Source: a phage
Reading direction: 5' to 3' (one strand)
Sequence record: PZ445489.1
DNA: 64,000 bases
In this document: piece after piece, positions 1 to 64,000 of the stretch
How the letters are laid out: every line of letters begins with the position of its first letter
Position numbering within the stretch: the stretch's first letter is position 1
Program-made: the position numbers and the translations under genes
The notes under the pieces: model-generated
What the model was told of the DNA's origin: nothing
The model's database searches: none
Seen by the model: the letters and a program-made list of their open reading frames with translations, nothing else

Positions 1-1784
1 GTGATTGCTTTAGCTGCTTGACGCAGAGCTGGGAATAACTTTTTAACATCACGAGGTTCGCATTGGAGCTTAAATACCATGTGTGCGATGTTAGAGTGGA
101 AGTCAGGGTATTTATCAGGTTCATTTCTCATGTTGATAAATACCTGTTGCATATTTCTATCACCAGATAGAACAGCAGCATAATAAACTTCCGCAGTTGT
201 TAAGTCCCATGCGATTACACGGTATCCAGGTGGTGCAACCACACAACCCTTGATAATAGATTCATCACGAGGTAACTGTTGCAGGTTCAGTTTACCAGAA
301 GAACTCAGACGACCAGAAGTAGTCATGTGTTCGTGGAAGCCAGTACGAATGCAACCATCAGCATCAATGCTCAGAAGAATCTTCTCAACGTAAGTAGAGA
401 TCAGCTTAGTCAGCTTACGAATCTCTAGTAGAGTCTTAGCAATTGGATGCTGCGTAGACAATTCGTTCAGAGCTTCTGCATCTGTAGAGTCTGCTCCAGT
501 ATCCGTCAATTTACCTGTTGGGGTTAAGCCAACATAATCAAACAGAAGAACACGTAGCTGCTTAACAGAGTTTGGGTTAAACGCTTCGTTCTGATCTTTC
601 TCTAGCTGAACGACTTCTGGATAAGTATACAGCTTCTCACGAGCTTTATTCAGATTATGAGTTAACTGGTACTGAGCTTCTTTTAAACGATCAATAGAAA
701 TAGGTACACCACGATCCTCAACACGCTGGAGAAATACACAACCAGGCATTAGAACATCATAATACAGACTGCAAAGTTTTTCATTCTTCTCAATTTTTGG
801 TAAGAAGAAGTTGTGCAAACGTATGGTAGCATCTGTATCTTTTGCAGCGTAAGGCCACATAATATCAAACGGAATTAAATCATATGTGAAATCTTCTTTC
901 TTGATTTTATGTGCTTTGCAGTAATCATCCTTGAACTTATCTAGTTCAAAGTCATAGTCGCCCATATCGGTATACTTCATTGCTAGAGATTTCAAGCCAT
1001 GAGTACCACGACGCTCATCTAGAACATAATGCTGCAACATAGTATCATGGAGCCTGCGTTCTTTATGTGCTTTATCAAAAGTAAGTCCCAGATGGTACTT
1101 ATAAAAGTGCATATCAAACTTCAAGTTGTGAAAAACAATAGTGTGGTTTTCACTATCCAGAATTTTCTGGAGATAATATACTGCAACCTCTGTGAGACAA
1201 TCAGAATCGATATATACACCCTGGTACTCTTGGTGAGATATAGAAACACCAAGCAGATAACCATCTCGACAGTATAGTGCTGAGGTTTCAGAGTCAAATG
1301 CGACAGGTCCGATAACCATATTATACACCATCTTGATATATTCTTCCGCCTCGTCAGGGTCAGTAATAGGACGGTAATCACCAGCTTTTGCAATCTTCTC
1401 ACGACCATTGATAATATCGTGGATATTCTCTACTGTTGCATCGAAAACTGGTTTCATTTCAGGCTTAAAGTGTAACTGGGCTGGGCTGATACTCGCAATC
1501 CAGTTAGCATATCCATTATACTCTACACGTTTACCAGTATAATCACCAATGCCTTTCTTACCTGCGAAATACAGGAAAGGTTCAGCACCTACTAGTATAA
1601 CAAAATCATAATCATTCGGATCAAATGGGTTTTCTGGTGTTCCAATAGTAATGTGCTTTTTAAGCAAACGACCAGATAACTTCTCGTTACACATATGGAA
1701 TACATCAACTTCCTCGCCGTATAGCTGGAAATGTTTATCATACCGAGTGTTATTTAGAGCTTTATCAACTACTGCGATTTTCAA
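1..1784 (-). CDS. DNA polymerase, family A (N-terminal part with 3'-5' exonuclease domain; partial, continues beyond window start)
   Basis: Own translation of minus strand from TTG at 1784-1782 (RBS GAGGAG upstream): MKIAVVDKALNN...; contains exonuclease-like FHNLKFDMHFY and Pol I-type motif TSGRLSSSGKLNLQQLPR; ORF open to position 1. Start codon uncertain (no in-frame stop upstream). Confidence 0.8.
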   Translation of the reverse strand, partial: MKIAVVDKALNNTRYDKHFQLYGEEVDVFHMCNEKLSGRLLKKHITIGTPENPFDPNDYDFVILVGAEPFLYFAGKKGIGDYTGKRVEYNGYANWIASISPAQLHFKPEMKPVFDATVENIHDIINGREKIAKAGDYRPITDPDEAEEYIKMVYNMVIGPVAFDSETSALYCRDGYLLGVSISHQEYQGVYIDSDCLTEVAVYYLQKILDSENHTIVFHNLKFDMHFYKYHLGLTFDKAHKERRLHDTMLQHYVLDERRGTHGLKSLAMKYTDMGDYDFELDKFKDDYCKAHKIKKEDFTYDLIPFDIMWPYAAKDTDATIRLHNFFLPKIEKNEKLCSLYYDVLMPGCVFLQRVEDRGVPISIDRLKEAQYQLTHNLNKAREKLYTYPEVVQLEKDQNEAFNPNSVKQLRVLLFDYVGLTPTGKLTDTGADSTDAEALNELSTQHPIAKTLLEIRKLTKLISTYVEKILLSIDADGCIRTGFHEHMTTSGRLSSSGKLNLQQLPRDESIIKGCVVAPPGYRVIAWDLTTAEVYYAAVLSGDRNMQQVFINMRNEPDKYPDFHSNIAHMVFKLQCEPRDVKKLFPALRQAAKAI

Positions 1785-1877
1785 ATTTAATCTCCTCTTG
1801 GTAAGTAAGTATAACTTCAGTGTTTCTTCTCTAACTTACCAATATATTATATCAAAATATTGGGATAATAGCAAATA

Positions 1878-2207
1878 CTATTTATAAGTATGAAGTAATT
1901 TACGCATTTCATTACGCTGCTTTTCTAGTACCCGAAATTCTTCATCTATACGCAGAAAAGCACCTAACACTTTCATAGATTGCTCAGTATTTTCTACAAC
2001 AGCCCAATCATAAGTTAGATACACCTCTTGACCTGTATCTTTTACTTTAAAGAAAATATAAGATGCAGGTAATTTAGGATCACCAAATAAATGAAAATCC
2101 TTCCGTTTATTAAGGGACTCTAGTACTGTAAACAGCTCTAGTTTAATCTCTTCGTGTGTTATACTATCGTATACTGGAACATCTTCATAAATATATACAT
2201 ATTCCAT
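1878..2207 (-). CDS. hypothetical protein (109 aa)
   Basis: ORF between primase and polymerase genes, same strand, tight spacing. Confidence 0.5.
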   Translation of the reverse strand: MEYVYIYEDVPVYDSITHEEIKLELFTVLESLNKRKDFHLFGDPKLPASYIFFKVKDTGQEVYLTYDWAVVENTEQSMKVLGAFLRIDEEFRVLEKQRNEMRKLLHTYK

Positions 2208-2233
2208 AGTAGCTCCTCAGTTATTTAGGACTA

Positions 2234-3124
2234 TTATACCAAATCTTTAAGCGATTCAGCAACTAAAATTTCAATACGTTTTGCCAACATATCGATCTCT
2301 TCTTTATTTAAATCACCTGGATCTTTGCCTTCAGGCAGGAGGAAGTTAGCAACTACAGGTGTTAAACGCGTTTTTGTACGAATTAGCTTAGCCAATGCTT
2401 GTGCAGCTTTATTACCAGAAGCATCATTATCTAGTAAGATAACAACAACTTTTACCCCAGCAATAATATAAGGACTGAACTTATCTGCAATGTTATCCGA
2501 AGTAAACTGATGTGTACCAAAGCAGCAAGAAGCATAGTCTATACCATTATCCTCTAGGTTCAGCATATCAAAGATACCTTCAACTAGAATAAGAACTGGA
2601 GTATTATATCGTACAGGGAAAATTGGTGGTGAAACTTGTTTTGGTTTTACTAAGTATTTAGGAGGGGCAGAACTGTTTATAGAACGACCCAAAAATAGGA
2701 TATTGCGTCCAACAGCATCTGTGATTGGGAATACAATTCTGCCTTCCCAGTCTGCTTGGTGTTGGAAAGCAAAATATTTCTTCAAGGTCTTAGAACTTAT
2801 ACCTCGGAAATCACCTTCGAAAAGGTAAGCAGATTCAGGAATTGCAAGATTCGTAGATCCATTCCTAATCTCTGAAATCTTTTTACGTACCTGTGATAGT
2901 CTTGGGGACTGCCGGTACTGAGTCTCATTAAAATAATGGTAAATGCTCGGTATACCTTTACCGAAGCCACAACTCAAGCAGTGCATAATACCTGTTTCAG
3001 GATCAATACGCAAACTTGGGTGTTTATCGTCATGATCTGGATTGAGACAACAGATGAGGATGTCCCCACCTGTGTCTTTATATTCAATGCCTTTCAGATC
3101 AAGTAGTTCTGTTATTCTACTCAT
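2234..3124 (-). CDS. DNA primase (DnaG-like, CHC2 zinc finger + Toprim)
   Basis: CCLNPDHDDKHPSLRIDPETGIMHCLSCGFGKG zinc-binding motif; Toprim motifs VLILVEG and VVVILLDNDASG. Confidence 0.85.
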   Translation of the reverse strand: MSRITELLDLKGIEYKDTGGDILICCLNPDHDDKHPSLRIDPETGIMHCLSCGFGKGIPSIYHYFNETQYRQSPRLSQVRKKISEIRNGSTNLAIPESAYLFEGDFRGISSKTLKKYFAFQHQADWEGRIVFPITDAVGRNILFLGRSINSSAPPKYLVKPKQVSPPIFPVRYNTPVLILVEGIFDMLNLEDNGIDYASCCFGTHQFTSDNIADKFSPYIIAGVKVVVILLDNDASGNKAAQALAKLIRTKTRLTPVVANFLLPEGKDPGDLNKEEIDMLAKRIEILVAESLKDLV

Positions 3125-4593
3125 ATATCGCTGGCCTGTTCACCTGTTGAATTTTCAGTTTTATCTTTCTTAGCACGTTTAGGTTGAGCCGACTTATCCT
3201 TCTCAATAGGGATAACGAACTCAGCTTCCATTTGAGATATGTCTTCCATTGCTAGGTTAGTTGTATTATCCATTCGCAGAGTTTCCCAGTTCATCTTAGG
3301 CATAAACTTCACGCTATCAGAAGAACGAGTCTTAACGAAGTCAAACATAATAGCACCTTGACCATTATCAGCTTTTGCAGCATTAAGATTAGCAGCCATG
3401 TCTGCGGAGTCAAGAATCCCCTTTGACATACGTGTTCTACCATCTTGATCGATCTGGTAAGGAGCTACACCAGCCACGTTATGTTTCTGGCAGATAGATT
3501 TGAAAGATGAGCTAACAACCATCTGTTCTTTCCAGTCATACATATCAATGGTTTTAGAGTCTGGAAGTCGGGTTTGGTTAATATAGTCCAGTAAAGCTAC
3601 TGTAACTTTATCACCATATCTAGCAACTAATTTATTTAATTCTACGTCAACTGTTGTAATGGACAGTTCGGGGTCATAAACAATAATCATAGGAGTATGT
3701 AGTTCATATCCCTCTATTAGCTTACTCTCCATATCGTAGAAATCACTCATCTTAGCCATTGTGTACTGTTTAACGAAGCTATCGAAAAGCTCTTCACCAC
3801 CATTAAACATTCTAGCTCTAGTTCTGGCTAATCTCAACAGAGCTGCACCTTCTAGAGTATTATTACGCATTGCTAATGCTGATACACCAGCTAACATGGC
3901 TAGATTACGTCTAAATACTTCATGTTCTTTCATCTCAATTGAGAAGTATGGAGCAATATCCCCATTCAAATATTGCTGAACCTGTATGTTTGAACAGATA
4001 ATGGATTTACCAGTACCACGCCAACCACCAAGCAGTAACGTTTCTGTGCGAGCTAAACCAATTTGAGCGTCGAACTCATTACAAATACCAAGAGCGATTA
4101 AGTTCAGTTTGGTATCTTCTTCTCTCTGGAAAATACGCATGTTATCTGCGTTGAATACTTTTCCAGTATTCGTTACTTTCTCTTCTAATTTTAAGTGAAG
4201 GGAGGCAACTCGGTTGAGAATTTCTCCCTGATCCAGCATTGTTAAATCTTGAAGCACGTCTGTTTCTAGAAGCTTCAGGAATAAATCCTGTGTATATTCG
4301 GCCTCTAGGACTTCAAGTGCCTGTTCCATGCTCACTTCTGGAATTTGAGTGTTAGCTAAGACGACTAGAGCTTGAGAAAGGCGGGCGTTCCTATTAGCTT
4401 CAAGCATAAGTGCGTCAATGGACGGCATTGTGTTATATTTTTTATAATAATTCTGGACGGCTTGGTAAATTGAGGAGAAAGCGTCATTAAAATGATCTTT
4501 ATGCAGTTTTGAGAATGTTTCCAATGCTATTTGCTTCTGTTCGGAAGCTAGAAGCATCTTCAACACTACAGCTTGCACGTTAAACAAGGTCAT
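3121..4593 (-). CDS. DnaB-like replicative DNA helicase
   Basis: Walker A-like GWRGTGKS, RecA-like C-terminal half; start taken at ATG 4593-4591 preceded by AAGGAG (ORF track extends to 4644). Confidence 0.6.
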   Translation of the reverse strand: MTLFNVQAVVLKMLLASEQKQIALETFSKLHKDHFNDAFSSIYQAVQNYYKKYNTMPSIDALMLEANRNARLSQALVVLANTQIPEVSMEQALEVLEAEYTQDLFLKLLETDVLQDLTMLDQGEILNRVASLHLKLEEKVTNTGKVFNADNMRIFQREEDTKLNLIALGICNEFDAQIGLARTETLLLGGWRGTGKSIICSNIQVQQYLNGDIAPYFSIEMKEHEVFRRNLAMLAGVSALAMRNNTLEGAALLRLARTRARMFNGGEELFDSFVKQYTMAKMSDFYDMESKLIEGYELHTPMIIVYDPELSITTVDVELNKLVARYGDKVTVALLDYINQTRLPDSKTIDMYDWKEQMVVSSSFKSICQKHNVAGVAPYQIDQDGRTRMSKGILDSADMAANLNAAKADNGQGAIMFDFVKTRSSDSVKFMPKMNWETLRMDNTTNLAMEDISQMEAEFVIPIEKDKSAQPKRAKKDKTENSTGEQASDI

Positions 4594-4621
4594 TCTCCTT
4601 TGCACGCTTTCGTGCCTTCTA

Positions 4622-4658
4622 AATGCAAAAAGGGGAAGGAGCATAGCCCCCTCCCCTT
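4622..4658 (-). terminator. hairpin + T-run (minus strand) downstream of 4676..5443 gene
   Basis: AAGGGGA/TCCCCTT stem with T-rich tail on minus strand. Confidence 0.4.
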
Positions 4659-4675
4659 AGGTTTAATTTACCAGA

Positions 4676-5443
4676 TTATTCAGCAGCCGCAGCTTTTGCA
4701 TCCAGTTTAGCACGCTTAGCGGCACCATCATAGTCCTTAGCAACCAGACCACGACGAGACAGCATAGATTTAACACCACGCTCAGACTTACCAGTTTTCT
4801 CAGCGATCTCAGCAACAGTCATGTTAACCAGATCCAGACCTTCTAGCAGATCTTCACGAGTTTTAGCACTTGAAGTTTCCTGTACCGGCATAGCAGCGAT
4901 ACGACCTTCACGAAGCAGGCTCAGAGCTTTACCACGGATCTGCTTGATATTACGACCGAAGTGAGCAGCGATAGCTTCAATAGTAGCACCAGCAACAACC
5001 TGATTAACAAAATCAGTTTCTTCATCCGGAGTGAAGGAACGAACAGCAGCAGCTTTTTCAGTTGGCTTAACAGAAGCGGTCATTTCTAGACTCAGGATCT
5101 TACCCTGTACCTGTTTAGCACCGAACTGACCACCAGCTACAGCAGCAGCGATTTCAGCATAGGTATACTGACCAGCATGAGCGTTCAGGAAATCAACCAG
5201 TTCAGCTTCCTGCTCAGGAGTCCACGGAGATTTCTGCACTTCGTTAGCTTTTTGTACTTCAAAACCTTCTTTACGCAGTTTAGAGCCAACAGAGCGAGCA
5301 GTAACATCTTTGCCAGTTTCAGCAGCCAGTTCAGCAGCGATAGCCGCTACTTGTTCTTGAGAGATTACAGCAACACCCAGAGCAGTGGCTTTTGCTTTCA
5401 GAGACTCGGTTACACCTTCTACGTTCCAGTTCAGTTTAGACAT
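4676..5443 (-). CDS. hypothetical Ala-rich protein with internal tandem repeat (possible DNA-binding protein)
   Basis: Two similar segments TPEQEAELVDFLNAHAG... and TPDEETDFVNQVVAGA...; position in replication module. Confidence 0.5.
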   Translation of the reverse strand: MSKLNWNVEGVTESLKAKATALGVAVISQEQVAAIAAELAAETGKDVTARSVGSKLRKEGFEVQKANEVQKSPWTPEQEAELVDFLNAHAGQYTYAEIAAAVAGGQFGAKQVQGKILSLEMTASVKPTEKAAAVRSFTPDEETDFVNQVVAGATIEAIAAHFGRNIKQIRGKALSLLREGRIAAMPVQETSSAKTREDLLEGLDLVNMTVAEIAEKTGKSERGVKSMLSRRGLVAKDYDGAAKRAKLDAKAAAAE

Positions 5444-6209
5444 TATTATTTTTCTCCAATAGTTCTTTAATCGACAGGATTTCTATCCCATTCGTTTCGG
5501 CTTTCTTATAAGATGAGGAAGAACGCTTCGATTCATCCTCACAGATTAGGTATTTGACGTCTTTGGTAACGGATTTCTTAACCGTATATCCTAGACCTTC
5601 TAAATAGTTTGTTGCATCCGTTCTATTTGCAAAATCTTGCAAAGATCCGGTAATACATACCGCGATTCCATTTGGCTGGGCAACTAATTCATCTGCAATG
5701 ACGGTTTTAGCTTTAGCACCAGTTGAGAATTTCCACGGTAGTTCGATAACATCCTTGCCTTGTGGGGAACTTAGCCAGGCTTTGTAGTTTTCTCCAGCCT
5801 TGCCGTCAGCCTTCACATCGTGGAAGCTAGTGCAATTTTGGGATAATTTCTTTGCTGCAACCTCTCCGATTAGGGGGATTCCTAAAGAACCGAGAACTGA
5901 ACCAAAGTCAATGTCTCCGCGAACTTTAGTGTTTAATTCGCTAATTAATTTAGCGGCAACCTTGCTACCCACTGCTCTAACCAAATCTTCTTCGGTTAGG
6001 TAAAATAGTTCTGAAATCTTCGTCAGCTCCAGCTTCTCAATAGTTTTTGGGCCAAAGCCCTTTAACTTCATTTTTGTACAAAAGTTCTCAATTAGCTTAC
6101 TTGATTGCGCTGGACAGTTGGACTTATTCCTACAGAATAATTGCCCGTTGACAAGATCTAGCTTAGAACCACAAGAGGGACATTGTGTTGGAATTTCGAT
6201 TTTCATCAA
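5436..6209 (-). CDS. ligB: NAD-dependent DNA ligase, C-terminal subunit (Zn finger, HhH, BRCT)
   Basis: CPSCGSKL...C..NKSNCP zinc ribbon, HhH-like GFGPKTIEKL, C-terminal BRCT-like segment GIAVCITGSL; separate ORF from the adenylation domain. Confidence 0.8.
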   Translation of the reverse strand: MMKIEIPTQCPSCGSKLDLVNGQLFCRNKSNCPAQSSKLIENFCTKMKLKGFGPKTIEKLELTKISELFYLTEEDLVRAVGSKVAAKLISELNTKVRGDIDFGSVLGSLGIPLIGEVAAKKLSQNCTSFHDVKADGKAGENYKAWLSSPQGKDVIELPWKFSTGAKAKTVIADELVAQPNGIAVCITGSLQDFANRTDATNYLEGLGYTVKKSVTKDVKYLICEDESKRSSSSYKKAETNGIEILSIKELLEKNNNV

Positions 6210-6236
6210 ATTTCTTCCTTATCAATTTATATAAAT

Positions 6237-6265
6237 ATTATAGCAAGTATTTAAGCATTTAGCAA
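6237..6265 (-). promoter_or_regulatory. early-type sigma70 promoter (minus strand) between ligase subunit genes
   Basis: minus strand TTGCTA-17 nt-TATAAT followed by conserved ATTTATATAAATTGAT leader. Confidence 0.6.
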
Positions 6266-6408
6266 CTACAATTTTAACTAACTTTGCTTACCCTCGCCAT
6301 AACTTTCTATCCCTCAACTGAATGATAATAGTATATACCTAAGCGGCGAAAATGTCAATAACCACTTTATAATTCCGATATGGTAGATGGGTAGCAAAGG
6401 GTTATGTA

Positions 6409-7383
6409 TTAATCGTATACTCGCTCTACTATGCACGGGATTACACCACCAGCACGAATTACTCGAATCTGGCAACCGATCTCTAGATCGAGAGAGTTAA
6501 TATAATCAACGTTATTAAGAGTCGCTTTAACAATTGTAGCGTCATCAATAATTACCGGTTCGAAATAACCAACAGGAGTTACTTTACCAGAAGCCCCTAC
6601 CTGCCATTCAACTTTAGTAAGAGTTGTAATCTCGCCTTCTTCATCCTCTTTAATAGCGAATGCCCCACGAGGGAATTTATTAGTCCAGCCTTCTCGGAAG
6701 AATTTGTTGTTGTCATTAATACGAACAACTTTACCGTCCGTCGGAATCCATTTAAAGAAGGAACGCACATTAACAACTGTTAAGAAATCTTCATTCTCTA
6801 GCCAGAGCATATCTTTTAAATATGCTTCTGTAATACCTACAGACTCAGCAGAACATTGGATACCATAAGCAACGAAGATTAAACCACCTTCCCCGATACG
6901 TTGTACGAAATCATCACTATCTTTGAGGTTAATAGCACCAGAGGCAAAGTTACGTTTATTTTCTACTTCTTTTGTAATTAGAACTTCACCAGTGATTTGA
7001 GTAGGTACTTTTTGGGAAATCTTTTTAGGGATGTTCAGCAATCTTACGTTGCTTGTGACATCATTCCCTAGAATACCATTACCACGAGTTAGTGCTTGAA
7101 CAAATTCTCCATTAATATATAACAGAGAAATTGCACAACCATCTAACTTATCAGTTTCTACTTGACCTAATGGGTTAAATGGGGGTTTATCTCCACGATT
7201 ATAATAAACTTTCTGTAAAGAATACATACGATACAGATGTGGAATATCACCCTTAGGCCCGATCTCTTCTTCTAGTGGGAAGCGTTTTACCAGGCAATCA
7301 TACTCCTCATCAGAGATTAAAGACATACCTTGATAATATGCTTCTTGACAGCGTTTAATAAATTCTTTTACATTATTCATCAT
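6409..7383 (-). CDS. ligA: NAD-dependent DNA ligase, N-terminal adenylation subunit
   Basis: KxDG adenylation motif (ETDKLDGCAIS), ligase-like downstream motifs. Confidence 0.8.
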   Translation of the reverse strand: MMNNVKEFIKRCQEAYYQGMSLISDEEYDCLVKRFPLEEEIGPKGDIPHLYRMYSLQKVYYNRGDKPPFNPLGQVETDKLDGCAISLLYINGEFVQALTRGNGILGNDVTSNVRLLNIPKKISQKVPTQITGEVLITKEVENKRNFASGAINLKDSDDFVQRIGEGGLIFVAYGIQCSAESVGITEAYLKDMLWLENEDFLTVVNVRSFFKWIPTDGKVVRINDNNKFFREGWTNKFPRGAFAIKEDEEGEITTLTKVEWQVGASGKVTPVGYFEPVIIDDATIVKATLNNVDYINSLDLEIGCQIRVIRAGGVIPCIVERVYD

Positions 7384-7582
7384 CGGCGATTTCCATCTTG
7401 AGTTCTTTATTATATTGTGTAACCATATCCATCAAATCAGCAGATTCTTTCAGAAACGCATCTTTGTACACCTTTTGATTTACTGTGCCTATGCTATCTT
7501 GATAATTAATGCGTGCTGTGGAAAGTAGATTAAGTTTTGCTTGAATCTTGGGAAGTGTTACTTTCATAATTGATCCTCTCAT
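7373..7582 (-). CDS. hypothetical protein (69 aa)
   Basis: ORF directly downstream of a conserved promoter (7597-7625, minus). Confidence 0.45.
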   Translation of the reverse strand: MRGSIMKVTLPKIQAKLNLLSTARINYQDSIGTVNQKVYKDAFLKESADLMDMVTQYNKELKMEIADDE

Positions 7583-7596
7583 TAATTTATATAAAT

Positions 7597-7625
7597 ATTA
7601 TATAACAAAACTGAGTTGAAAGCAA
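7597..7625 (-). promoter_or_regulatory. early-type sigma70 promoter (minus strand)
   Basis: minus strand TTGCTT-17-TATAAT. Confidence 0.55.
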
Positions 7626-7652
7626 ATACATTTATAAAGAAAAAGCCAAGAA

Positions 7653-7961
7653 CTAGGCATTCTTGGCTTTGAGTTCTTCAGCTCGTTTCTGTACTTCATG
7701 TAAAACCTCAGATTCGCTAAGAATCTGTGTAAACGCATAGAAAAGCTGTGATGTTGTTTCCAGGGTGTAAGGAAAAGAGAAGCCAGATTTCGTTGGAAAC
7801 CATTCATCATTAATATCAAGAAGCCAGTAACGAATACCCATGTATAGATTCCCACGAAATTCAGATACTGTTAATCTTACTTGTTCCCCCTCCTTCTCCC
7901 AAAGTATGATGGACTGGTCATCAACGTGTCCTTCATAGTTTTGATTTACCTGTTCGCTCAT
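7653..7961 (-). CDS. hypothetical protein (102 aa)
   Basis: ORF in minus-strand gene series. Confidence 0.5.
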   Translation of the reverse strand: MSEQVNQNYEGHVDDQSIILWEKEGEQVRLTVSEFRGNLYMGIRYWLLDINDEWFPTKSGFSFPYTLETTSQLFYAFTQILSESEVLHEVQKRAEELKAKNA

Positions 7962-8011
7962 TTACATATCCCAAATACACAAAAAGCCCCATATAGGGGC
8001 TAATTGGTTTC

Positions 8012-8308
8012 TTATCGGCCTACTGGAGAAGCACGATCTAACTCTGATTGGAGGCTAGTCACACGACGGACTTTCTCGACAGGAATAAAACGGAAACTAT
8101 CATTAGTACGAGAGAAGACAAGAATTTCATCATCTTTCGCTTTACGAATACGTTCACGTTTAATACGCTCAGCCAGATATTTATCTTGGGCTGGATCAAA
8201 TTCCATCGTACCCTGAAGGTACGTGGTTCCTTTCTGACGAAGTTTCTCGTAATGAAGATAAAACTCACCAAATTTTTCGCACTGTGCAATAATTTCAGCT
8301 TTAGTCAT
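8012..8308 (-). CDS. hypothetical protein (98 aa)
   Basis: ORF in minus-strand gene series. Confidence 0.5.
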   Translation of the reverse strand: MTKAEIIAQCEKFGEFYLHYEKLRQKGTTYLQGTMEFDPAQDKYLAERIKRERIRKAKDDEILVFSRTNDSFRFIPVEKVRRVTSLQSELDRASPVGR

Positions 8309-8345
8309 AGCTATAGTTCCTTTTGTTGGTGGATTTATCTAAAAA

Positions 8346-8756
8346 TTACTTAGTGATAGCTCGGATTGCTTCTGCCAGATGAGCGGCCGCTTTACCAGTC
8401 AGTTTGTCGATAATTGCATCATCCAGAAAATCTGGTGCTAAGCCAGCATCAGAGAATGCTGCGCGAAGGTCGGCATGGGCTTGAGCTTTGGAGGTACGAG
8501 AACCACCGGAAGCTTTTTCTCCAGTAGATGCGCTAGATTTAGAAGTAGAACCAGCAGCTTTCTTAATATACAAACCTGCTTTAGTCAGCTTCATACGAAA
8601 ACCGTTCGGAGTTACACCATTTTCCTGGGCAATTTCGCTAACAATTTCCATGCTAACACCCGGACGTTCATCCTCTGGGAATTGCTCCATACGAGCAACG
8701 TATTCGGAAGACATTTTTTCGAACAGTTCATCAGTCCACTGAGTTGGAGTAGTCAT
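8346..8756 (-). CDS. hypothetical protein (136 aa)
   Basis: ORF with conserved promoter upstream (minus strand, ~8790-8830). Confidence 0.55.
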   Translation of the reverse strand: MTTPTQWTDELFEKMSSEYVARMEQFPEDERPGVSMEIVSEIAQENGVTPNGFRMKLTKAGLYIKKAAGSTSKSSASTGEKASGGSRTSKAQAHADLRAAFSDAGLAPDFLDDAIIDKLTGKAAAHLAEAIRAITK

Positions 8757-8862
8757 ATTTTATATTTCCTTAATTAAGAATTAAACAGAATAGTTCTTTC
8801 AAACTATGAGAATATTATATCAAGAATTGTAGGATTAAGCAACTGAAATTTTTCGGTAATTG

Positions 8863-9132
8863 CTACACATCTAGCTCAACAATCTCCCAATCATCTGCTA
8901 GAATTTCTTCTAAAGTTAACTCTACATCTTGCTTATGTGATCGTTTAAAATTTTCAAAAATACCTGTGGGCAATGGTGCAAAACTTTTGATAGTATCATT
9001 GTCAACATTAAACTCAAAAAGAAGCATAAAGTTTTTATCGTTTTTCCAGCAATCTCGCTGAAGATATTTTATGTCTCCAGCTTTAAGCAAATCTGTTAGC
9101 TTACTCACGACGTTTTCCTTTTTCTTTATCAA
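8863..9132 (-). CDS. hypothetical protein (89 aa)
   Basis: ORF in minus-strand gene series. Confidence 0.5.
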   Translation of the reverse strand: MIKKKENVVSKLTDLLKAGDIKYLQRDCWKNDKNFMLLFEFNVDNDTIKSFAPLPTGIFENFKRSHKQDVELTLEEILADDWEIVELDV

Positions 9133-9805
9133 GTTTCAGGGCAGCCTTAACAGCCTCATTAATCAACGTAATAATTTCTTCACGAGTCCACTTATACCCT
9201 AGAGATTTTACGTCAACCCCTAACTTTTCCAGATGTTTAACAGAAGCCAGCTCGTAATTCATATAATGAACGTTCTGTTGTTTGCTTTCTGATAGAAGCC
9301 ATACACGGTAACAACCAACAGGATTATCCATTGCTTTTTTGATTTCACCAATACACTGGTATCCAGGAACCCAAACAAGTTCTCCAACCTCAAATTCTTC
9401 TGCCACAGCATCGTCAGGAATAATTGGAGGATTCAATGGATCTACAATATCGTTCAAACGAAGTAGAGCACCATATCGTTCCAGAACAGATTTAACCATT
9501 GCTACAGAGCGGTAATTACGATCGGCAATTTCTTCAAAAGAATCACCAGATAGGTACTGTTCAATAACGTTGGCCAACTCAATACCTTCAATGAGTGTAC
9601 CACGTTTCTTTTTCTTCATTTCGGCAACTTGAATCTGGCGGTCTTGCCACTCTTCAATCATCCTTTCCATAGTCGGATTGGAAGATACGCCGAGCATTTC
9701 ACAAGCTGCTTTCTTGGTACCACCGTTCTCCAGATGCTCTATAACCTTTTTAAAGACTTCATCAGGGATTTCATGGATATGTTTCTTTCTGCGAGAACCA
9801 GCCAT
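9101..9805 (-). CDS. helix-turn-helix DNA-binding protein
   Basis: N-terminal HTH-like GGTKKAACEMLGVS; conserved promoter upstream on minus strand (~9815-9860). Confidence 0.5.
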   Translation of the reverse strand: MAGSRRKKHIHEIPDEVFKKVIEHLENGGTKKAACEMLGVSSNPTMERMIEEWQDRQIQVAEMKKKKRGTLIEGIELANVIEQYLSGDSFEEIADRNYRSVAMVKSVLERYGALLRLNDIVDPLNPPIIPDDAVAEEFEVGELVWVPGYQCIGEIKKAMDNPVGCYRVWLLSESKQQNVHYMNYELASVKHLEKLGVDVKSLGYKWTREEIITLINEAVKAALKLDKEKGKRRE

Positions 9806-9874
9806 ATTTAAACTCCTCTCTCAAATTTATGAATCTATTATACAGAAAAATTTTCCTGAAAGCAAATAAAATTT

Positions 9875-10117
9875 TTACGATTCCTTGAGCAGAGAAGAAA
9901 GTTCAGCATATACTTTATCTAACTCAAACCCTATGCGAAGGGATACGTTAGTCCTCCGTTGTTTAAGTAACCATTCGGATATGTTAGGGATGCCAGCTAA
10001 TCTGTGTGGTACCACCCTACATAGCTTTTCCGAAGTATCATAAACAGGAACTTTACGTTCTTTTACTGGAAACTTCCTTGTTTCCCATTTTTTATTCTTC
10101 ACTGTCATTTCTAGCAC
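9875..10117 (-). CDS. hypothetical protein (80 aa)
   Basis: ORF overlapping end of upstream 955-aa gene. Confidence 0.4.
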   Translation of the reverse strand: MLEMTVKNKKWETRKFPVKERKVPVYDTSEKLCRVVPHRLAGIPNISEWLLKQRRTNVSLRIGFELDKVYAELSSLLKES

Positions 10118-12959
10118 CTAGCTCTGACATTGCTTCATCATGCATATGTTTTTCCTCGTCAGTCATGAACTTATAAGGAATTGGCATACACTCGATTTTA
10201 CAATAGGTTCTGTACCAGTCTACAATATTTTCAGTGTTCATATCCTTACCAATACCCATCATACCAAGATACATTCTTGCATATTTTGGGTTAGCACTCT
10301 GACCTGTTTTAAGGAAGAAATCTTTCTTCTTACCTTTCAGAGCTTCTATGAATGGTTTGATAGTGACATTTGAACACTTCTTAATATCTTCCCAGAACAT
10401 CTCGTGCATTTTATGGAAGAATGCCGCTCGATCATTCGGTTTATCCTTGATATACTGTTCAACATGCTCAACTGTTACATCTTTAATAGACTCAAGATGA
10501 TAATAGCGAACAAGAAGTAGTTTAGCTTCATACGCATCCGCATGACGTGGAGCACAATAATCCGGAGTTGAATGTAGAATAGCTTTGATTCGCTCTTCTG
10601 TGTATTCTTTACCAGCACCTTCAATAGTTCCCCAGCTTTCGCTGAAAATATCAATAGTTGCACCCTGATCAAGCAAGTAATAACGTAAAGTACTAGTATA
10701 GTTCCTAGATTCCAGCTCTCTGCGACGTGCGTATAATTGCTGTGCTAACTCCGGCCAACCTTCATCAATATTATATTGCTCAGAACCTGCAGAGAACCCA
10801 CTAGTGGATTTATCAATAAAATAATAGATATTCTGAGCACCACGGTCGCGCCTGATTGCTTGGAAACGCATGTTTGGCGCTTGGTTACTAGTTCTAGTGA
10901 TAACGAATACGTTATCAAAATAGTTGAAGTCAACACCACTCGTTACGGATGGACTACATAATAAGCAATCAATTTGTTGATCAATTAGCTCATTAGTTGT
11001 GTAATCCAGAATACGTCTAATATCTACATCAGATGTAGAGTTTGAGTGGATTTCCTTAACTAACGCACCCGTATTACGACGCAATGCCATGCCCTTCTCA
11101 TTCAGTTCATCTGGACCACAGTCAGATACTAGGATAGATTTCTCACCCATCTCTAGAGAAGTCTGAAGTGCAACCCAAATACTGGACTCATCAGGGAACT
11201 CATAAGCATGAGCTTTTGACAGCATTTTACGGTGATGATTGTAAAATGCAACCGGTTTATCAAACTCAATCAAAGAACCATATGCTTCAATTGTTTCTGC
11301 ACTAATATCCCCATCAGATAATATAATGATTTTTGCAGTTGCAAGAATGTCCCGAAGAACCTGAATACATTCACGACGTTGTTTAACAACCGGGGCGAAT
11401 AATAGGTCATTCATTACAGCGTCACATTCATCGATAAAGATTGCATCAATTTGACCAATAAAACTCTTGAACTTATGCAAAGAGTGAATAGTTGTGGACA
11501 TACGGTCAATAGCACCACGCTTAAAATTAAGCATATCTACAGACTTATCATATTGTCCTGCACTAAATTTCTTAGCATTTGAAGATACCAGTGCTCGAGT
11601 ATTGGTAATTGCTAAGAAATTACCTTTAATAACTCCTGAATCCAGCCAACGCACAACCGCTGTAGTTTTACCTGTACCTAGACTTGCTTTTACAAAAGTC
11701 ATATAACCTTCTGGTGGCACGGTATTTAATTTCAAGAAGTTATCAGTTTCTAGAGAATTAGTTTCTAGCTTTTTAAGTGGAATACCTTTTAAAACATCTG
11801 GTATATCACGTTTAGAATTATTAACAAACGCTTTCAGAGCCTGTTTACGACCGTTGTTAAAATAATCTTGAATATTACGACTATTATCTTTAGTTGCAAT
11901 ATACTCAGATAAAGCTGGGCGGATCTCCTTCTCTAGCCAGCCAAAATCTACACCATCCTCTAGTGCTCGGTGATAGAGTTTAGGAATAATACGTAGATAT
12001 ACACCATCCTCAGCTTCTTCTAATTCGCTGATAGTTTCCTCTACTTTATCAGAGGCAGCTTTTTTACCTTTAATTTGGTCGAGTAAAGAATAGAACTCCT
12101 CCTTAAACTCACCTCTAGTTGTTTCATAGTCAACTAGATTATTAGGTAAATTTACTTTTGAGCCTTTAACAAATACCAGACGTGAAGTACCCTCCGCTTT
12201 AAACGGATCTACTATACCATCAGTAAATAAAGGATCTGCAAAGTAATGGAGCTGTACGGAAGAGTAATAAGCTAAGTCGGCAATATCAAAGCCATACTTT
12301 TGTCTACTACTTTCGTTGATAGATGTAAATAAGAACTTGATTTGACCCTGAGTTACTTTAACATTAGATTCTAGTATTAAGTGCATTCGGATACCTGGTT
12401 TTAGCCCAGCCGAAGATGACGCATGAGCGATAAACCCTGCATCAAGAGGAAACATATCCTCACTAATACTATTTAACATCCTAATAATATGTCGAGCCAT
12501 GCCAACAAGATCAAACTTGTTACAACCTCCTGTATCTACAATACCATCCACATCCATTGCGATTATATGACTTGGATTAGATACATTAAAGTTGCCCTTC
12601 TTACGTCGCACATTATTTTTAGGTGCAAGACATCGACCTCGTACCGCAACGATATGAGGGTCAGACGTTAAACGTCTCATAAGAGGAAGCATTTCTACTA
12701 GGGTTTGAGGATCAACTTCATCAATTACATCAAACTTGAAGGGCATTGAAGCTGGTTTACCTTCAGGATGCTTTGAGGAAAATCTTTTAGCAAAAAGATA
12801 ATCTTCTGCTTTAACTTCTCGCCAATTGCCTGTGGCTAAATCGCGATGAAATCCTGCATGACCTTGTAGGATTGAAAACACAACAATACTCCTGTATTGG
12901 AAATGAAATAAGTTTTCTTTAGGACTATTCAGAAAGAATAGAACAACTGTTACTGTCAA
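10092..12959 (-). CDS. putative replication origin-binding / helicase-like P-loop NTPase (955 aa)
   Basis: Walker A LGTGKTTAV and Walker B-like IFIDECD in central region; large size; position in replication module. Confidence 0.55.
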   Translation of the reverse strand: MTVTVVLFFLNSPKENLFHFQYRSIVVFSILQGHAGFHRDLATGNWREVKAEDYLFAKRFSSKHPEGKPASMPFKFDVIDEVDPQTLVEMLPLMRRLTSDPHIVAVRGRCLAPKNNVRRKKGNFNVSNPSHIIAMDVDGIVDTGGCNKFDLVGMARHIIRMLNSISEDMFPLDAGFIAHASSSAGLKPGIRMHLILESNVKVTQGQIKFLFTSINESSRQKYGFDIADLAYYSSVQLHYFADPLFTDGIVDPFKAEGTSRLVFVKGSKVNLPNNLVDYETTRGEFKEEFYSLLDQIKGKKAASDKVEETISELEEAEDGVYLRIIPKLYHRALEDGVDFGWLEKEIRPALSEYIATKDNSRNIQDYFNNGRKQALKAFVNNSKRDIPDVLKGIPLKKLETNSLETDNFLKLNTVPPEGYMTFVKASLGTGKTTAVVRWLDSGVIKGNFLAITNTRALVSSNAKKFSAGQYDKSVDMLNFKRGAIDRMSTTIHSLHKFKSFIGQIDAIFIDECDAVMNDLLFAPVVKQRRECIQVLRDILATAKIIILSDGDISAETIEAYGSLIEFDKPVAFYNHHRKMLSKAHAYEFPDESSIWVALQTSLEMGEKSILVSDCGPDELNEKGMALRRNTGALVKEIHSNSTSDVDIRRILDYTTNELIDQQIDCLLCSPSVTSGVDFNYFDNVFVITRTSNQAPNMRFQAIRRDRGAQNIYYFIDKSTSGFSAGSEQYNIDEGWPELAQQLYARRRELESRNYTSTLRYYLLDQGATIDIFSESWGTIEGAGKEYTEERIKAILHSTPDYCAPRHADAYEAKLLLVRYYHLESIKDVTVEHVEQYIKDKPNDRAAFFHKMHEMFWEDIKKCSNVTIKPFIEALKGKKKDFFLKTGQSANPKYARMYLGMMGIGKDMNTENIVDWYRTYCKIECMPIPYKFMTDEEKHMHDEAMSELGARNDSEE

Positions 12960-13380
12960 TTTCTCAACAAATTAATCGCAAATACTGAAGGGGGGTGGCA
13001 ACTTCCCCTTTCACGCTACACTGCCGCTTCACTATACCGCACAAATCCTTGAGGATGGCCGCTAAGCCAGATTTGCTCACCTAATGCTTCATGTACTAGC
13101 TCATACTAGATGTAGTATACCTTACGTCATCACTTCTCAGAGTTTTTCACTCTTCCCGTCTCACTTCACAACCACCTCACACTAGGTTGCTTCGAGGCCT
13201 TACCAGGGTTCCTACGGGATGTAGATCGCTAAGTATTCTATTAACTATTTGTTTAAAAACTAACACGTAACAGTTAAAACAACCCTTAATGGGGCAGCCT
13301 AACTGTTCCGTATCGCGGATTGTAAACAAGAAAAATTAGCAAAATCAATTTTTACTAATGTCTCTCAATTCAATATAAAT

Positions 13381-13409
13381 ATTATATCAAGATTTTGGGC
13401 ATCATGCAA
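13381..13409 (-). promoter_or_regulatory. early-type sigma70 promoter (minus strand) upstream of long 5' leader of the 955-aa gene
   Basis: minus strand TTGCAT-17-TATAAT + ATTTATATTGAATTGAGAG leader. Confidence 0.55.
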
Positions 13410-13485
13410 GTAAAATTTTCCGGATGGTGCTATCATTGGTCTTGAGTACGGATAAAACCGAGCCAAAATGACTCGGTTATGTGGA

Positions 13486-13683
13486 TTAGACACTTAAAAT
13501 ACTTCTAATCTCTTCTATATACTTATCTACTTTTTTAGCATCTACTTTATTTAGTTTTCCTATATCAAAACTAGGATCAGTAAACATTCTAGCTATCTCT
13601 ATCTCTAGAGACTTACTAATTTTCCCTGTAGTATTCCACTTAGAAATCTTACCTTTTATTTTCCAAAATTCCTTATTCATCAT
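13486..13683 (-). CDS. hypothetical protein (65 aa)
   Basis: ORF only. Confidence 0.4.
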   Translation of the reverse strand: MMNKEFWKIKGKISKWNTTGKISKSLEIEIARMFTDPSFDIGKLNKVDAKKVDKYIEEIRSILSV

Positions 13684-14065
13684 TTAATCCCGGAACATAT
13701 ATCCCAACACGGTTTAATTGTTCTTTAGCTTCTTTGAGAATATCTGGAGTGTACTCCCAAATATCATCTTCCACCTGTAAAAGATGGGGCGAACAACCAT
13801 CATCAGGCACACGACATATGGCAAAACCACGTGGATGGAACAAAGAGAAATTTAGTGCAACAATTAAACCCATAGCAGACAATTCATTCCAATCCAATTC
13901 CCATTCCCCAGCGTAGCCTGATAGGCAAACACCAATACAGGGATCGTCTATTTGCTGCTCCGGAAAAGTGAAGGAGACTTGTCTTACTCCCAACCAACGT
14001 TGTAGCAGCTTCTCCGCACGTTTCACCAAACTAGGGTCAATCTGACGCCAATATACTTGTTCCAT
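13673..14065 (-). CDS. hypothetical protein, paralog of adjacent 14075..14503 product
   Basis: Shared motifs with neighbour: PCIG, W.EL.EMGL..ALN..LF.P, G(Y/I).PGL. Confidence 0.55.
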   Translation of the reverse strand: MEQVYWRQIDPSLVKRAEKLLQRWLGVRQVSFTFPEQQIDDPCIGVCLSGYAGEWELDWNELSAMGLIVALNFSLFHPRGFAICRVPDDGCSPHLLQVEDDIWEYTPDILKEAKEQLNRVGIYVPGLNDE

Positions 14066-14074
14066 TCTGCCTCC

Positions 14075-14503
14075 TTAAGCAGTTAAACCTGGGATCATAT
14101 ACCCGAAACGTCGAAGTTTCTGAATCCCCTCATTTACTTCTTCCGGTGAGTAAGACCAACCATAACGTTCATTAACCTGAAAACCAGGAGATTCACTAGT
14201 TTTATAGTTAACAACGAGGCGATGCTTAGCAGGCATAAACAGCTTATAGTTTAACGCAAAAACTAAGCCCATTTCATCTAACTCTTTCCAGCCAACAATT
14301 TCTTCAAGACCATCTTCTACCTGCACAATTAAACCAATACAGGGGGCCTCATCAATATCATCTTTAAAAGCAAAGGAGATTTCATTATTCTCACACCATA
14401 TTTTCAGAGCATTAATAGCCTCATTGTACAGGTTGGCTGGAAGAGTATGCCAAAAATTAACCAATATTGGGTTAGCTTCTTTAGAGAATACATTATTGAA
14501 CAT
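14075..14503 (-). CDS. hypothetical protein, paralog of adjacent 13673..14065 product
   Basis: Tandem duplicate, see above. Confidence 0.55.
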   Translation of the reverse strand: MFNNVFSKEANPILVNFWHTLPANLYNEAINALKIWCENNEISFAFKDDIDEAPCIGLIVQVEDGLEEIVGWKELDEMGLVFALNYKLFMPAKHRLVVNYKTSESPGFQVNERYGWSYSPEEVNEGIQKLRRFGYMIPGLTA

Positions 14504-14505
14504 AT

Positions 14506-15012
14506 TTACACCTTAAATTGTTGTAAGGATTTACACATTTCAAGATCTGGGCTAAATTCTAGCATATAGCTAACAGCTTTTAAATCTTGAAGATTTATTC
14601 CAGTTCTACCATTGACTATAACTGTTGGATACTGATACATCATAGCACCAGCGTCATCCAGTACACACCAATGTTTGAGCTTATGCTTTTCAACGAAGCG
14701 AAGAACAGAATTACCCCTAGATAGCCCACCACCAGTAAAATCCGTTGTACCAAGAAAACGATCGATAAGACCTAATCCGGTCATAATCTGAACGTTCTCC
14801 ATCTCATTCCTGACAGAGAACCATGAGGATACTCCAACAATCATTATCGGAGAAGGACGAATAAAGTCCTGAAAAGCCTTGAGAAGCGGTTTGAAAACCC
14901 AGTCACTTCCAAAGAAAATCTTTTCATCATCAGGTGCATGATGGTGGGAGATGCTCGAATTGAGCACCCCATCAATGTCTAGAAAAATAATTGGAGTATT
15001 ACTTATTTCCAT
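14506..15012 (-). CDS. HAD-superfamily phosphatase-like protein
   Basis: N-terminal FLDIDGVL (HAD motif I DxDG), C-terminal VLDDAG. Confidence 0.55.
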   Translation of the reverse strand: MEISNTPIIFLDIDGVLNSSISHHHAPDDEKIFFGSDWVFKPLLKAFQDFIRPSPIMIVGVSSWFSVRNEMENVQIMTGLGLIDRFLGTTDFTGGGLSRGNSVLRFVEKHKLKHWCVLDDAGAMMYQYPTVIVNGRTGINLQDLKAVSYMLEFSPDLEMCKSLQQFKV

Positions 15013-15181
15013 TTTTGTTCCTTTCTAAGAACGTATCATACTCAACCGTATTCACATATATAACACCATAGTCATCGGATTTATAGTCCATTTCCCACAA
15101 CTCACAGCGATAGTACCAACTACCGTCCGCCCATACAAATATATCATCAGGGTGTGTATACACAGATTTAATTATGGACAT
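14999..15181 (-). CDS. hypothetical protein (60 aa)
   Basis: ORF only. Confidence 0.4.
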   Translation of the reverse strand: MSIIKSVYTHPDDIFVWADGSWYYRCELWEMDYKSDDYGVIYVNTVEYDTFLERNKNGNK

Positions 15182-15996
15182 ATTTGTTTCCCTGGCATAT
15201 AAGGTCTACCCTCTAGATGAGCTTCTACACGAGCAATAAAATCAGGGTCACTAAAAGCATCTACCGCACCTTTACTCCAGTAAGGAATACCACGATCTTC
15301 CAACTGGTACATCTCACTACGAGTCATACCTTGATAGCCCGGTTCTGCCGCTAGGGCACTATCGTAGTAGTTAACTACCATTAATTTGGCAGCAGTCAAA
15401 TTAAGAACAGGAAATAATTCCCAGTAGAAGTTAATTACTTGGTTAGAACAACCAACCACAATGATCATATCTTGACTGGTAATATCATCAAAAACATTGT
15501 ACATTTCTGTATATGCTGGAGCATGCTCACCAAAGAAGATTACATTAGGTTTAACCCATTTATAATCATCTGGGTCAATAGAGCTATACCCAACATCAAT
15601 AATTCGTTTATTACTACTATTGTAGCTGTCAGCTACAACAACCTCTTTTAAATATCCGTGAATGTGCAGAATGTCACTATGTGGAACGCCAGCACGTTCA
15701 ATAAGGTCATCAACATTGGTAGTCAAGTTTACTACTTGACCTGGATATTGTTTATACCATTCACCAATACGCAAATGTGCAAGATTGGGTTCAACAGTTT
15801 TTAGCTCTTCACGACGCTTGTTGTAAAACATATGGGTTTTATGATAAAAATTACCACGAAAGGCATGAATATTACATACTTCTTCTAGATTATAATCATC
15901 CCACAATGCTTTACCACTAGCAGTATCAGTACGAAAAGCTCGTACACCACTTTCAACACTCAAACCCGCACCGCTAATAATAATTAATCTACGCAT
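15172..15996 (-). CDS. Sir2/CobB-family NAD-dependent deacylase-like protein
   Basis: ISGAGLSVESGVRAFR (GAGIS..SGIPxFR), NxAHxxI, NVDDLIERAG...HIHGYL (catalytic His), PNVIFFGE, IIVVGCS motifs line up with CobB as recalled. Confidence 0.7.
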   Translation of the reverse strand: MRRLIIISGAGLSVESGVRAFRTDTASGKALWDDYNLEEVCNIHAFRGNFYHKTHMFYNKRREELKTVEPNLAHLRIGEWYKQYPGQVVNLTTNVDDLIERAGVPHSDILHIHGYLKEVVVADSYNSSNKRIIDVGYSSIDPDDYKWVKPNVIFFGEHAPAYTEMYNVFDDITSQDMIIVVGCSNQVINFYWELFPVLNLTAAKLMVVNYYDSALAAEPGYQGMTRSEMYQLEDRGIPYWSKGAVDAFSDPDFIARVEAHLEGRPYMPGKQICP

Positions 15997-16210
15997 TTTT
16001 CACCTGTTCTCTGAAGTTTTGCCCAATACTGTCTAATAGCTCAGCTAATTCTTTATTGCCTTTCTCCATTAAGGTGTTAGCAATAACTTCTAGCATAGTA
16101 GCGCAGGATTCAACCCCATCCTTATAGCCAGTTTCCCAGTGCTGCATTAATGCGTTTTCCAAAGCGGCGTTTAAACCCTTATCTGGTAGCATCGGCTTCG
16201 AGAATGCCAT
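15989..16210 (-). CDS. hypothetical protein (73 aa)
   Basis: ORF only. Confidence 0.45.
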   Translation of the reverse strand: MAFSKPMLPDKGLNAALENALMQHWETGYKDGVESCATMLEVIANTLMEKGNKELAELLDSIGQNFREQVKNA

Positions 16211-16382
16211 AAAGTTTCTCCTCTAGTTCCATAACACGATTTTCATAAGAGGCACGCAACTTTTCAATTGCCAGTGCACGCACTGTAACCTCATTAGAAT
16301 TAATAGCTAACTGGGCCAGATCTTCTGTTTCCATACGTCCGTTGTAAATTAAGCGATATTTAAGATGTTTTACGTTTTTCAT
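16179..16382 (-). CDS. hypothetical protein (67 aa)
   Basis: ORF only. Confidence 0.45.
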   Translation of the reverse strand: MKNVKHLKYRLIYNGRMETEDLAQLAINSNEVTVRALAIEKLRASYENRVMELEEKLYGILEADATR

Positions 16383-16391
16383 TCTTGTTCC

Positions 16392-16673
16392 TTAGTTCTG
16401 TACTGTAAATTCATTCTTATCACAGTGAGCATAATAATACCCATACATACGATAAATTTTCACAGCCTTAGTAGACCCCTTCGATTCTTCATAATCAATC
16501 CAGAGCCACTTGTCTTTACCTACATAATGTACCCGAAACTTCTTAGCTTTCTTATCATTCCATGTTGCAACAACACGACGATAATCAAATCCGCCCAACC
16601 AATCTAGAGCCTTACGTTCTTCACTAGGCTCTCCAAGATGGGAGACATCTACTTTAGGAAGCAATTCGCTCAT
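16392..16673 (-). CDS. hypothetical protein (93 aa)
   Basis: ORF with conserved promoter upstream (minus, ~16690-16735). Confidence 0.5.
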   Translation of the reverse strand: MSELLPKVDVSHLGEPSEERKALDWLGGFDYRRVVATWNDKKAKKFRVHYVGKDKWLWIDYEESKGSTKAVKIYRMYGYYYAHCDKNEFTVQN

Positions 16674-16737
16674 AGCTTTCTCCTCTCAAATTTATAAATC
16701 TATTATATATAAATTTTTGGCTGAAAGCAAATAAAAT

Positions 16738-16770
16738 AAAAGCCAGGTCGACTAGCAACCCGGCTGATTA
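16738..16770 (-). terminator. hairpin + T-rich tail downstream of nrdD (minus strand)
   Basis: AGCCAGG...CCCGGCT stem followed on minus strand by TTTTATTTTATTT. Confidence 0.45.
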
Positions 16771-16772
16771 GC

Positions 16773-18647
16773 TTACTTAGCTCGAATATCCTGATGCTTC
16801 ACTCTACCCATCACCTCGTGCTGTTTGCCAGGGTTAAATGGACGAGCACCCGGATTTCCAAGATACCCACAAACTCGACGAGTTACTTCAAGAGTTTCGG
16901 GGTCATGATTACCACAGATAGGACACTTAAACCCATCTTCGGATGCTATTGTTTCACCTAAGAATCCGCATTTACCGCAAGAATCCACTGGAGTATTAAT
17001 ACCGAAGTAATGAACTTTACTAGCAGCATAATTAATAACCCATTCCAGTGCATCTGGGAATCGTTTCATATCCGGTAGTTCTACATAGGAAATGCACCCA
17101 CCAGAAGCAATAGGCGTAAAGTTAGATTCATAATCAAATTTCACGTTAGGAGCAACTTTACGCTCTACATCAAGGTGGTGCGAGTTAGTGTAGTATCCTT
17201 TAGACAGAATATCTTCATGCTCTGGGAAATATTCACGGTCTAAACGGCAAAACCTATCACATAGGGACTCTGACGGTGTAGCATACAGGCTATAACCTAA
17301 CTTAGTCTCTTCCTTCTTCTGATCGACTCTATCTCGCATGTACTGCAATACACGCTGAACAAACTTGATGCAGGTCTCTGACATTGTGTCTACATCTTTG
17401 CCAAACATGAACTGTAGCATTTCATGGCAACCAATATACCCTAGAGATACAGAAGCACGGTTATAGAAATGATCGAATACATATTCATCAGGCTCCAAGC
17501 GTAACCCAAAGGCTCCTGACATATAGAGGATGGGTGCAGCTTTAGCTTGGATGTATTTTAAGCGATCAACTCTCCACTCCAATGCTTTTAACGCTGTATC
17601 CACACGTAGCTCAAGCAAATCAAAGAATAGATCAATATTTCCTTCAGCTTCGATAGCAATTCTAGGCAAGTTTACAGAAACAACACCTAAGTTATTACGG
17701 CCAGCAGTTTCACCATCTTCTGCAGCAGCTAGGAATGAACGGCAGCCCATAGAAACTTTATAGTCTCCAGTAACTTCTACAACCTTGTCATAGCTGATAT
17801 AATCTGGATACATACGTTCAGCAGTACATTTCATAGCTAACTTCTTGATGTCATAATTAACATCTCCTGGTTTCATATTTACGCCATCGCGAAGTACAAA
17901 TACCAGTTTCGGGAAGATAGCTGTACGTTTATTGATACCTAAACCATCCATGCGTACTTTCAGTATTGCTTTCTGTACTAGACGTGCTTCCCAGGAAGTT
18001 CCTAGACCAAAACCAAAGGTAATAAATGGACTCTGACCATTAGAGTTGAACATGGTATTGATTTCATATTCTAAACCCTGACAAGCGTCATAGACTTCTT
18101 TTTCAGTCATCTCCGTAGCCATTACTGATGCTTTGGCTTCATCCTTAGTCCAACGTTTTGCAAACGCATGATTTTTGTCATAGGATTTACGAACATAAGG
18201 GGCTAATACTTCATCAAGGCGATCTACAGAAGTACCACCGTACTGATGGGAGCTAACCTGAGTGATAATCTGAGCAGTAATAGCCGCCGCAGTAGTGATA
18301 GAGTTTGGAGTGCTAATTTCAGCATTACCAACCTTCATACCATTCTTCAACATATCTTCCAAAGCTACCAGACAACAGTTAGTCATGCCTAATGCAGCAT
18401 AATCAGCATCGTGGAAATGAATATCCCCAATCATATGAGCATTTCGAATCTGAATAGGCATTTCTTCTAGAATTAGATACTTACTCAATTCACCTGCAAG
18501 CATATCCCTTTGTGTAGGGAAACGTTCTGAGGGTTTATTGGCATTATTAAACAGCAGCTCTTCATCTGCTGACCCTTCGATAATCTCTTTGCAGTTTCTA
18601 ATTAACGCCTGCATTTCTTTATACTTTAGTTCTTCATTACGATTCAT
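16773..18647 (-). CDS. nrdD: anaerobic ribonucleoside-triphosphate reductase (class III RNR)
   Basis: C-terminal glycyl radical motif TRRVCGYLG and zinc ribbon CGKCGF...CPICG. Confidence 0.85.
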   Translation of the reverse strand: MNRNEELKYKEMQALIRNCKEIIEGSADEELLFNNANKPSERFPTQRDMLAGELSKYLILEEMPIQIRNAHMIGDIHFHDADYAALGMTNCCLVALEDMLKNGMKVGNAEISTPNSITTAAAITAQIITQVSSHQYGGTSVDRLDEVLAPYVRKSYDKNHAFAKRWTKDEAKASVMATEMTEKEVYDACQGLEYEINTMFNSNGQSPFITFGFGLGTSWEARLVQKAILKVRMDGLGINKRTAIFPKLVFVLRDGVNMKPGDVNYDIKKLAMKCTAERMYPDYISYDKVVEVTGDYKVSMGCRSFLAAAEDGETAGRNNLGVVSVNLPRIAIEAEGNIDLFFDLLELRVDTALKALEWRVDRLKYIQAKAAPILYMSGAFGLRLEPDEYVFDHFYNRASVSLGYIGCHEMLQFMFGKDVDTMSETCIKFVQRVLQYMRDRVDQKKEETKLGYSLYATPSESLCDRFCRLDREYFPEHEDILSKGYYTNSHHLDVERKVAPNVKFDYESNFTPIASGGCISYVELPDMKRFPDALEWVINYAASKVHYFGINTPVDSCGKCGFLGETIASEDGFKCPICGNHDPETLEVTRRVCGYLGNPGARPFNPGKQHEVMGRVKHQDIRAK

Positions 18648-18756
18648 TATACTCTCCTTCTCTAACTAAGACTACTATTATAACTCATTCGAGGGCGGAT
18701 GTCAACAATATTTTACTATAAAGTTCTGTAACATGATCTGAGTCAAAAAATTTTAT

Positions 18757-18785
18757 TTGCCAATCTCTATTAAAAATTGTATAAT
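18757..18785 (+). promoter_or_regulatory. sigma70-type promoter (first of two tandem promoters upstream of phoH)
   Basis: TTGCCA-17-TATAAT. Confidence 0.55.
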
Positions 18786-18897
18786 CACGCACTCGTGCAC
18801 GCGATATAAAATGATTATCTAGTATCACACATCTCACGTTAAAAGCAAGCAAATTTTTTATTTAAATGCAATATCATAGGCTTATTTAAAATTGTAG

Positions 18898-18926
18898 TTG
18901 CTTTTTACTGTATATATTGGTATAAT
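18898..18926 (+). promoter_or_regulatory. sigma70-type promoter (second of tandem pair)
   Basis: TTGCTT-17-TATAAT. Confidence 0.55.
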
Positions 18927-18999
18927 ATATTTGTAAGTTGATAAACAAGATCTTTTTGTTGATCCTCTGTTAGCGAAGTACACTATAGGAGTGTTATTT

Positions 19000-19752
19000 A
19001 TGGGAAAAGCACGTCAAAAAAGAGAGAACCGCAATGGTTCAAGAAAGCGTGGCAACAAATATGAGAATAACGTAATTCAGGCTGATTTTTCTAATGATTA
19101 CGCTAACCCAGTTGCTAAATCCCTAGTAGGTAAAAACCGCGAGCAAAAATCATATATCAATATGATCAAGAACAACACAGTGACTGTGGGTATCGGTGAG
19201 CCAGGTACTGGTAAAACCTTTATTCCGTCCGTTCTTGCAGCTCAGGAACTAGTAGACATTCACTCAGATATTGAGCAAGTGATTCTCGTACGTCCTAATG
19301 AACCTCTAGGTAAGTCTCTTGGTATGCTTCCTGGTGATCTAGCGGAAAAGCTAGAGCCTTGGTTGGAGCCAATAGCTGATGGTATGAAATGGGCCATCGG
19401 CGATCATGCATATAAAGGATATGTCGAACGTCAGAAAATTAAATTTTTGGCTATCGAACATGCTCGTGGCAGAACTTTCAACAACTCCTATGTAATTGTC
19501 GACGAAGCTCAGAATATTTCCGTTGAGGCAATGATTTGTCTCCTAACTCGTGTAGGGCAAGACTGCCGTTTAATTATCTGCGGAGATATAGCTCAGAAAG
19601 ACATTAAAGGTGACTCAGGTCTAGCACTCCTTCTGGAAGTCTATGAGAAATATGAAAATGCCCCATTCTCAATGATCGAATTGATTGATAACGTTCGTTC
19701 TGTTGAGTCTAAAGCATTCTATGACATTTTTAAAGACATGGGGAAGGTGTAA
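19000..19752 (+). CDS. phoH: PhoH-like ATPase
   Basis: Walker A GIGEPGTGKTF, Walker B VIVDEAQN; ATG 19000 with AGGAG RBS (track start 18991 is GTG). Confidence 0.8.
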   Translation: MGKARQKRENRNGSRKRGNKYENNVIQADFSNDYANPVAKSLVGKNREQKSYINMIKNNTVTVGIGEPGTGKTFIPSVLAAQELVDIHSDIEQVILVRPNEPLGKSLGMLPGDLAEKLEPWLEPIADGMKWAIGDHAYKGYVERQKIKFLAIEHARGRTFNNSYVIVDEAQNISVEAMICLLTRVGQDCRLIICGDIAQKDIKGDSGLALLLEVYEKYENAPFSMIELIDNVRSVESKAFYDIFKDMGKV

Positions 19753-19753
19753 T

Positions 19754-19975
19754 ATGGGAAACGTCGTTCATCTGAGCCGTAAAACTAAAATACATCGTAC
19801 TTCACTGAGTGCTGCTAATATGATTACACGTAAGGAAGGGGAAGAAAGTCCTAAGACAACCCTAGCGTGGAAAATTGTAACCTCAAACCCAAATAAACCA
19901 TTCAATTATAACGAGCTGAGCACCTCCATAGATATTCTATTAAAAGAAGTAGCTAGAGCTAAAGTAATTGAATAA
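19754..19975 (+). CDS. hypothetical protein (73 aa)
   Basis: ATG 19754 after GGGGAAGG RBS; track ORF 19685 overlaps phoH. Confidence 0.45.
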   Translation: MGNVVHLSRKTKIHRTSLSAANMITRKEGEESPKTTLAWKIVTSNPNKPFNYNELSTSIDILLKEVARAKVIE

Positions 19976-20116
19976 GCTAAAAAGCTAGACTGGTAATATA
20001 CAGGCCTGGGTATGAAAATACTCGGGCCTTTTCTATCAGAAAATTTTATTTGCCTAATGACCAATAATAATGTAGAATATTCCTTAAATCCTGATAACTA
20101 TAAAAAGGAAAGCCAA

Positions 20117-22447
20117 ATGAGCCATCGCATTGAAAAAGTAATTAAACGTGACGGTACTGTAGAAGACTTTGCTCCTGAAAAACTCAATGGTTGGGCAGAG
20201 TATGGTTGCAAAACAGTTGATGTAAGTTGGTCAGCCATTACTATGGCTGCTCAAAAAACTCTACCTAAAGGGGTTGTAGATTCCGACACTCTGATGGACG
20301 CATTAATTAAAGCTGCTGAAAGTCTTATCAAAGATAATCCAGCATACGATGTGCCAGCAAAGGAATTACGTCTTGCGCAAATGCGTAAACGCCTTTATGA
20401 TTCTTTCGAACCACCCTCTCTACGCTTCTTCCATGACCATATGGTTAGCGTAGGTGCATGGGAAGACATGAGTGCATGGATTACCGATGAGCAATTTGAA
20501 GCTCTGAATCAGGTTATAGACCACGATCGTGACCGTCTTTTTACTAGTGGTGGACTGAAGCAGTTCTTTGATAAGTATTCCCGTCGTAACATAGCCACTG
20601 GTGAAATTTACGAAACCCCGCAGTTTGCCTACATGGGTATGGCAATGGCGATGTTATCTCAACCTAACTGGACAATTCTAGATGCAATCGACCTCTACAA
20701 CGCAATGTCACTCCACAAAATCAACGTTCCTACGCCGCCACTGGTTGGTCTGCGCTCTAGTGACCGTGGATTTGCTAGTTGCTGCCTCGTGGATTCCACT
20801 GACACGTTGGATTCAATCGACACCGCCGAGCACATCGTCTTCAAAATGGTCGCAGCCAGAGCGGGAATCGGGTATCATCTTGAAAGCCGATCAATTGCTG
20901 ATCCGGTGCGAAATGGGGCATTCCCACATTCCGGAAAACTGCCATATTATCGACACATTGACCGCTCAGTAAAGGCCAATACTCAGCAAACTCGTGGTGG
21001 TTCTGCCACAGTGTCTTATCCATACTTCGACCCTGAAATCATTCAATTGATGCAGGTTAAGCAACAACGTGCTACAGATGAGAATAAAATCGATAAGATG
21101 GATTATTCTCTGAGCTTTAACAATCTTTTGTTAAAACGTTATCTTAAAAACGAGGATATTACGCTAATGTCATACTTCTATGCTCCAGAAGTTCATGAAG
21201 CGTTTTATAGTGATGACGAGGCTAAATTTGAAGAAATCTACGTGGCAGCGGAGAAACGTGTGGCATCTCTTACAAAGATCGACCACGAAGGAAAAACAGT
21301 TCCTGCAGCTCCTAAAGTCTCTGCAAAAGAAATCCTAGATACTTGGCTACGTATCCGAATGGAAACAGGACGTATGTATGCTCATCACATCGGGGAATCT
21401 AATCGTCACGGTAACTTCCTTGATCCAATCCGTATGACAAACCTTTGTGTTGAAATTACTCAGCCTACGCGCCCGTTCCATCATATCACAGAACTGTATA
21501 AGACAAAAGAGCAGCTTGATCAAATGAAGCCGGAGGATATTGGTGAAGTATCTCTGTGTAACTTAGGTGGTGTTGTACTGGGGCGCATGGAATCTCTGGC
21601 TGAGTGGGAAAAAACTTGCTACATCCTCCTGAAATTCGTTGATACAATTATTGAAATTCAGGATTATCCGTTCCCAACTATGGAATATACGGCTAAGAAA
21701 CGTCGTAATGTTGGTATTGGCCTAATGAACGCAGCAGGTGCAATGGCAGCAGAAGGTCTGGCTTATGAAGGTATTGAAGCCCGTAACTGGATTCACCGTG
21801 AGGCTGAAAAACTGTCCTACTTCCTGCATAAAGCCTCTGTACGCCTAGCTAAAGAACAGGGTGCATGTGAGTGGTTTGATCGTACTAAACCATCTAAAGG
21901 AATTCTGGTAATCGACACGTACAAGAAAACTGTTGATGAACTGGTATCCGTAGGTCTAGAAATGGATTGGGAGTCTCTGCGTGCAGATATTCTGAAATAC
22001 GGTATGCGTAACTCTGTTCTGACTGCTCAGATGCCAGGAGAAAGTTCTTCTGTTCTGTTAGGTGTTACTAATTCTATTGAACCGCCTCGTAAGATTGTAT
22101 CTATCAAGGGTAGTGCAGTGAATAAAGTAATTGCAATTGCTCCGGGTGCAACCGATTGGGAAACGTTAATGAGCTATAAACTGGCTTATGATGTAGATCG
22201 TATCGAGTGGATCAAATGGGTAGCAACTATGCAGAAATTCTTCAGTCAGTCTATCAGTACGAATATGTACTATGACTACACCAAGTTTGAGAATGAAATC
22301 ATTCCTGGTCCAGTAGTAGTTCGTGATTTCATGACTGCTGTTAAGTATGGGTGGAAGACTTTCTACTACGCAAACTTCAACACCGCTAATGGTGGTGGTG
22401 CAGGGGAAGAATCCGCAGGCTGCGCTTCTGGTGGTTGTACCATCTAA
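20117..22447 (+). CDS. nrdA: ribonucleotide reductase large subunit (class Ia)
   Basis: ATP-cone VIKRDGTVEDFAPEKL at N-terminus, active-site NLCVEI, C-terminal Cys pair; ATG 20117 with RBS AAAGGAAAG. Confidence 0.9.
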   Translation: MSHRIEKVIKRDGTVEDFAPEKLNGWAEYGCKTVDVSWSAITMAAQKTLPKGVVDSDTLMDALIKAAESLIKDNPAYDVPAKELRLAQMRKRLYDSFEPPSLRFFHDHMVSVGAWEDMSAWITDEQFEALNQVIDHDRDRLFTSGGLKQFFDKYSRRNIATGEIYETPQFAYMGMAMAMLSQPNWTILDAIDLYNAMSLHKINVPTPPLVGLRSSDRGFASCCLVDSTDTLDSIDTAEHIVFKMVAARAGIGYHLESRSIADPVRNGAFPHSGKLPYYRHIDRSVKANTQQTRGGSATVSYPYFDPEIIQLMQVKQQRATDENKIDKMDYSLSFNNLLLKRYLKNEDITLMSYFYAPEVHEAFYSDDEAKFEEIYVAAEKRVASLTKIDHEGKTVPAAPKVSAKEILDTWLRIRMETGRMYAHHIGESNRHGNFLDPIRMTNLCVEITQPTRPFHHITELYKTKEQLDQMKPEDIGEVSLCNLGGVVLGRMESLAEWEKTCYILLKFVDTIIEIQDYPFPTMEYTAKKRRNVGIGLMNAAGAMAAEGLAYEGIEARNWIHREAEKLSYFLHKASVRLAKEQGACEWFDRTKPSKGILVIDTYKKTVDELVSVGLEMDWESLRADILKYGMRNSVLTAQMPGESSSVLLGVTNSIEPPRKIVSIKGSAVNKVIAIAPGATDWETLMSYKLAYDVDRIEWIKWVATMQKFFSQSISTNMYYDYTKFENEIIPGPVVVRDFMTAVKYGWKTFYYANFNTANGGGAGEESAGCASGGCTI

Positions 22448-22506
22448 TATTAACAAGGGGACATACGTCCCCTTTATTAGACCTTCTATGGCTGTAATTT
22501 TAAATT

Positions 22507-22989
22507 ATGGAAGAAAAATACAAAGAAATAGTGGGGTTATTTGATTATAATCCAGAAACAGGGATATTTACCCATAAAGCTAGAGAAGATAAATCCTTCA
22601 ATACTAGATTTGCTGGCAAAGAAGCTGGTTCTCTAGAAAAATGCTCTGGATATATTGTAATGCAAGTAAAAGGCACTAAGTATTACGCGCATATCCTAGC
22701 ATTCCTTATCGTTAATGGGTATATTCCAAAGGAAGTAGATCACGATAATAGAATACGGCACGATAACCGAGCTATTAATTTAAAGGCCTCTGACAGACAC
22801 AGTAATGGTAAAAATGTCGGGGCGCACAAAGATAATAAATTAGGTATTAAAAATATTCACCAAAAAGCGAGTGGATCTTACCAGGTACAGATAGCCCGTA
22901 AAGGTGTAAAATATACTAAAACATTCAAAGAACTTGAGGATGCTATAGAGTGGCGCGATATGAAACTATTGGAGCTTGATAGTTTATAA
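22507..22989 (+). CDS. HNH homing endonuclease
   Basis: VDHDNRIRHDNRAINL HNH motif; sits between nrdA and nrdB. Confidence 0.65.
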   Translation: MEEKYKEIVGLFDYNPETGIFTHKAREDKSFNTRFAGKEAGSLEKCSGYIVMQVKGTKYYAHILAFLIVNGYIPKEVDHDNRIRHDNRAINLKASDRHSNGKNVGAHKDNKLGIKNIHQKASGSYQVQIARKGVKYTKTFKELEDAIEWRDMKLLELDSL

Positions 22990-22995
22990 TTTTAC

Positions 22996-23024
22996 TTGCT
23001 AATCGCTACCAGATTTGCTATAAT
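22996..23024 (+). promoter_or_regulatory. early-type promoter upstream of nrdB
   Basis: TTGCTA-17-TATAAT. Confidence 0.55.
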
Positions 23025-23055
23025 ATTCCTGAAATAGTGAGAAAGAGGAAAATCA

Positions 23056-24201
23056 ATGACTACTTTACTAAACCTGAATTGGGATCATACTAATGCTGAC
23101 CTTTTCCTGGGAGATTCTCTCGGTATCGCAGATTATGTACGTGTAGCACATCCAGAACTAGAACGTCTGGCACTTCTGCAACGCTCTCAATTTTGGACTG
23201 AAACTGAGATCAGTCTGGAAGCAGATAAGAAACAATGGCCTAACCTCCCACGGGAAATTCAGGAAATTACACTCCTGAACTTAGCATGGCAGACTCAAAC
23301 AGACTCCTTTATCAGTCGTGCTCCTGAAGCAGCTATTATGCCACTTGTAAGTCGTCCAGAATTGGAAGGTATGCTCAAACAGTGGAGCTATTTTGAAGAC
23401 CTGCATAGTCGTGCTTATAGCAATATTATTCGTAATGTGCTGACTGACCCAGCAGAATTTATTGATTCTGTAACCAAAAACCAAGAAGCATTCGCACGCA
23501 TCGCTGATTCTGTTGAACTATTCGATGAACTGTACCTGTTAGGTCAGTATTTCATTGCAGTACGCGATCATCGTGGCGACAATACATACCCAGAAACTGA
23601 GTTCCCTGAAGTTAAACGTGAAACTCAGGCTAAACTATTAGACGCTTACTTTGCGATCTACGGTCTGGAAGCAATGCAGTTTTACGCATCCTTTGCATGT
23701 ACCTTTGCATTAGCAGAGAATGATATTCTGCAAGGTATTGCTAAAAATCTGCAATTAATCGCTAAAGATGAAGCTCTGCATACTCAGATGTCCAAAGCAA
23801 TCATCCAGATTATGTTTCAGCAATTTGACAAAGATCTGGTAGATGAAGCAGTGGCTAAAGCACCAGCACAGCTCCTGAAAACTCTGAAAACTGAAATTGA
23901 ATGGGGTCATTTCATTTTCAAAGGTCGTAGTCTGATTGGCTTGAACGCAGAACTTCTAGAAGAATATCTGTACTTTGTGGGGCGTAATGCATTTATGCAC
24001 ATTGGTGTAGAATGGCCTAGTCACTTACCAGTAATCACCAAAAACCCTATTCCGTGGATCATGAACTGGTTGGATACTACTTCTCTACAGCCTGCTCCAC
24101 AAGAAATTCAGATTGGTGCAGCTTACCGTGTAGGTCAGGTAACTGAGACATCTACTGATACTCTGAAAGATCTGGGTAATGAATTTGGAGATTTCTTATG
24201 A
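23056..24201 (+). CDS. nrdB: ribonucleotide reductase small subunit
   Basis: Size, adjacency to nrdA, ferritin-like helical pattern with E..H pairs. Confidence 0.8.
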   Translation: MTTLLNLNWDHTNADLFLGDSLGIADYVRVAHPELERLALLQRSQFWTETEISLEADKKQWPNLPREIQEITLLNLAWQTQTDSFISRAPEAAIMPLVSRPELEGMLKQWSYFEDLHSRAYSNIIRNVLTDPAEFIDSVTKNQEAFARIADSVELFDELYLLGQYFIAVRDHRGDNTYPETEFPEVKRETQAKLLDAYFAIYGLEAMQFYASFACTFALAENDILQGIAKNLQLIAKDEALHTQMSKAIIQIMFQQFDKDLVDEAVAKAPAQLLKTLKTEIEWGHFIFKGRSLIGLNAELLEEYLYFVGRNAFMHIGVEWPSHLPVITKNPIPWIMNWLDTTSLQPAPQEIQIGAAYRVGQVTETSTDTLKDLGNEFGDFL

Positions 24202-24731
24202 TTACAGCAATGTATGCAGTTGGGCCGAATGGGGAGTTCGGCCTCCGCGGTAAACTTCCATGGGGTTCCTTCAAAGAAGAACTAGATGCTTTCTATTCTC
24301 AACTGGACGTGTTGAATCCAGATAACATCATCATTGGTGCGGGTACTTATTTAGCTCTTCCATACGCCGTTAGAGAACGTATGATTGGAGCTTCTGACCT
24401 ATTTATTCGTGCTGATCGTCCACTGCCAGACGATATTACACATGATATTTACACTCCAATTTCTAAGATTGGGGATGCTTTACCTACATTTCTGAAAGAT
24501 CAGCAGACAGTAGTTCTAGGTGGGGCTAACCTTCTTCTAGAAATGTATATTCATGGACATATTGAAAGTGCTTTTGTATCCACAATCTTTAGTGATCAAA
24601 AACTAGAGGCAGATGTACATCTGGATAATACGATTCTAGATTACAACTACGAATCTACTCGTTTAGTTTACGCAACTGGCGCAAACAGTGATAACAGCCT
24701 GCGATTTGTACAGGAATTGGTTACTTATTAA
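24198..24731 (+). CDS. frd: dihydrofolate reductase
   Basis: N-terminal AVGPNGEFG..GKLPW resembles DHFR motif; located upstream of thyA. Confidence 0.6.
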   Translation: MITAMYAVGPNGEFGLRGKLPWGSFKEELDAFYSQLDVLNPDNIIIGAGTYLALPYAVRERMIGASDLFIRADRPLPDDITHDIYTPISKIGDALPTFLKDQQTVVLGGANLLLEMYIHGHIESAFVSTIFSDQKLEADVHLDNTILDYNYESTRLVYATGANSDNSLRFVQELVTY

Positions 24732-25570
24732 TGCAACAATACTTAAAAATTTTGACAGATGTAACTTTACTAGGTGAACCCCGTAATGACCGTACAGGAA
24801 CGGGCACAGTTTCAATTTTTGATTCCTATGCTAAGTTCGACCTACGTGAGGGATTCCCGGCTGTAACTACTAAACGCCTGGCCTGGAAATCAGTAGTAGG
24901 AGAACTCTTATGGTTCTTGTCTGGTTCCACAAATCTCCATGATCTACGTGTATTCACATTTGGTCGTGACGAAGGACAGTGGACCATCTGGACTCCAAAT
25001 TATGAAGACCAAGCTATAAGTATGGGGTATGATAAGGGTAATCTAGGACCAGTATATGGTAAACAGTGGCGCAACTTTGGTGGGCGAGATCAGATTCTAG
25101 AACTTATTGAAGGACTCAAGAATAATCCTCATGGCCGCAGACATCTAGTTTCTGCATGGAACGTAGCTGAACTTGATAAAATGGCATTACCACCCTGTCA
25201 CTACGGCTTCCAGTGCTATGTAAGCAACGATGGATACCTAGATCTTAAATGGACACAACGTTCTGTAGACTGTTTTCTAGGCCTACCTTTCAATATTGCT
25301 AGTTATGCTTTATTAACACATATCCTGGCAAAACTGACCGGGTTAAAACCTCGCTACCTTATCTTTAGTGGCGGTGATACTCATATCTATAATGACCATA
25401 TGGAACAGGTAGAAGAACAGGTAAAACGTAAACCTCGTTCTTTACCAACTCTAGTAATGCCAGAATTTGTAGATCTCTACGATTTACTGGAGAATAATAC
25501 TGCAGCTTGGTCATTCCATTTAGAGGGGTACGATCCTCACCCAGCTCTTAAAGCTAAGATGTCTTCTTAA
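24731..25570 (+). CDS. thyA: thymidylate synthase
   Basis: Active site PCHYGFQCYV, DRTGTGT, folate-binding region. Confidence 0.85.
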   Translation: MQQYLKILTDVTLLGEPRNDRTGTGTVSIFDSYAKFDLREGFPAVTTKRLAWKSVVGELLWFLSGSTNLHDLRVFTFGRDEGQWTIWTPNYEDQAISMGYDKGNLGPVYGKQWRNFGGRDQILELIEGLKNNPHGRRHLVSAWNVAELDKMALPPCHYGFQCYVSNDGYLDLKWTQRSVDCFLGLPFNIASYALLTHILAKLTGLKPRYLIFSGGDTHIYNDHMEQVEEQVKRKPRSLPTLVMPEFVDLYDLLENNTAAWSFHLEGYDPHPALKAKMSS

Positions 25571-25611
25571 CTCAAATAGCCCTTTCGGGGGCTATTATAT
25601 TTAAATTTCAT

Positions 25612-25640
25612 TTGCTTATTTAGTGAAATTTAAATATAAT
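25612..25640 (+). promoter_or_regulatory. early-type promoter
   Basis: AAATTTCATTTGCTT..17..TATAAT + ATATTTTATAAATTGGAGG. Confidence 0.55.
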
Positions 25641-25665
25641 ATATTTTATAAATTGGAGGTATACA

Positions 25666-25947
25666 ATGATTTCAGCCAAAGAAGCCCAAGAACTTGCAGG
25701 ATTAACAGAAGTACCCGCATTTCTAAAGTTTATAGAAGAAAAGATTGTAGAAGCTGCTAAGTCTGGAAATACAGAAGTAATTATTCGAGATAATCCTTAC
25801 GCTAGGTGGCTATATAATCCTAGAGAAATGCCAGGAGCAGCTAAATCGGTACTAAAAACCTTATCGGATAAGGGGTATCATCTCTCACAATACTACCGAG
25901 AAGCCGCCTTTGTAGACATGGGTCTTAAAATTAGTTGGGAGGTATAA
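25666..25947 (+). CDS. hypothetical protein (93 aa)
   Basis: ORF with promoter and RBS. Confidence 0.5.
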   Translation: MISAKEAQELAGLTEVPAFLKFIEEKIVEAAKSGNTEVIIRDNPYARWLYNPREMPGAAKSVLKTLSDKGYHLSQYYREAAFVDMGLKISWEV

Positions 25948-26423
25948 TGTCGGTTTTCCACATTTATACAGATGGTGCTTGTAAGTCTAACCCAGGTCCA
26001 GGTGCCTGGGGTTTTATTGTCTATGATGATAACGACGATCGTTTAGGTTCTAAATCTGGTTATAATCCTAAAACTACAAATAATGAGATGGAACTCACAG
26101 CTATCGTAGAAGCCCTACGTTGGTCTGTTAAAAAAGATAATAGACCAATTGCTATCTATACTGACTCTGCTTATTGCAAAAATGGTATGGAAAGTTGGAT
26201 GTTTTCTTGGCAAAGGAAAGGCTGGAAGAAAGCAGATGGTGAAGTTCCTCTTAATCTAGAACTTTGGCAGGAAGCATTTAAATTAACACAGCAGTATATC
26301 AACTTTCATAATACTAATCCTACCTTTATTAAGGTTAAAGGACATTCTGGTATTAGTGGTAATGAAGCTGTAGATGCATTGTGTAACACAGTTATTACTG
26401 AGCAAGAACTTGCCGAGATGTGA
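25935..26423 (+). CDS. rnh: ribonuclease H
   Basis: IYTDGACKSNPGPGAWGF classic RNase HI N-terminal motif. Confidence 0.8.
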   Translation: MGGIMSVFHIYTDGACKSNPGPGAWGFIVYDDNDDRLGSKSGYNPKTTNNEMELTAIVEALRWSVKKDNRPIAIYTDSAYCKNGMESWMFSWQRKGWKKADGEVPLNLELWQEAFKLTQQYINFHNTNPTFIKVKGHSGISGNEAVDALCNTVITEQELAEM

Positions 26424-26499
26424 TAAATAAATTAAAAATCTTCTTGCTTAAAGCCCTCTAATTTAGTATAATATTCGTATTGAAAGTGAGGAGGGCTTT

Positions 26500-26778
26500 A
26501 TGCGAATTTATAACTCAAATTCATTAGGATTTAAACCGTTGAGAAAACGTGCACAATCACCTCGTCAAATAAGAAAGGCTAATATTGGTGAGCCAGAGAC
26601 ACGTCTTCCGCCTCCTCCAGAACAACGTTTAGTTTATCTGGACGAAGAGTTAGCTGAACGCGAAAGAAAAGCTCAAGAAGAGATTGAGCGTAAGAAAATG
26701 TGTACTGCTCCAGCGTATAATAAAGGAGCGTATCAATATGTTTCCGACGCAGAACAAGCTAAGATGGTTGGTAGATAA
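26500..26778 (+). CDS. hypothetical protein (92 aa)
   Basis: ORF with RBS. Confidence 0.5.
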   Translation: MRIYNSNSLGFKPLRKRAQSPRQIRKANIGEPETRLPPPPEQRLVYLDEELAERERKAQEEIERKKMCTAPAYNKGAYQYVSDAEQAKMVGR

Positions 26779-26794
26779 TTTTTAAAAAATTCAT

Positions 26795-26823
26795 TTGCTA
26801 AACGCTTCAAATTCTTGTATAAT
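26795..26823 (+). promoter_or_regulatory. early-type promoter
   Basis: TTGCTA-17-TATAAT. Confidence 0.55.
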
Positions 26824-26861
26824 ATACTTCATAAATTGATAAACAAAAAGGAAAACAAATA

Positions 26862-27377
26862 ATGGCTAAGCAGAAAAACGCAAAAACTCAAGCAGCTACT
26901 ACAGTTAAAACTTTCCCGCAGACTGAGGCTAACCGCAAAGCTCGTCTGGAACGCCACCTGCGCAAGCACCCTACTGATGCTCAAGCTGCACAGGCACTGA
27001 ATCGTCCGGCTCCGATTCGTCAAAAGCCGAAGGCTAAGAACGCTACTCGTTCTGTAGCCCGCCTTGTGACCTATGTACAAGGTTATGGTCACAAATCTGT
27101 TCCAGTAACACTGAGTTTCAATGCTGGTGCAGAATTGTTCCCTCGTAATGGCATGGCCATGAAAGATTACGAGAAAGCAGTTAACCAGAAACGCAAACCA
27201 ACGGCAGATGTACTGCGTGATGCTCGTGGACAGTTTGGTTCTGTTAAGCCAAATATCTTCGGTGTAGAGTATAGCAAAGATAACGTTCGTGCTCTGTGTT
27301 ACGGTGTAGGCATTAAGTTCACGGGTGATTCTGCTCGTAAATCTGCTAAACCAGCTCGCAAGCGTAAAGCGAAGTAA
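26862..27377 (+). CDS. hypothetical basic protein (171 aa)
   Basis: ORF with promoter, Lys/Arg-rich. Confidence 0.5.
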   Translation: MAKQKNAKTQAATTVKTFPQTEANRKARLERHLRKHPTDAQAAQALNRPAPIRQKPKAKNATRSVARLVTYVQGYGHKSVPVTLSFNAGAELFPRNGMAMKDYEKAVNQKRKPTADVLRDARGQFGSVKPNIFGVEYSKDNVRALCYGVGIKFTGDSARKSAKPARKRKAK

Positions 27378-27384
27378 TAGATAA

Positions 27385-27404
27385 GTAGGGGCGAAAGCCC
27401 CTAC
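27385..27404 (+). terminator. GNRA-loop hairpin GTAGGGGC-GAAA-GCCCCTAC (terminator or processing site)
   Basis: 8-bp GC stem with GAAA tetraloop immediately after stop codon. Confidence 0.45.
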
Positions 27405-27441
27405 AATCTACTAATTCTCTAACTAATCAAGGATATTTTTT

Positions 27442-27657
27442 ATGTTCTCTAAGAAACCACGTTCTGTTACTGAAATCGTTGCTTCCTTTACCACTATCAC
27501 TGATGAGCTTCAAGCTCGTATTGAGGCTGATCAAAAAATCGCAGCTGATATTCAGAAACAGCAGGAAGAACTCGCTTTAAAGTTGGCTGAAACTAACAAG
27601 AGTGAAAAGTCTGCCCAAACTATTATGGAAAATATCCTTAAACTGCTGGGCAAGTGA
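27442..27657 (+). CDS. hypothetical protein (71 aa)
   Basis: ORF. Confidence 0.45.
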   Translation: MFSKKPRSVTEIVASFTTITDELQARIEADQKIAADIQKQQEELALKLAETNKSEKSAQTIMENILKLLGK

Positions 27658-27665
27658 TTTAAATC

Positions 27666-27684
27666 AGGGGGCGAAAGCCCCTCT
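27666..27684 (+). terminator. GNRA-loop hairpin GGGGGC-GAAA-GCCCCT (near-copy of 27385 hairpin)
   Basis: Same stem-loop sequence class as at 27385. Confidence 0.45.
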
Positions 27685-27698
27685 TATTTGGAGAAACT

Positions 27699-27935
27699 AT
27701 GCGTAATTTTGTAGCAAAGAATGATTTTAACCGTGCTAGCACCCATAAGTCCACTAGAGATTATACACGACTTTCTAGTCATGAGGTAATGGATACCTGT
27801 TATGAAGAGCTGGAAGGTAGCTGGAATGAATGGCCTGACTTTTCTATGGAAGAGAACTGGGATGTCAGTGAGGATATGCTTCCTGGTTTTAAAGACCCCA
27901 AGAAGTGGGAGTCTATTAAAGAGACAGCTCTTTAA
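27699..27935 (+). CDS. hypothetical protein (78 aa)
   Basis: ORF. Confidence 0.45.
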   Translation: MRNFVAKNDFNRASTHKSTRDYTRLSSHEVMDTCYEELEGSWNEWPDFSMEENWDVSEDMLPGFKDPKKWESIKETAL

Positions 27936-27963
27936 TAGTTTTCTACACAATAAAGGATAAGTT

Positions 27964-28665
27964 ATGAAAGTAAAACCATTTGGTATGCTAGATATTGAAT
28001 CTCTAGGAACTCCGGGAGATTGTGGTACTACTCATATTGTAATGCCTTCTTTCGCTTTTGTGGCTATGCATGGGATTGATAAAGACCCTGATCTAGTGTT
28101 TGTTACTTTAGATGTACAAGATCAGCTTAATTCTGGAGCTAAAGTTACGGCATCTACTCTAGCATTCTGGATGGATCAAGCTAAACATAGCCCGTCTGCT
28201 ATCCACATTATGGAAGCTATGAAGGAACGTAATCCAAAACTGATTGCCTTCCAAAATGGTAAACATCATTGCACTAATAAACTCGGCTCTAACTATGCTG
28301 CCTTCTCTATGGCTAAAAACATTATGGAATTGGCTCTAGGCGACAATGCTTTGTACTATGGCAATGGCCCAGAGTTTGATATGACTATCTACTCTGCAAA
28401 TACGTTCCATGCTGGAACCAATGAAGAGGTAGTTCCGTGGAAATTCTGGAATTTGGGCAATGTTCGATCTCTTCGTAATCTCTGGATGCAAGCTGGATAC
28501 AGTTATAAGGCTCTAGAGACCGAAGGTATTAGCTGGGCAATAGCTAAAATGGAGAAGATGGACACTATTCGTTATGGGATCTATCCGGTTAAGCATGATC
28601 CTGCATTTGATGCCTTAGTTGAAAGCTATTGTGTTGCAGCTATGATCGAAAAAATGAAAATTTGA
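27964..28665 (+). CDS. putative DEDD-type 3'-5' exonuclease
   Basis: N-terminal FGMLDIESLG (exo motif I D.E), C-terminal H..AFDA (motif III-like). Confidence 0.45.
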   Translation: MKVKPFGMLDIESLGTPGDCGTTHIVMPSFAFVAMHGIDKDPDLVFVTLDVQDQLNSGAKVTASTLAFWMDQAKHSPSAIHIMEAMKERNPKLIAFQNGKHHCTNKLGSNYAAFSMAKNIMELALGDNALYYGNGPEFDMTIYSANTFHAGTNEEVVPWKFWNLGNVRSLRNLWMQAGYSYKALETEGISWAIAKMEKMDTIRYGIYPVKHDPAFDALVESYCVAAMIEKMKI

Positions 28666-28666
28666 T

Positions 28667-28695
28667 TTGCTTCCGGCCCCAAAATTCTGTATAAT
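28667..28695 (+). promoter_or_regulatory. early-type promoter
   Basis: TTGCTT-17-TATAAT. Confidence 0.55.
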
Positions 28696-28735
28696 ATATT
28701 CATAAATTTGAGAAAACAATAAAAGGAAAACAAAT

Positions 28736-28918
28736 ATGCCAGTATCTAAAAATGTTCGTAAAAATGGTAAGAAAGCTACTCGTAATCTGGGTATCCGTCG
28801 TATGGCTGAACGTCAATCAGGTATCCAGAAAATCTTTGATCTGCTAAATCGTGCTAATCCTAAAATTGATAACAGTAACGATACTGTTCTGCGCACTCTG
28901 CTGGCAATTGGTCTGTAA
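28736..28918 (+). CDS. hypothetical protein (60 aa)
   Basis: ORF with promoter + RBS. Confidence 0.45.
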   Translation: MPVSKNVRKNGKKATRNLGIRRMAERQSGIQKIFDLLNRANPKIDNSNDTVLRTLLAIGL

Positions 28919-28971
28919 TAGACCAAATTTAAACAAATTCAAATCTCAAACTTCATATAAGGAAGCAAATA

Positions 28972-29610
28972 ATGACTACTCGTATCTCTAAAACTCGCGC
29001 TCTGGCAACTATCAAATCTCTGGAAGCTAAAATCCGTAAAGCTACTGAACAACAGCTTCTGATCGCTGTTGGTGAAGGTAAGGATAAAAATAAGGTTGTA
29101 GTTGGCGCTGCAATCGAAGTAGACGATCTATCTGCTCGTATTAAGGCAGATTTCCAGTCTCTGCTGGATATGATGTCCCAGCGTGATCGTATCAAAGCTG
29201 CTCTGATTAAGAGCAATGCGGAAACAATCGTTGAGATTGGCTCTCGTAAGATGACTGTTGCGGAAGCAATTGAAGCTAAGCGTTCTATGGAACTTAAAGC
29301 TCAACTGCTGGCTAACATGCGTAAGCAGTTCCATGCTGCTACGGTTAAGTTTAACACGCAGAAAGTACAGTTTGATGCTAAATATGAGCGTTTGCAGGAT
29401 AGCATGGCTACCCGCGATAAGAAAACTTCCGAAGATGAAGTTAAAATGCAGCTCAACCTGCTGGAACTCAAGAATACTCCATTCTTGATTGATCCGCTGG
29501 AACTGGAGAAGCTGATTAAGCAGCATGACGAGGAATATCAGGACTTTGCAACAAATGTTGACTTTGTTCTGTCCGAGTCTAACGCCTCTACCTTCATTGA
29601 AGTAGAGTAA
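28972..29610 (+). CDS. hypothetical protein (212 aa)
   Basis: ORF with RBS AAGGAAG. Confidence 0.5.
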   Translation: MTTRISKTRALATIKSLEAKIRKATEQQLLIAVGEGKDKNKVVVGAAIEVDDLSARIKADFQSLLDMMSQRDRIKAALIKSNAETIVEIGSRKMTVAEAIEAKRSMELKAQLLANMRKQFHAATVKFNTQKVQFDAKYERLQDSMATRDKKTSEDEVKMQLNLLELKNTPFLIDPLELEKLIKQHDEEYQDFATNVDFVLSESNASTFIEVE

Positions 29611-29993
29611 TAATTTAAAAGCTAGTAAATCGGTAGACGAAAGCCCAAGCATCTTACCTCGCAGCAGCGGTTGAAATACGAGGTTAAATAAGACCGCTGA
29701 CCATACTATAAGGTATAATCTATTGGAGATTATGTTTATTACATCAGACATTTAATCTGACACGTAAAAACAAAGCGTCGTTGATATTACCGACACAACT
29801 TCAAAGATCAACATTTAAGTATGAAAGCTGAAAAGTTTAAAGAACTCAAACTTCTAAACTTCTAAAGCTAAAAGATGCAAAGTATTCGTTGATGATTCAA
29901 ACCCTAGATCAAAGGTACATGGCTCATAAGATATGGCCTGTGGCGCCTCTAGGCTGTTTATCGGTTTACTAGTTTCACAATTTAAAAATGTAT

Positions 29994-30022
29994 TTGCTAA
30001 TTTACTAAATTATATGTATAAT
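29994..30022 (+). promoter_or_regulatory. early-type promoter
   Basis: TTGCTA-17-TATAAT. Confidence 0.55.
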
Positions 30023-30052
30023 ATATTTTTAAATTGATGAAACGAGGCTATT

Positions 30053-30370
30053 ATGACTTTTCATATTTTGATTGATGATGTGCGTAATCTTCACGGAATG
30101 GACATTATCATTCGAACCCCAGAAGCCGCTGTCGAGTTTCTGAATAAAACTGATACCACAGGCCACTTCGTTTATATGGATAATGACTTGGCTGTAGATG
30201 GTATGGAAGGTTATCAAATTCTTCGTTTACTCTTAGAATTTGGGCAGAGACCAAAGAAAGTGGTACTAGTAACCTCGAACCCAGTAGCTAAGCAACATAT
30301 GCGTAATGATTTGCTTGACTTAGGGTACAAAGAAAACCCCAATCGTGTTGAATATGATTGGCAGGAGTAA
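30053..30370 (+). CDS. small protein with CheY-like receiver (REC) domain features
   Basis: ILIDD acidic pair, FVYMDNDL..DGMEGYQIL (phospho-acceptor-like Asp), KVVLVTSNP (conserved Thr/Ser), downstream Lys. Confidence 0.45.
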   Translation: MTFHILIDDVRNLHGMDIIIRTPEAAVEFLNKTDTTGHFVYMDNDLAVDGMEGYQILRLLLEFGQRPKKVVLVTSNPVAKQHMRNDLLDLGYKENPNRVEYDWQE

Positions 30371-30375
30371 AAAGA

Positions 30376-30825
30376 ATGAAGGCAGCTTTGCTTTTAGTAG
30401 CTGCCCTTACCTTCAGCTTTAGTAGTCAGGCATCGCACGATGCAAAAGAAATAGATTGCATTGCTAAAAATATCTATTTCGAAAGTCGTGGTGAGGGCAT
30501 AAAGGGAATGACGGCGATTGCACACGTTACTAAAAACCGTGTAAACTCCGGTAAATTCCCAGATTCCTACTGTAAAGTAGTATATCAGTCTAACCAGTTC
30601 TCTTGGGTATCTAAGAGACCAAAAGTTGATAAAACTGATGAGGCTTGGCAAACCGCTAAGAATTTAGCTAGAGTGATATACTACGTTGATTTACCACAAG
30701 ATCCTACACATGGAGCACTATACTTCCATAGTGGTAAAGATAAACCTTACTGGACAAAGAAGTTTAAGAAAACAACTAAGATTAAGGGACATACGTTTTA
30801 TAAACCTGTTGTCACTAAAACTTAA
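30376..30825 (+). CDS. secreted SleB/CwlJ-family cell wall hydrolase-like protein
   Basis: Signal peptide MKAALLLVAALTFSFSSQA; NIYFESRGE...AIAHVTKNR characteristic of SleB-type hydrolase domain. Confidence 0.6.
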   Translation: MKAALLLVAALTFSFSSQASHDAKEIDCIAKNIYFESRGEGIKGMTAIAHVTKNRVNSGKFPDSYCKVVYQSNQFSWVSKRPKVDKTDEAWQTAKNLARVIYYVDLPQDPTHGALYFHSGKDKPYWTKKFKKTTKIKGHTFYKPVVTKT

Positions 30826-30833
30826 AAATTTAC

Positions 30834-30862
30834 TTGCTTAAATACTTAAATTTCCGTATAAT
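30834..30862 (+). promoter_or_regulatory. early-type promoter
   Basis: TTGCTT-17-TATAAT. Confidence 0.55.
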
Positions 30863-30893
30863 ACTTCCATAAATTAATGAGAGGAAGCGAAAT

Positions 30894-31064
30894 ATGAAAT
30901 CAGTTGTAATTATTGGTGTTAACACTCGCGGTATTCGTACTACGAAAATTGTTAAAACTTCTAACGTTGCTGAGATCACTACGAACCCTAAAAAGTTTGA
31001 TTTCGCCAAAGTCTCAGCAGTTATGACAGAACAATCTTTTAACCAAGCGTTAGGAATGAAATAA
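30894..31064 (+). CDS. small hypothetical protein (56 aa, not in ORF track)
   Basis: ATG with GAGAGGAAG RBS directly after promoter. Confidence 0.35.
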   Translation: MKSVVIIGVNTRGIRTTKIVKTSNVAEITTNPKKFDFAKVSAVMTEQSFNQALGMK

Positions 31065-31507
31065 TGGAAGAGAATATTTTAGATGTTTTGCGTAGAGCTT
31101 TGCAGGATTCTAAGTTTAATGGTTCTGATAAAGAAGTCGCTAAAAGCTATCAGACCATAATCGGGGATCTTCAGCGTATTAATAAAGATTTCATCACTTC
31201 TGAACAATTTGTGTCTTATCTCAAAGCTCAACTAAAAAGCATTAACCAGATGAAAGCTAAACTTCATGGTCAAGATCTTGATAGTTATAGCTTGCAGTCC
31301 GCTCAGTATGAGTACATTCTAAATAAGTGGTTGCAGGAGTATCTGCCCCCTCAGTTATCTGATACTGAGATTCGTAAATACTTTGCAGAATTAGTTAAGC
31401 TAAACCCTGGAATTACAAAAGGTATGCTGATGAAAGCGATTAAGGAAGAATTTCCTGGGCGTTATGATGGTGGTACTGCTGCTCAGATTGCTGGTGAATT
31501 TAATTAA
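31064..31507 (+). CDS. GatB/YqeY-domain-like protein
   Basis: C-terminal ...GMLMKAIKEEFPGRYDGGTAAQIAGE resembles YqeY domain. Confidence 0.45.
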   Translation: MEENILDVLRRALQDSKFNGSDKEVAKSYQTIIGDLQRINKDFITSEQFVSYLKAQLKSINQMKAKLHGQDLDSYSLQSAQYEYILNKWLQEYLPPQLSDTEIRKYFAELVKLNPGITKGMLMKAIKEEFPGRYDGGTAAQIAGEFN

Positions 31508-31515
31508 AAATTTAT

Positions 31516-31544
31516 TTGCTAAATGCTTATAAATTCTGTATAAT
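31516..31544 (+). promoter_or_regulatory. early-type promoter driving ORF-free region
   Basis: TTGCTA-17-TATAAT. Confidence 0.55.
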
Positions 31545-32356
31545 ATATTCATAAATTAGAGAACAGCGAGCCGATTACGCTGAACTTGTCTTAATGTAAG
31601 ATGCGTCGAGCACTAAGATTCGTTGAATAGAGTCGGTAGGTTAGTTGTAAAACTAGTACACAGGGGGCGGCAATCCCGGTTAGTGGCTAGAACGTGTAAA
31701 ATGAGGCGTCTGAAACCTCTCCCCTAAACTCTTCTCTAATTTATAAATAGTGGGGTGTGGAAATCACTTATGTAGTAACACTGCCGTCCTAGTATAATTG
31801 GTATTATCAAGCCGTAACTGGTGGAAGATATAGATTCGAATCCTACGGTCGGTAAGAACTGGATAACTGATGCTTTTAACGTAAAAGCTTCCGAGGTTAG
31901 TTGCGCACTGCCTAAACCACGCGGTAGTTGGTTCCAGGCTAACCAACCAGTCTGCTGAATAGTTTTATTACGATTTAACTATGTCCAGGCTAAAGAAGAA
32001 CTTTAGAAGGTATTCTAGGATAGTGAAGTTTTTTCTCCATATCGGAGTAGTTTTTCAAGCTATCCACAAAGTGGGAAATGCTGACATGAGAGATGTCACT
32101 AATGGTGCACAATAGCACAGGTAATTCGCGATAACTCCTGTTGAGTAGCAGCAAAAGGCGGGAAGTCATGACCCCAAGCCTAACCGAGTCCTCAATATAC
32201 CGCAGGACATAACCACTAAGTCACCCTGACTTAAACTGGAAAATAATAGACGTTACTGTATTTTGTCTTGAAATACTTAATGAGTGAGACTTATGACTCT
32301 CCCGGTATCGTCTGTATTTTTAAGAGTTTTTACGAGAGTTCTTAAAAATATTTAAA

Positions 32357-32431
32357 CGGGGTGTAGTCTAAGGGAGAGGCAGGAGTCTTCTAAATTCCTT
32401 TATGCAGGTTCGAATCCTGTCACCTCGGCCA
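32357..32431 (+). tRNA. tRNA-Arg (anticodon UCU)
   Basis: Acceptor CGGGGTG/CACCTCG, anticodon stem GGAGU/AUUCC loop CUUCUAA, T-arm GCAGG-TTCGAAT-CCTGT, encoded CCA. Confidence 0.7.
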
Positions 32432-32465
32432 ATTTTATTAACTGTAACTAAAACAAAGGAAATAT

Positions 32466-33413
32466 ATGTTTAATACTAAAAATATGAAAGAACTGACTTC
32501 TGAGCAGAAAGTAATTCGTACTATTAAACGTTGGGGTATTGGTGCTGTAGTTGGTTTAGCAGGCTTGATTCTAGCCTTTAATTCATATACTATTGTTTCT
32601 GATGGTACGGTTAAAACCCAAACATTTCTGGGTAAAGTAGATCCTAACCCAGTATTACCAGGTTTCCATCTTGTAAACCCATTTGCATCTTTCGACACTT
32701 TTAGTACAAAAGATATTGCTGTAAAATTAGATAAACTTCAGGTTCCTAGCCAGGATAAGTTTAAATCCACTGTTGACCTGACTGTTATGTTGCAGTTTGA
32801 TGGTTCTAAGGCACCAATTAACCGTATTAACGCAGGTACTCAGGATCAAGCGTTAGACAAATATGTAACTGAAAAATTACTGTCTACTATTCGTGAGTTT
32901 GGTAAGTCTGTACCTAAAGCACAAGATTTGTTTGATGCTAAAATTCAGGCTCAATTGCAAACTGCAATTCAACAGGAAGTTGAAGAGTATGCACGCCCAT
33001 ATGGTTACACAGTTAAGCAGGTATTCCTTCAGGATATTACTTTGCCACCGGTAATCATGGAACAGGTACAGAATACCAAAGTTCGTGAAGAACAGGTTAA
33101 TGCTGCTAAAGCTGAATTAGCTCGTGTTGAACAGGAAGCACAGCAAAAAGTTAAACAAGCAGAAGCAGATCGTGAAGCTCGCAACAACCAAGCTATCGCT
33201 AATGAACGTGACGCAGATGCTAAACTGTACGCAGCTAAGAAAGAAGCTGAAGCTAACGCCGCACTGCAACGTACCATTACTCCTGAGATGATTCGTTGGA
33301 AACAACTGGAAGTCGAAATGATTCGTGCTCAGAAATATCAAGGTGGTGTACCACAGACTGTGGTAGGTACTGGCTACGATGGTCAAATGATCATGGATAT
33401 GCGTAATAAATAA
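32466..33413 (+). CDS. SPFH/band-7 (prohibitin/HflK-like) membrane protein
   Basis: N-terminal TM segment, SPFH-like core, C-terminal Ala/Glu/Gln-rich coiled coil. Confidence 0.6.
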   Translation: MFNTKNMKELTSEQKVIRTIKRWGIGAVVGLAGLILAFNSYTIVSDGTVKTQTFLGKVDPNPVLPGFHLVNPFASFDTFSTKDIAVKLDKLQVPSQDKFKSTVDLTVMLQFDGSKAPINRINAGTQDQALDKYVTEKLLSTIREFGKSVPKAQDLFDAKIQAQLQTAIQQEVEEYARPYGYTVKQVFLQDITLPPVIMEQVQNTKVREEQVNAAKAELARVEQEAQQKVKQAEADREARNNQAIANERDADAKLYAAKKEAEANAALQRTITPEMIRWKQLEVEMIRAQKYQGGVPQTVVGTGYDGQMIMDMRNK

Positions 33414-33437
33414 TATCCGCATGTAACATCTGAAGTA

Positions 33438-33476
33438 AGCCCTGCGTTCCCTGGAGAGCGCAGGGCTTTTCTTTTA
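33438..33476 (+). terminator. rho-independent terminator
   Basis: AGCCCTGCG...CGCAGGGCT hairpin + TTTTCTTTT. Confidence 0.6.
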
Positions 33477-33486
33477 TCTTAAATAC

Positions 33487-33526
33487 AGAAAAGCCCCTAA
33501 GTCTTTCGACTAGGGGCTTTATTGTT
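33487..33526. terminator. bidirectional rho-independent terminator
   Basis: AAAAGCCCCTAAGTCTTTCGACTAGGGGCTTTATTGTTT: GC stem flanked by A-run and T-run. Confidence 0.6.
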
Positions 33527-33737
33527 TGGTTCTTCAGAACCACACTCTCGGTGTACAGCAACCACCCATACGGGAGGCCAATCTTGACTGAAAATCTACT
33601 CTAGGGGGCAGGATAAGAGTAGGCTTAAAGGCAAAGGGATTGAACGCCGGTATTTGTGTAAACATTGCTGGAGAGCAACAACGTGCTACAGGCATTGGGC
33701 AGCACGAAACAGGTTTTCTGCAACACATAATTTCTCC

Positions 33738-34154
33738 TTAGGAGTTATTACCACCATTTTGAGCTTTTGCAACTTGGCTTTGGCAGAAGCTATTAAACTT
33801 ACCCATAAGTGATACAAGCTGCTTCCCATCCTCTGTCTTTGCGAAGTCTTCGAAAAGGGCTAGTACTGCCTGTCCTTCCGCAGAAACCTGCGGTTGTTGG
33901 GTTTGCTGCTGAACTTGCTGCTGCGGCATCTGTTGTTGCATTTGTTGAGGCATTTGCGACTGCCCGCTCATTTGCTGCATCATTTGCATAGGACTCACAC
34001 TTCCAGGGTTTTGCTGGAGTTGTTGTTGCATCTGTTGCGCTTCTGCTAAACGCTGTTGCAATTGTTGTAAGTAGGGGTTATCCAGACCCGGAATGGGCTG
34101 CTGGGAGCCCATACTTTGATTAAGTCCGTTATTTACAAAACCATATTTACTCAT
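33738..34154 (-). CDS. glutamine-rich low-complexity protein (138 aa)
   Basis: ORF; long Q/M/P runs. Confidence 0.5.
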   Translation of the reverse strand: MSKYGFVNNGLNQSMGSQQPIPGLDNPYLQQLQQRLAEAQQMQQQLQQNPGSVSPMQMMQQMSGQSQMPQQMQQQMPQQQVQQQTQQPQVSAEGQAVLALFEDFAKTEDGKQLVSLMGKFNSFCQSQVAKAQNGGNNS

Positions 34155-34175
34155 AATGGGCTCCTCCCCTTAATA

Positions 34176-35158
34176 TTAAGCCGGCAGTTTAGCCTGCAGA
34201 CCAGCCAGAGTCTGAGTGATAGCACCAAGACTTACAGCGATTTGATTAATTACCTGACCGTTAGCACCGTTACCCGCAGCGATTGCTTCACGTAGGCGAC
34301 ATGCATCTAACTCATCCTGAATACGAGCAGTAGTTACACCAGCGATAGCAGTCTGAAGTTCACAGCAACATTCAGCGATCTGACGTTCCAGAGAGTTCTG
34401 GTTAGCACACATCTGAGCCTGAACAGCGGCAAACTGGTTATTAGTTTGTAAAGTCTGCTGGAAAGCGATCTGTGCAGAATCAAACTTATCTTGTGCACGA
34501 GCTATCTGATTAGCTGCGAAAGATTGATCAATCTGGCGAGAAAGATCGAACTGACCCTGAATAACGTTGCGAGTTTCCTGACAGATCTGATTAGACAGAT
34601 TAGCACCTGTACCATAGATCGTAGTTAGTACAGACTGAGTATCACGGCTCTGGTTTTGGGATGTCTGGCTAAACCCATTGTTAACTGCGCTTAAAACAGC
34701 TCCAGTACCCTGGTTAGCTTCTGTACGAGTAGTGTTAATAGCTGCTAGAATACTAGCGGTATCTTGGTTCTGAAGTACTGCATCAACTGCGGTACCATCA
34801 CCAACTACACCACGTCCACCGAATCCACCGAAACCACCGAATCCGCCTGTTAATAGAGCACCGATTAGGATAGCTCCGAATAGTCCCATACCTTCACCAC
34901 CGAAAGCACCTGCGTTTGCTGGGTAACCACCCAGTAGGCCAGGGAAGCCACTAGTAAATACGTTTACTGGTTCTTGCATTTTATGTTTTCCATATTTATG
35001 ACAATGTTCATCGTCATCTTCTTCATCATCGTGTTCACGATGTTTTTCTTCGTAGGCTCTGACCTTCTCCCACTTTTTCTTATCTGATTCCTCGTGACGG
35101 TGCAGTTCTGCTGCAACGCTAGCGACGGTCTCAGGACTCTTAGCTACTTCTTCTGTCA
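34176..35158 (-). CDS. glycine-zipper membrane protein with His/acidic N-terminus and Q/N/A-rich C-terminal region
   Basis: AGGAGGTG RBS then ATG at 35158-35156; GLFGAILIGALLTGGFGGFGGFGG segment. Confidence 0.5.
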
Positions 35159-35365
35159 TTTTTGACACCTCCTAGTATATAGAAAATGTGTGTCTCTTTG
35201 ATCACTCATCCATAACATATACTTTACACTACCCCAGCGAAAATGTCAAGGGGTCTTTAAAAATTGCCCCTGAATTTTTAGTGGGGTCACAAATTTTGGT
35301 CCTCACCACTTATCTGCTATCCTTAAGTGCCCTATGATTTTCCTCTAAAAAGTTAAAAAATTTGA

Positions 35366-35394
35366 TTGCTTGAATGCTAAATTCTCTGTATAAT
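35366..35394 (+). promoter_or_regulatory. early-type promoter
   Basis: AAAAATTTGATTGCTT-17-TATAAT + ATATCTATAAATTTGAAAGAGG. Confidence 0.55.
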
Positions 35395-35424
35395 ATATCT
35401 ATAAATTTGAAAGAGGAACCAAAT

Positions 35425-35943
35425 ATGAATGTTGATGAGCTAACACAGCACCTCTTATCTAGAGGATTTGATACAGATAAATATCATTGCTGGTTAAGTC
35501 CGGAAGGATGGCTAACAGTCCCGTTGTATGACTTCTCTGGGATGTTGAGGGGCTATCAAACTTATAATCCTTCTGCTCCAAAAGGTCATGGTAAGTGCCC
35601 CTTTGAAGCTAAATACTTTACTTATTCTACTACCCAGTGTGTATGGGGACTAGAAACTCTCAATGGAGATGAAAAAGTAGTATTGATTGCTGAATCTGTA
35701 TTTAAGGCAGTTGCGTTACATAATGCTGGTTATCCAGCCCTAGCAATGTTGGGTTCTTCTCCAGGAAAAGCGTTATTAAAGCAACTGAAATTACTACCTT
35801 TTAAATTGGTAGCTGTCGGAGATAATGATCCTGCGGGTGAAAAATTTGCTAGAAAATTAAACGGCTTTGTTTCTCCCGTAGATGTGGATGAGATGTCTAC
35901 CGAAAACTTGAAAAATTTTCTTGCTATGAAGCTAAATTTCTAA
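35425..35943 (+). CDS. standalone Toprim-domain protein
   Basis: VVLIAESVFKAV (Toprim Glu) and LVAVGDNDPAGEKFA (DxD) motifs; ATG 35425 with GAAAGAGGAA RBS. Confidence 0.55.
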   Translation: MNVDELTQHLLSRGFDTDKYHCWLSPEGWLTVPLYDFSGMLRGYQTYNPSAPKGHGKCPFEAKYFTYSTTQCVWGLETLNGDEKVVLIAESVFKAVALHNAGYPALAMLGSSPGKALLKQLKLLPFKLVAVGDNDPAGEKFARKLNGFVSPVDVDEMSTENLKNFLAMKLNF

Positions 35944-35964
35944 TATAATATATCTTATAAATTC

Positions 35965-36053
35965 GGAAGAATAGCATAACGGTATTGCAGCAGATTGCTA
36001 ATCTGTCGGTTTGAAATATAGCCTTGTGGGTTCGATTCCCGCTTCTTCCGCCA
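35965..36053 (+). tRNA. tRNA-Ser (GCU), type II
   Basis: Acceptor GGAAGAA/TTCTTCC, anticodon loop TTGCTAA, long variable arm, T-arm GTGGG-TTCGATT-CCCGC, CCA. Confidence 0.75.
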
Positions 36054-36059
36054 AATTCT

Positions 36060-36137
36060 GGTTCTCAAGCTCATATGGTATGAGCACCCGGCTCATAACC
36101 GGAAGGTACGTAGGTTCGAATCCTCGGGGAGCCACCA
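36060..36137 (+). tRNA. tRNA-like, anticodon CAU (Met/Ile2), imperfect T stem
   Basis: Acceptor GGTTCTC/GGGAGCC (2 GU), D stem GCTC/GAGC, anticodon loop CTCATAA, T loop TTCGAAT with 2 mismatches in stem. Confidence 0.45.
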
Positions 36138-36156
36138 AATTAAATAGAGGTCACAA

Positions 36157-36345
36157 ATGGATCTATATATAGTTTATGTTGTGTTTATCCAAGATAGAGA
36201 ATACCCGGATGAATATAAAAAAGGATATAGGTTAGCCAGAGCTACCTCTGAAGCCCAAGCTATGGATAAAGTGGCAGATTATATGATTACGGTAGAAAAC
36301 ATACACTATATCGACTACCTTGAAGCCTCAAAAGTAATTGACTAA
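36157..36345 (+). CDS. hypothetical protein (62 aa)
   Basis: ORF. Confidence 0.4.
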   Translation: MDLYIVYVVFIQDREYPDEYKKGYRLARATSEAQAMDKVADYMITVENIHYIDYLEASKVID

Positions 36346-36354
36346 GGAGACTAT

Positions 36355-36540
36355 ATGTCTAAGTTTCAAGAACTCAAGCAAGAGCTAGAAGAATGTGCCT
36401 GCCCTGAGTGTAGAGGAATTGGTGAAAGTTCTGATGCAGAAGCAGGAGATACTTTTTGCAATATCTGGGTTTGCCCAAATTGCAATGGTACAGGTATTAA
36501 TCCTAACTGTGGTATTTCCCTAGATATTGAACGAGGATAA
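36355..36540 (+). CDS. small zinc-ribbon protein (61 aa)
   Basis: CACPEC...CPNCNG. Confidence 0.45.
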   Translation: MSKFQELKQELEECACPECRGIGESSDAEAGDTFCNIWVCPNCNGTGINPNCGISLDIERG

Positions 36541-36641
36541 TACCTGTAAAACTAAAAGATTATTATATTGGTTGGTTTGTGGGACTAGTAGTAGGATTTT
36601 CACTAGGCTATAATATGTATCAACTAATAAACTGATTACAC

Positions 36642-36718
36642 GGGGGTGTAATCGAATTGGCATAGGTACTGGACTTAAAATTCAGGTTTTGTGGGTTCGA
36701 ATCCCACCACCCCTACCA
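36642..36718 (+). tRNA. tRNA-like, anticodon UAA (Leu-type anticodon on short-variable-arm scaffold), atypical D arm
   Basis: Acceptor GGGGGTG/CACCCCT, anticodon stem CTGGA/TTCAG loop CTTAAAA, T-arm GTGGG-TTCGAAT-CCCAC, disc A, CCA. Confidence 0.5.
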
Positions 36719-36893
36719 AACTAAGGAAATAAGATGTATAGACATCCACCTCCGCCAACACGTCGTTCTAGAGAAGTTATCCTCATGGAATTGACTAAAA
36801 ACTTCAAGGCAACTCTTGAAGATAGAGATCTAGGTACAGATGAAGACGTTGATTTCATTTGTAAACTATTAAAAATGAAGCTGGAGAAACATC

Positions 36894-37100
36894 ATGGCTA
36901 ACCGTGAAATTACTATGCAACGAATCATGACTAAAGGCATGATAGCCGAGGCAGGTATTGAACAAGAAGTAAAAGGCTATTACGAACAGATTAAGACTAT
37001 TATAGACTCTGCTAAAAACACCGGAGAAAAAGAACACGGTGCAGCAATTATGGCTATAACTCTTATTAGCCTAGACTTAGCTGAAGAATCTGGAGTTTAG
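36894..37100 (+). CDS. hypothetical protein (68 aa)
   Basis: ORF. Confidence 0.4.
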   Translation: MANREITMQRIMTKGMIAEAGIEQEVKGYYEQIKTIIDSAKNTGEKEHGAAIMAITLISLDLAEESGV

Positions 37101-37130
37101 CTCCTCCAAACAGAATTTTTAAAAATGTAC

Positions 37131-37160
37131 TTGCCTTTTGCTTTAAATTTCTGATATAAT
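37131..37160 (+). promoter_or_regulatory. early-type promoter
   Basis: TTGCCT-18-TATAAT. Confidence 0.5.
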
Positions 37161-37190
37161 AGTTGTATAAATTGATGAAGGAGTTAACGA

Positions 37191-37466
37191 ATGCAAAATC
37201 GTGTTGTAGCAACTGGTATTGAAAGTGCAATCTGCAAATCCTGGGAAGACTGGGAAGGTGAGATTGAGTGGCTCTATCTCTATAACGTAGATCTTCTACC
37301 GGAGGTTAAAGCTAAATGTATTGAAGCTGGCATGGCTCCAGATGCAAAAGCTGATATTGATATTTCAATGTCTGAACTTAAAGGTCGTGTAATTACTGTT
37401 AGTGATGAGGGCGAAGAAGTTTTCGAACTTCCGTTCTCCTTAACTGTCACTCCTAAGTTCGACTAA
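37191..37466 (+). CDS. hypothetical protein (91 aa)
   Basis: ORF with promoter and GAAGGAG RBS. Confidence 0.45.
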   Translation: MQNRVVATGIESAICKSWEDWEGEIEWLYLYNVDLLPEVKAKCIEAGMAPDAKADIDISMSELKGRVITVSDEGEEVFELPFSLTVTPKFD

Positions 37467-37503
37467 CTAATACAGCACTGAGCAAGTTCTTTAAAATTTG
37501 ACT

Positions 37504-37531
37504 TGCTCAGTGCCTTAAAACTTGGTATAAT
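37504..37531 (+). promoter_or_regulatory. early-type promoter driving tRNA sub-cluster
   Basis: TTGCTC-16-TATAAT. Confidence 0.5.
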
Positions 37532-37596
37532 ATTTACCTAATTTGGAAACATATTTAAAAGTGTTTAAATGAGAATTTTTGAATACTTCTAAATAT

Positions 37597-37687
37597 GTTG
37601 GATTAGTATCGTAGAGGTAGCGAAGCAGACTGTAAATCTGCCGACTCGGAAGGGTCTCGGGTGGTTCGACTCCATCATCCAACACCA
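37597..37687 (+). tRNA. tRNA-Tyr (GUA), type II
   Basis: Acceptor GTTGGAT/ATCCAAC, anticodon stem GCAGA/TCTGC loop CTGTAAA, long variable arm, T-arm GGTGG-TTCGACT-CCATC, CCA. Confidence 0.75.
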
Positions 37688-37694
37688 AATTTAA

Positions 37695-37771
37695 GTCCTG
37701 TTAGACAAACTGGTAAAGTCACTACCCTTTCAAGGTAGGATTTGCGGGTTCGATCCCCGCACAGGACGCCA
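37695..37771 (+). tRNA. tRNA-Glu (UUC)
   Basis: Acceptor GTCCTGT/ACAGGAC, anticodon stem CTACC/GGTAG loop CTTTCAA, T-arm GCGGG-TTCGATC-CCCGC, CCA. Confidence 0.75.
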
Positions 37772-37779
37772 ATTTCTGC

Positions 37780-37856
37780 ATTCCTAGAGTGTTACTGGAC
37801 AGCATGTCGGTCTCCAAAACCGTACGGTCTAGGTTCGAGTCCTAGTAGGTTTGCCA
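37780..37856 (+). tRNA. tRNA-like, anticodon CCA (Trp), acceptor stem with mismatches
   Basis: Anticodon loop CTCCAAA, T-arm CTAGG-TTCGAGT-CCTAG, 3' GCCA; acceptor pairing imperfect. Confidence 0.5.
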
Positions 37857-37862
37857 AAATTT

Positions 37863-37937
37863 GCACCTTTAGCTGAGATGGATTAGCGCTTGCCTGAAGA
37901 GCTTGAGAGGTTCGTTCGATACGAACAGGGTGCACCA
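37863..37937 (+). tRNA. tRNA-like, anticodon uncertain (possibly GAA, Phe)
   Basis: Acceptor GCACCTT/AGGGTGC, T-arm GTTCG-TTCGATA-CGAAC, CCA; anticodon stem poorly paired. Confidence 0.45.
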
Positions 37938-37954
37938 AATTGAAGGAGCTGCTG

Positions 37955-38227
37955 ATGCATCCTGAAAACTTCTTTATTTACTGCGCTGATAAGTCGCTAA
38001 AACGTAGAATTAACAAAGTCTACCATTATCGTGCTAGTCAACAGCCTTATGTATATGCTTTTGACGGTGATCACATTCCATTAGAACAATTATCTTGTGA
38101 TTACATGATATTAAAGAACTTTGACGAGACGAAGATCTCAAGCGTTCACAATCGGCAGAATCCATTAACGTGGAAATATAAGAAGAAAAAGAAAGGCATC
38201 AAATTCTTAAAAAATATAGTTGCTTAG
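37955..38227 (+). CDS. hypothetical protein (90 aa)
   Basis: ATG 37955 after AAGGAG. Confidence 0.45.
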   Translation: MHPENFFIYCADKSLKRRINKVYHYRASQQPYVYAFDGDHIPLEQLSCDYMILKNFDETKISSVHNRQNPLTWKYKKKKKGIKFLKNIVA

Positions 38228-38248
38228 TTTCCAAAAGTTCTGTATAAT
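38220..38248 (+). promoter_or_regulatory. early-type promoter
   Basis: TTGCTT-17-TATAAT. Confidence 0.55.
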
Positions 38249-38296
38249 AATTACATAAATTGAACTGGAGAAGCAACATGACAGAACAAGATAAAC

Positions 38297-38372
38297 CGAC
38301 CGTTGGCTGAATGGCTTAGGCGAAGGATTGCAAATCCTTTTTATGTGAGTTCAAATCTCATGCGGTCGTCCA
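38297..38372 (+). tRNA. tRNA-Cys (GCA)
   Basis: Acceptor CGACCGT/GCGGTCG, anticodon stem AAGGA/TCCTT loop TTGCAAA, T-arm GTGAG-TTCAAAT-CTCAT, CCA. Confidence 0.7.
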
Positions 38373-38379
38373 AATTTTA

Positions 38380-38462
38380 GGGTCGTTAGCCAAGCGGTTT
38401 GGCGGTGGACTGTTAATCCATGTCGAAAGACAACGTAGGTTCGAATCCTACACGGCCCGCCA
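38380..38462 (+). tRNA. tRNA-Asn (GUU) with extended variable region
   Basis: Acceptor GGGTCGT/ACGGCCC, anticodon loop CTGTTAA, T-arm GTAGG-TTCGAAT-CCTAC, CCA. Confidence 0.6.
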
Positions 38463-38564
38463 AATTCTGTGTAGAGTTAAGTAAACCGGTAGCCAACCAG
38501 CTATCATTGCTGACATCGAATTCAGCCACAGATACCATTTTCATTAATAACTGAGGAAACAAGC

Positions 38565-38750
38565 ATGTCCAAGAATGTAATTGCGCAGCTAGAAGTTCAT
38601 CGTGATAGCACTATCAACAATATTGAAGTTGAAAAGAAATACATCGAAGAACTTAAACATGATATACTAGTGAGTCTCAACCGTCTTAATGTACGAAAAG
38701 AGTTTCTTAAAGAACTTAATGCAGCTATTGAAAAACTCAAAGCTGAGTAA
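38565..38750 (+). CDS. hypothetical protein (61 aa)
   Basis: ORF with GAGGAAACAAGC RBS. Confidence 0.4.
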   Translation: MSKNVIAQLEVHRDSTINNIEVEKKYIEELKHDILVSLNRLNVRKEFLKELNAAIEKLKAE

Positions 38751-38759
38751 ATGAATTAT

Positions 38760-38836
38760 GCGACCGGGGCTGGCTTGGTAATGGTACTCCCCTGTCACGG
38801 GAGAGAATGTGGGTTCAAATCCCATCGGTCGCGCCA
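38760..38836 (+). tRNA. tRNA-Asp (GUC)
   Basis: Acceptor GCGACCG/CGGTCGC, anticodon stem CTCCC/GGGAG loop CTGTCAC, T-arm GTGGG-TTCAAAT-CCCAT, CCA. Confidence 0.8.
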
Positions 38837-38862
38837 AATTAATTTAGTATGAGAAATATGCT

Positions 38863-39210
38863 ATGATTAATGCTAAAGAAGAATTGTTACTTGCCCTAAA
38901 GAATACTAATTCTGAAGTTAAGTGTATTAAGATAGAATTCGGTTATTATGGAGACAAAGAAGTTTGGGTATTACCCGTAGGTTATACAGAAAAAGATATT
39001 GAAGATTTTCTAAATAATCTAGACTTTAAATATGATTCTGGTTTCGGTGGACAATTGCTTTATGGTAACGTATGGTTTACTGATGGAACTTGGTTAGAAC
39101 GTGGTGAATATGATGGTTCTGAATGGTGGGAATATAAGACTACACCAGCAATTCCAGAGGAATGCCGAACAATTAATGGTGAAGTAGATCGTACTTTACT
39201 ATTAAATTAA
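38863..39210 (+). CDS. hypothetical protein (115 aa)
   Basis: ORF. Confidence 0.5.
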   Translation: MINAKEELLLALKNTNSEVKCIKIEFGYYGDKEVWVLPVGYTEKDIEDFLNNLDFKYDSGFGGQLLYGNVWFTDGTWLERGEYDGSEWWEYKTTPAIPEECRTINGEVDRTLLLN

Positions 39211-39450
39211 CAAAATCTCAGTGCAGAACACGGAGCTAGCAATTCGGAAGTGCTGACTCATGATAAGCTGCCTATGTACTTGCGAAGCGGTCGTGTCCAA
39301 GACTCGGACTCTTGCACTGAAAACAATCAAACATTCTAGCGTGGTTGATGGGGAAACCAGCTTGGCTAGGGCAGAAGCTCGTTCGATTCGAGTGAAAGAA
39401 TGGTTCTCGTAAGTCCGCACAAGTGATAGCAGGTTCGAGTCCTGTCTAGA

Positions 39451-39642
39451 ATGACATATTCTGGAGGTTTTGTGAATTACAAAGAATTAGATCTTTTAGC
39501 AAATAAATTCACAGAGCTATCTGATAACGTTGTATCAAAGGACTCCAACATAGATAATTTTATTACTGAATATCGTGATGGTATAATCTCTAAACAAGAG
39601 TTGTTAGATAAAACGTATAAATATTTAAAGGGGTTCAGCTAA
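39451..39642 (+). CDS. hypothetical protein (63 aa)
   Basis: ORF. Confidence 0.4.
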   Translation: MTYSGGFVNYKELDLLANKFTELSDNVVSKDSNIDNFITEYRDGIISKQELLDKTYKYLKGFS

Positions 39643-39953
39643 ACGGTTAAGCACTGTCCTACTTCGGACAGAGGGAGTAACACGTAGTCTCCCAAACTCC
39701 CCCAAATTTAGATTTCTGCTTCCTAGAGAACGGACTTCTGAATAAACAAGGCGATGAAGTTTCCGGCCGGTTCTAGTCGCTAAAGTCCCTCTAACGGGGC
39801 GTAAGTAAATGAAAGTTTACTTATTATGTAGGTTCCGATAGATCGGCGGGTCTATTCTGGCATTTAAGAGAGGTCTCGCAAACTTCTTTGTCAGCCGTGG
39901 GGTTGGTAGCCTCCAGGTGGCCTACACAATAAGTAAATTTATTAAAAATTCAT

Positions 39954-39982
39954 TTGCTATTCTGCTATATTATCTGTATAAT
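39954..39982 (+). promoter_or_regulatory. early-type promoter
   Basis: TTGCTA-17-TATAAT. Confidence 0.55.
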
Positions 39983-40014
39983 ATATTTTATAAAGTGAAG
40001 AGAAGGAAAGCAAA

Positions 40015-40173
40015 ATGAAACACAAGATAGCTCAAGTTTTTATGACATTATGGTGTATGCCAATAGCTATAACAGCATTTAATCTAGATACTTTTACTAT
40101 AGAAGAAAAATGTATCGGATTAGTTAGCGGCTTTAGTATGCTGGGCTTATCTTTGTTGTGGTTGAAGAAATAA
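40015..40173 (+). CDS. small hydrophobic protein (52 aa, not in ORF track)
   Basis: ATG after GAGAAGGAAAG RBS and promoter; two hydrophobic segments. Confidence 0.35.
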   Translation: MKHKIAQVFMTLWCMPIAITAFNLDTFTIEEKCIGLVSGFSMLGLSLLWLKK

Positions 40174-40177
40174 TATT

Positions 40178-40255
40178 CTCCGTGTAGCTCAGTTTGGCCA
40201 GAGCGTTTCGTTTGGGGCGATAGGGTCGGGGGTTCAAATCCTCCCACGGAGACCA
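40178..40255 (+). tRNA. tRNA-Pro (UGG)
   Basis: Acceptor CTCCGTG/CACGGAG, D stem GCTC/GAGC, anticodon loop TTTGGGG, T-arm GGGGG-TTCAAAT-CCTCC, CCA. Confidence 0.7.
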
Positions 40256-40261
40256 AACAAT

Positions 40262-40339
40262 TGCGGGTTAGATCTCTGGTAGAGATCGCTAGTCTCATAA
40301 GCTAGAAAGAGGTAGGTTCGATTCCTGCACCCGCTTCCA
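40262..40339 (+). tRNA. tRNA with anticodon CAU (Met/fMet/Ile2)
   Basis: Anticodon stem CTAGT/GCTAG loop CTCATAA, T-arm GTAGG-TTCGATT-CCTGC, CCA. Confidence 0.6.
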
Positions 40340-40359
40340 CTTTAATAGAGGATTTCGAA

Positions 40360-40527
40360 ATGAAAGTATTTCGATTAGTAGTAAGTGACAAACGTTTAGG
40401 TAATAATACCTCAAGATCCTTACTTGCACATTATGGTAAAAATTGGGATGAAGTAATGGCAGAGTTTAATACTAATCACCCTTACTTGAAAGTTCACTCT
40501 ATTAAAGAGGTATATAATGGTTACTAA
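40360..40527 (+). CDS. small hypothetical protein (55 aa, not in ORF track)
   Basis: ATG 40360 between tRNAs. Confidence 0.3.
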   Translation: MKVFRLVVSDKRLGNNTSRSLLAHYGKNWDEVMAEFNTNHPYLKVHSIKEVYNGY

Positions 40528-40528
40528 T

Positions 40529-40606
40529 AGATCGCTAGCTCAACTGGATAAGAGTAGCGGACCTTTAATCCGTCAGTTCTGGGTTCGAATCCCAGGCGAT
40601 CTACCA
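40529..40606 (+). tRNA. tRNA-Lys (UUU), C at position 33
   Basis: Acceptor AGATCGC/GCGATCT, anticodon stem GCGGA/TCCGT loop CCTTTAA, T-arm CTGGG-TTCGAAT-CCCAG, CCA. Confidence 0.6.
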
Positions 40607-40610
40607 AATT

Positions 40611-40684
40611 GCTCGGTTAGTTTAATGGGAGAACCCCGTCTTTACACGGCGGTTGTGATAGTTCGATTCTATCACCGAGTACCA
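40611..40684 (+). tRNA. tRNA-like with non-canonical anticodon loop (identity unclear)
   Basis: Acceptor GCTCGGT/ACCGAGT, T-arm GATAG-TTCGATT-CTATC, CCA; anticodon region CCGT-CTTTAC-ACGG (6-nt loop). Confidence 0.45.
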
Positions 40685-40703
40685 ATTAACTCAAAATAAG
40701 GAA

Positions 40704-41072
40704 TTGCAAATGCAATTATCAAACAAGATTCAAGGTTATTTCGGTCATGTGACAATGGAGTTCGCATTGCAGCATGGCTGGGATATGGAAAAAGATCTAT
40801 CGGAATTTTATGAGTCTCATAAAGAGATTGATCTTAGTTCTGTCTATTTGGGATTATCTACTGGTCAAGAACTTACAGAATATGATGTATTCAAGGCAAG
40901 TCAAGGTGAGATAACACCTAGTTTTGCCGAGTTCTGGCTAGGAATTACCTTGAAGGATAATGCACCAGATGAAGGTGTGGTTATGCAAAGTATGCACTCT
41001 GGAAGCTCTGATTACCTTTACGTTCGTGATGTAAAGGAACTACAGGAAATCGCTAAAAATGTACTTGCTTAA
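40704..41072 (+). CDS. hypothetical protein (122 aa)
   Basis: ORF with RBS AAGGAATTG. Confidence 0.5.
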   Translation: MQMQLSNKIQGYFGHVTMEFALQHGWDMEKDLSEFYESHKEIDLSSVYLGLSTGQELTEYDVFKASQGEITPSFAEFWLGITLKDNAPDEGVVMQSMHSGSSDYLYVRDVKELQEIAKNVLA

Positions 41073-41093
41073 TGCTTAATTTCTTGTTATAAT
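41065..41093 (+). promoter_or_regulatory. early-type promoter
   Basis: TTGCTT-17-TATAAT. Confidence 0.55.
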
Positions 41094-41432
41094 ATTTATA
41101 TAAATTGATGCGAAAATAGCTGCCTAGATACCAGGTGTATGACGTCTACACTAGCAGAGCTACCGAAAAAGAGATCCTCAGGATAAACGTCGTAGCAAAA
41201 TTAGTCTGGTATCCATCAATTTAGTTCACTAAGGTATTAGCTCGACCTAGGACTGGCTGCCAAAAAGCACGATCCCTACAATTCGGGAGAAGTTCTAGAT
41301 TAGTCCACTAGATTCAGCGGCAACTGAATAGTGTATCGGGTTTGCGAGATGACGCAGTTCCTTCCGCTCGAAGCGAAGGTGCTGTAGTTACGCCGAGCTA
41401 ATAGCCTTAGTAAACTTACAGGGGTTAACGCA

Positions 41433-41819
41433 GTGTGTACAAAAACATGTAGAGCCTGTGGGAATGAATATCCGTTAACAACCGAATATTTTTATTCGAA
41501 TGGATTTACTCCTAATGGCACAAAGAAGTGGAAGCCAACATGTAAAGCATGTGAAAAAGCTGAACGAGTAGCTGGACATGAAGAATTAATTAAAGAAGTA
41601 TTTCCTGTATTAGAATGTAGTATTTGTGGATATAATAGGTGTAAACAAGCCCTAGATTTCCACCGTACTAATCCAGAAGAAAAGGAATACTCCATTGCAA
41701 GGTTTAGAACTTCTCGTAGAAACAGAGAAGTAGTAATAGCAGAACTTAAAAAGTGCGTACTATTATGCTCTAACTGCCATAGAGAAGTACATGCTGGATT
41801 AATAAATTTGGGCGAATAG
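41433..41819 (+). CDS. HNH endonuclease
   Basis: C-terminal CVLLCSNCHREVHAG HNH motif plus CxxC pairs; GTG start per ORF track; 3' end overlaps tRNA-Ala. Confidence 0.65.
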   Translation: MCTKTCRACGNEYPLTTEYFYSNGFTPNGTKKWKPTCKACEKAERVAGHEELIKEVFPVLECSICGYNRCKQALDFHRTNPEEKEYSIARFRTSRRNREVVIAELKKCVLLCSNCHREVHAGLINLGE

Positions 41820-41884
41820 TGTCAGCGGGAGCACACCAGACTTGCAATCTGGTAGGGAGGGTTCGAGTCCCTCTTTGTCCACCA
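41810..41884 (+). tRNA. tRNA-Ala (UGC)
   Basis: Acceptor GGGCGAA/TTTGTCC (2 GU), D stem GTGT/ACAC, anticodon stem CCAGA/TCTGG loop CTTGCAA, T-arm GAGGG-TTCGAGT-CCCTC, CCA. Confidence 0.65.
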
Positions 41885-41889
41885 AATAC

Positions 41890-41966
41890 GCGTGATTGAT
41901 GGAATTGGCATACATACCGTCCTTAGAAGTCGGGTTTTGAGGGTTCGAATCCCTTGTCACGCACCA
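41890..41966 (+). tRNA. tRNA-like, anticodon UAG (Leu-type) on short-variable-arm scaffold; paralog of 36642 element
   Basis: Acceptor GCGTGAT/GTCACGC, loop CTTAGAA, T-arm GAGGG-TTCGAAT-CCCTT, CCA; shares GAATTGGCATA D-region with 36642 tRNA. Confidence 0.5.
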
Positions 41967-42078
41967 AATTTGATGGTCAGAGTAAATTAAACCTACTATC
42001 TCGGTTGAGCTGTTTTAATGGGTTCGAATCCCAGCGAGGCGTAACTGCCTGGTGTGATAGAGGCATCATCTTATTATT

Positions 42079-42169
42079 GGAAGAGCAAATCGAATTGGCG
42101 ACGAAAACCGCTTGGAAAGTGGCTGACTGGTAAAACGGCTTGAGAGTTCAAATCTCTCCTCTTCCGCCA
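42079..42169 (+). tRNA. type II tRNA, probably Ser (GGA)
   Basis: Acceptor GGAAGAG/CTCTTCC, T-arm GAGAG-TTCAAAT-CTCTC, CCA, 91 nt; anticodon loop assignment TTGGAAA tentative. Confidence 0.55.
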
Positions 42170-42175
42170 AATAAT

Positions 42176-42265
42176 AGAAGATAGGACGTAGTGGTACGTA
42201 ACTGGTCTTGAAAACCAGCCCGCTGTAGCGATACGGTGATGGTTCGACTCCATTATCTTCTGCCA
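42176..42265 (+). tRNA. tRNA-Ser (UGA), type II
   Basis: Acceptor AGAAGAT/ATCTTCT, anticodon stem CTGGT/ACCAG loop CTTGAAA, long variable arm, T-arm GATGG-TTCGACT-CCATT, CCA. Confidence 0.75.
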
Positions 42266-42285
42266 ATTAGCTATAAGGAAACCTT

Positions 42286-42459
42286 ATGAGCAAAACAGTT
42301 ACTGTAACAATGAAGGATGGCAAAAAATTTAAAGCATGTCTTCATGAAACAGATAAGGGATGGATGGCTTACTTGCCACACCTAGATTCCACCGGGTATG
42401 GAATGACCCAACGTGAAGCTATTGTTGATGCTTTAAATGAGGCTTCTGCTGGTTTATAA
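42286..42459 (+). CDS. small hypothetical protein (57 aa, not in ORF track)
   Basis: ATG after AAGGAAACC RBS. Confidence 0.35.
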   Translation: MSKTVTVTMKDGKKFKACLHETDKGWMAYLPHLDSTGYGMTQREAIVDALNEASAGL

Positions 42460-42828
42460 AAAATTCTTGAAGTATGCCGGAATCGGTAGACGGGGCTGCC
42501 TAAAAGGTTTATAGGGAACATCCACTCCCTGCAACATACCTCATAAAGCGGCTGAGATAAATGGTCTATCTCGTGAAGGTTCAAGTCCTTCTGCTTCTTG
42601 ATACATCTATGGCTCAAAGTGTAACGGTGCTATTTGATGCTCTTGGTAAGACTTCCCCGACATGCGTTCGGGAGTAAGCTGCTAAGACTAGAGTAGAAGA
42701 GTTTCTGAGAGCCGCCACAATTGAAAATTCGTACTCGTCTTGAGCTGCGTGCAATAGGAGATAACTTGATTAGTATTCTAGAACATGCTAATTGAGGAAG
42801 GTTTCGCTAACCCTGCGAGTTTTCAATT

Positions 42829-42905
42829 GTGGCTATATCATAATTGGTTAATGATCCTGATTGTGAATCAGGCCTATGTGGATTCGAATTCCACTAGCCA
42901 CCCCA
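42829..42905 (+). tRNA. tRNA-His (GUG)
   Basis: Acceptor GTGGCTA/TAGCCAC, anticodon stem CCTGA/TCAGG loop TTGTGAA, T-arm GTGGA-TTCGAAT-TCCAC, CCA. Confidence 0.75.
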
Positions 42906-42930
42906 AATTAACTTAAATAGGAAATAAAAT

Positions 42931-43137
42931 ATGGCTGATTTCTGCAAACAATGCTCCATTGATATGTGGGGCAGAGATACTGGTGATCTTTCTGGTTTGA
43001 TTACAGAAGCTGAGGTCAAAGAAGGTTATGGTGTAGTTGTGGTTTGCGAAGGGTGCGGAGTTATTCGAGTAGATCATGAAGGCAAACGTTTAGAAGATCC
43101 AAAAAGTATTAAGAAGAAGGTTAGCCAAGTCGGTTAA
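42931..43137 (+). CDS. hypothetical Cys-rich protein (68 aa); 3' end overlaps tRNA-Gln
   Basis: CKQC...CEGCG; RBS AGGAAATAAAAT. Confidence 0.4.
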   Translation: MADFCKQCSIDMWGRDTGDLSGLITEAEVKEGYGVVVVCEGCGVIRVDHEGKRLEDPKSIKKKVSQVG

Positions 43138-43190
43138 GGCTGGGGTCTCTGAAACCCCGATCAGTGGTTCGAACCCACTACCTTCTGCCA
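43115..43190 (+). tRNA. tRNA-Gln (CUG)
   Basis: Acceptor AGAAGGT/ACCTTCT, anticodon stem GGGGT/ACCCC loop CTCTGAA, T-arm AGTGG-TTCGAAC-CCACT, CCA. Confidence 0.7.
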
Positions 43191-43196
43191 AACAGT

Positions 43197-43274
43197 TGGG
43201 GATTAGCTTAGCCTGGTCTAAAGCTTCGGCCTTTGAAGTCGAGATCATTGGTTCAAATCCAATATCCCCTGCCA
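43197..43274 (+). tRNA. tRNA-Gln (UUG)
   Basis: D stem GCTT/AAGC, anticodon stem TCGGC/GTCGA loop CTTTGAA, T-arm ATTGG-TTCAAAT-CCAAT, CCA. Confidence 0.65.
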
Positions 43275-43282
43275 AACAATAA

Positions 43283-43357
43283 GCGGTTAAGCACACGGGT
43301 TGTGTCGCAGGCCTTCCAAGCCTCGCTGAGTAGGGTTCGATTCCCTCTAGCCGCTCC
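43283..43357 (+). tRNA. tRNA-Gly (UCC)
   Basis: Acceptor GCGGTTA/TAGCCGC, anticodon loop CTTCCAA, T-arm TAGGG-TTCGATT-CCCTC, CCA. Confidence 0.6.
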
Positions 43358-43374
43358 AACTTTAAGGGAACATT

Positions 43375-43596
43375 ATGCACGTTTTTGAGTTTCGTAATAA
43401 AAGTACTGATAAACGAGTTATTGTTATTGGGGAAACATACCGAGCATACGAACAAACTGACGGTTCTGTTATCCTGAATGATGAGAAAGGAGGTTTTAGC
43501 TTTTATCCCAAAGAAACTTACGAAGAATTTCGTACAAAGTTTCTTCTACCAGACTGGCTAGAAGTAGCGCAGCAACGAGAACCCGAAGATGGCTGA
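43375..43596 (+). CDS. hypothetical protein (73 aa)
   Basis: ORF. Confidence 0.45.
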   Translation: MHVFEFRNKSTDKRVIVIGETYRAYEQTDGSVILNDEKGGFSFYPKETYEEFRTKFLLPDWLEVAQQREPEDG

Positions 43597-43753
43597 CAAC
43601 CTAAAAGTCAAGATCGATAAACAAAAGAAACGTGTAGAAGTAGAGATTGGTGAAGAACGTGTAGCCTTCACCTTTGAATTTCTACAACAAATGGCAATGA
43701 CAGTTATGACTGATAAGTCTCCTGTTATTGAAAAAGAAATCCCGTTGAAATAA
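43589..43753 (+). CDS. small hypothetical protein (54 aa, not in ORF track)
   Basis: ATG overlapping upstream stop. Confidence 0.3.
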   Translation: MADNLKVKIDKQKKRVEVEIGEERVAFTFEFLQQMAMTVMTDKSPVIEKEIPLK

Positions 43754-43763
43754 CGGGATCATC

Positions 43764-43838
43764 GCTCCTAAAGCATTGCTGGCGATGCAGTTGCCTTGTA
43801 AGCATCTGAACCGGGTTCGATTCCTGGTGGGAGCACCA
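43764..43838 (+). tRNA. tRNA-Thr (UGU)
   Basis: Acceptor GCTCCTA/TGGGAGC, D stem GCAT/ATGC, anticodon loop CTTGTAA, T-arm CCGGG-TTCGATT-CCTGG, CCA. Confidence 0.65.
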
Positions 43839-43863
43839 AATTTAAAAATTCATTTGCCTTCTC

Positions 43864-43892
43864 TCTTATTTCTTGTTATAATATCTATATAA
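43864..43892 (+). promoter_or_regulatory. early-type promoter
   Basis: TTGCCT-17-TATAAT. Confidence 0.55.
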
Positions 43893-43912
43893 ATTAATGA
43901 GAGGGAAACCAA

Positions 43913-44203
43913 ATGAAACGTTATCTTTCTGTAGTATTCCAAACTGGTGGTCAAAGATATACCTATGAATTTCCATCTTCTTGGAAAATCAAAGAAGGTG
44001 ATCAAGTAGTAGTGTTAACACCGCGTGAAGGATATAAAGTAGTAACGGTTAAACAAGTATTCCCAAAAGATCATGAACCAGCTAAAGGCATTCGCTATAA
44101 GATGATTCATGGTGTGGTTCGTCAAGTACCACGAACTGAGGTAGAAGTAGATAAGACTGGAGAAGCTAAATTCCATTATACTTCTTACTTAGACAGTGTA
44201 TGA
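43913..44203 (+). CDS. hypothetical protein (96 aa)
   Basis: ORF with GAGAGGGAAACC RBS. Confidence 0.5.
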   Translation: MKRYLSVVFQTGGQRYTYEFPSSWKIKEGDQVVVLTPREGYKVVTVKQVFPKDHEPAKGIRYKMIHGVVRQVPRTEVEVDKTGEAKFHYTSYLDSV

Positions 44204-44218
44204 TGTAAATATTCTAAT

Positions 44219-44295
44219 ACTTCGGTAGCTTAGCGATCTAAAGCACTCGGCTGATAACCGAGAGATCGGGGGTTTAAATCCCTCCCGGAGTACCA
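44219..44295 (+). tRNA. tRNA-Ile (GAU) with variant T loop TTTAAAT
   Basis: Acceptor ACTTCGG/CCGGAGT, anticodon stem CTCGG/CCGAG loop CTGATAA, T-arm GGGGG-TTTAAAT-CCCTC, CCA. Confidence 0.65.
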
Positions 44296-44391
44296 AATCT
44301 AGGAATTAAGACTATGCGTCCAGGAAAGTTTAAAAAAGCTAATTGGTCTAAAGAGTATAAAGAATACTTACTTAGTCTAGTAAAACATAAC

Positions 44392-44467
44392 AGTTAGTTG
44401 GCAGAGTGGTTATGCACCTCCTTCATACGGAGCGACTACAGTGGTTCAAATCCACTACTAACTACCA
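44392..44467 (+). tRNA. tRNA with anticodon CAU (Met/fMet/Ile2), third CAU species
   Basis: Acceptor AGTTAGT/ACTAACT, anticodon loop TTCATAC, T-arm AGTGG-TTCAAAT-CCACT, CCA. Confidence 0.65.
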
Positions 44468-44504
44468 TTAAAAGAGCTAGAGATAGCTAAATATAGGAGC
44501 AATT

Positions 44505-44699
44505 ATGTTAACAGTTAAAATAATGTCCACTGATGGTGGTGAGCAGATTCATGTTGGTAAAAGCGTAGGGTTTAATCCCAGAAATAAAAGCATAGCTATT
44601 TCTGGAATAGATCAAGCAATCTTCTTAAAAGAAGATGAAGTAGCATACGTTATGAACCAAACTGGTAAGACAGTTTCTGTATATCGTGGTAAACTATAG
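44505..44699 (+). CDS. hypothetical protein (64 aa)
   Basis: ORF with RBS AGGAG. Confidence 0.4.
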   Translation: MLTVKIMSTDGGEQIHVGKSVGFNPRNKSIAISGIDQAIFLKEDEVAYVMNQTGKTVSVYRGKL

Positions 44700-44741
44700 A
44701 CAATAAAGAGCTGAGCCAAATTCTAACATCAGGGAGATCTA

Positions 44742-45110
44742 ATGAAAGCATATCAAAATCTTAAGTCTGGCGTAATTAACCTTGTTCATGAAAATCAGAT
44801 TATTCAGCTATACTCCGACAATGGTGAACTTAAACAGAAAGTTCTAGTTGAAGATCTAGAAGGTATCACACCACAATTCGATCCCGAAGCCTTCCGTGAA
44901 GTTAAGGTGGAAGTCGCCCCTCAAATCGAAGGTGGTCAGCACCTAAATGTCAATGTGTTAAGCCGTGATCAGCTTTTGGATGCGCAGAAACATCCTGAAA
45001 AATATCCTCAGTTGACCATCCGTGTCTCTGGCTACGCTGTTCGATTTAATGCACTGACTCGTGAACAACAGAACGACGTTATTAGTCGTACATTTACTCA
45101 GGCGATGTAA
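44742..45110 (+). CDS. grcA: autonomous glycyl radical cofactor (GrcA/YfiD-like)
   Basis: C-terminal ...[45 protein letters not shown] matches the PFL/GrcA glycyl radical domain (RVSGY) as recalled. Confidence 0.75.
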
Positions 45111-45191
45111 TGGGGTTTGGATACGATTTCTCCCAGCTACGCAAGGTAGTCGAGCAAACTCCGTTTATCTCCCAAGTTTTAGGAGAAATGT

Positions 45192-45506
45192 GTGGATCGA
45201 GCATTAAGACGCCATCACCGGCAACGTGTGAAGAACAACCGCAAGAAGTATTGGACAGTCTTCCCACATGAAGAAAGCCCTAAGCGGTTAGGTATTATCA
45301 CTACTACTCCTTGCATCTGTTCTTGTTGGATGTGCGGGAACCCTCGCAAATATTATAAGAATAGTAAAGCAGGCATGAAAATTTCGGAGATTAGGAAAAT
45401 GGAAGCAATGATTATGGGCATCTCAAATGATGAATTTGATGGCTTTGTAGGATTCGGAGAAGGAATTAGCTCAGGCTGTTTCGAAGATGAACGCCCCGAT
45501 CTGTAA
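45192..45506 (+). CDS. hypothetical Cys-containing protein (104 aa)
   Basis: ORF. Confidence 0.4.
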   Translation: MDRALRRHHRQRVKNNRKKYWTVFPHEESPKRLGIITTTPCICSCWMCGNPRKYYKNSKAGMKISEIRKMEAMIMGISNDEFDGFVGFGEGISSGCFEDERPDL

Positions 45507-45515
45507 TTAATAACA

Positions 45516-45551
45516 AACCCCAGCTATTGAATAAGTAGTCTGGGGTTTTTC
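45516..45551 (+). terminator. rho-independent terminator
   Basis: AACCCCAG...CTGGGGTTTTT. Confidence 0.6.
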
Positions 45552-45627
45552 TGTATAAAGGTACATAATATATGTATAACAAAATTCATCCACATTAGGT
45601 TAATTTAAAAGACTTAATGGAGGTAAT

Positions 45628-45975
45628 ATGAGCCGTACTTATCGTAAACAATCTGGTGATCAGTGGTGGAAGTCTAAAGAACAATTCTCTCAAGAATATT
45701 CTTTCATCAAAGAAAATGGCTACTGGATTCGTGTTATTTATGCTAAATCCTGGGATGATGTAGAACAGGAAATGAAGGAAGCAACCATTCGTAATGAGAA
45801 AAAGGATGGTTATAACTGGAATTCTATTAGTAAGAATGTTAAGTGGCATTCTAATAAAATGGTTCGTCAAGGGAATCGTCAAGAACTCCACCGCGTGATG
45901 AAAGATCCAGAAAATTATGATTATAATCGCGATCATGACATGCGTAAGCGTGGATTATGGTGGTGCTATGACTAA
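45628..45975 (+). CDS. hypothetical protein (115 aa)
   Basis: ORF with GGAGGT RBS. Confidence 0.5.
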   Translation: MSRTYRKQSGDQWWKSKEQFSQEYSFIKENGYWIRVIYAKSWDDVEQEMKEATIRNEKKDGYNWNSISKNVKWHSNKMVRQGNRQELHRVMKDPENYDYNRDHDMRKRGLWWCYD

Positions 45976-45992
45976 ATTCTGAAATAATTCAT

Positions 45993-46021
45993 TTGCTAAA
46001 CCTCTCTTTTCTTGCTATAAT
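45993..46021 (+). promoter_or_regulatory. early-type promoter
   Basis: TTGCTA-17-TATAAT. Confidence 0.55.
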
Positions 46022-46051
46022 ATATTTATAAATTGATGAGAGAGGTTTGAA

Positions 46052-46333
46052 ATGAAAACTCGTCTAGACTGTGCTGTTCATGTTCTTGAACATGATGTTG
46101 TGGGAACCTGTATGTCTTATCACGAAGCAGGTCGTTTAATTAAAGAACGTGTGGCAGATGTGTGCGGATTGAAGATTACTGCTGAGGAAGCTGATGATCT
46201 TTTAGGTCAAGCACTAGAGAAAACCGAAATGTTTCTCTGCGATTCTTGTTCTTGGTGGTGTGAAGCTCACGAACGTTCTTTCAACGATTATGATGTATGT
46301 CGTGATTGTAGTGGGGAGGATGAAGATGAATAA
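46052..46333 (+). CDS. hypothetical Cys-rich protein (93 aa)
   Basis: CDSCSWWC...CRDCSG. Confidence 0.45.
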   Translation: MKTRLDCAVHVLEHDVVGTCMSYHEAGRLIKERVADVCGLKITAEEADDLLGQALEKTEMFLCDSCSWWCEAHERSFNDYDVCRDCSGEDEDE

Positions 46334-46625
46334 GTTTATTATTGCACTGATGATCTCCACAGTTAGTTTCGGTTCTCTGGCATCTATCAAAGTTTCTATG
46401 AAAAATGGTAATGTTAAAGTCCAACAGAACGGCATTATTACCGAGTATGGTAAAGTTCGTGATGTTAAGGAACGTAATGGTAAAGTAGAAATATATACTA
46501 ATAAAAACTTCTCTACTCCAGCCGTTACTATTAGCAAACGCGGTGAAATAACCACTCAACGTACTAATAGCTCCAGTTCTTTTACTTGTCGTTATGATTG
46601 CGACTTTGAAGGTGAAGATGAATAA
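46324..46625 (+). CDS. hypothetical secreted protein (signal peptide)
   Basis: ATG 46324 MNKFIIALMISTVSFGSLAS; track ORF 46260 overlaps upstream gene. Confidence 0.45.
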
Positions 46626-47037
46626 TTTAGACCCTAGAATTAAATTTGCAATTACAGAAATCCAAGATCAAATTGATGAGGATTTCACTGTTTGGTCAAG
46701 ATCTGGTAATGGAGAATATTGCCAGCTTTATAGCATGAAAATGGGTATCTCAATTGATCTTAATATCAACTCTGAAGGTAGAGTGGAAGCCCAACCCATG
46801 TTCAGTGTTCCAGGCTTCTCTGGATTTGTTGCAGGTATAAAATTGTGTCTACCAAATAACCATCTTCATCGAGTTATTTGTCAGCTAGAGACTATTAAGC
46901 ATTTCTTGCCAGAAGGTAACATTAATGACTACTACCATGAAGTTGTAGCAGCTCATATGATGAAAGAATGCAAACGTAGGAGAGAAGAACGTGAAAAAGC
47001 TAAACATCAACAGCACGGTGCAGATTCCAGCAACTAA
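46618..47037 (+). CDS. hypothetical protein
   Basis: ATG 46618 (track ORF 46594..47037). Confidence 0.45.
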   Translation: MNNLDPRIKFAITEIQDQIDEDFTVWSRSGNGEYCQLYSMKMGISIDLNINSEGRVEAQPMFSVPGFSGFVAGIKLCLPNNHLHRVICQLETIKHFLPEGNINDYYHEVVAAHMMKECKRRREEREKAKHQQHGADSSN

Positions 47038-47287
47038 GGATGTTTTAACATTCCTACGTAGTGAGAATACCCAGTTTTGGCATGACTATATTCAGGAAAA
47101 TAAAAATAATCCAGATGTAGTTGCCTTTGCCAAAAAACGTATCGAAGAATATAAAGATCCAGAGATTAAAGATGGGATGATCACTATGCAGCTGTGGGTA
47201 GCTATGAATACGTTTGGACCTGCTATGAGTCTAGGGGTTATTCCACTGTTTACTAATATTCTAATTAATGAAAAGGATCTGAAATGA
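46991..47287 (+). CDS. hypothetical protein (98 aa)
   Basis: ORF; start uncertain. Confidence 0.4.
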   Translation: MKKLNINSTVQIPATKDVLTFLRSENTQFWHDYIQENKNNPDVVAFAKKRIEEYKDPEIKDGMITMQLWVAMNTFGPAMSLGVIPLFTNILINEKDLK

Positions 47288-47568
47288 TTATCTCTCCATT
47301 TGCTCTTTGGTTCGTCATTGGATCTATAGTAGCTATTTACAGCTTGGTTGATGATCTGTATATTTCTAAGAATAAAGATGTAATATTATACGTTATACAT
47401 AAAACTCGACCGTTAGATCTGCCTCCTCTTGATGATAAAACATTACTCAGATGTGCTAGATCTATGATATTTATTGTGGATATTCTTCTAGGCCCAACAT
47501 CTGTGTTTTTCTTTTATAGAAAGACTCGTAATATGAAAAAATTTAAAGCTGAAATGCAGAATACCTAA
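47284..47568 (+). CDS. hypothetical membrane protein (94 aa)
   Basis: ORF; hydrophobic segments. Confidence 0.4.
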   Translation: MIISPFALWFVIGSIVAIYSLVDDLYISKNKDVILYVIHKTRPLDLPPLDDKTLLRCARSMIFIVDILLGPTSVFFFYRKTRNMKKFKAEMQNT

Positions 47569-47678
47569 AGAACTCGCGTAGGACCGAGTTGCGTCACCTG
47601 CAACTGTTACGGATAAGGGAGTCGTGCCCCTTAGTGCGGTAAGTGGTGAGTTGGTCGCTGACCTTAACTGGAGATTAT

Positions 47679-48023
47679 ATGACTATAATACTAATTCTTG
47701 TTACCACTTGGTTTTTAATTGGCGCTGGGTATGCAGTAGCTATACTTAGACACTTAGATGAATATTCTGCTGAATGGTTCATTAAACACCTTCGTATAGA
47801 CAACAAGGAGCACGAGTTTGAAAACGAAAAACAAAGAAAAGCAGTTGAAGAAATGACAGGCGAAGAATGCTTGTTCTATATGCGTGCAATAGGATTCTTA
47901 GGGTTATTTAGTGCTGGCCCACTAGGTTTTACCATAGCTCCTTATAAAGAAACAGTAGACGATATTAAGTTATGGAGAAATGCAGGGGTACTACGCAAAG
48001 CTAGAGAAACTAATATTACATAA
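47679..48023 (+). CDS. hypothetical membrane protein
   Basis: ATG 47679 MTIILILVTTWFLIGAG (track start 47643). Confidence 0.45.
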   Translation: MTIILILVTTWFLIGAGYAVAILRHLDEYSAEWFIKHLRIDNKEHEFENEKQRKAVEEMTGEECLFYMRAIGFLGLFSAGPLGFTIAPYKETVDDIKLWRNAGVLRKARETNIT

Positions 48024-48065
48024 GATTGACACTAAGTCAACTTACTAGCAAAAGCAAATAATGAC

Positions 48066-48104
48066 AAAGCCCAGCACGCACTTTTGCGACTGGGCTATTT
48101 TTAT
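48066..48104 (+). terminator. rho-independent terminator
   Basis: AGCCCAG...CTGGGCT hairpin + ATTTTTA. Confidence 0.55.
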
Positions 48105-48117
48105 AATAAAATTTTAG

Positions 48118-48146
48118 TTGCTTAGATGCCCAAACTTTTGTATAAT
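48118..48146 (+). promoter_or_regulatory. early-type promoter
   Basis: TTGCTT-17-TATAAT. Confidence 0.55.
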
Positions 48147-48177
48147 ATGTTTATAGATTGAGGCAAGAGGATTAAAT

Positions 48178-48876
48178 ATGAGGATTATTTCTAAGTTCGC
48201 CGATGTGTATGATTTGCAGAACAGTTTGTTCGACCCCGATCGTGTTTGGGAGCGTAAAACTGAAGAGCTACTGGTTAAGGTAACTGATGATGCAGAAAAG
48301 AACATTGTGCATACTCGCCAAGTATTTCGGGATGGTTCACTATCTTTCCGTGGCGACTTCGAATACTTTGTAAACCCACTGTTTGTTGCAGGTGAAGTTT
48401 ACTGGTTACACGAGCTGTACTGCTGGCATCCAGCATTTAGCTTCAAAACGTTTAATCTCGACACTATGTTTGATAAAATGGAAGAGATGGGATTACATGC
48501 TCGCTCTTACTTAATGGATAAGAGTCGTGGAGATGTTCGTGAAACAATGCGTGATCTGCTCGCTGAAGCAAAACCTAAAGCAGAACGTATCTTATCCGAA
48601 CTGCGTGTACCAATTGCATATGTGAAAGGTATTAAAAAGAACGATAACGATGATGTTCGTAACTTCGTAATTCAGACTAACATTCGTTTCCATCAGTCCG
48701 GTATTCCGTGGCAGGAAATTGAAAGTAACTTATACCGTTTACACCAAGTTCTCGAACAGTATATCTTCGGTGTACTAGGAACTGGTGAGCCTGATATGAT
48801 TAAAGTATCAGATAAAGACAGGTTAGCAGCGCATGGATTTGATACAAAAACTTCTTTCAGGAATATGGCACGGTAA
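48178..48876 (+). CDS. hypothetical protein (232 aa)
   Basis: ORF with promoter + RBS. Confidence 0.5.
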   Translation: MRIISKFADVYDLQNSLFDPDRVWERKTEELLVKVTDDAEKNIVHTRQVFRDGSLSFRGDFEYFVNPLFVAGEVYWLHELYCWHPAFSFKTFNLDTMFDKMEEMGLHARSYLMDKSRGDVRETMRDLLAEAKPKAERILSELRVPIAYVKGIKKNDNDDVRNFVIQTNIRFHQSGIPWQEIESNLYRLHQVLEQYIFGVLGTGEPDMIKVSDKDRLAAHGFDTKTSFRNMAR

Positions 48877-49282
48877 GTGGTGTATCCTGGGAGCAGGTCT
48901 AGCGATAGGCATCGGGTTCGGTGCTTATCACTTAGTAGATAAAGTGGAGACTTTAGCGGGTGATCTTGCGGTAGCTACTAAAAAGATCTCTTCTCTAGAA
49001 ACTTCCTTGAATAATGTAAAAGTTGAGAGTGAACGTCGTGAGACACGCATGAATCAATATTTTACACTGAATAATGTATCTCAAGCAGATCTAGACAAAA
49101 AGATTAAGCAGCTAGATAAAGCTCTTAGTCGCCAAGATGTTATCGCTGCAAAGCCTGGATTGGTAACATTAATTGCTAAAAAGCAGAATAAAGAGTTCGA
49201 GGAAAGATTAGCGTGTTTAACTGGAAACTTGGAGTACTGCTCGCAGCCACAATCACAATCACAGGCTGTGCAGAAGAAATAA
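48833..49282 (+). CDS. hypothetical membrane-anchored coiled-coil protein
   Basis: ORF; N-terminal hydrophobic segment. Confidence 0.45.
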   Translation: MDLIQKLLSGIWHGKWCILGAGLAIGIGFGAYHLVDKVETLAGDLAVATKKISSLETSLNNVKVESERRETRMNQYFTLNNVSQADLDKKIKQLDKALSRQDVIAAKPGLVTLIAKKQNKEFEERLACLTGNLEYCSQPQSQSQAVQKK

Positions 49283-49566
49283 AACCAGAGCCATCTCATG
49301 AGTTAAAGCAAGCTCATGTAGACTGGCCTAAAGGACTTCAACCTTGTAGCTTTGACTTTAAGTTTGAAAAGAAATTAGCTACAAATGGAGAAGATGGCGT
49401 AGTAGTTGTTGTACCGTATAAAGATTGGAATGCAAAAGCAAAATGTGAGGAAGCAGTTTACTCTTACATTTCACGACTGACTGGTATGGTTTGCTTCTAT
49501 CGCCAAGATTTACAAGAAAAACGTTGCTTAGTTTACTATCCACCAATTAACAATAGGAAAGATTAA
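49213..49566 (+). CDS. putative lipoprotein
   Basis: N-terminal LLAATITITGC lipobox-like signal; GTG start per track. Confidence 0.45.
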   Translation: MFNWKLGVLLAATITITGCAEEIKPEPSHELKQAHVDWPKGLQPCSFDFKFEKKLATNGEDGVVVVVPYKDWNAKAKCEEAVYSYISRLTGMVCFYRQDLQEKRCLVYYPPINNRKD

Positions 49567-50318
49567 TGTCAGTATTAGTCGGTTTACATGGTGAAGCTGG
49601 TTCGGGAAAAGATACCGTTGCAAAATTAATTATCGATTGGTGTAATGACACGTATCCAACGTGTTTATCCCGTCGTTATAGTTTTGCTAAGCCCGTTTAT
49701 GAACTTGCATCCGTAATCCTCGGTGTAACTCCAGAGTTTTTAGGAGAGCGCAGGGGAAAAGAGATTGACCAATGGTTTACGGTCACACAATCTCAATTGG
49801 AGCGAGCCAGAGATGTGTGGTTTAAGTACGGTATCGATAAGTTTGAAGACTTCTCGTACGTTTGGCCTATTTTTGAGGAAAAATATCTTAATCCTCAACA
49901 ACTTATCTCAGAGAATAAAGAAGACGGACTTTATAGTTTATTTAGTTCTCCGAGAAAAATGTTACAGCTCATAGGGACAGAGCTAGGAAGGCAGCTGGTG
50001 CATGAACGCATTTGGCTCATAATTCTGGAGCAATCCATCGCTAAAGACGACCCAGACGTCGCCGTAATAACAGATGTTAGATTCCCCAATGAAGGAGAGT
50101 TACTCAGAGAAACAAACCATTTAGATATGGATTCTTTGATAGTAAATGTAGTACCCGCTGAGCAGAAGTTCACTATTAAATCAGATCATCCATCTGAAAG
50201 TGGTATTCCTGCAAAATATATTACTCACGAATTAGTTAATAAATTCGATGGTATCAATAACCTTAAACTAGAAGTTTATAACTTCTGTGACTTAGAGCTA
50301 GAACCACTAGTTGGATAA
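49566..50318 (+). CDS. dnk: P-loop nucleotide kinase, probably deoxynucleoside monophosphate kinase
   Basis: N-terminal LVGLHGEAGSGKDT P-loop typical of phage dNMP kinases. Confidence 0.55.
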   Translation: MSVLVGLHGEAGSGKDTVAKLIIDWCNDTYPTCLSRRYSFAKPVYELASVILGVTPEFLGERRGKEIDQWFTVTQSQLERARDVWFKYGIDKFEDFSYVWPIFEEKYLNPQQLISENKEDGLYSLFSSPRKMLQLIGTELGRQLVHERIWLIILEQSIAKDDPDVAVITDVRFPNEGELLRETNHLDMDSLIVNVVPAEQKFTIKSDHPSESGIPAKYITHELVNKFDGINNLKLEVYNFCDLELEPLVG

Positions 50319-50330
50319 TCAAGGATCGCT

Positions 50331-50930
50331 ATGACTAATAAAAAAGAAGAAAAGACTAACCTGTTTCACTCCATTCGCCAATCTAATGAGTATACCTTTT
50401 TCTTTGATGAAGAATTAGGCCCGCCGGATGAATACCGTGATTTATCAATGGTACTTATGCAAGCAAATGAGGACGACGAAATTAATCTGATGATTAATGG
50501 CCCGGGTGGTTATGTTGATACTGCTGCACAGTTATCTAACTTAATTGCTAATTGCCGTGGAACAGTTATAGGGCATCTGATTGGTCCTAGTGCTTCTGCT
50601 TACTGCACAATTTTCCTATCTTGCCATGGATGGGTAGTACATCCACATGCTACGCTAATGGGACACACGTTCTCTGGCGGGTTCTGTGAGAAAGGTCAAG
50701 AAATCAAGAAAGCCTATGAATCTTACAACAAGTTTGTAGAAGATATGATGCTAGATGTCTACTATCCGTTCTTCTCAATAGATGAAATCGACGAGATGGT
50801 AAAAGACAACAAAAATATCTATCTAGATAGCAAGGAAATCCGTAAGCGTATTGAAATCTTGGCAAAATATCGATCTGAGCAATATAATAAAGCCCAGTTA
50901 CCTCAATCAGAGGAGCATAACGAAGAGTAA
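50331..50930 (+). CDS. ClpP-like serine peptidase (S14 family)
   Basis: LMINGPGGYV (ClpP INSPGG-like), GPSASAY (Ser nucleophile region), downstream His. Confidence 0.55.
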   Translation: MTNKKEEKTNLFHSIRQSNEYTFFFDEELGPPDEYRDLSMVLMQANEDDEINLMINGPGGYVDTAAQLSNLIANCRGTVIGHLIGPSASAYCTIFLSCHGWVVHPHATLMGHTFSGGFCEKGQEIKKAYESYNKFVEDMMLDVYYPFFSIDEIDEMVKDNKNIYLDSKEIRKRIEILAKYRSEQYNKAQLPQSEEHNEE

Positions 50931-50940
50931 GTAATTTTAA

Positions 50941-50971
50941 GCCAGGGTTTAACGACCCTGGCTTTTCTTTT
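50941..50971 (+). terminator. rho-independent terminator
   Basis: GCCAGGGTTTAACGACCCTGGC + TTTTCTTTT. Confidence 0.6.
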
Positions 50972-51086
50972 ATCTAAAATTCTTCTTGACAACGACAAAA
51001 TTTTATGCTCCAGAAGTGATCTTTAAAAACACATTGTAATTTTCCTCCAAAATTAGTATAATGGTATTGGTTAGAGGAGGTTACAA

Positions 51087-51743
51087 TTGGAAAAGTTCTT
51101 ACAATTATTAACGGTACTGCTCCAAGAAGCGAAAGATCCAGCATCGCTTCTTAAACGTCTGCTAACTATCTTAGTTGCTGTCATTATTTTCTTATTTGTT
51201 AGTAATACTAGCGAGGTGATGTCATTCTTAAAGACTTTCTCCACGTCTGCGGTTCTACAGGATGTTCAAACTCAAAGGATAGATAACTTTCCTAATGTAG
51301 CTAGAGAAAAGAGCATGGTACTCTTTTCTCAAACGGGTGCGGATGCTGTTTTTGTCGTCAAGTATAAACCCGATGCCATTAATGATTATTCTAACATTAT
51401 TGCATGGGAAAGCAATGCGCAATTAGATAGGGCTGACTTGGCCGATAAAGCGGTAAATAAAACGTCTGAGCTATATAGACGTCACTTGGAAGGCTTTAAC
51501 TACGCATCGGATTTAAGTGTAAAAGTAAATAAATACATGGGGTTAAATATACCTGCGTTTAAGAACGTTACTTTTAATTACATATACACTTGTCCGTATT
51601 TCAATCTAAACAATATCTATGCTGGATATATTGGTATTGCTTGGAAAGATAACCCTGTAGATGCAGCCGATTCTGAGAAATTTAAGGAATATTTAACAAA
51701 GCTCTGTTCACCACAACAGAGATCTTTAGGTAGATCAATATGA
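51087..51743 (+). CDS. putative holin / membrane protein immediately upstream of endolysin
   Basis: TTG start 8 nt after GAGGAGG RBS; N-terminal TM segment; position before endolysin. Confidence 0.45.
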   Translation: MEKFLQLLTVLLQEAKDPASLLKRLLTILVAVIIFLFVSNTSEVMSFLKTFSTSAVLQDVQTQRIDNFPNVAREKSMVLFSQTGADAVFVVKYKPDAINDYSNIIAWESNAQLDRADLADKAVNKTSELYRRHLEGFNYASDLSVKVNKYMGLNIPAFKNVTFNYIYTCPYFNLNNIYAGYIGIAWKDNPVDAADSEKFKEYLTKLCSPQQRSLGRSI

Positions 51744-52153
51744 GTTTTAAATTTGGTAAAAATAGCGAAAAACAATTAGCTACCGTCAAGCCAGAGCTAC
51801 AAAAAGTAGCTCGTAGAGCTTTAGAATTATCTCCATATGATTTTACGATCGTACAGGGTATTCGTACAGTAGCACAAAGTGCCCAGAATATTGCTAATGG
51901 TACTTCATTTTTAAAAGATCCTAGTAAAAGTAAGCATATTACTGGGGATGCTCTTGATTTTGCTCCATACATTAATGGCAAAATTGATTGGAATGATTTA
52001 GAAGCATTTTGGGCAGTTAAGAAGGCTTTTGAACAAGCTGGTAAAGAGCTAGGCATTAAACTTCGTTTTGGTGCTGATTGGAATGCTTCGGGAGACTATC
52101 ACGATGAAATAAAACGTGGTACCTATGATGGCGGTCATGTCGAACTAGTTTAA
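51740..52153 (+). CDS. lys: endolysin, L-alanyl-D-glutamate peptidase (M15 family)
   Basis: H..GDALDF...DWNASGD..H..GGHVEL zinc-peptidase motifs; 137 aa. Confidence 0.7.
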   Translation: MSFKFGKNSEKQLATVKPELQKVARRALELSPYDFTIVQGIRTVAQSAQNIANGTSFLKDPSKSKHITGDALDFAPYINGKIDWNDLEAFWAVKKAFEQAGKELGIKLRFGADWNASGDYHDEIKRGTYDGGHVELV

Positions 52154-52163
52154 TTAATAACTT

Positions 52164-52188
52164 AGGCGGGAGTATTCCCGCCTTTTTA
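52164..52188 (+). terminator. rho-independent terminator
   Basis: GGCGGGAGTATTCCCGCC + TTTTT. Confidence 0.6.
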
Positions 52189-52231
52189 GGCAAAGGGGGC
52201 TTTAATAATTTTTTGAAGATAGGAGAAAGCC

Positions 52232-52648
52232 ATGTTTGCAGAACTATTCACTATGATGCTGCTAGGTATCTGGAAAATAAGTCTAGTAGTATTCGTTTTA
52301 ATGATAGTCTTTACTATCATTGCATTAACTACCCGAAATAGCTTATTAATAAAGGTTATTCACGGACTAGAGTATATAATTATGGGTTCATTCGGCGTTT
52401 GTAAATGCAATTGCCATAGAGATACGAAATATTGTTGGTTATGGATGGAACTAGAGAATCCTATATCCATAGCTTTGGCTGTTTCATTCGGCATGATTCT
52501 TATGGCCCTTACTCTAGCATTAATACCTTTGATGTTAGCTGGGGGAGTTACAGCGTATTTCACCCTTTTCTCCCCGATACTTATGTACTCAATTTACCCA
52601 ATAACTATGTATCTAGTTAGGAAAAGATTTATACATGCAGTAGATTAA
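52232..52648 (+). CDS. hypothetical integral membrane protein (138 aa)
   Basis: Multiple hydrophobic segments. Confidence 0.45.
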   Translation: MFAELFTMMLLGIWKISLVVFVLMIVFTIIALTTRNSLLIKVIHGLEYIIMGSFGVCKCNCHRDTKYCWLWMELENPISIALAVSFGMILMALTLALIPLMLAGGVTAYFTLFSPILMYSIYPITMYLVRKRFIHAVD

Positions 52649-52661
52649 GATAAAAAAGTAG

Positions 52662-52690
52662 TTGACTTTTAGCCCTAGTTATTATATAAT
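52662..52690 (+). promoter_or_regulatory. sigma70-type promoter
   Basis: TTGACT-17-TATAAT. Confidence 0.55.
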
Positions 52691-52723
52691 ATATACATAA
52701 ATTAGTTAAGAGAGGTATATAAT

Positions 52724-53155
52724 ATGTCTGATCGTTTCTACACTCAAATGGCGGAACATTTTCGTATACCACATTACGAGCTAAACATTGCACTCCGCGA
52801 TCATGACTCTCCTGAGTACAAAAAGCTCGAAAAGAAAGCGGAAAAATCTATTGATACAAAGGTAGGTGCATCTATGTCTAAGGGCAAAAAGTTAACTCGT
52901 CTTGATCTTAATAAAATTTTAACTGAACTTTTGGGTACTGATATTGAGGGTGCTAAATTACCGCTTCTTGTACTAGAGACTATGATTAAAAAGGTCAAAA
53001 ATAAAGAATATAAGAAGGTAGAAGTCCCAGAAGGCAGATTAAAGGCTCCTTATCAGGAAGCATTAACCGAGTGTTTGGGTGTAAATCTTGATCTGAGCAC
53101 CGCAACCGTAAAAACTATGAAAAACTTCTTAGAGGCCATTAATAACTATGAGTAA
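52724..53155 (+). CDS. hypothetical protein (143 aa)
   Basis: ORF with promoter + RBS. Confidence 0.5.
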   Translation: MSDRFYTQMAEHFRIPHYELNIALRDHDSPEYKKLEKKAEKSIDTKVGASMSKGKKLTRLDLNKILTELLGTDIEGAKLPLLVLETMIKKVKNKEYKKVEVPEGRLKAPYQEALTECLGVNLDLSTATVKTMKNFLEAINNYE

Positions 53156-53438
53156 ATTAGTATATCTATTGAAAGGTTCTACTTGCAATCCTTGCAAAAT
53201 GTTTGAGCCAGTATTTGATAAAGTAGTCAATGACTATAATTTGGAAGTCCATAAAGAGACTGATAATACAGAATTAATGCAGAAATTTGGTGTACGCCAA
53301 GTTCCTGTAGTAGTTCTAGCGGATCGCTTACCTAATGGTCGAGTAGAAGCTAATCATATTTTGATTGGACGCCAGCTTCGTAAAGAAACTATGCACGAAG
53401 CTATTAAAAATTTCCTGGATGATAATCCAGAGGATTAA
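53148..53438 (+). CDS. thioredoxin/glutaredoxin-like protein
   Basis: CNPC redox motif near N-terminus, VPVVV beta strand. Confidence 0.5.
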   Translation: MSKLVYLLKGSTCNPCKMFEPVFDKVVNDYNLEVHKETDNTELMQKFGVRQVPVVVLADRLPNGRVEANHILIGRQLRKETMHEAIKNFLDDNPED

Positions 53439-53442
53439 TAAA

Positions 53443-53477
53443 CCAAGCCTGATCTTAGCGGATCAGGCTTTTATTTT
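53443..53477 (+). terminator. rho-independent terminator
   Basis: AAGCCTGATC...GATCAGGCTT + TTATTTT. Confidence 0.6.
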
Positions 53478-53479
53478 AC

Positions 53480-53508
53480 TTGCTTTTTGCTAAAAATTTT
53501 GGTATAAT
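53480..53508 (+). promoter_or_regulatory. early-type promoter
   Basis: TTGCTT-17-TATAAT. Confidence 0.55.
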
Positions 53509-53565
53509 AATTATATAAATTGATAAGAAGGCTATCTACACACTACAAGAAATAGGGGTATTCCA

Positions 53566-53943
53566 ATGAACTATGCATATCTAATTATTAATAATAACGT
53601 AGTTTGTGGTACTCGCGCTGTTGAGATGGGTATTACAGAAGAAAAGTATAAGTCACTTCCAGAAAAGGAACAACAATATTATGTTGAAGAAGCTGCTTGG
53701 GAGTATGCTGAGGTTTATCCCGAAGAACGTGAAGATTGTCTTACTCTTGTTGTGTCTCTGGGTTTGGTTGGCTGTGATACCGAAGTTGATACAGACCTAG
53801 AGACTTTAGAGGAGTGGGAAGAGTTAGATATTTCAGCTAAAAACTCCTTAATCCGTGAAGCCTTTTGGGAAGCTGTAGATTGCCACGTAGTATTTGAACC
53901 TAATGATGAAGAGGCTGAAAAACATACTAACCATTGGGGATAA
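53566..53943 (+). CDS. hypothetical acidic protein (125 aa)
   Basis: ORF. Confidence 0.45.
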   Translation: MNYAYLIINNNVVCGTRAVEMGITEEKYKSLPEKEQQYYVEEAAWEYAEVYPEEREDCLTLVVSLGLVGCDTEVDTDLETLEEWEELDISAKNSLIREAFWEAVDCHVVFEPNDEEAEKHTNHWG

Positions 53944-53947
53944 TTAA

Positions 53948-54193
53948 ATGTTAGCAGAACAAGCAAAACGTTTAGCTAGAATAAATAGAGCTGCACTCCT
54001 TAAGAGCCGAAAGAAGCCGTATAGATACGTTAAAAGACGGATTCTAGCTTCTGTAGAGGCTGGGGGTTCTTTTATACAATTTAATCGTGATGAAATTAGT
54101 TATGAAGCTATAAAAGCCCTCTATAAAGATGGTTATACTCTAAAACTATCAAATAATTATGGTACAACTATTTTAAATGTTATTTGGGAATAA
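53948..54193 (+). CDS. hypothetical protein (81 aa)
   Basis: ORF. Confidence 0.45.
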   Translation: MLAEQAKRLARINRAALLKSRKKPYRYVKRRILASVEAGGSFIQFNRDEISYEAIKALYKDGYTLKLSNNYGTTILNVIWE

Positions 54194-55059
54194 TTATGAA
54201 AAAAGAATTTAATGTGCATAAAACACTAGTAGTACCTGATGACGTTAATTTATTCTTTGTTGGTGATATTCATGGATGCAACGATTTACTAGAAGATGCA
54301 CTACAATTAGCTGGCTATAACGGCAAGAAAGACTGCGTTGTATGCGTGGGGGATTTAATTGATCGAGGCACGCAGAACCTACAAGTTTTAGCCAAATTCC
54401 TGTATAATCCACGCTTTATCAGTGTCCGTGGTAATCATGACCAATTTATGATTGTGGGAGATTGGGCTAACTGGATGTATAACGGTGGTATGTGGGCCAT
54501 GAATGAACTAGATGCAGATACCATTAAAAATATTGCTGAAGACATGGCTGAAAAAATGCCAGTATTTCTGACTGTATTGCATCGTGGTAAAAAGTATGGT
54601 GTTGTTCATGGTGGTGTACCTTTTACGTACAAAGAATGCGGTAACGAAGTAGAAACCCCAGTATGGGATAGTCTTATTGCACAAGTAGAAGCAGCTAAGG
54701 AAGACCCCCATGACCATCCTGGATACCATGTTGAGCCATACTTATGGGATCGAGATGTAATCCAAGAAATAGGTTTTCACTTAGCTAAAAATGGTGAAGA
54801 ACACTCATATTTCCAGCGTTATGCAGGGTTTAAAGAGAAATACATGGTAGAAGTACCTCCAGTTAAAGGTGTAGATTTCGTGTTTCACGGACATACTGGA
54901 GTTCCTTACCCACTTCTTTATAAGAACCGTGTTTATCTTGATACTGGCGGTGTTTTCAACGGGCAGTTGACGGTTGCGCAGGTTAACGATGAAACTGGCA
55001 AAATCACCACATTTACCACAGACAAAAATGATAGCTGCGGTGTACAGAGGATCCTTTAA
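54184..55059 (+). CDS. Ser/Thr protein phosphatase (PPP-family metallophosphoesterase)
   Basis: GDIHGC, GDLIDRG, RGNHD motifs. Confidence 0.8.
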   Translation: MGIIMKKEFNVHKTLVVPDDVNLFFVGDIHGCNDLLEDALQLAGYNGKKDCVVCVGDLIDRGTQNLQVLAKFLYNPRFISVRGNHDQFMIVGDWANWMYNGGMWAMNELDADTIKNIAEDMAEKMPVFLTVLHRGKKYGVVHGGVPFTYKECGNEVETPVWDSLIAQVEAAKEDPHDHPGYHVEPYLWDRDVIQEIGFHLAKNGEEHSYFQRYAGFKEKYMVEVPPVKGVDFVFHGHTGVPYPLLYKNRVYLDTGGVFNGQLTVAQVNDETGKITTFTTDKNDSCGVQRIL

Positions 55060-55358
55060 TGAATGATAGAATGAAAGAAGTACAAGAAGAATTACGAGCA
55101 ATGCGTATTGATGCCCTTCGTTGGAGGGCATTAGTTAATGCTTTCGTCAAAGGAGACACCGGAGTAATATATTCTGGAATAGCAGTCAATTTTTGTTTTA
55201 ATTCTCCTGCTGAAATAGAGATAGAAACAAGGCTTACTACCTACCTTAATGAGGTAGATCTTAAGGAAGGAGAGACTCCCGAGGAGTTTAAAACCAAAGT
55301 GTTAACCTCTTGGGTTGATAGTTTAATACAGAATAAGGAAAAGAGTAATGAAAGTTAA
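55059..55358 (+). CDS. hypothetical protein (99 aa)
   Basis: ORF. Confidence 0.45.
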   Translation: MNDRMKEVQEELRAMRIDALRWRALVNAFVKGDTGVIYSGIAVNFCFNSPAEIEIETRLTTYLNEVDLKEGETPEEFKTKVLTSWVDSLIQNKEKSNES

Positions 55359-55938
55359 ATTCTGGTCAGACTTGCATCTAGACCACCCTGGAGCGTTACG
55401 TTTCCGTCCGTGGTTTAAGAACATGAAAGAGCACGATGAGTATATTCTAGATACTTTGTCTAAGCATATTGGTAAACGAACAAAACTTATTTTGCTAGGA
55501 GATATTGCAGTAGGTCGTGAAGGTCTAACCAAATTAAAGTCGGTTATCCACAATGTCCCTAATCAACTTATTATGGGTAATCATGATGCGGAACGTCAAG
55601 GACTGAGCATCAGGGATTTAGCGGAAGTTTATGACGATATCCAGGCTCTAGGTAAACAGACTGGAGGCGGCAAAAAGTTTTGGCTATCTCACTGCCCTTT
55701 GCACCCTAATGAACTTCGTGGCAAACTAAATATTCACGGACATGTACATACTACTTCTCTACGTGATCCACGTTATATTAATGTCTCATTTGAAATGAGT
55801 AAAACTCCAATCCCACTGGAGGATATTGTATCTGGTAAGTTTACTAGCTATGATAGAGTAGTTAATTGTACTACCGGCGAAGTATTACAAATAGGGGAAG
55901 ATGTAGCTGCCGTATTGCGTGGAGATATAAATGTCTAA
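55348..55938 (+). CDS. calcineurin-like metallophosphoesterase
   Basis: SDLHLD, LGDIAVG, MGNHDAE motifs. Confidence 0.65.
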   Translation: MKVKFWSDLHLDHPGALRFRPWFKNMKEHDEYILDTLSKHIGKRTKLILLGDIAVGREGLTKLKSVIHNVPNQLIMGNHDAERQGLSIRDLAEVYDDIQALGKQTGGGKKFWLSHCPLHPNELRGKLNIHGHVHTTSLRDPRYINVSFEMSKTPIPLEDIVSGKFTSYDRVVNCTTGEVLQIGEDVAAVLRGDINV

Positions 55939-56046
55939 GTATATAGCTGAGGCTATTATTAAACGAATCATACAAACAGTAGCAATACTTATAATCATTT
56001 GTATTGCTATTGGCACAGGATTAGGCATTTTAACTAAAAGTTTTAT

Positions 56047-56075
56047 TTGCTAAAATGCTTAAGTTTCTGTATAAT
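56047..56075 (+). promoter_or_regulatory. early-type promoter
   Basis: TTGCTA-17-TATAAT. Confidence 0.55.
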
Positions 56076-56105
56076 TACTTTATAAATTGATGAGAAGGAA
56101 TCAAA

Positions 56106-56537
56106 ATGAACAAAGTTGATAAAGCTCTAGTTTTCGCAGCAGCAGATAAGTTTGAACAAGTTAAGGCAACTTTCCGAACCCTGTTTCAGTCTTACGTTCA
56201 GGATAAGTCTAATCCTATTTCTGAACGCTTGATGGTTTGGGAGTGTCATGCTTGCAATGCCCTATTAATTGCGGATTATCGTAGCGATATAGATAAAGAT
56301 CTTTGTGAAATCCTTATCCCCGAGGAAGCAGAACGTTATCAGCTAATCTCTTTCCAAGATTTGGCGGAGCACATCATCCCCGATGATCTTTGGGATAAAT
56401 ACTATGGTGATCCTGAAGATGAAGGAATGACTCCAGAAGCATGCATTGAGCTGATCTGCAAAGATCATCCTGAAATTACAGAGAAATTTGAAAAAGTTTT
56501 TGCTTCTGAGTTCTCCGGCGTTGTTAATGATTGGTAA
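56106..56537 (+). CDS. hypothetical protein (143 aa)
   Basis: ORF with promoter + RBS. Confidence 0.5.
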   Translation: MNKVDKALVFAAADKFEQVKATFRTLFQSYVQDKSNPISERLMVWECHACNALLIADYRSDIDKDLCEILIPEEAERYQLISFQDLAEHIIPDDLWDKYYGDPEDEGMTPEACIELICKDHPEITEKFEKVFASEFSGVVNDW

Positions 56538-56554
56538 GTAATTAAAAAATTCAG

Positions 56555-56583
56555 TTGCTTTAAGCCTTAAAATTCTGTATAAT
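56555..56583 (+). promoter_or_regulatory. early-type promoter
   Basis: TTGCTT-17-TATAAT. Confidence 0.55.
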
Positions 56584-56615
56584 AAGTTCATAAATTAATG
56601 AGAGAGGAAATTCTA

Positions 56616-56867
56616 ATGGAAAACATGACTAAAAATGAAATGGCTAACGTTCTGGCAATTCTCCTCGACATGCAGGGTTTTGAGGGTCAGCTCATGAAGA
56701 TGTCTATTCCGGCAATGAAAAAGATGTATGATTCTCTGAATAAGAATGCTATGGCATTCAACCTTGCAAAACAGGAAGCACGTTTTGCTAAAGAGCATCA
56801 AGCGACTGCCGAACGTCGTGCAGCATCTTTTGAGCGTGAAGTTAAGCAACTGAAAGGTAAGAAATAA
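56616..56867 (+). CDS. hypothetical protein (83 aa)
   Basis: ATG 56616 after GAGAGAGGAAA. Confidence 0.45.
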   Translation: MENMTKNEMANVLAILLDMQGFEGQLMKMSIPAMKKMYDSLNKNAMAFNLAKQEARFAKEHQATAERRAASFEREVKQLKGKK

Positions 56868-57031
56868 TGGAAAGAGTATCAATTTCAATACTGTCATTCC
56901 TTATAGGAATACTAATATATAATATGGTTTCTCTTAACATACGCTTAACTGAAGTAGACAAGTCTCTTCATGAGCTAAACGTAGAGATTTGCAAAGTAAC
57001 GCCAAATAACGAAAAATGTAGGGGCATTTAA
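56867..57031 (+). CDS. small hydrophobic protein (54 aa, not in ORF track)
   Basis: ATG overlapping upstream stop; hydrophobic N-terminus. Confidence 0.3.
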   Translation: MERVSISILSFLIGILIYNMVSLNIRLTEVDKSLHELNVEICKVTPNNEKCRGI

Positions 57032-57312
57032 TGTTAACTGAAATTCTCATTGGATTGCTAGTGCTTATGACACTAGTAGCGATTGGCGGGATTATTGGTA
57101 TTGTAAGCATGCGAAAAAATATAGAGAGTATGCTTACTACTAATAGTGGACTTCACTGCCGCTTAATAGAACAAGAACAAGATATTGAACTAGCACAGAG
57201 ACGCTCAGATATTCTAAAAGAAAAACTAAATAATATTGAAGCAATAGCTGGGAATACAAAATTACCTAATAAAGTAATGCGTGCACAGATAATTACGGAG
57301 ATTAAAAAATGA
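57031..57312 (+). CDS. hypothetical membrane protein (93 aa)
   Basis: ORF. Confidence 0.45.
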   Translation: MLTEILIGLLVLMTLVAIGGIIGIVSMRKNIESMLTTNSGLHCRLIEQEQDIELAQRRSDILKEKLNNIEAIAGNTKLPNKVMRAQIITEIKK

Positions 57313-57554
57313 TGATGTTTATTCTAGCGTTTTATCTAATTGTGGTTGGTGTACTGGTTACCAAGTACCACACATGGACGCCAAAGAATGTTGTTAAGGT
57401 AGCTTTATTTGTTATTCCAGTCCCACTTATTATATTTTCTATGTTACTGGTGATGTTAATCGGTAGAGTGACGAAGACCGATATTAAGCGCATTGCTGAC
57501 GAATTGCAACAGTCCTGTGATATGGTTGAGGATATTCTTAAAGATGAAGCTTAA
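57309..57554 (+). CDS. hypothetical membrane protein (81 aa)
   Basis: ORF. Confidence 0.45.
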   Translation: MMMFILAFYLIVVGVLVTKYHTWTPKNVVKVALFVIPVPLIIFSMLLVMLIGRVTKTDIKRIADELQQSCDMVEDILKDEA

Positions 57555-57870
57555 TTTTAATGAATTAAATACCTTACATGAGATATTACAGTTTGTGAAT
57601 AATAATATTAGTATTCCAGATGATACACTAGAAGTCCTCATGGTAATCGAGAAAAAGGTAGGAATTGAGATTGAGGACTTCTGGAAACCGCTTTCTGTAT
57701 TAACACCTCTTAATATGAAAGTGATAGTTAAAAATATCGATACTGGTGAAGAATGTAAGATGATTCGTAAAGAGCTAGCTGATAGCTATTCACCAAAGTC
57801 TGTAGTAATGTATCATGATGACACACCTAAGGTTCTACAGACAGCTAATTACGTATGGCGTCTCCCATGA
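57544..57870 (+). CDS. hypothetical protein
   Basis: ATG 57544 (track start 57493). Confidence 0.45.
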   Translation: MKLNFNELNTLHEILQFVNNNISIPDDTLEVLMVIEKKVGIEIEDFWKPLSVLTPLNMKVIVKNIDTGEECKMIRKELADSYSPKSVVMYHDDTPKVLQTANYVWRLP

Positions 57871-57969
57871 TTGATTTAGTACCAATTACTGCGGGGCTAA
57901 TAGCACTATTAGTGCTCGCAGTTTTCATTATTGTGGAGCAGGCCAAAGTAATAAGGAGACTTAAAAACA

Positions 57970-58170
57970 ATGATAAAACGTCTTGTTTATCGGGCACCAA
58001 AGATTGTAACTGAGTATTTTGTATTACTGCCCCAGATTGTATTTCTAACAGCATTATTTAATATACTTTTTCGACATCTAGGAATAACGGAAAATATCTT
58101 CTACACTTCTGAACTACTTCCTTTTATGTATGAAGGCATCATCGTGGCAATTAACGGAGTTCGTAAATGA
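57970..58170 (+). CDS. hypothetical protein (66 aa)
   Basis: ORF; an alternative 50-aa ORF from 57867 in another frame also possible. Confidence 0.35.
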   Translation: MIKRLVYRAPKIVTEYFVLLPQIVFLTALFNILFRHLGITENIFYTSELLPFMYEGIIVAINGVRK

Positions 58171-58628
58171 CAGCACTACAACAACTACAGAATTACTGGT
58201 TTGATAACCAATTTAACGATCTTTTCATCCAGTTGTTTGTCGAAACGAACGGACGCTTCAACTACCGATTCTTTAATAAGTTTCACGAAACAAAATTCTC
58301 GCATACAGAAATTAATGCAGCGATCCAAGACCTAACTGGTTCTAAAGTAGTTCAATATCGTGAAGTAGACTTTACACCAGATTGTTTTGGGTTTGAATTG
58401 TTTAAGAAAGCATATAAATTTGGTAAGTTTGAGGATGCTCGTCAATGGGTTCATGATTTCTGGTACAACACTGATATTGTTCCTAGTCGTGTACTGATTC
58501 TTAGCTGGATTGCTAAACAACATCCGCCTAAAGCTCAATCATCCTTCTTACCGACTGACACAGGAAACCTCTACCATGACAGAAAAGAAAAATCCATTAT
58601 TGGAGCAGATGAAGGAGTGGGAGAGTAA
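58167..58628 (+). CDS. hypothetical protein (153 aa)
   Basis: ORF. Confidence 0.45.
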   Translation: MTALQQLQNYWFDNQFNDLFIQLFVETNGRFNYRFFNKFHETKFSHTEINAAIQDLTGSKVVQYREVDFTPDCFGFELFKKAYKFGKFEDARQWVHDFWYNTDIVPSRVLILSWIAKQHPPKAQSSFLPTDTGNLYHDRKEKSIIGADEGVGE

Positions 58629-58947
58629 TATTGAATCTGGTCTAATAGATGGTGAAGATATTGTTAACTCCATGCTAGAAGTAACAGTAGATAATATTAA
58701 TCCTATTCTGGCTGGAGAAACCTCAGATCTTATAGGACTCTCTAGCACATTTGATTCTTTGGCTAAATTAGCCTTAGACGATGAAGAGATAACCAAAGAA
58801 GATCTCGCTACAGCTATGAATATGGCTATTAACGCTTACATTGGTAAACGTACCGATGAACTCGGTAAACAGATCAATAAGCGTGATACTACGCTAGGTC
58901 TTATGGAAACGGCCACTATGTTAAGAAGTGGTAAACAACTTCATTAA
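58576..58947 (+). CDS. hypothetical protein
   Basis: ATG 58576 (track start 58510). Confidence 0.4.
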   Translation: MTEKKNPLLEQMKEWESNIESGLIDGEDIVNSMLEVTVDNINPILAGETSDLIGLSSTFDSLAKLALDDEEITKEDLATAMNMAINAYIGKRTDELGKQINKRDTTLGLMETATMLRSGKQLH

Positions 58948-58954
58948 TTTTAAG

Positions 58955-58986
58955 GGGCCAGGACTTAGTTGTTCTGGCCTTTTGTG
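58955..58986 (+). terminator. rho-independent terminator
   Basis: GGCCAGGACTTAGTTGTTCTGGCC + TTTT. Confidence 0.6.
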
Positions 58987-59002
58987 CTTCAAGGAACTTC
59001 AA

Positions 59003-59206
59003 ATGCAAGTATATGTCCTTACTAGAGATATAAATGAGTATAATCAGGATGGTGAGTATTTTGTAAAAGTATTCGCTGAAAAGCCAAGTAAACAACAATT
59101 ATTAGATGCTGGAGTACCGGAAGACCAAGCTAAGTGTTTACTGCAGGATAAAGAGTTTACTGGGGATGCTTACGAATGTTTCTACCTTAACTGTGAGACT
59201 ATTTAA
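59003..59206 (+). CDS. hypothetical protein (67 aa)
   Basis: ATG 59003. Confidence 0.4.
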   Translation: MQVYVLTRDINEYNQDGEYFVKVFAEKPSKQQLLDAGVPEDQAKCLLQDKEFTGDAYECFYLNCETI

Positions 59207-59207
59207 T

Positions 59208-59654
59208 ATGAGAGAGAAAGTAAATGAATTATTAATCGAGGAAGCTAACAACTTTCCAATAAATAGGTTCATTAAATCGGATGGATCTATTAATAGAACT
59301 AAGATTAAGCAGCTACACCCCGACTTTCAACAAGAAGCACTAAACCTTATATTTATCAAGAAAGCCGTTGCAGCTCACGGGGCTTTCTTCGGATATGAGC
59401 GTGTAAATTATAAAACAATGCAGCAGCAAGTCGAGATTTATTGTCCAGATCATGATGGTTATTACTGGCAGACTGCTAGATCTCATTTAGAAGGGCATGG
59501 TTGTCGACTGTGTGCACACAAGGTTGTGCAGCGCGTCACGGATTATGGAACTTATACCGTACCAGCATGTTACCATAAATTTGTGATTGACGATAATCAT
59601 ATAGTTTGGTATAATAAGTTTTCAAAGCTAAGAATGGAGATAAATAGTGAGTAG
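59208..59654 (+). CDS. hypothetical Cys/His-containing protein
   Basis: ATG 59208; CPDHDG...HGCRLCAHK. Confidence 0.45.
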   Translation: MREKVNELLIEEANNFPINRFIKSDGSINRTKIKQLHPDFQQEALNLIFIKKAVAAHGAFFGYERVNYKTMQQQVEIYCPDHDGYYWQTARSHLEGHGCRLCAHKVVQRVTDYGTYTVPACYHKFVIDDNHIVWYNKFSKLRMEINSE

Positions 59655-59937
59655 CTATATTGTATGGTCAAACCCACTAGCAGCACTTAGTAACAAACTA
59701 TTTAAAACAACGTGGGGATATAATGAGATAGACTTAGGTAGTCGCCCAATACCAAACAAACACCCCTTAGTTCCAGAGCTGTATAGGGTAGTAATAAATG
59801 GCGCAGAGTATTTGGTTGATAAATTTGACAGAAAACGTTTACTAGAGGGTATCTACGATAATTCTACATCAATAAATGAATTAGTAGAACATGCTCAAAT
59901 ATATGATAAAAGCTGGATGTTAATATGGAGATCATAG
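59647..59937 (+). CDS. hypothetical protein (96 aa)
   Basis: ORF, GTG start. Confidence 0.4.
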   Translation: MSSYIVWSNPLAALSNKLFKTTWGYNEIDLGSRPIPNKHPLVPELYRVVINGAEYLVDKFDRKRLLEGIYDNSTSINELVEHAQIYDKSWMLIWRS

Positions 59938-60158
59938 TAATTATTTTAGCAGTTATGTTATTTATTGTAACATTTGTATCATTTGCTATTATGCGCAGAG
60001 CTAGAGAACTAGCGGAAGATATAACAAAATTACGTGGTGAGTTAGCTGCTCTTAAATTACAGCGTGAGGCTTTAAAGTTGTTTGTGGTTCAGGGTAGCGT
60101 AGAACATACAACAGAAGACTTCATCACGTATCTCAAACGTTACATGGGAATTAAATAA
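59925..60158 (+). CDS. hypothetical membrane protein (77 aa)
   Basis: ORF. Confidence 0.4.
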   Translation: MEIIVIILAVMLFIVTFVSFAIMRRARELAEDITKLRGELAALKLQREALKLFVVQGSVEHTTEDFITYLKRYMGIK

Positions 60159-60343
60159 TGGAAACTCTTTTTCTTTTAATGCTCGTAGGTTCCCTGCTAG
60201 TTATACTAGCACTTCTACTAATCTGTAATATTCTTAATAATAAGAATTTAGAGTTAAAGTGTGAGAACCAAATCCTTAACCGTGAACTTAAACAATATAA
60301 CCTAGCAGCTCATAAGCTGTTAGACAAACTGGAGAATAAATAA
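60158..60343 (+). CDS. hypothetical membrane protein (61 aa)
   Basis: ORF. Confidence 0.4.
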   Translation: METLFLLMLVGSLLVILALLLICNILNNKNLELKCENQILNRELKQYNLAAHKLLDKLENK

Positions 60344-60963
60344 TGACTTTATATGCACAACAATCTATTCAAGTAGTACCAGAGCATGAACTGAATACAT
60401 GGGATTATAGCTTTAAAGATTTAACTGCTACTGTACAATTCAAATCTATGAAGCTAACCTTTGCACACACTAGTATTAAAGCATGTAAAGATCTTGAAGG
60501 TAAGCTCGAAGATGCTCGCAAGATTTTTGGTACGGCTCGCATCCCGGCGGATAACCTGATTAATGCACTGATCGATGCAGGGTACAAACTTGTGAAGACT
60601 GAGGTGAACCGCCCCAGTACTCCAGTGACTATTAGAGATCCGTGGCAGTCAGGGACAATCTCAATGCTGAATAACTCCGATAAAAGATTAATGTCGGATA
60701 TGCACAATGTTCCTTGTGGGGGTGTGGTAAGTAGTACGAAGTCATATAAGTTTGGGGAAGATTACGGCCCTTCTGTACAGTTGAAACATACCCAAGAAGC
60801 TTTTGAATCTGATATGCGAAGCGTAGCACCTGTGGATGCTGGAGTTTCTAGGAGTTCTGTTTGTACTATTCATTTTAATAATCCTAGTAAACATGGAAGT
60901 CTAGAAGATGCAATTATGGAAGCACTGGGAGCTGTTATTAATGAAGATAAGAGGGGTAATTAA
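60343..60963 (+). CDS. hypothetical protein (206 aa)
   Basis: ORF. Confidence 0.5.
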   Translation: MTLYAQQSIQVVPEHELNTWDYSFKDLTATVQFKSMKLTFAHTSIKACKDLEGKLEDARKIFGTARIPADNLINALIDAGYKLVKTEVNRPSTPVTIRDPWQSGTISMLNNSDKRLMSDMHNVPCGGVVSSTKSYKFGEDYGPSVQLKHTQEAFESDMRSVAPVDAGVSRSSVCTIHFNNPSKHGSLEDAIMEALGAVINEDKRGN

Positions 60964-61694
60964 TGAAAGATTTGGCAGTAAAATTTAAGAATATTCTAGC
61001 CCTCGCTAAGGGGGCTGATCATCGCTGTTTCTCTGATCTAACTGCTCAAGAGAAACATGCAGTAATGTTTGTTTGTGAGATGTTCCCAGCTAGGTGGGAA
61101 GGTGGTAAGATTAAGTATGATAACAAAGCTGCAAAAGCTGACCTTGCTTACTCTTATGTTGATATGAATAAACTTCTCAAGTCTTTAGATCCAACTGCTA
61201 AAGGTCACATGGGAAACTATATTCATGTTATTATTGATGAACCTCTCCCAGCGTATAGAGAAACATCCGCTAGAGAAGCGTTAGAAGCGTATCCTGAGCA
61301 ACTTCTTATCCCACCTAAGAAATGTAAGTTCGATCATCTTCCAGCATTAGCTTTTGAAACTAGCATTACGTTTGAAGATATTTATAGAACGATTGGAGCT
61401 GTAGTAGCACGGATTGCAGTGGCACATCATCGTGATATAGAACTAACTACAGCGGAAGATTACATTCTATATGCTATCCACGATGAAAAGGACTCCTTCA
61501 AACGTTTAATGGATGCGCTAGGATTAGGTAGTCTCACTGCACTTGTGCTTAACCAGGCTCCTAGAACTAAGCGTTATGCAAAAGGATCTATTACTCTTGA
61601 AGAAACAGGATCTACATCTTCATTCCTTGCTACGTATATTTATCTAGCATCTAAAGGAATCTATCTAAAGGCTAGAAAGAATGTCACTATATAA
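60963..61694 (+). CDS. hypothetical protein (243 aa)
   Basis: ORF. Confidence 0.5.
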   Translation: MKDLAVKFKNILALAKGADHRCFSDLTAQEKHAVMFVCEMFPARWEGGKIKYDNKAAKADLAYSYVDMNKLLKSLDPTAKGHMGNYIHVIIDEPLPAYRETSAREALEAYPEQLLIPPKKCKFDHLPALAFETSITFEDIYRTIGAVVARIAVAHHRDIELTTAEDYILYAIHDEKDSFKRLMDALGLGSLTALVLNQAPRTKRYAKGSITLEETGSTSSFLATYIYLASKGIYLKARKNVTI

Positions 61695-62037
61695 AGTATA
61701 TATTCTTGCAAATAGGGATCTGACGAAGATCCCTAAGAGAACAAAGATCGGTATTAGTATGAATCCACATAATAGGATTCAAACACTAAACTTAGATAAG
61801 ATAGTTTATCGTGGTTTTGACGATTTATACGTGTATGGGATCTATGAAACCCATAATCCTAGAGATCTAGAAGCCGCTGCACATATCTACTTTAAGAAAT
61901 ACCGCTGTAATTTAAAGGGATTCGAAGGATGCACAGAGTTCTTTGATATTCACCCACAACTTGCAGAACGATTCCTATTAAATACAGGAGCCAAGAAGAT
62001 TTACGACCCCAATATCAATCTCGAAGGAGATGTATAA
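61681..62037 (+). CDS. hypothetical protein (118 aa)
   Basis: ORF. Confidence 0.5.
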   Translation: MSLYKVYILANRDLTKIPKRTKIGISMNPHNRIQTLNLDKIVYRGFDDLYVYGIYETHNPRDLEAAAHIYFKKYRCNLKGFEGCTEFFDIHPQLAERFLLNTGAKKIYDPNINLEGDV

Positions 62038-62054
62038 ACGTTAACAAAATCTTC

Positions 62055-62084
62055 TTGACAACTCATTGCGGAACATGTTATAAT
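62055..62084 (+). promoter_or_regulatory. strong sigma70-type promoter reading into ORF-free repeat region
   Basis: TTGACA-18-TATAAT. Confidence 0.55.
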
Positions 62085-62359
62085 AATCTCATAGATTAAA
62101 AACAACTCTTGTTTTGAACTCTAGGGGCGATGATTATTACACTTAGTATTACGTCTATACGTTGCGACAGCACGAGTATAGATCTAATTACTAAGTCTTC
62201 CGTAATACTCACGCGCCCCACGAGGAATCTCACATGAAATGGGGGTATATTTACTTTTAAATAACTAAAAATATTTAAAGGCAATATCTGTGTTCAAGAT
62301 GATACACCTGTTGCCGCTCATCTGCTAGGATGGCACAACACTTTCTAGTAGACTCCTAA

Positions 62360-62563
62360 GTTTCTAGGAATAGTTGAGCACTAACTCTAGAGTTTACATT
62401 AAACTTTAAATCTGTTTCTCTAGCCAACTCAGGCGGTTTTCATTGTTCCTAGAAACTCTAGCAATAGGCGGTTATAGGGAGGGCGGTTATTTCTAGAAGA
62501 CATTTTTTGAAAACACATTTCCAGAAATTACTGTCGGATTTGCACACTGCATTTCTAGAAATT
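62360..62563. repeat. cluster of palindromic (A)TTTCTAGAAA-like sites (~5 copies)
   Basis: TTTCTAGGAA 62361, TTCCTAGAAA ~62446, TTTCTAGAA 62489, ATTTCCAGAAAT ~62517, ATTTCTAGAAAT ~62551. Confidence 0.6.
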
Positions 62564-63133
62564 TATGGTCGGATTTGCACAAACGCCTAAGTTTTTAGGG
62601 ACACATAATCTCCTGAAAATAGCAGCATTATTTCGGGCCGAAGGCCCATGATTGCCTGAGTTTTTAGAGCCACAGAAATTTTCACTTGTCAAGCTATTTT
62701 GCCCCGTTTAGCTAATAAAATTTTACTTTTTCTGCACCTATCTCAAATTAACCCAAATTATCTCACATCTTCCCCAAAATCCCCGCAAATCAGGTGCTCC
62801 GCACCAAACATGCGCCCCATCCTTCTAGCCTCCCAAATTTCTCTCACTCTCTCATCTTCTCCTCAAACCCACACAATCACACACCCTCCAATCGAAGTCA
62901 CAAAAATCTTGTCGGATTCGCACAAATAAACCCATGTCGGATTTGCACATATTCTAGCTAATTCCACAGGATTGATGCGCAGCATCGGATTGCTGGAGTT
63001 TTTGGGAAAATTCATTGTCGGATTTGCACACTATAAAAATTTTTCGGGTCGGATTTGCACACTACCAAAAATTGTCGGATTCGCACATACATGCCCGCAC
63101 GTAACACCCGTGGAGCAATGTCGGATTTGCACA
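62533..63133 (+). repeat. 8 direct copies of 14-bp motif GTCGGATT(T/C)GCACA
   Basis: Copies start at 62533, 62568, 62911, 62936, 63017, 63048, 63074, 63120, all in same orientation, variable spacing. Confidence 0.8.
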
Positions 63134-63138
63134 AAAGC

Positions 63139-63156
63139 GCAGGGCAATTGCCCTGC
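63139..63156. repeat. 18-bp perfect palindrome GCAGGGCAATTGCCCTGC
   Basis: Self-complementary. Confidence 0.75.
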
Positions 63157-63164
63157 TAGCCTGA

Positions 63165-63300
63165 ATGCGAATGATAATAAGAATCATTATCATTTAAAAA
63201 GCGAAATGAGAACTATTCAAAAAGTGAAATGATTCTCATTTAGGAAAGGAAATGATTATCGGTTAGAAAGTGAAATGCGAATGAGAATAATTCTCATTTA
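63165..63300. repeat. series of inverted repeats built on GAAATGA / TCATTTC and AATGAGAAT / ATTCTCATT half-sites
   Basis: ATGATAATAAGAATCATTATCAT, GAAATGATTCTCATTT, AATGAGAATAATTCTCATT. Confidence 0.65.
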
Positions 63301-63331
63301 AGAATGGAAGTGAGAAACACTGTTATTTAAG

Positions 63332-63340
63332 TTATCCACA
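63332..63340 (+). promoter_or_regulatory. DnaA box (TTATCCACA)
   Basis: Exact 9-mer match to consensus. Confidence 0.5.
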
Positions 63341-63404
63341 GACTTATTAACAGCACGATTTGACTTGACAGAATCCTAGCCATTTTGAGGCGTTATTAAC
63401 AGAC

Positions 63405-63413
63405 TTATCCACA
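63405..63413 (+). promoter_or_regulatory. DnaA box (TTATCCACA)
   Basis: Exact 9-mer match; flanked by repeated GACTTAT / TTATTAACAG motifs. Confidence 0.5.
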
Positions 63414-63421
63414 GCTTATCC

Positions 63422-63441
63422 TACTGTATAAATATACAGTA
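63422..63441. promoter_or_regulatory. LexA-box-like palindrome TACTGTATAAATATACAGTA
   Basis: CTG-N10-CAG with AT-rich spacer, 9-bp arms perfectly self-complementary. Confidence 0.55.
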
Positions 63442-63644
63442 TTCCTACGTAGTGAATAATTCTAATATACCGCTAAAACGTCCTAGATCGCATTCTAACG
63501 CGTTTAATTTTGGTGGGGATACTAAAACAAGGGCAAAATTGGAGGAGGCTTAAAAATTAGTTAGCCCGCTAACGATCACACAAGTCGACACGTAACACCC
63601 TAATCATTAGCAGGCTAACCATCGCGGGCGCGCTCAAATGAGAA

Positions 63645-63669
63645 TGATTCTCATTTGAGAATTGGGGGC
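63645..63669. repeat. 25-bp near-perfect palindrome TCAAATGAGAATGATTCTCATTTGA
   Basis: Same half-site family as 63165-63300 repeats. Confidence 0.65.
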
Positions 63670-63697
63670 ACTCCCTGGTAGTTGCGCCCCGTTATTA

Positions 63698-63892
63698 TTA
63701 ATCCGGTAATTGATGCGTGATCTTCTCCTCTTCCCCATAGGAATCGACCAAATGCTGATAATAACCATCGGCATCATAAATAACGCTATCATATTCCCCC
63801 CGCTCGACCGCTTGCCGGTTTTCCGGCGTATCGGGCACGTAAAAAACATCAACCATTGTACTGATTTTGGTTACAACAATTTTATTGCTCAT
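63698..63892 (-). CDS. hypothetical protein (64 aa)
   Basis: ORF only; beyond the repeat region, opposite strand. Confidence 0.3.
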   Translation of the reverse strand: MSNKIVVTKISTMVDVFYVPDTPENRQAVERGEYDSVIYDADGYYQHLVDSYGEEEKITHQLPD

Positions 63893-64000
63893 TGCGCCAC
63901 CTTTCGAAACGCTGTTTCAATACTATCCGCAGTGGATTGAATATACGCGCCTTTCATTACTAGGCGCTCGGTGCATACCTTGCGGAAAATATTAATAAAA

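What the first reader, a model, noticed from the sequence alone, without database searches (positions are those of the whole stretch)
44742..45110. Phage-encoded GrcA-like autonomous glycyl radical cofactor, with NrdD present but no recognisable NrdG
The 122-aa product carries the PFL-type glycyl radical domain ([14 protein letters not shown]) characteristic of the spare-part protein GrcA/YfiD, which rescues oxygen-damaged pyruvate formate-lyase. The phage also encodes the glycyl-radical enzyme NrdD (16773-18647), but no radical-SAM activase was recognised among the neighbouring ORFs. The phage may repair host PFL during infection, or this module may interact with NrdD.
Basis: partly seen in the sequence, partly recalled or inferred. 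Interest (0 to 1): 0.6.

Follow-up and report, generated by a model that had tools for sequence, protein, structure and literature searches.

The report
T5-like phage GrcA spare-part protein
This is a T5-like phage's copy of GrcA, a small "spare part" protein that restores oxygen-damaged host pyruvate formate-lyase; phage copies have been known since the T4 protein Y06I was characterised in 2001, so the finding is real but ordinary.

Summary
Window 44742..45110 (+) encodes a 122-aa protein whose last 62 residues are 79% identical to the C-terminus of E. coli PflB and 77% identical to E. coli GrcA, with RVSGY in place (Gly97). The whole protein is 52% identical to T4 vs.6/Y06I, the biochemically validated phage spare part. 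The gene is under strong purifying selection (dN/dS 0.03-0.18). tblastn finds homologues in 1586 phage records, and several T5-like records already annotate it as GrcA.

The window is a Tequintavirus (T5-like) genome. NrdD is present at 16773..18647, on the minus strand. No NrdG or PflA homologue exists in the window or in the remaining parts of the close relative FFH1 (best E 0.13-0.96; positive controls 1e-10 to 1e-115). NrdD without NrdG in T5-type phages is already published (Dwivedi 2013).

The idea that GrcA serves NrdD directly is not supported. The two glycyl-radical domains share no detectable similarity.

Most likely mechanism: host PflA activates the phage GrcA bound to oxygen-cleaved host PFL, and host NrdG activates phage NrdD. 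PFL-derived formate may feed the formate-type NrdD; that link is my inference. A CxxxCxxC-bearing ORF next to the gene is not an activase.

Novelty: already known. Interest: low.

The parts
44742..45110 (+). grcA-like gene: 122-aa autonomous glycyl radical cofactor, orthologue of T4 vs.6/Y06I
   Evidence: ORF and translation. Pfam Gly_radical 3.7e-18. TIGR04365 GrcA 3.5e-35. phrog_1209 matched full length, 8e-48. 52% identical to T4 vs.6 over the full length. dN/dS 0.03-0.18 among T5-like phages.
44922..45107 (+). PFL-type glycyl radical domain (residues 61-122)
   Evidence: 49/62 identical to E. coli PflB 698-759. 48/62 identical to E. coli GrcA and to T4 Y06I.
45021..45035 (+). RVSGY motif; Gly97 (45030-45032) is the predicted radical site, equivalent to PflB Gly734 (GrcA Gly102 by counting in the sequence)
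   Evidence: Invariant columns in the alignment with PflB, GrcA and T4 Y06I. Sequence read.
44742..44921 (+). N-terminal half (residues 1-60), diverged from E. coli GrcA but shared with T4 Y06I (MKAYQ start)
   Evidence: BLASTP to T4 vs.6 spans residues 1-122. BLASTP to E. coli GrcA starts only at residue 51. This half has dN/dS 0.04-0.18. In E. coli YfiD, residues 1-60 matter for binding cleaved PFL (PMC8683613).
44732..44736 (+). Shine-Dalgarno-like GGGAG, 5 nt upstream of the ATG
   Evidence: Sequence read directly.
43854..43882 (+). Nearest upstream sigma-70-like promoter match (TTGCCT-17-TATAAT with TG). It could drive ORF 43913, tRNA-Ile, tRNA-Met, ORF 44505 and grcA.
   Evidence: Consensus scan only, 10/12 matches. 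No terminator-like site on the + strand before grcA. tRNAs. Function not shown.
16773..18647 (-). Context: phage NrdD (class III ribonucleotide reductase, 624 aa, no ATP cone), 26 kb away on the opposite strand
   Evidence: Pfam NRDD 2.6e-172. 54% identical to E. coli NrdD and 49% to a T4-like NrdD. C91, M300, C302, N319 and G594 align with E. coli C175, M382, C384, N405 and G681.

Best explanation
The gene encodes a phage GrcA (YfiD/Y06I-type spare-part protein).

Proposed mechanism:
1. Infection happens in a host growing fermentatively or microaerobically. Oxygen cleaves active host pyruvate formate-lyase at its radical glycine (Gly734).
2. The 122-aa phage protein binds the cleaved enzyme.
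3. Host PFL-activating enzyme (PflA) converts its Gly97 into a glycyl radical.
4. Its C-terminal 62 residues replace the lost glycyl-radical loop, so PFL works again without resynthesis of the 85-kDa subunit.

T5-type phages are known to shut off host gene expression and degrade host DNA early in infection (my own knowledge, not tested here). They therefore cannot rely on new PflB synthesis, and a 14-kDa patch keeps acetyl-CoA/ATP and formate production running.

The phage carries no activase. Both its glycyl-radical proteins, GrcA and NrdD, would depend on host enzymes already in the cell: PflA for GrcA and NrdG for NrdD.

Shown here: the sequence identity, the conservation and the absence of an activase. 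Inferred by homology to T4 Y06I and E. coli YfiD: activation by PflA and rescue of PFL.
For: - Domain identity: 79% to the PflB C-terminus, 77% to E. coli GrcA and T4 Y06I, with [10 protein letters not shown] invariant.
- Full-length homology to T4 vs.6 = Y06I: 52% identity, E 5e-39.
- Y06I and YfiD are activated by PFL-AE and restore oxygen-cleaved PFL (PMC8683613 citing Wagner 2001).
- Purifying selection on both halves, dN/dS 0.03-0.18 in 14 informative pairs.
- RBS present.
- Conserved across T5-like phages: about 430 records at 90% or higher protein identity. Also present in T4-like phages; 1586 records in all.
- No NrdG or PflA homologue in the window or in the rest of FFH1. None is annotated in FFH1 or in eight other T5-like records.
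- The E. coli host has pflA, pflB, nrdG and nrdD.
Against: - There is no experiment on the T5-type protein.
- Its N-terminal half, which in YfiD is needed for tight binding to cleaved PFL, has no significant BLAST similarity to E. coli GrcA.
- The protein scores 121 bits against NCBIfam TIGR04365, below the 170-bit cutoff. The validated T4 Y06I also falls below it at 151 bits.
- Free YfiD is a poor PflA substrate, so a non-repair role is not excluded.
- The whole-genome activase check used FFH1 as a proxy. FFH1 is 100% identical to the window at 44000-46000. Over window 1-25000 the best-matching phage records are only about 96% identical, and FFH1 was not among the eight listed.
Confidence: 0.8

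Rival explanations
1. Metabolic coupling to NrdD. The main benefit of phage GrcA is to keep host PFL making formate, the reductant of formate-type class III ribonucleotide reductases. That formate fuels the phage's own NrdD for dNTP synthesis in low oxygen. This refines the best explanation rather than excluding it.
For: - The window NrdD keeps the Cys/Met/Cys set of the formate-using E. coli and T4 enzymes (C91, M300, C302).
- Formate is the reductant of most studied class III RNRs and the product of PFL (PMC4390871).
- GrcA homologues sit in T4-like and T5-like phages, both of which encode NrdD.
Against: - Co-occurrence of GrcA and NrdD across phages was not quantified, because the tools list at most 60 records.
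- The two genes are 26 kb apart on opposite strands.
- E. coli has other formate sources such as TdcE (own knowledge).
- No experiment addresses this.
Confidence: 0.3
2. One reading: the GrcA-like protein acts on phage NrdD as a spare glycyl-radical part or radical donor, compensating for the missing NrdG.
For: Only circumstantial. Both are glycyl-radical proteins in a genome without an activase. PMC8683613 speculates that some GrcA-like proteins might repair other glycyl radical enzymes.
Against: - No similarity between the GrcA-like protein and the NrdD glycyl-radical domain (E 5.9, not aligned at the Gly).
- The NrdD radical loop (RRVCGYLG) sits next to a C-terminal four-Cys cluster (CxxC...CxxC) that GrcA lacks. 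In NrdD structures this region is a Zn ribbon (own knowledge).
- The domain is 79% identical to PflB's.
- A spare part cannot replace an activase.
- T4 has the same GrcA together with its own NrdG.
Confidence: 0.03
3. Decoy or regulator. The phage protein titrates host PflA, or binds intact or cleaved PFL, to redirect host fermentation rather than repair it.
For: The N-terminal half differs from the host GrcA and is phage-specific, shared between the T4 and T5 families. That could change partner binding.
Against: The T4 homologue restores PFL activity in vitro. The catalytic-loop residues are invariant and under the strongest constraint (C-terminal dN/dS 0-0.13). That is expected for a working radical site, not for a mere binder.
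Confidence: 0.07
4. Non-functional remnant of a captured pflB 3' end.
For: Several GenBank records call it 'pyruvate formate-lyase' or 'formate acetyltransferase'.
Against: - Intact ORF with an RBS.
- dN/dS 0.03-0.18 at dS up to 0.76.
- The N-terminal extension is conserved between phage families.
- Present in about 430 T5-like records.
Confidence: 0.01

Closest known systems
Bacteriophage T4 vs.6 / Y06I (autonomous glycyl radical cofactor; Wagner et al. 2001)
   Same: Phage-encoded protein of about 120 aa with the same MKAYQ start. 52% identical over the full length and 77% in the glycyl-radical domain. RVSGY invariant. Same PHROG family by full-length match.
   Different: T4's C-terminal domain is nearly host-identical, 59/62 to E. 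coli GrcA. The T5-type domain is roughly equidistant from PflB (49/62) and GrcA (48/62), and it ends TFTQAM like PflB rather than TFTESL. T4 also encodes its own NrdG; the T5-type phage does not.
E. coli GrcA/YfiD (PDB 6owr; TIGR04365)
   Same: Standalone small protein with a PFL-type glycyl-radical domain. 74% identity over residues 51-122. E 1.4e-30 to 6owr.
   Different: The N-terminal 50 residues show no significant similarity. The score is below the NCBIfam equivalog cutoff (121 vs 170 bits). The gene is phage-borne and sits in a tRNA-rich region that corresponds to the T5 early region (placement from my own knowledge).
E. coli PflB (pyruvate formate-lyase) C-terminus, residues 698-759
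   Same: 79% identical, including the Gly734 loop.
   Different: This is only the last 62 residues of a 760-aa enzyme. There is no catalytic barrel and no Cys418/Cys419. TIGR01255 scores 86 bits against a cutoff of 994. It is not a formate acetyltransferase, whatever several GenBank labels say.

Membership tests
GrcA/YfiD/Y06I autonomous glycyl radical cofactors | Small standalone protein (about 120-130 aa) rather than the C-terminus of a large enzyme | tested here: met
   122-aa ORF bounded by stops, with its own RBS.
GrcA/YfiD/Y06I autonomous glycyl radical cofactors | C-terminal PFL-type glycyl radical domain with RVSGY and high identity to the PflB C-terminus | tested here: met
   Pfam PF01228 at 66 bits, cutoff 22. 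49/62 identical to PflB 698-759. [10 protein letters not shown] invariant.
GrcA/YfiD/Y06I autonomous glycyl radical cofactors | Reaches the curated NCBIfam TIGR04365 equivalog cutoff (170 bits) | tested here: not met
   121 bits. The experimentally validated T4 Y06I also fails at 151 bits, while E. coli GrcA scores 234. The cutoff is tuned to bacterial GrcA and does not separate phage members.
GrcA/YfiD/Y06I autonomous glycyl radical cofactors | N-terminal half homologous to that of characterised members (needed for binding cleaved PFL) | tested here: inconclusive
   Homologous to the T4 Y06I N-terminus (BLASTP spans 1-122). No significant match to the E. coli GrcA N-terminus. T4 Y06I bridges the two: it aligns to TIGR04365 from model position 25.
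GrcA/YfiD/Y06I autonomous glycyl radical cofactors | Glycyl radical installed by PFL-activating enzyme; restores activity to oxygen-cleaved PFL | not testable with these tools
   Known for YfiD and Y06I only (PMC8683613).
Pyruvate formate-lyase / formate C-acetyltransferase (the label in several GenBank records) | About 760-aa ten-stranded barrel with catalytic Cys418/Cys419; TIGR01255 cutoff 994 bits | tested here: not met
   Only model positions 683-744 are matched, at 86 bits. The protein is 122 aa.
NrdG / PflA radical-SAM glycyl-radical activases (presence in this phage) | Detectable homology to NrdG or PflA anywhere in six-frame translations | tested here: not met
   Best E 0.13 with phmmer, 0.74 with the NrdG profile and 0.96 with PflA. 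Controls scored 1e-45 to 1e-115 with the NrdG queries and 2.4e-10 with PflA.
NrdG / PflA radical-SAM glycyl-radical activases (presence in this phage) | Conserved CxxxCxxC cluster motif in a protein long enough for the radical-SAM core (150 aa or more) | tested here: not met
   Strict motifs occur only in stop-to-stop segments 41388-41816 and 45183-45503, and neither has a Pfam hit. The ORF in 45183-45503 belongs to a 75-104 aa family whose invariant Cys are CxCxxC; the first Cys of the CxxxCxxC is Thr in one homologue.
Class III ribonucleotide reductase NrdD (context gene) | NRDD domain, radical Gly in RRVCGY, thiyl Cys and a C-terminal four-Cys cluster | tested here: met
   PF13597 at 2.6e-172. 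G594, C302, C91 and M300 aligned. CxxC...CxxC present before the Gly loop.

The most novel reading that the evidence does not exclude
T5-type phages carry two glycyl-radical proteins (GrcA and a formate-type NrdD) and no activase. They may therefore run an anaerobic dNTP supply line that depends on host NrdG and PflA made before infection. GrcA would be kept specifically to sustain PFL-derived formate as the reductant for phage NrdD after host gene expression is shut off. One observation fits adaptation to the host activase. The NrdD glycine loop is 71% identical to E. coli's over 35 residues, against 53% over the whole protein. The NrdG-carrying T4-like NrdD is only 51% identical to E. coli in that loop.
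Probability: 0.3. Interest if true: 0.4.

Novelty: already known. Interest (0 to 1): 0.15.

Why it matters
It matters little as a discovery. Phage GrcA is a textbook auxiliary gene from T4, and the T5-type copy is already in hundreds of GenBank records, some correctly named.

Two modest points of value remain:
- Annotation clean-up. The gene is variously labelled acetyltransferase-like, pyruvate formate-lyase, 2-ketobutyrate formate-lyase or even ribonucleotide reductase subunit, and should be GrcA.
- A testable physiological idea. T5-type phages, which infect gut enterobacteria at low oxygen, rely on host activases for both their glycyl-radical proteins and may link PFL repair to formate supply for NrdD.

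Tried and rejected
A regex over all six-frame segments of 50 aa or more found strict CxxxCxxC in only two segments.
- **The hit next to grcA (ORF 45192..45506).** It gave a noise-level phmmer alignment to T4-like NrdG that happened to be in register at the Cys motif (E 0.75 for the sequence, 0.88 for the aligned domain). I rejected it as an activase for these reasons:
  - no Pfam hit;
  - it belongs to an 88-aa PHROG of unknown function;
  - it drops out of the 4-sequence NrdG profile search;
  - homologues are 75-97 aa, and the first Cys is not conserved.
- **The 93-aa ORF just downstream of NrdD (16392..16673).** Best NrdG hit was E 0.13 over 25 residues with no Cys motif. Rejected.
- **NCBIfam cutoff failure.** I considered it as evidence against membership and dropped it after T4 Y06I also failed the cutoff.
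- **Literature.** Searches for papers on the T5 GrcA, or on T5-like phages combined with nrdG, found nothing specific.
- **Not used.** The large protein database searches and structure prediction: 77-79% domain identity to solved structures made them unnecessary.
- **Technical.** Only some fetched loci appeared in the scripting sandbox, so FFH1 regions were re-fetched one at a time.

Full report
**What the window is.** Window 44000-46000 is 100% identical to Escherichia phages vB_EcoS_FFH_1 and SP15 and 95-98% identical to many other T5-like phages; 446 records match. These belong to Demerecviridae, Markadamsvirinae, Tequintavirus. Window 1-25000 matches T5-like replication and nucleotide-metabolism modules at about 96% identity. 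The finding therefore sits in a T5-type genome, in a tRNA-rich region. tRNA-Gln x2, Thr, Ile and Met lie just upstream.

**Checking the observation.** 44742..45110 (+) is an intact 122-aa ORF. GGGAG lies 5 nt upstream of the ATG. The quoted motif [14 protein letters not shown] is at residues 90-103, and the radical glycine is Gly97.
- Pfam Gly_radical matches residues 62-103 at E 3.7e-18.
- The best NCBIfam model is GrcA, TIGR04365, at E 3.5e-35.
- Against solved structures the top hits are E. coli GrcA (6owr, E 1.4e-30) and PflB (E 5e-27), aligned to the very C-terminus.
- Over the last 62 residues it is 49/62 identical to PflB 698-759, and 48/62 to both E. coli GrcA and T4 Y06I.

One omission in the finding: NrdD at 16773..18647 lies on the minus strand, 26 kb away.

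**Is it a working gene?** I aligned the gene from six T5-like phages of the genera Tequintavirus and Epseptimavirus. Nei-Gojobori dN/dS is 0.03-0.18 over the whole gene, with dS up to 0.76. The ratio is low in both the N-terminal half (0.04-0.18) and the C-terminal domain (0-0.13). tblastn finds a homologue in 1586 phage records. About 430 of these are at 90% or higher identity, the T5-like set. Roughly 1000 are at about 52% identity over the full length and are T4-like phages of Escherichia, Klebsiella, Shigella and others. The gene is conserved and constrained, not a pflB remnant.

[quoted passage not shown] The window protein aligns with it over its entire length: 52% identity, E 5e-39, with the same MKAYQ start. 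T4 vs.6 is Y06I. With E. coli YfiD it is one of only two spare-part proteins validated biochemically. Both receive a glycyl radical from PFL-activating enzyme and restore activity to oxygen-cleaved PFL (PMC8683613 summarising Wagner et al. 2001).

Later work on YfiD adds detail:
- it binds cleaved PFL with a KD of 14 uM;
- it is activated efficiently only when bound to cleaved PFL;
- it needs its N-terminal 60 residues for tight binding.

The window protein's N-terminal half resembles T4's but not E. coli's. It falls below the 170-bit equivalog cutoff of TIGR04365 at 121 bits. So does the validated T4 protein at 151 bits, while E. coli GrcA scores 234. The cutoff failure is therefore uninformative. 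It is not a formate acetyltransferase: only the last 62 model positions of TIGR01255 are matched.

**The missing activase.** I searched every six-frame segment of 25-30 aa or more in the window. I also searched FFH1 record coordinates 1-10000 and 60000-108483, the parts the window does not cover. The queries were E. coli NrdG, E. coli PflA, a T4-like NrdG, and a profile built from four NrdGs (E. coli, T4-like, Aeromonas phage, Felix O1-like). The best hits were E 0.13, 0.74 and 0.96. The T4-like control locus scored 1e-45 to 1e-115 with the NrdG queries, and 2.4e-10 with PflA. No NrdG is annotated in FFH1 or in eight other T5-like records annotated by different pipelines. NrdG is nevertheless common in phages, with 2282 records. 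Dwivedi et al. [quoted passage not shown] That is the arrangement seen here: PhoH-like ORF at 18991-19752 and NrdA at 20012-22447.

It gives a tempting hit. ORF 45192..45506, directly downstream of grcA, contains CICSCWMC, and phmmer aligned it in register with the T4-like NrdG cluster motif at a noise-level E of 0.88 for that aligned domain. It is not an activase:
- it has no Pfam hit;
- it belongs to an 88-aa PHROG of unknown function;
- it disappears from the NrdG profile search;
- homologues in Erwinia, Rhizobium and Enterobacter phages are 75-97 aa, with invariant CxCxxC followed by GNPRK, and the first Cys of the CxxxCxxC is Thr in one of them.

**Does GrcA act on NrdD?** No support. BLASTP between the GrcA-like protein and either the phage or the E. 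coli NrdD gives only noise (E 5.9 and 8.6), not aligned at the glycine. The NrdD loop is RRVCGYLG, preceded by a four-Cys cluster. T4 carries the same GrcA alongside its own NrdG, so GrcA is not a substitute for NrdG.

**How it most likely works.** Host PflA activates phage GrcA bound to oxygen-cleaved host PFL, which restores acetyl-CoA and formate production. Host NrdG activates the phage NrdD. Two observations fit the second step:
- The phage NrdD is 54% identical to E. coli NrdD overall.
- Its 35-residue glycine loop is 71% identical to E. coli's. The NrdG-carrying T4-like enzyme is only 51% identical to E. coli in that loop.

A further link is possible. The phage NrdD keeps the Cys/Met/Cys set of the formate-using E. 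coli and T4 enzymes, and formate, the product of PFL, is the reductant of most studied class III RNRs (PMC4390871). PFL repair could therefore feed phage dNTP synthesis. This is my inference and is untested.

**Verdict.** The feature is already known as a kind and in this lineage; it is named GrcA in T5_ev219 and VAH1. Interest is low.

Noticed in passing
window 45192-45506 (+): 104-aa basic, Cys-rich ORF directly downstream of grcA, carrying CICSCWMC. It belongs to a small phage family (phrog_4499, 75-104 aa) with invariant H, CxCxxC and a mostly conserved GNPRK motif. Members occur in T5-like, Erwinia jumbo, Rhizobium and Enterobacter phages. Function unknown; probably a metal-binding knuckle. 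It is not a radical-SAM enzyme.
   Followed up: yes
window 16773-18647 (-): The phage NrdD lacks the N-terminal ATP cone: its alignment to E. coli NrdD starts at E. coli residue 113. Its glycine-loop region is more similar to E. coli NrdD (71%) than the protein is overall (53%). The T4-like NrdD shows the opposite pattern (51% in the loop, 59% overall). This fits reliance on host NrdG.
   Followed up: partly
window 44742-45110 and homologues in GenBank: Annotation of this gene in T5-like records is inconsistent. Labels include 'putative acetyltransferase-like protein', 'pyruvate formate-lyase', '2-ketobutyrate formate-lyase', 'formate acetyltransferase', 'ribonucleotide reductase subunit', 'hypothetical protein' and 'GrcA'.
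   Followed up: yes
window 16392-16673 (-): 93-aa ORF immediately downstream of NrdD, where nrdG sits in T4-like phages. It is a conserved T5-like protein of unknown function (phrog_7953) with a single Cys and no similarity to NrdG beyond noise (E 0.13).
   Followed up: partly
window 15172-15996 (-) and 14506-15012 (-): ORFs downstream of NrdD on the minus strand. The corresponding FFH1 ORFs (ORF103 and ORF105, same lengths, matched by position) are annotated as Sir2-like NAD-dependent deacetylases. Not examined further.
   Followed up: no
L009 (Aeromonas phage PhAER-4) 1908-4474: An unannotated 698-aa NrdD ORF with an ATP cone and an RRVSGY radical motif lies directly upstream of, and overlaps, the annotated nrdG. 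The record's annotation misses the large subunit.
   Followed up: no
L019 (Providencia phage PSTCR5, Priunavirus) 2668-3189: A more distant Demerecviridae member annotates a longer 173-aa 'pyruvate formate-lyase'. Only its C-terminal 62 residues match the window protein (74% identity), which suggests a different N-terminal extension on the same glycyl-radical module.
   Followed up: no

What the first reader, a model, noticed from the sequence alone, without database searches (positions are those of the whole stretch)
62300..63680. 1.4-kb ORF-free array of repeats, palindromes and host-factor boxes at the right end of the window
No credible ORF spans this stretch, yet it holds at least four distinct motif families: eight same-orientation copies of GTCGGATT(T/C)GCACA, about five palindromic TTTCTAGAAA sites, a family of GAAATGA/TCATTTC inverted repeats including a 25-bp palindrome, and an 18-bp perfect palindrome GCAGGGCAATTGCCCTGC. 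It also carries two exact DnaA boxes and a LexA-box-like site, and a strong TTGACA promoter reads into it. This density of protein-binding-like sites suggests an origin, partition/centromere-like site or the DNA-injection pause region described for T5-type phages, but the motif set cannot be assigned from sequence alone.
Basis: partly seen in the sequence, partly recalled or inferred. Interest (0 to 1): 0.8.

Follow-up and report, generated by a model that had tools for sequence, protein, structure and literature searches.

The report
T5-type phage injection-stop repeat region
This ORF-free stretch is the well-known repeat-rich "injection stop signal" region at the inner edge of the terminal repeat of a T5-like phage: every motif has a name in the T5 GenBank record, although how the region halts DNA entry is still unsolved.

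Summary
The region holds eight exact same-strand GTCGGATTYGCACA copies (0 expected by chance), an 18-bp palindrome, a GAAATGA palindrome family, two TTATCCACA boxes, a 19/20 LexA-consensus palindrome, a CTAG-palindrome cluster and an upstream consensus promoter.

It is not new. The window is the reverse complement of phage T5 at about 8.8-11 kb. [quoted passage not shown] Davison calls it "Repeat Region 3". About 550 phage records share it, and it is more widely conserved than the neighbouring coding DNA. By homology, the terminal-repeat boundary falls at window 62666/62667, inside the repeat-D array.

Origin and partition readings are not supported: no DUE, few GATC sites, no IHF sites and no initiator gene.

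The mechanism remains inferred. The invariant core across Escherichia-to-Vibrio phages is a DnaA-box trio abutting the LexA-type box, next to Fur-box-like palindromes. This fits a host-protein landing pad (Davison's DnaA brake model). Repeat D, which flanks the genome terminus, may instead serve packaging.

Verdict: already known, low interest. The LexA and Fur leads are testable.

The parts
62055..62084 (+). Consensus sigma-70 promoter TTGACA-N18-TATAAT with a TG extension. It lies in unique DNA and reads toward the terminal repeat.
   Evidence: 12/12 matches. Conserved in 10 of 13 Demerecviridae.
62124..62220 (+). Long stable hairpin directly downstream of the promoter; a candidate structured early RNA. 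The sequence is hypervariable between phage lineages and nearly invariant within one allele.
   Evidence: z -5.8 to -6.0 here; -2.4 to -5.9 in 9 other phages. (within-allele invariance). No Rfam match.
62292..62345 (.). Conserved block GTTCAAGATGATACACC...CACAACACTTTC, function unknown.
62361..62561 (.). Cluster of CTAG-centred palindromes (TTTCTAGAAA type: 62361, 62446, 62490, 62518, 62552) interleaved with GGCGGTTAT repeats (62432, 62467, 62482).
   Evidence: GGGCGGTTAT x2 is conserved as far as Slocum, KKP_3711 and DU_PP_V.
62533..62581 (+). Direct repeats D8 (62533-62546) and D7 (62568-62581), lying outside the terminal repeat.
62635..62666 (+). Hairpin GGGCC-GAA-GGCCC followed by a T run, ending exactly at the terminal-repeat boundary.
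   Evidence: Sugarland-type phages carry a different hairpin (CACGGTG..CACCGTG) at the same place.
62666..62667 (.). Predicted right boundary of the left terminal repeat (...GAGTTTTTA|GAGCCACAG...). The terminal repeat runs from 62667 to beyond 64000.
   Evidence: Mapped from T5 position 10139. The boundary falls at the same homologous base, within 2 nt, in T5, Sw2, phiR2-01, Slocum and KpGranit.
62700..62900 (+). C-rich, G-poor tract (C 76, G 14) holding direct repeats A3 (62742-62758) and A2 (62762-62780).
62911..63133 (+). Direct repeats D6 to D1 (62911, 62936, 63017, 63048, 63074, 63120). Also a terminator-like hairpin at 62980-62995 and the near-invariant CACGTAAC motif at 63098-63105.
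63137..63144 (+). GCGCAGGG, the sequence of T5 'major single-stranded nick 1, 7.9%'. The predicted nick is 5' of GCGC (63136|63137) on the + strand.
   Evidence: The motif is conserved in 11 of 13 phages.
63139..63156 (.). Palindrome J, GCAGGGCAATTGCCCTGC. On the - strand it is followed by GCTTTTGTGC, which looks like a terminator.
   Evidence: The stem is kept with a different sequence or loop in Eps7, Sw2 and KKP_3711.
63167..63305 (.). Direct repeat C / palindromes E-I family (AAATGAGAATnATTCTCATTT). The sites are Fur-box-like.
   Evidence: Fur PWM: 63173 scores 21.4 bits, and 5 of the 7 window hits of at least 12 bits lie in this family. Conserved in 11 of 13 phages.
63309..63347 (+). Inverted repeat C' with a DnaA-box pair: TTATCCACA (63332-63340) and TTATTAACA (63344-63352), 3 bp apart.
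   Evidence: 39/39 identical to T5.
63348..63398 (.). 51-bp 'spacer' between IRC' and IRD'.
   Evidence: Same length as between the annotated T5 features.
63393..63424 (+). DnaA-box trio TTATTAACA-gac-TTATCCACA-gc-TTATCCTAC (inverted repeat D' / direct repeat B1). All three boxes face the same way, with 12- and 11-bp periodicity.
   Evidence: TTAT..CA is invariant in 13 phages.
63422..63441 (.). Palindrome D = LexA-consensus box TACTGTATAAATATACAGTA, overlapping the third DnaA-like box.
   Evidence: ACTG.ATA..TA.ACAGTA is invariant in 13 phages including a Vibrio phage. The 66-bp core is found in 541 records.
63633..63659 (.). 27-bp perfect palindrome CTCAAATGAGAAT-G-ATTCTCATTTGAG, an extra member of the direct repeat C family. 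It lies in a segment that replaces T5 palindrome C/terminator.
   Evidence: I8. (allele shared with pork27 and Kenya-K20). Fur PWM 15.8 bits.
63698..63892 (-). Homologue of T5.017, the last gene of the rightward pre-early operon. It marks the inner edge of the non-coding region.

Best explanation
The stretch is the non-coding boundary between first-step-transfer and second-step-transfer DNA in a T5-like (Tequintavirus) phage. [quoted passage not shown] SHOWN: homology, synteny and a one-to-one correspondence of the motifs to the named T5 repeats. Strong conservation across about 550 phage genomes. A terminal-repeat boundary inside the repeat-D array.

INFERRED: the region is a composite of modules.
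(a) Hairpin and T-run elements that end the convergent pre-early and early transcripts.
(b) A landing pad for host proteins: two same-orientation DnaA-box arrays 61 bp apart, a consensus LexA box overlapping the last DnaA box, and 4-6 Fur-box-like palindromes. This pad is loaded as soon as the DNA reaches the cytoplasm. Following Davison's model, it holds the DNA at the membrane and so pauses transfer at about 8% until the pre-early proteins A1 and A2 release it.
(c) The GCGC nick site plus the palindrome J hairpin.
(d) An array of 8 asymmetric 14-bp repeats (repeat D). Its sequence changes with phage lineage, so it is more likely read by a phage protein, and it flanks the site where the genome end is made.

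I put about 0.95 on the identity, about 0.3-0.35 on host-protein binding being the actual brake, and about 0.2 on LexA and Fur truly binding and taking part.
For: Identity.
- The window is 85% identical overall, and more than 90% in the repeats, to T5 8.8-11 kb.
- T5 record AY543070 annotates LTR 1..10219, iss 9140..10149 and the major nick.
- AY587007 names DRD1-9, palJ, DRC1-4, palE-I, IRC'/IRD', DRB1-2 and palD. All map onto the window motifs at 13/14 to 39/39 identity.
- Published descriptions of the same region: Davison, bioRxiv 10.1101/866236; PMC10644984; bioRxiv 10.64898/2026.04.02.716235.

Conservation.
- 550 records match the region, 361 of them over at least 80% of its length. They include 81 Klebsiella, 9 Vibrio and 4 Pectobacterium phage records.
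- The adjacent coding 1.4 kb gives 441 records, only 55 over at least 80%, with 3 Klebsiella and 0 Vibrio.
- The 66-bp DnaA/LexA core occurs in 541 records, typically twice per genome copy.

Host-factor pad.
- The invariant columns across 13 phages of at least 5 lineages are TTAT..CA x3 and ACTG.ATA..TA.ACAGTA.
- The LexA consensus is matched 19/20.
- The two best Fur-PWM hits of the whole window fall in the repeat-C palindromes, and this recurs in 11 of 13 phages.

Repeat D and the terminus.
- The terminal-repeat boundary is at the same base, within 2 nt, in five phages, and is flanked by repeat-D copies on both sides.
- The repeat-D sequence varies by lineage: GTCGGATTTGCACA, ATCGGATATGCACA, ATCGGTTTTGCAC, and TAGAATCCGCAC in the Vibrio phage.
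Against: - No functional test exists. A 2023 paper states that experimental studies of these sites are lacking.
- The DnaA brake is one author's untested hypothesis, and T5 itself lacks one of the eight boxes.
- Binding of cytoplasmic proteins to DNA that has already entered does not obviously stop the DNA behind it.
- From my own knowledge: T5 ejects completely in vitro through purified FhuA, and T5 grows on recA cloning strains. LexA cleavage therefore cannot be required for second-step transfer.
- The LexA and Fur assignments rest on consensus and PWM similarity only. A conserved phage dimer (for example A2) could recognise the same palindromes.
- The relaxed DnaA consensus is not enriched window-wide.
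- No IHF consensus site was found.
Confidence: 0.8

Rival explanations
1. Packaging or terminus-generation signal. The repeat-D array, the A repeats, the C-rich tract and the hairpin/T-run surround the point where the terminal repeat ends. In this reading they are the recognition site for the enzyme that makes the genome end. The design would resemble SPP1 pacL/pacR flanking pacC, or the lambda cosB R sites. The left end is injected first, so it was packaged last; packaging therefore starts at this boundary. This rival is complementary to an iss role for the other modules.
For: - The terminal-repeat boundary falls at the same homologous base (within 2 nt)...TTTTTA|GAGCCACAG, in T5, Sw2, phiR2-01, Slocum and KpGranit. 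Repeat-D copies in one orientation lie on both sides.
- Repeat D occurs nowhere else in the window apart from one 1-mismatch hit.
- Its sequence co-varies with phage lineage.
- The T5 left end TGTCCACTG and the reverse complement of the right boundary, ATCCACAG, share TCCAC in inverted orientation.
Against: - No terminase-binding data exist.
- Repeats D1-D4 lie 350-470 bp from the boundary, next to the nick.
- Three annotated boundaries differ (Kenya-K20, chee158/pork27, IME260), so the positions in databases are noisy.
- This reading does not explain the DnaA, LexA and Fur-like modules.
Confidence: 0.3
2. Purely transcriptional control zone. In this reading the region is where the rightward pre-early and leftward early transcripts end. 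The DnaA, LexA and Fur-like sites are operators that tune phage promoters to host state. The 8% stop would be determined elsewhere.
For: - Convergent gene orientation, with hairpin and T-run elements on both strands.
- A conserved consensus promoter reads inward.
- The second copy of the DnaA/LexA module sits between the divergent pre-early promoters T5P3 and T5P4 of T5.
Against: - No convincing promoter overlaps palD or the DnaA boxes. The best candidates score only 9/12, at the shuffle-expected rate.
- The extent and complexity of conservation exceed what terminators need.
- The position coincides with the measured first-step-transfer end.
Confidence: 0.2
3. Host-independent physical roadblock. 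The stop would be caused by the DNA itself (cruciform or hairpin extrusion at the many palindromes, the nick, pairing of the two inverted 131-bp repeats), or by a virion protein left bound to the repeat-D array that cannot pass the portal or tail.
For: - High density of perfect palindromes, and an 18-bp GC-rich hairpin exactly at the nick.
- An inverted partner repeat lies 3.2 kb away in T5.
- From my own knowledge: the stop needs no phage protein synthesis.
Against: - From my own knowledge: in vitro ejection through FhuA goes to completion, and nick-less T5 mutants still show two-step transfer.
- The invariant positions fit the recognition rules of host proteins rather than stem strength.
Confidence: 0.15
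4. Replication origin built from DnaA boxes plus iterons.
For: - Two exact DnaA boxes in ordered arrays.
- Eight iteron-like direct repeats.
- An AT-rich palindrome block.
Against: - No DUE 13-mer, and GATC is depleted at 1.4/kb against 3.6/kb.
- Repeat-D spacings of 25-81 bp are not helically phased.
- No adjacent initiator gene.
- T5 origins were mapped near the genome centre, and the replication genes are not present during first-step transfer (Davison).
- The cumulative GC-skew minimum of the window lies at about 18-20 kb, not here.
Confidence: 0.05
5. Partition (centromere-like) site.
For: Only the clustered direct repeats.
Against: This is a virulent phage with a linear genome. No ParA or ParB type gene is adjacent. 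The homologous T5 region has a different documented context.
Confidence: 0.01

Closest known systems
Phage T5 injection stop signal region / 'Repeat Region 3' (GenBank AY543070 misc_feature 9140..10149; AY587007 repeats DRD1-9, palC-J, DRC1-4, IRC'/IRD'; Heusterspreute 1987, Wang 2005, Davison 2015/2020)
   Same: - Same genomic position and flanking genes.
- More than 90% nucleotide identity in the repeat part.
- Same order and orientation of all modules.
- Same nick motif, and the same 51-bp spacing between the inverted repeats.
   Different: - 8 rather than 9 repeat-D copies (D9 has diverged).
- Three rather than four repeat-C copies (DRC3/palG absent).
- The T5 palC terminator segment is replaced by another allele carrying an extra 27-bp palindrome, shared with pork27 and Kenya-K20.
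- Both exact DnaA boxes are present, whereas T5 has TTATCCCCA at one position.
E. coli oriC / datA / DARS-type DnaA-box clusters
   Same: Same-orientation 9-mers spaced 2-3 bp apart (11-12 bp period), mixing consensus and one-mismatch boxes. This is the arrangement that favours DnaA oligomers.
   Different: No DUE, no GATC cluster, no IHF site and no replication role expected. The boxes are duplicated as an inverted copy 3 kb away.
Terminase recognition arrays flanking a cut site (SPP1 pacL/pacC/pacR; lambda cosB R sites)
   Same: Several short asymmetric repeats on both sides of the point where the genome end is formed.
   Different: No binding data. The repeats extend more than 450 bp from the end. 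The ends here are long direct terminal repeats, not cos or headful ends.
Phage T7 staged genome entry
   Same: DNA entry pauses after a leading segment and needs newly made or host proteins to continue.
   Different: T7 uses transcription to pull the DNA in and has no comparable repeat or palindrome block. T5 needs A1 and A2.

Membership tests
T5-type iss region / Repeat Region 3 | Lies between the last rightward pre-early gene and the first leftward early genes, across the inner boundary of the left terminal repeat | tested here: met
   The T5.017 homologue is at 63698-63892 (-). A T5orf172-domain gene ends at 62037. The T5 LTR end maps to 62667.
T5-type iss region / Repeat Region 3 | Nucleotide homology to T5 9140-10409 | tested here: met
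   85% over 2 kb, with near-identity in the repeats.
T5-type iss region / Repeat Region 3 | Named repeat set in the same order (DRD array, DRA, palJ, DRC/palE-I, IRC'-spacer-IRD' with DRB, palD) | tested here: met
   all mapped. DRD9, DRC3/palG and palC are missing or diverged.
T5-type iss region / Repeat Region 3 | DnaA boxes in pairs 3 bp apart, with a fixed spacer between the inverted repeats | tested here: met
   63332/63344 and 63393/63405, each pair with a 3-bp gap. The spacer is 51 bp, as between the annotated T5 features. Davison counts it as 52.
T5-type iss region / Repeat Region 3 | Inverted partner copy (IRC-spacer-IRD) about 3 kb further into the terminal repeat | not testable with these tools
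   That position lies beyond the end of the window. Relatives show two places per genome copy, and T5 has it at 6022-6152.
T5-type iss region / Repeat Region 3 | Strand-specific nick at the GCGC site (7.9%) | not testable with these tools
   The motif AAAA|GCGCAGGG is present at 63133-63144. A nick itself cannot be seen in sequence. The PhageTerm 'ends' of Seabear and Sugarland fall exactly on this motif.
T5-type iss region / Repeat Region 3 | Halts DNA transfer after about 8% of the genome until A1/A2 are made | not testable with these tools
   Requires infection experiments.
Replication origin (oriC-like or iteron type) | DnaA boxes next to an AT-rich unwinding element with 13-mers and a GATC cluster | tested here: not met
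   no DUE-like 13-mer within the region, and only 2 GATC in 1.38 kb.
Replication origin (oriC-like or iteron type) | Adjacent initiator gene; helically phased iterons | tested here: not met
   No such ORF. Spacings are 25, 26, 31, 35, 46, 81 and 343 bp.
Partition centromere (parS/sopC type) | Repeat array next to parA/parB-type genes | tested here: not met
   Neighbouring ORFs are a T5orf172 endonuclease-like gene and small pre-early ORFs. Only ORFs within about 2 kb were checked.
LexA (SOS) operator | CTGT-N8-ACAG palindrome close to TACTG(TA)5CAGTA | tested here: met
   19/20 match. CTG/CAG arms are invariant in 13 phages. Binding and regulation were not tested.
Fur box | Match to the 19-bp GATAATGATAATCATTATC-type iron box | tested here: inconclusive
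   17/19 at 63173. The PWM from 11 published boxes (PMC10665472) gives 21.4 and 15.8 bits, within the leave-one-out range of real sites. This is similarity only.

The most novel reading that the evidence does not exclude
The invariant heart of the T5-family injection-stop region would be a composite operator for three host global regulators: a DnaA-box trio, an overlapping consensus LexA box, and an array of Fur-type boxes. It is conserved from Escherichia phages to Vibrio phages. On this reading the phage recruits abundant host DNA-binding proteins as the brake, or as a sensor of host state, for its two-step genome delivery. The LexA and Fur components are not mentioned in the iss literature I could read.
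Probability: 0.2. Interest if true: 0.65.

Novelty: already known. Interest (0 to 1): 0.28.

Why it matters
As a discovery it adds little. The region has been sequenced and described since 1987, is annotated feature by feature in T5 GenBank records, and was compared across 25 phages by Davison.

It matters because the mechanism of the T5 two-step DNA transfer is still unknown after more than 50 years. The cross-genus comparison made here separates two classes of module:
- Modules whose sequence is fixed regardless of host: the DnaA-box trio, the LexA-type palindrome and the Fur-like palindromes.
- A module that drifts with phage lineage: repeat D, which flanks the genome terminus.

That split yields concrete experiments in dnaA, lexA and fur hosts, and with module deletions or transplants.

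Tried and rejected
- Rfam scan of 61500-64000 at E<=1: no match.
- IHF consensus WATCAANNNNTTR: none in the region.
- DUE 13-mers and GATC clustering for an origin: absent.
- Pfam on the two longest internal ORFs, the antisense ORF over the hairpin, and the T5.017 homologue: nothing. Only the upstream gene is T5orf172/MUG113.
- Promoter scan: apart from the 62055 promoter, the hits are at the level expected from shuffles. I therefore do not claim a LexA-controlled promoter.
- Covariation test on the long hairpin using five close relatives: uninformative, because the allele is almost invariant.
- A LexA-cleavage timer for second-step transfer: considered and rejected, because T5 grows on recA strains (my own knowledge).
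- Fur titration: considered and rejected on copy-number grounds (inference).
- Davison 2015 (PMC4743489) and Heusterspreute 1987 are not held in the library. I therefore cannot exclude that LexA or Fur likeness was noted there. Searches for T5 with LexA found nothing relevant.
- Locus files L004 and later did not reach the Python sandbox, so I used the ungapped rows of alignment A2 instead.
Full report
**Observation**

The 2-kb right end of the window was read directly and scanned for repeats.
- Eight exact copies of GTCGGATTYGCACA lie on the + strand at 62533, 62568, 62911, 62936, 63017, 63048, 63074 and 63120. No shuffle of the window gave a single match.
- TTTCTAGAAA occurs once exactly and four times with one mismatch between 62361 and 62561. 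These are 5 of the 13 such matches in 64 kb. The surrounding 250-bp bin has the highest CTAG count of the window.
- The GAAATGA/TCATTTC family is real (families D2, D5, D6 and I1-I8). It includes a 13+1+13 palindrome at 63633-63659.
- GCAGGGCAATTGCCCTGC is at 63139-63156.
- Two TTATCCACA boxes lie at 63332 and 63405.
- TACTGTATAAATATACAGTA at 63422-63441 matches the 20-bp LexA consensus at 19 positions. Only 0.01 matches are expected even at 3 mismatches.
- A 12/12 sigma-70 promoter with a TG extension lies at 62055-62084 and points into the region.
- The longest ORFs inside are 86 and 76 codons with TTG starts and no Pfam match.

**Identity**

Megablast of 62000-64000 against phage genomes hit 458 records, all T5-like, at about 8-10 kb from the left end and on the opposite strand.

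T5 record AY543070 annotates this position as follows:
- left terminal repeat, 1..10219;
- a misc_feature 'injection stop signal (iss)', 9140..10149;
- a major single-chain interruption;
- no CDS between T5.017 and T5.018.

A pairwise alignment shows 85% identity overall and near-identity throughout the repeat part.

T5 record AY587007 names the individual elements.
- direct repeats D8-D1 are the eight GTCGGATTYGCACA copies; T5's ninth copy has diverged here;
- palindrome J is the 18-bp palindrome, and it overlaps 'major single-stranded nick 1, 7.9%' (GCGCAGGG, window 63137-63144);
- direct repeat C and palindromes E-I are the GAAATGA family;
- inverted repeats C' and D', with direct repeats B1 and B2, carry the DnaA boxes;
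- palindrome D is the LexA-like site.

The T5 LTR end (10139) maps to window 62667. DNA to the left of that point is unique and DNA to the right is terminal repeat.

The region is described in three sources I could read:
- Davison calls it 'Repeat Region 3' and the probable iss. He notes eight DnaA boxes in pairs and proposes a brake formed by membrane-bound DnaA (bioRxiv 10.1101/866236).
- The BF23 genome paper states that experimental studies of these sites are lacking (PMC10644984).

**Conservation**

| Query | Records matched | Covered over at least 80% | Klebsiella | Vibrio | Pectobacterium |
|---|---|---|---|---|---|
| Non-coding region (62300-63700) | 550 | 361 | 81 | 9 | 4 |
| Adjacent coding 1.4 kb (60280-61680) | 441 | 55 | 3 | 0 | not listed |

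The most distant hits all centre on window 63390-63490. A 66-bp query of that core finds 541 records, usually at two places per genome copy. This is the inverted partner Davison describes, which in T5 sits at 6022-6152 between the divergent pre-early promoters.

I aligned 13 phages: Tequintavirus, Epseptimavirus, Sugarlandvirus, Slocum, KKP_3711, Hongcheonvirus DU_PP_V and a Vibrio Pogseptimavirus. The invariant columns spell three tandem TTAT..CA units with 12- and 11-bp period, followed by ACTG.ATA..TA.ACAGTA. The fixed positions are therefore the DnaA-box core and the LexA half-sites, while the AT-rich centre of the palindrome varies.

The repeat-C palindromes keep the consensus TGAGAATnATTCTCA in all lineages, including the Vibrio phage.

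Repeat D is different. It changes with lineage: GTCGGATTTGCACA, ATCGGATATGCACA, ATCGGTTTTGCAC and TAGAATCCGCAC.

**Host-factor likeness**

*Fur.* The Fur consensus is matched 17/19 at 63173-63191. Four of the seven window positions with at least 14/19 matches lie in this family. I built a PWM from the 11 Gram-negative iron boxes listed in PMC10665472.
- Its two best scores of the whole window are 63173 (21.4 bits) and 63640 (15.8 bits).
- Five of the seven hits of at least 12 bits fall in 210 bp.
- Real sites score 5.5-24.7 bits in leave-one-out.
- Comparable hits recur in 11 of 13 phages.

*LexA.* Davison's paper mentions neither LexA, SOS nor Fur. Literature searches found nothing linking them to T5. 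The two older key papers could not be read.

These are leads, not demonstrations of binding.

**Terminal-repeat boundary**

The annotated ends of T5, Sw2, phiR2-01, Slocum and KpGranit fall at the same homologous base, within 2 nt...TTTTTA|GAGCCACAG.... This corresponds to window 62666/62667. Two features surround it:
- Just before the boundary lies a hairpin plus T run. Its stem sequence differs between T5-type and Sugarland-type phages.
- Repeat-D copies in one orientation lie on both sides of the boundary.

This suggests that repeat D, the A repeats and the C-rich tract may serve terminus formation or packaging rather than the injection stop, or in addition to it.

Two PhageTerm-based annotations, Seabear and Sugarland, place the 'repeat end' exactly at AAAA|GCGCAGG. 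This looks like the conserved nick being mistaken for a terminus.

**Alternatives rejected**
- Origin: no DUE 13-mer, GATC depleted, unphased repeat spacing and no initiator gene. According to Davison's citations, T5 origins map near the genome centre.
- Partition site: no par genes nearby, and this is a virulent linear phage.
- IHF: no consensus sites.
- Rfam: nothing.

**Mechanism**

What is shown is identity, anatomy and conservation. What is inferred is function.

I favour a composite region with four parts:
- terminators for convergent transcription;
- a host-protein landing pad (DnaA arrays, the LexA box and the Fur-like boxes) that contributes to the pause at about 8%;
- the nick and hairpin;
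- a repeat-D array read by a phage protein at the genome terminus.

The brake role of host proteins is at best one chance in three. From my own knowledge, in vitro ejection is complete, and T5 grows on recA hosts, so LexA cleavage cannot be the release trigger.

**Side observation**

The consensus promoter at 62055 is conserved in 10 of 13 phages. In each it is followed by a 100-140-nt very stable hairpin whose sequence differs completely between lineages (z -2.4 to -6.0). Within the window's own allele the hairpin is almost invariant across five relatives. It has no Rfam match and is not annotated in T5.

**Verdict**

The finding is a correct rediscovery of a known, annotated and still mechanistically unexplained element. 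Novelty: already known. Interest: low to modest.

Noticed in passing
window 62055-62290: A consensus TG-extended sigma-70 promoter is conserved in 10 of 13 Demerecviridae. In every phage it is followed by a 100-140-nt very stable hairpin (here 62124-62220; MFE -59.6 kcal/mol, z about -5.9). The hairpin sequence is unrelated between lineages, yet nearly invariant within this allele across 5 relatives. There is no Rfam hit and no annotation in the T5 records. It is a candidate early structured RNA, or a cassette-like variable hairpin.
   Followed up: partly
window 62666/62667; loci L002, L005, L008, L009, L017: The terminal-repeat boundary falls at the same homologous base (within 2 nt), ...TTTTTA|GAGCCACAG, in five phages of at least four genera. 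It sits just after a hairpin plus T run whose stem differs between lineages. The T5 left end (TGTCCACTG) and the reverse complement of this boundary (ATCCACAG) share TCCAC in inverted orientation.
   Followed up: partly
L016 1130-1145 (Seabear); L006 about 1857 (Sugarland): The PhageTerm-annotated 'terminal repeat ends' of these two records fall exactly on the conserved nick motif AAAA|GCGCAGG. The strand nick was probably mistaken for a genome terminus, so these repeats are likely annotated about 470 bp too short.
   Followed up: partly
window 63167-63305 and 63633-63659: The repeat-C palindromes score as Fur boxes: 17/19 to the consensus, with the best two PWM hits of the whole window. The same holds in phages of Pectobacterium and Vibrio. 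This is not mentioned in the iss literature I could read.
   Followed up: partly
window 62700-62900: Strongly strand-asymmetric tract (76 C against 14 G on the + strand) just inside the terminal repeat. It includes direct repeats A2/A3 and GGGGATTTTGGGG on the opposite strand.
   Followed up: no
window 62292-62345: A 54-bp block (GTTCAAGATGATACACC...CACAACACTTTC) is almost perfectly conserved among Tequintavirus and Epseptimavirus phages. It sits between the hypervariable hairpin and the CTAG-palindrome cluster. Function unknown.
   Followed up: no
window 62432-62490: GGCGGTT(A/T)T repeats (three copies here). The pair GGGCGGTTATAGGGAGGGCGGTTAT is conserved as far as Slocum, KKP_3711 and DU_PP_V.
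   Followed up: partly
window 63098-63105 and 63589-63600: CACGTAAC(ACCC), between repeats D2 and D1, is nearly invariant in 13 phages. It is duplicated in the allele-specific segment near 63590.
   Followed up: no
window 61681-62037: A 118-aa T5orf172/MUG113-domain ORF (homing-endonuclease-like) ends just before the promoter. T5 has a different gene (ORF018) at this position.
   Followed up: partly
window about 18000-20000: The cumulative GC skew has its minimum here, with a sign change from about -0.17 to positive values. This may mark a switch in gene orientation or a replication-related inflection.
   Followed up: no

What the first reader, a model, noticed from the sequence alone, without database searches (positions are those of the whole stretch)
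62700..62905. Strongly strand-biased G-depleted (C/A-rich) tract
About 200 bp on the plus strand are almost devoid of G (for example CCCCAAAATCCCCGCAAATCAGG... CTCTCACTCTCTCATCTTCTCCTCAAACCCACACAATCACACACCC). Such extreme skew is unusual for coding or ordinary intergenic DNA and may reflect a nicking/structural site, an R-loop-prone or triplex-forming region, or an unusual transcript.
Basis: seen in the sequence. Interest (0 to 1): 0.45.

Follow-up and report, generated by a model that had tools for sequence, protein, structure and literature searches.

The report
G-poor tract ending T5 terminal repeat
The G-poor stretch is real and is the last ~240 bp of the long terminal repeat of a T5-like phage, inside the non-coding region annotated in T5 as the "injection stop signal"; the region is already known, but what it does is still unsolved.

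Summary
**Observation: confirmed.** Window 62700-62905 has G 14, C 77, A 60, T 55. Its GC skew of -0.69 to -0.71 is the most extreme of the 64 kb (about 4.9 sd), and it holds the two longest G-free runs.

**Identity.** The window is a T5-like phage in reverse orientation, and the tract is 94% identical to T5 9912-10117.
- It starts 33 bp inside the right boundary of the direct terminal repeat (window 62666|62667).
- It lies between two same-oriented clusters of GTCGGATTTGCACA iterons, in T5's annotated "iss" / Repeat Region 3.
- Six complete genome records end exactly at the homologous base.

**Conserved properties.** The sequence of the tract drifts between genera, but several properties persist:
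- the C-rich/G-poor composition;
- A-tracts phased at about 10 bp, which predicts bent DNA;
- a central two-stem hairpin whose stem sequences differ between three genera.

- The mapped T5 nick motif is 232 bp away, not in the tract.
- G-quadruplex, triplex and coding readings fail their tests.
- An R-loop reading is unlikely.

**Most likely function (inferred, about 0.4).** A bent architectural spacer in the nucleoprotein complex that defines or processes the repeat end. The main rival (about 0.3) is a Rho-loading (rut) site for leftward early transcripts.

**Verdict.** Known region, function open, moderate interest.

The parts
62700..62905 (+). G-depleted, C-rich tract as reported. It is homologous to T5 (AY587007) 9912-10117.
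   Evidence: Composition and rank in the window. Alignment to T5. Same tract in T5.
62666..62667 (.). Right boundary of the direct terminal repeat. The repeat interior starts at 62667 and runs to higher window coordinates. This base corresponds to the physical right end of virion DNA.
   Evidence: Homology to the T5 repeat end at 10139. Annotated ends in Elw, Sw2 (PhageTerm) and KpGranit (PhageTerm). Six complete two-repeat genome records end exactly with GAGCCACAG.... This is inferred by homology, because the window holds only one copy of the repeat.
62612..62699 (.). Most conserved block of the region. It spans the boundary and includes the hairpin GGGCCGAAGGCCC (62636-62648, outside the repeat) and the first 33 bp inside the repeat, with an invariant TTGACA on the minus strand (62687-62692).
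   Evidence: 95-100% column conservation in Tequintavirus and Epseptimavirus. The first 33 bp inside the repeat are 82% identical in Klebsiella Sugarlandvirus, where the rest of the tract is only 52%. The hairpin also appears in the ssDNA fold. It is annotated as a terminator in Sw2.
62735..62784 (+). G-free arm 1 (50 nt). It holds the T5 'direct repeat A' copies 2 and 3 (about 62742-62780), phased CAAAT/CAAAA motifs, and the predicted bend centre at about 62765.
62784..62814 (.). Central two-stem hairpin or dyad: CGCA-AATCA-GGTGC-TCC-GCACC-AAACA-TGCG. It holds half of the tract's G residues.
   Evidence: ssDNA fold z = -4.2 against shuffles. The same architecture (4-5 bp stem, 5x5/6 internal loop, 5 bp stem, 3-4 nt loop) occurs with different stem sequences in Epseptimavirus (outer stem) and Sugarlandvirus (both stems).
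62829..62893 (+). G-free arm 2 (65 nt). It has a (TC)n-like stretch and then a highly conserved CA-rich block at 62862-62905. In Epseptimavirus and Sugarlandvirus an extra iteron sits where this phage has CTCTCACTCTCTCATC.
62911..63133 (+). Six same-oriented iterons GTCGGATT(T/C)GCACA (T5 'direct repeat D' copies 6 to 1) inside the repeat, starting at 62911, 62936, 63017, 63048, 63074 and 63120.
62533..62581 (+). Two more iterons of the same orientation outside the repeat (T5 'direct repeat D' copies 8 and 7), at 62533 and 62568. A second predicted bend lies at about 62580.
63137..63144 (+). T5 major-nick motif GCGCAGGG (the 7.9% nick). This is the nearest nick site and it is not part of the tract.
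62055..62084 (+). Perfect sigma-70 consensus promoter (TTGACA-18-TATAAT, with TG) pointing toward the tract. No ORF lies downstream of it.
   Evidence: Promoter scan. A similar site is present in T5, chee24, saus132 and KpGranit. ORF list.

Best explanation
**Shown (confidence about 0.95).** The tract is the terminal about 35-240 bp of the roughly 10-kb direct terminal repeat of a T5-like phage (Tequintavirus).
- It is orthologous to T5 9912-10117.
- It fills the gap between iterons D6 and D7.
- It begins 33 bp from the repeat/unique boundary, which is also the physical right end of virion DNA.

**Inferred mechanism (confidence about 0.4).** The tract acts as double-stranded architectural DNA.
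- It is an oriented array of C-run/A-run motifs, phased at about 10 bp, that bends or wraps the DNA.
- A small central dyad or hairpin interrupts it.
- Together with the iteron clusters on both sides and the ultra-conserved boundary block, it would build the nucleoprotein complex that recognises and processes the repeat end.
- By the last-in-first-out rule, T5 DNA would be packaged right end first. The tract would then be the first DNA threaded into the capsid, on the packaged side of the cut, as cosB is in lambda.

On this reading the extreme strand skew is largely a by-product of all motif copies pointing the same way.
For: **Identity and position**
- The region matches T5-like phages at 85-92% identity.
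- T5 annotations place it in the iss and the terminal repeat, and the alignment maps it base by base.
- The boundary at 62667 agrees with T5, Elw, Sw2, KpGranit and six genome ends.

**Architecture across the family**
- The order iterons, skewed tract of about 240 bp, TTGACA about 20 bp from the boundary, then more iterons is kept in Tequintavirus, Epseptimavirus, Sugarlandvirus and Serratia phage Slocum.
- The most conserved block is the boundary itself.

**Double-strand-level properties that persist**
- AA periodicity of 9.75-10.25 bp is the top spectral peak in the window, T5, Sw2, saus132 and the sequence-unrelated Slocum.
- In KpGranit a roughly 9-10 bp periodicity appears in the C-runs instead.
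- The tract is in the top 0.4% of the window for this periodicity.
- A wedge model predicts an 81-degree bend at about 62765 (99.8th percentile) and a second bend at about 62580, on the other side of the boundary.
- There are 8 CAAA motifs in one orientation against 1.8 expected.

**Asymmetry between the two boundaries**
- The iterons are absent from the other (left) repeat boundary, so this is a one-sided site.

**Analogy**
- T7 also has a G-poor tract (9 G to 35 C per 100 nt) abutting its terminal repeat.
Against: - No protein-binding, packaging or injection data exist for this segment.
- The papers I could search and read say the region's mechanism is still not understood.
- A double-strand architectural role does not need strand asymmetry.
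- The tract's sequence is less conserved than its flanks while its composition is kept. That pattern fits a single-strand-level function at least as well.
- The hairpin's changes on both sides of its stems also suggest a single-stranded form.
- The skew is much weaker in Slocum (+0.38).
- The packaging direction is inferred from the last-in-first-out rule and is not shown for T5.
- The wedge parameters for the curvature model were recalled from memory.
Confidence: 0.4

Rival explanations
1. **Rho-loading (rut) site.** Leftward (window + strand) early transcripts, and transcripts from the consensus promoter at 62055, enter about 600 nt of untranslated RNA and then this C-rich, G-poor, unstructured tract. 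Host Rho loads there and terminates within the iteron cluster. This would keep RNA polymerase out of the terminal repeat, where it would read antisense to the pre-early genes and cross the repeat-end and iss structures. The two G-free arms around a hairpin resemble lambda tR1 (rutA-boxB-rutB); that resemblance is recalled from memory.
For: - The adjacent genes (59-62 kb) and a 12/12 consensus promoter are on the + strand and point at the tract.
- A similar promoter is present in T5, chee24, saus132 and KpGranit.
- No canonical intrinsic terminator lies on that strand before the tract, and none is annotated in T5 between 10140 and 10856.
- As + strand RNA the tract is the least structured 206-nt segment of the 64 kb: -11.3 kcal/mol against -44.5 +/- 8.7. 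The complementary strand is unremarkable at -33.3.
- The best 80-nt window has 38 C and 3 G, there are 54 YC dinucleotides, and there is a (UC)n-like stretch.
- Composition is conserved while sequence drifts.
- KpGranit has a second C-rich tract on the same strand upstream.
Against: - There are no transcript or Rho data.
- The 10-bp A-tract phasing conserved across genera is not predicted by a rut function.
- Positional conservation relative to the repeat end is not required by it.
- The promoter pattern was not found by my search in Elw or Sw2.
- The repeat copy at the right genome end cannot be transcribed in this direction from outside.
Confidence: 0.3
2. **Part of the injection stop/restart signal itself.** During first-step transfer the DNA halts with about 9.6 kb inside the cell. 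The tract and its iterons (9.67-10.4 kb in T5) would then lie at the envelope or within the tail tube or portal. There they would be held by a phage or host factor, or would be the target of A1/A2 for restart.
For: - T5 records annotate 9140-10149 as the iss, which overlaps most of the tract.
- The estimated shear point (9618) lies 50 bp left of the first iteron and about 300 bp left of the tract.
- The region is conserved in all T5-like phages examined.
Against: [quoted passage not shown]
- The annotation is a region label and not a mapped function.
- Nothing in the sequence links strand skew to a translocation stop.
Confidence: 0.15
3. **Non-B DNA or nick site.** The tract would be a G-quadruplex or i-motif, an H-DNA triplex, an R-loop, or a site of the T5 single-strand interruptions.
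For: - The G-rich strand has GGGG runs (GCGGGGATTTTGGGG), and the G4Hunter score reaches -1.44.
- KpGranit has GGGG(N3-6) repeated four times on the equivalent strand.
- A GCGC lies at 62812.
Against: - There is no canonical four-run G3+ motif even with 12-nt loops.
- Similar G4Hunter scores occur at a dozen other places in the window.
- The longest pyrimidine run is 10 nt.
- The nick motif GCGCAGGG is absent from the tract.
- No promoter produces the G-rich RNA.
Confidence: 0.05
4. **Neutral by-product of strand-biased mutation.** For example, cytosine deamination of the 3'-ending strand when genome ends are resected.
For: - All three hairpin-disrupting variants seen are G to A on the + strand, which is C to T on the G-rich strand.
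- The first 100 nt of the T5 left end show the mirror-image bias (16 G to 34 C).
Against: - C is doubled (37% against 19%) while A is about equal to T. Deamination cannot raise C on one strand or G on the other.
- Phasing, the hairpin and the conserved blocks all indicate selection.
- Variant states to G are about as frequent in the tract (17%) as in its flanks (18-20%).
Confidence: 0.05
5. **Protein-coding gene.** Several GenBank records annotate 'hypothetical protein' over the tract.
For: - Stop-free frames of 89-174 codons occur on the + strand.
- CDS are annotated over the tract in chee24, Elw and Sw2.
Against: - The annotated CDS differ in strand and frame between records.
- Frame limits are not conserved, and indels are not multiples of three.
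- Long open frames are expected anyway when G is missing, because TAG and TGA stops cannot occur.
- There are no PHROG matches.
- The window ORF starts with TTG and I saw no ribosome-binding site.
Confidence: 0.02

Closest known systems
Phage T5 left-terminal-repeat 'Repeat Region 3' / injection stop signal region (Heusterspreute 1987; Wang 2005 annotation AY587007; Davison 2020, bioRxiv 10.1101/866236)
   Same: It is the same locus.
- The tract is 94% identical to T5.
- It has the same position between direct repeat D copies 6 and 7.
- It contains direct repeat A copies 2 and 3.
- It is at the same distance from the repeat end.
   Different: - The papers I could read list the repeats but do not mention the strand asymmetry, the helical phasing or the central hairpin.
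- The two earlier papers (Heusterspreute 1987, Davison 2015) could not be read.
- This phage has 8 D-iterons rather than 9 in this region.
- It differs from T5 at 62040-62290.
T7 repeat array (recalled as 'SRL'; CCTAAAG heptamers) next to the terminal repeat / concatemer junction
   Same: - It is a G-poor, C/A-rich tract abutting the boundary of a direct terminal repeat. T7 161-340 has 9-10 G against 31-35 C per 100 nt.
- It is built from same-oriented short motifs.
- It is non-coding.
- It lies in a region implicated in concatemer processing (from my own knowledge).
   Different: - The T7 array lies just outside the repeat, whereas the T5 tract is just inside.
- Its polarity relative to the boundary is opposite.
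- T7 has a clear heptamer repeat, whereas T5 has degenerate C-run/A-run motifs plus a hairpin.
- There is no sequence similarity.
Lambda cos (cosN cut site, cosB with an IHF bend and terminase small-subunit R sites); SPP1 pac with bent DNA
   Same: The layout works alike (from my own knowledge of these sites): a conserved cut site, bent DNA on the packaged side, and iterated short binding sites flanking it.
   Different: - No terminase binding has been shown for T5 iterons.
- T5 makes long direct terminal repeats, not cohesive ends or headful cuts.
- There is no sequence similarity.
rut sites of Rho-dependent terminators (for example lambda tR1: rutA-boxB-rutB)
   Same: - C-rich, G-poor, unstructured RNA of more than 80 nt.
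- YC-rich.
- Untranslated.
- Split by a small hairpin.
   Different: - Transcription through the tract and Rho dependence are untested.
- rut sites are not known to carry 10-bp A-tract phasing.

Membership tests
T5-type terminal-repeat end / iss non-coding region (Repeat Region 3) | [quoted passage not shown] | tested here: met
   Base-by-base alignment to AY587007, with the tract 94% identical. The iterons, nick motif and DnaA boxes are in the same order.
T5-type terminal-repeat end / iss non-coding region (Repeat Region 3) | Lies inside the direct terminal repeat, next to its inner boundary | tested here: met
   The boundary is placed by homology at 62666|62667. This agrees with T5, two PhageTerm-determined genomes of close genera, Elw and six genome-record ends. 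The second repeat copy of this phage is not in the window, so the test is indirect. chee24 and saus132 annotate a different end, at about 62874.
T5-type terminal-repeat end / iss non-coding region (Repeat Region 3) | Acts in cis to stop DNA transfer after 8% of the genome | not testable with these tools
   This needs infection experiments. The mechanism was still described as poorly understood in 2026.
Rho utilisation (rut) site | At least 60-80 nt of C-rich, G-poor RNA with little secondary structure | tested here: met
   C 37%, G 7%. The best 80-nt window has 38 C and 3 G. The + strand MFE of -11.3 kcal/mol is the weakest of all 206-nt windows.
Rho utilisation (rut) site | Located on an untranslated, actually transcribed RNA; termination depends on Rho | tested here: inconclusive
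   There is a consensus promoter and upstream + strand genes, and no ORF or intrinsic terminator lies between them and the tract. No transcript or Rho data exist.
T5 single-strand interruption (major nick) site | Motif GCGCAGGG on the nicked (T5 minus, window +) strand | tested here: not met
   The motif is identical at the three T5 major nicks within the 50 kb fetched. In the window it occurs at 33458, 49748 and 63137 only.
G-quadruplex / i-motif | Four runs of at least 3 G (or C) with short loops | tested here: not met
   No match with loops up to 12 nt. The G4Hunter peak of -1.44 is not exceptional in the window.
H-DNA / triplex | Homopurine-homopyrimidine mirror repeat of about 15 bp or more | tested here: not met
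   The longest pyrimidine run is 10 nt. The tract is 64% pyrimidine because A is abundant.
Intrinsically bent DNA | A-tracts repeated in phase with the helix (about 10-10.5 bp) | tested here: met
   AA periodicity of 9.75-10.25 bp is the top spectral peak in five phages of three genera plus Slocum. The tract is in the top 0.4% of the window. A wedge model gives a bend at the 99.8th percentile (parameters recalled from memory). No gel data are available.
Protein-coding gene | Reading frame conserved among relatives; family match | tested here: not met
   Frames and strands differ between phages and between annotations. There are no PHROG matches.
Known structured RNA (Rfam) | Covariance-model match | tested here: not met
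   No match at E<=1 in 61900-64000 on either strand.

The most novel reading that the evidence does not exclude
The module at the repeat end would be the long-sought cis element that both generates the T5 genome terminus (packaging initiation site) and holds or releases the DNA at the first-step-transfer pause. The module consists of:
- the ultra-conserved boundary block;
- the bent, strand-asymmetric tract with its hairpin, which changes on both sides of its stems;
- same-oriented iterons on both sides of the boundary.

On this reading the strand asymmetry is functional: one strand is read as single-stranded nucleic acid, either by Rho or by a phage protein.
Probability: 0.15. Interest if true: 0.65.

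Novelty: already known. Interest (0 to 1): 0.35.

Why it matters
How T5 stops DNA injection at 8%, and how it makes its 10-kb terminal repeats, has been open since the 1960s. A 2026 paper still calls the mechanism poorly understood.

This check places the most compositionally extreme 200 bp of the genome exactly at the repeat end. It also shows which properties survive sequence turnover across genera:
- the C>G asymmetry;
- the 10-bp A-tract phasing;
- a hairpin whose stems differ between genera;
- the flanking oriented iterons.

That gives three concrete designs to test: invert the tract, recode it, or remove the phasing. It also offers a simple candidate function, a Rho insulator at the repeat border. 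In itself it does not solve either question. For annotation, it shows that the 'hypothetical proteins' called over this tract in several GenBank records are almost certainly artefacts of G depletion, which removes TAG and TGA stops.

Tried and rejected
- **Rfam**, both strands, E<=1: nothing.
- **PHROG scan** of the three ORFs over the tract: nothing.
- **Coding reading:** rejected, because frames are not conserved.
- **G-quadruplex, triplex and nick motif:** all tested and not met.
- **The second most skewed window** (13486-13691) turned out to be a lysine-rich gene on the minus strand and is not a comparable element.
- **RNAalifold** on a MAFFT alignment of the hairpin mis-registered the Epseptimavirus sequences by one base and gave a meaningless consensus. 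I replaced it with per-sequence folds.
- **Strand test for the hairpin from wobble pairs:** I tried to decide which strand the hairpin works on from G.T-compatible variants. All three are G to A on the + strand, which is equally explained by the general loss of G, so the test is not decisive.
- **TTGACA near the boundary:** it does not make a credible promoter, because there is no acceptable -10 (and inspection).
- **IMG/VR pattern scans** added only about 30 loci, mostly isolate genomes. The roughly 500 GenBank homologues could not be fetched in bulk.
- **Papers not held:** Davison 2015. Heusterspreute 1987 was not looked up and only its citation was seen. Whether either mentions the asymmetry is therefore unknown.
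- **Literature searches** for T5 plus Rho, and for T5 plus a terminase cut site, gave nothing relevant.
- **Deamination-only explanation:** rejected, because C is enriched on the G-poor strand and A is about equal to T.
Full report
**1.

- With a 206-nt sliding window, the GC skew of the 64-kb window has mean +0.02 and sd 0.15. The minimum, -0.711, is at 62702-62907, about 4.9 sd out.
- The runner-up (-0.58 at 13486-13691) is simply the antisense of a small lysine-rich gene.
- The two longest G-free runs of the whole window (65 nt at 62829-62893, 50 nt at 62735-62784) are both in the tract.
- C is doubled (+4.8 sd), not merely G lost, and A is about equal to T.

**2. What the locus is**

The surrounding 1.66 kb (62040-63700) has no credible gene. 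It is packed with repeats, including eight same-oriented copies of GTCGGATT(T/C)GCACA against 0.3 expected.
- BLAST shows a T5-like phage: 550 records, best 92% identity, genera Tequintavirus and Epseptimavirus.
- The window runs in reverse orientation relative to T5 records.
- AY587007 itemises the repeats: direct repeat D x9 (the iteron), direct repeat A copies 2 and 3, palindromes, and the 7.9% nick.

A base-by-base alignment maps the landmarks as follows.

| T5 landmark (AY587007) | Window position |
|---|---|
| Repeat end, 10139 | 62667 |
| Iteron D6 | 62911 |
| Iteron D7 | 62568 |
| Direct repeat A copies 2 and 3 | about 62742-62780 |
| 7.9% nick | 63137-63144 |

So the tract is the gap between iterons D6 and D7, and it begins 33 bp inside the repeat.

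T5 itself has the same tract at 9912-10117, with skew +0.72 on its top strand. That is the extreme of its first 50 kb.

**3. The boundary**

The same boundary base is given by several independent sources:
- T5;
- Elw;
- PhageTerm for Sw2, and for Klebsiella phage KpGranit;
- six complete two-repeat genome records, which literally end with the reverse complement of GAGCCACAGAAATTTTCAC..., that is, at window 62667.

Two food-isolate records (chee24, saus132) annotate an end about 207 bp further in. I regard these as less reliable, but they are a discordant datum.

The tract is therefore the last about 35-240 bp of virion DNA at its right end. It is equally the inner edge of the left repeat.

T5 nicks are in the minus strand (PMC10644984; NC_005859 annotation). 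That strand is the window + strand, so the C-rich strand is the nicked strand.

**4. Comparative anatomy**

I aligned 22 distinct homologues.
- *Boundary block.* The most conserved block is 62612-62699 (95-100%). It holds a GGGCCGAAGGCCC hairpin just outside the repeat and the first 33 bp inside it. Those first 33 bp are still 82% identical in Sugarlandvirus.
- *The tract itself.* It is less conserved than its flanks: 0.68-0.70 identity in Epseptimavirus and 0.52 in Sugarlandvirus.
- *Composition.* G stays at 11-28 and C at 75-85 per 210 nt.
- *KpGranit.* The sequence after the first 80 nt is not alignable, but the first 150 nt inside the boundary have 15 G against 56 C.
- *Serratia phage Slocum.* This is a distant member with a PhageTerm-defined end. 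The order is iterons x4, then a 244-bp tract, then TTGACA-N18 and the boundary, then iterons x2. The skew there is only +0.38.

The architecture is therefore family-wide. The extreme skew is strongest in the T5/Epseptimavirus/Sugarlandvirus branch.

Within the tract I distinguish three parts:
- G-free arm 1 (62735-62784), with phased CAAAT/CAAAA motifs.
- A central two-stem hairpin (62784-62814) holding half the G.
- G-free arm 2 (62829-62893), ending in a nearly invariant CA-rich block next to iteron D6.

In Epseptimavirus and Sugarlandvirus an extra iteron occupies the place where this phage has CTCTCACTCTCTCATC.

**5. Properties that persist**

(a) *Helical phasing.*
- AA periodicity at 9.75-10.25 bp is the highest spectral peak (4-25 bp scanned) in the repeat-terminal 244 bp of the window, T5, Sw2, saus132 and Slocum.
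- KpGranit instead shows C-runs with a period of about 9-10 bp.
- Window-wide, the tract is in the top 0.4%.
- A wedge model predicts an 81-degree bend at about 62765 (99.8th percentile) and another bend at about 62580, on the other side of the boundary. The parameters were recalled from memory, so the numbers are approximate.
- CAAA occurs 8 times in one orientation against 1.8 expected.

(b) *The hairpin.* The stem sequences differ between genera, but the geometry is the same: an outer stem of 4-5 bp, a 5x5 or 5x6 internal loop, an inner stem of 5 bp, and a loop of 3-4 nt.

| Genus | Hairpin sequence |
|---|---|
| Tequintavirus | CGCA-AATCA-GGTGC-TCC-GCACC-AAACA-TGCG |
| Epseptimavirus | GCAGC-AAACC-GGTGC-TGAA-GCACC-ACCACA-GCTGC |
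| Sugarlandvirus | CGCGC-CCACC-GCTGC-GCC-GCAGC-AAACT-GCGCG |

Three of the four outer-stem pairs change on both sides between Tequintavirus and Epseptimavirus.

(c) *Lack of structure in the C-rich strand.* As RNA the + strand folds at -11.3 kcal/mol against -44.5 +/- 8.7 for all windows, the weakest of the 64 kb. The other strand folds at -33.3, which is ordinary. As ssDNA, both strands show only the central hairpin.

**6.

- *Nick.* The three T5 major nicks in the first 50 kb share CCCTGCGC. In the window its complement GCGCAGGG lies at 33458, 49748 and 63137, and not in the tract.
- *Triplex.* The longest pyrimidine run is 10 nt.
- *G-quadruplex.* There is no canonical motif, and the G4Hunter score is unexceptional.
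- *R-loop.* A G-rich RNA would need minus-strand transcription. No promoter faces that way, and two terminators and a nick in that transcript's template strand lie upstream.
- *Coding.* The open frames are an artefact of missing TAG and TGA stops. They are not conserved in frame or strand and match no family.
- *Rfam.* Nothing.

**7. Mechanism**

Two readings remain serious.

*Reading A (preferred, about 0.4): double-stranded architectural DNA.*
- The tract would be a bent or wrapping spacer which, with the iteron clusters on both sides and the invariant boundary block, forms the nucleoprotein complex that recognises and processes the repeat end.
- The iterons are absent from the other repeat boundary, so this is a one-sided site.
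- If T5 follows the usual last-in-first-out rule, the right end is packaged first. The tract would then be the first DNA to enter the capsid, on the packaged side of the cut, as cosB is in lambda. This step is an inference, and the lambda comparison is from my own knowledge.
- T7 offers a partial parallel: a G-poor array (9 G to 35 C per 100 nt) abuts its terminal repeat.
- In this reading the skew follows from all motif copies pointing one way.

*Reading B (about 0.3): a Rho-loading site.*
- The neighbouring genes and a perfect consensus promoter (62055-62084) are on the + strand and point at the tract. A similar promoter is found in T5, chee24, saus132 and KpGranit.
- No ORF or intrinsic terminator intervenes.
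- The RNA would be about as good a Rho ligand as one could design: 38 C to 3 G in 80 nt, (UC)n-like stretches, and no structure.
- Conservation of composition rather than sequence, and a hairpin that changes on both sides of its stems, fit a single-strand-level function.
- The 10-bp A-tract phasing does not fit.
- The two readings are not exclusive.

*Reading C (about 0.15): a direct role in the injection stop.*
- This cannot be excluded.
- The one model I could read places the signal further left, at the DnaA-box repeats.

*Strand-biased mutation alone (about 0.05).*
- This fails because C is enriched on the G-poor strand.

**8. Novelty and verdict**

The region has been sequenced and annotated since 1987 and 2005. 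It is discussed as Repeat Region 3 and as the iss, and the tract contains the named DRA repeats.

In the papers I could read, none of the following is mentioned:
- the asymmetry;
- its exact terminal position;
- the phasing;
- the hairpin.

Two older papers (Heusterspreute 1987, Davison 2015) could not be read. The function of the whole region remains unknown.

I rate the finding as real, already known as a locus, and of moderate interest as a pointer for experiments on T5 terminus formation and two-step injection.

Noticed in passing
window 63173-63191; also 63283-63295 and 63640-63652: **Fur-box-like palindromes in the iss region.** GATAATAAGAATCATTATC matches the E. coli Fur consensus at 17 of 19 positions, against 0.02 expected per window. 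The T5 'DRC' palindromes share the 6-1-6 core GAGAAT-N-ATTCTC. Davison 2020 does not mention Fur. The T5 receptor FhuA is Fur-regulated, and these sites lie at the estimated first-step-transfer shear point.
   Followed up: partly
window 62055-62084 (+) and 62123-62219: **Consensus promoter with no gene downstream.** A 12/12 sigma-70 consensus promoter with an extended -10 lies directly after the last early gene, with no ORF downstream. It is followed by a long imperfect hairpin (GGGGCG...CGCGCCCC). A similar promoter is present in T5, chee24, saus132 and KpGranit, but the downstream 250 bp differ from T5. It could express a small RNA or drive transcription into the repeat. Rfam gives no match.
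   Followed up: partly
window 33458, 49748, 63137 (+ strand): **Nick motif.** The 8-nt motif GCGCAGGG, identical at the three T5 major nick sites within the first 50 kb of AY587007, occurs exactly three times in the window. The positions correspond roughly to the T5 32.6%, 18.3% and 7.9% nicks.
   Followed up: partly
window 62533-63133: **Iterons straddling the boundary.** Eight same-oriented iterons GTCGGATT(T/C)GCACA straddle the repeat boundary: two outside and six inside. None lies at the other repeat boundary in T5. Their binding protein is unknown.
   Followed up: partly
window 62362-62560 and 62432-62490: **Other local repeats just outside the repeat.** There are four TTCTAGRA palindromes within 200 bp and two or three GGCGGTTAT repeats. 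CTAG-containing palindromes are otherwise sparse in the window.
   Followed up: partly
window 63331-63354 and 63392-63415: **DnaA boxes.** Paired DnaA boxes (TTATCCACA / TTATTAACA) lie in two 24-nt direct repeats, as described for the T5 IRD'-spacer-IRC' element.
   Followed up: no
L004 (chee24) and L007 (saus132), against the other records: **Discordant repeat ends.** These two records annotate the terminal-repeat end about 207 bp further inside (homologous to window ~62874-62876) than T5, Elw, Sw2, KpGranit and six genome ends. This is either an annotation inaccuracy or a real alternative end within the tract.
   Followed up: partly
L009 (T5 AY587007) 1-100: **Mirror bias at the T5 left end.** The first 100 nt of the T5 left end show the mirror-image bias (16 G to 34 C on the top strand). 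At both genome ends the 3'-ending strand is therefore the G-rich one. The effect is weak at the left end.
   Followed up: no
L008 (KpGranit) 476-650: **Second C-rich tract in KpGranit.** A second C/A-rich, G-poor tract lies on the same strand outside the repeat, again just upstream of an iteron pair. This suggests a repeated module of a C-rich leader followed by iterons.
   Followed up: no
window 12960-13480: **Unexamined non-coding gap.** About 500 bp without a credible ORF lie between two minus-strand genes. I did not examine this stretch further.
   Followed up: no
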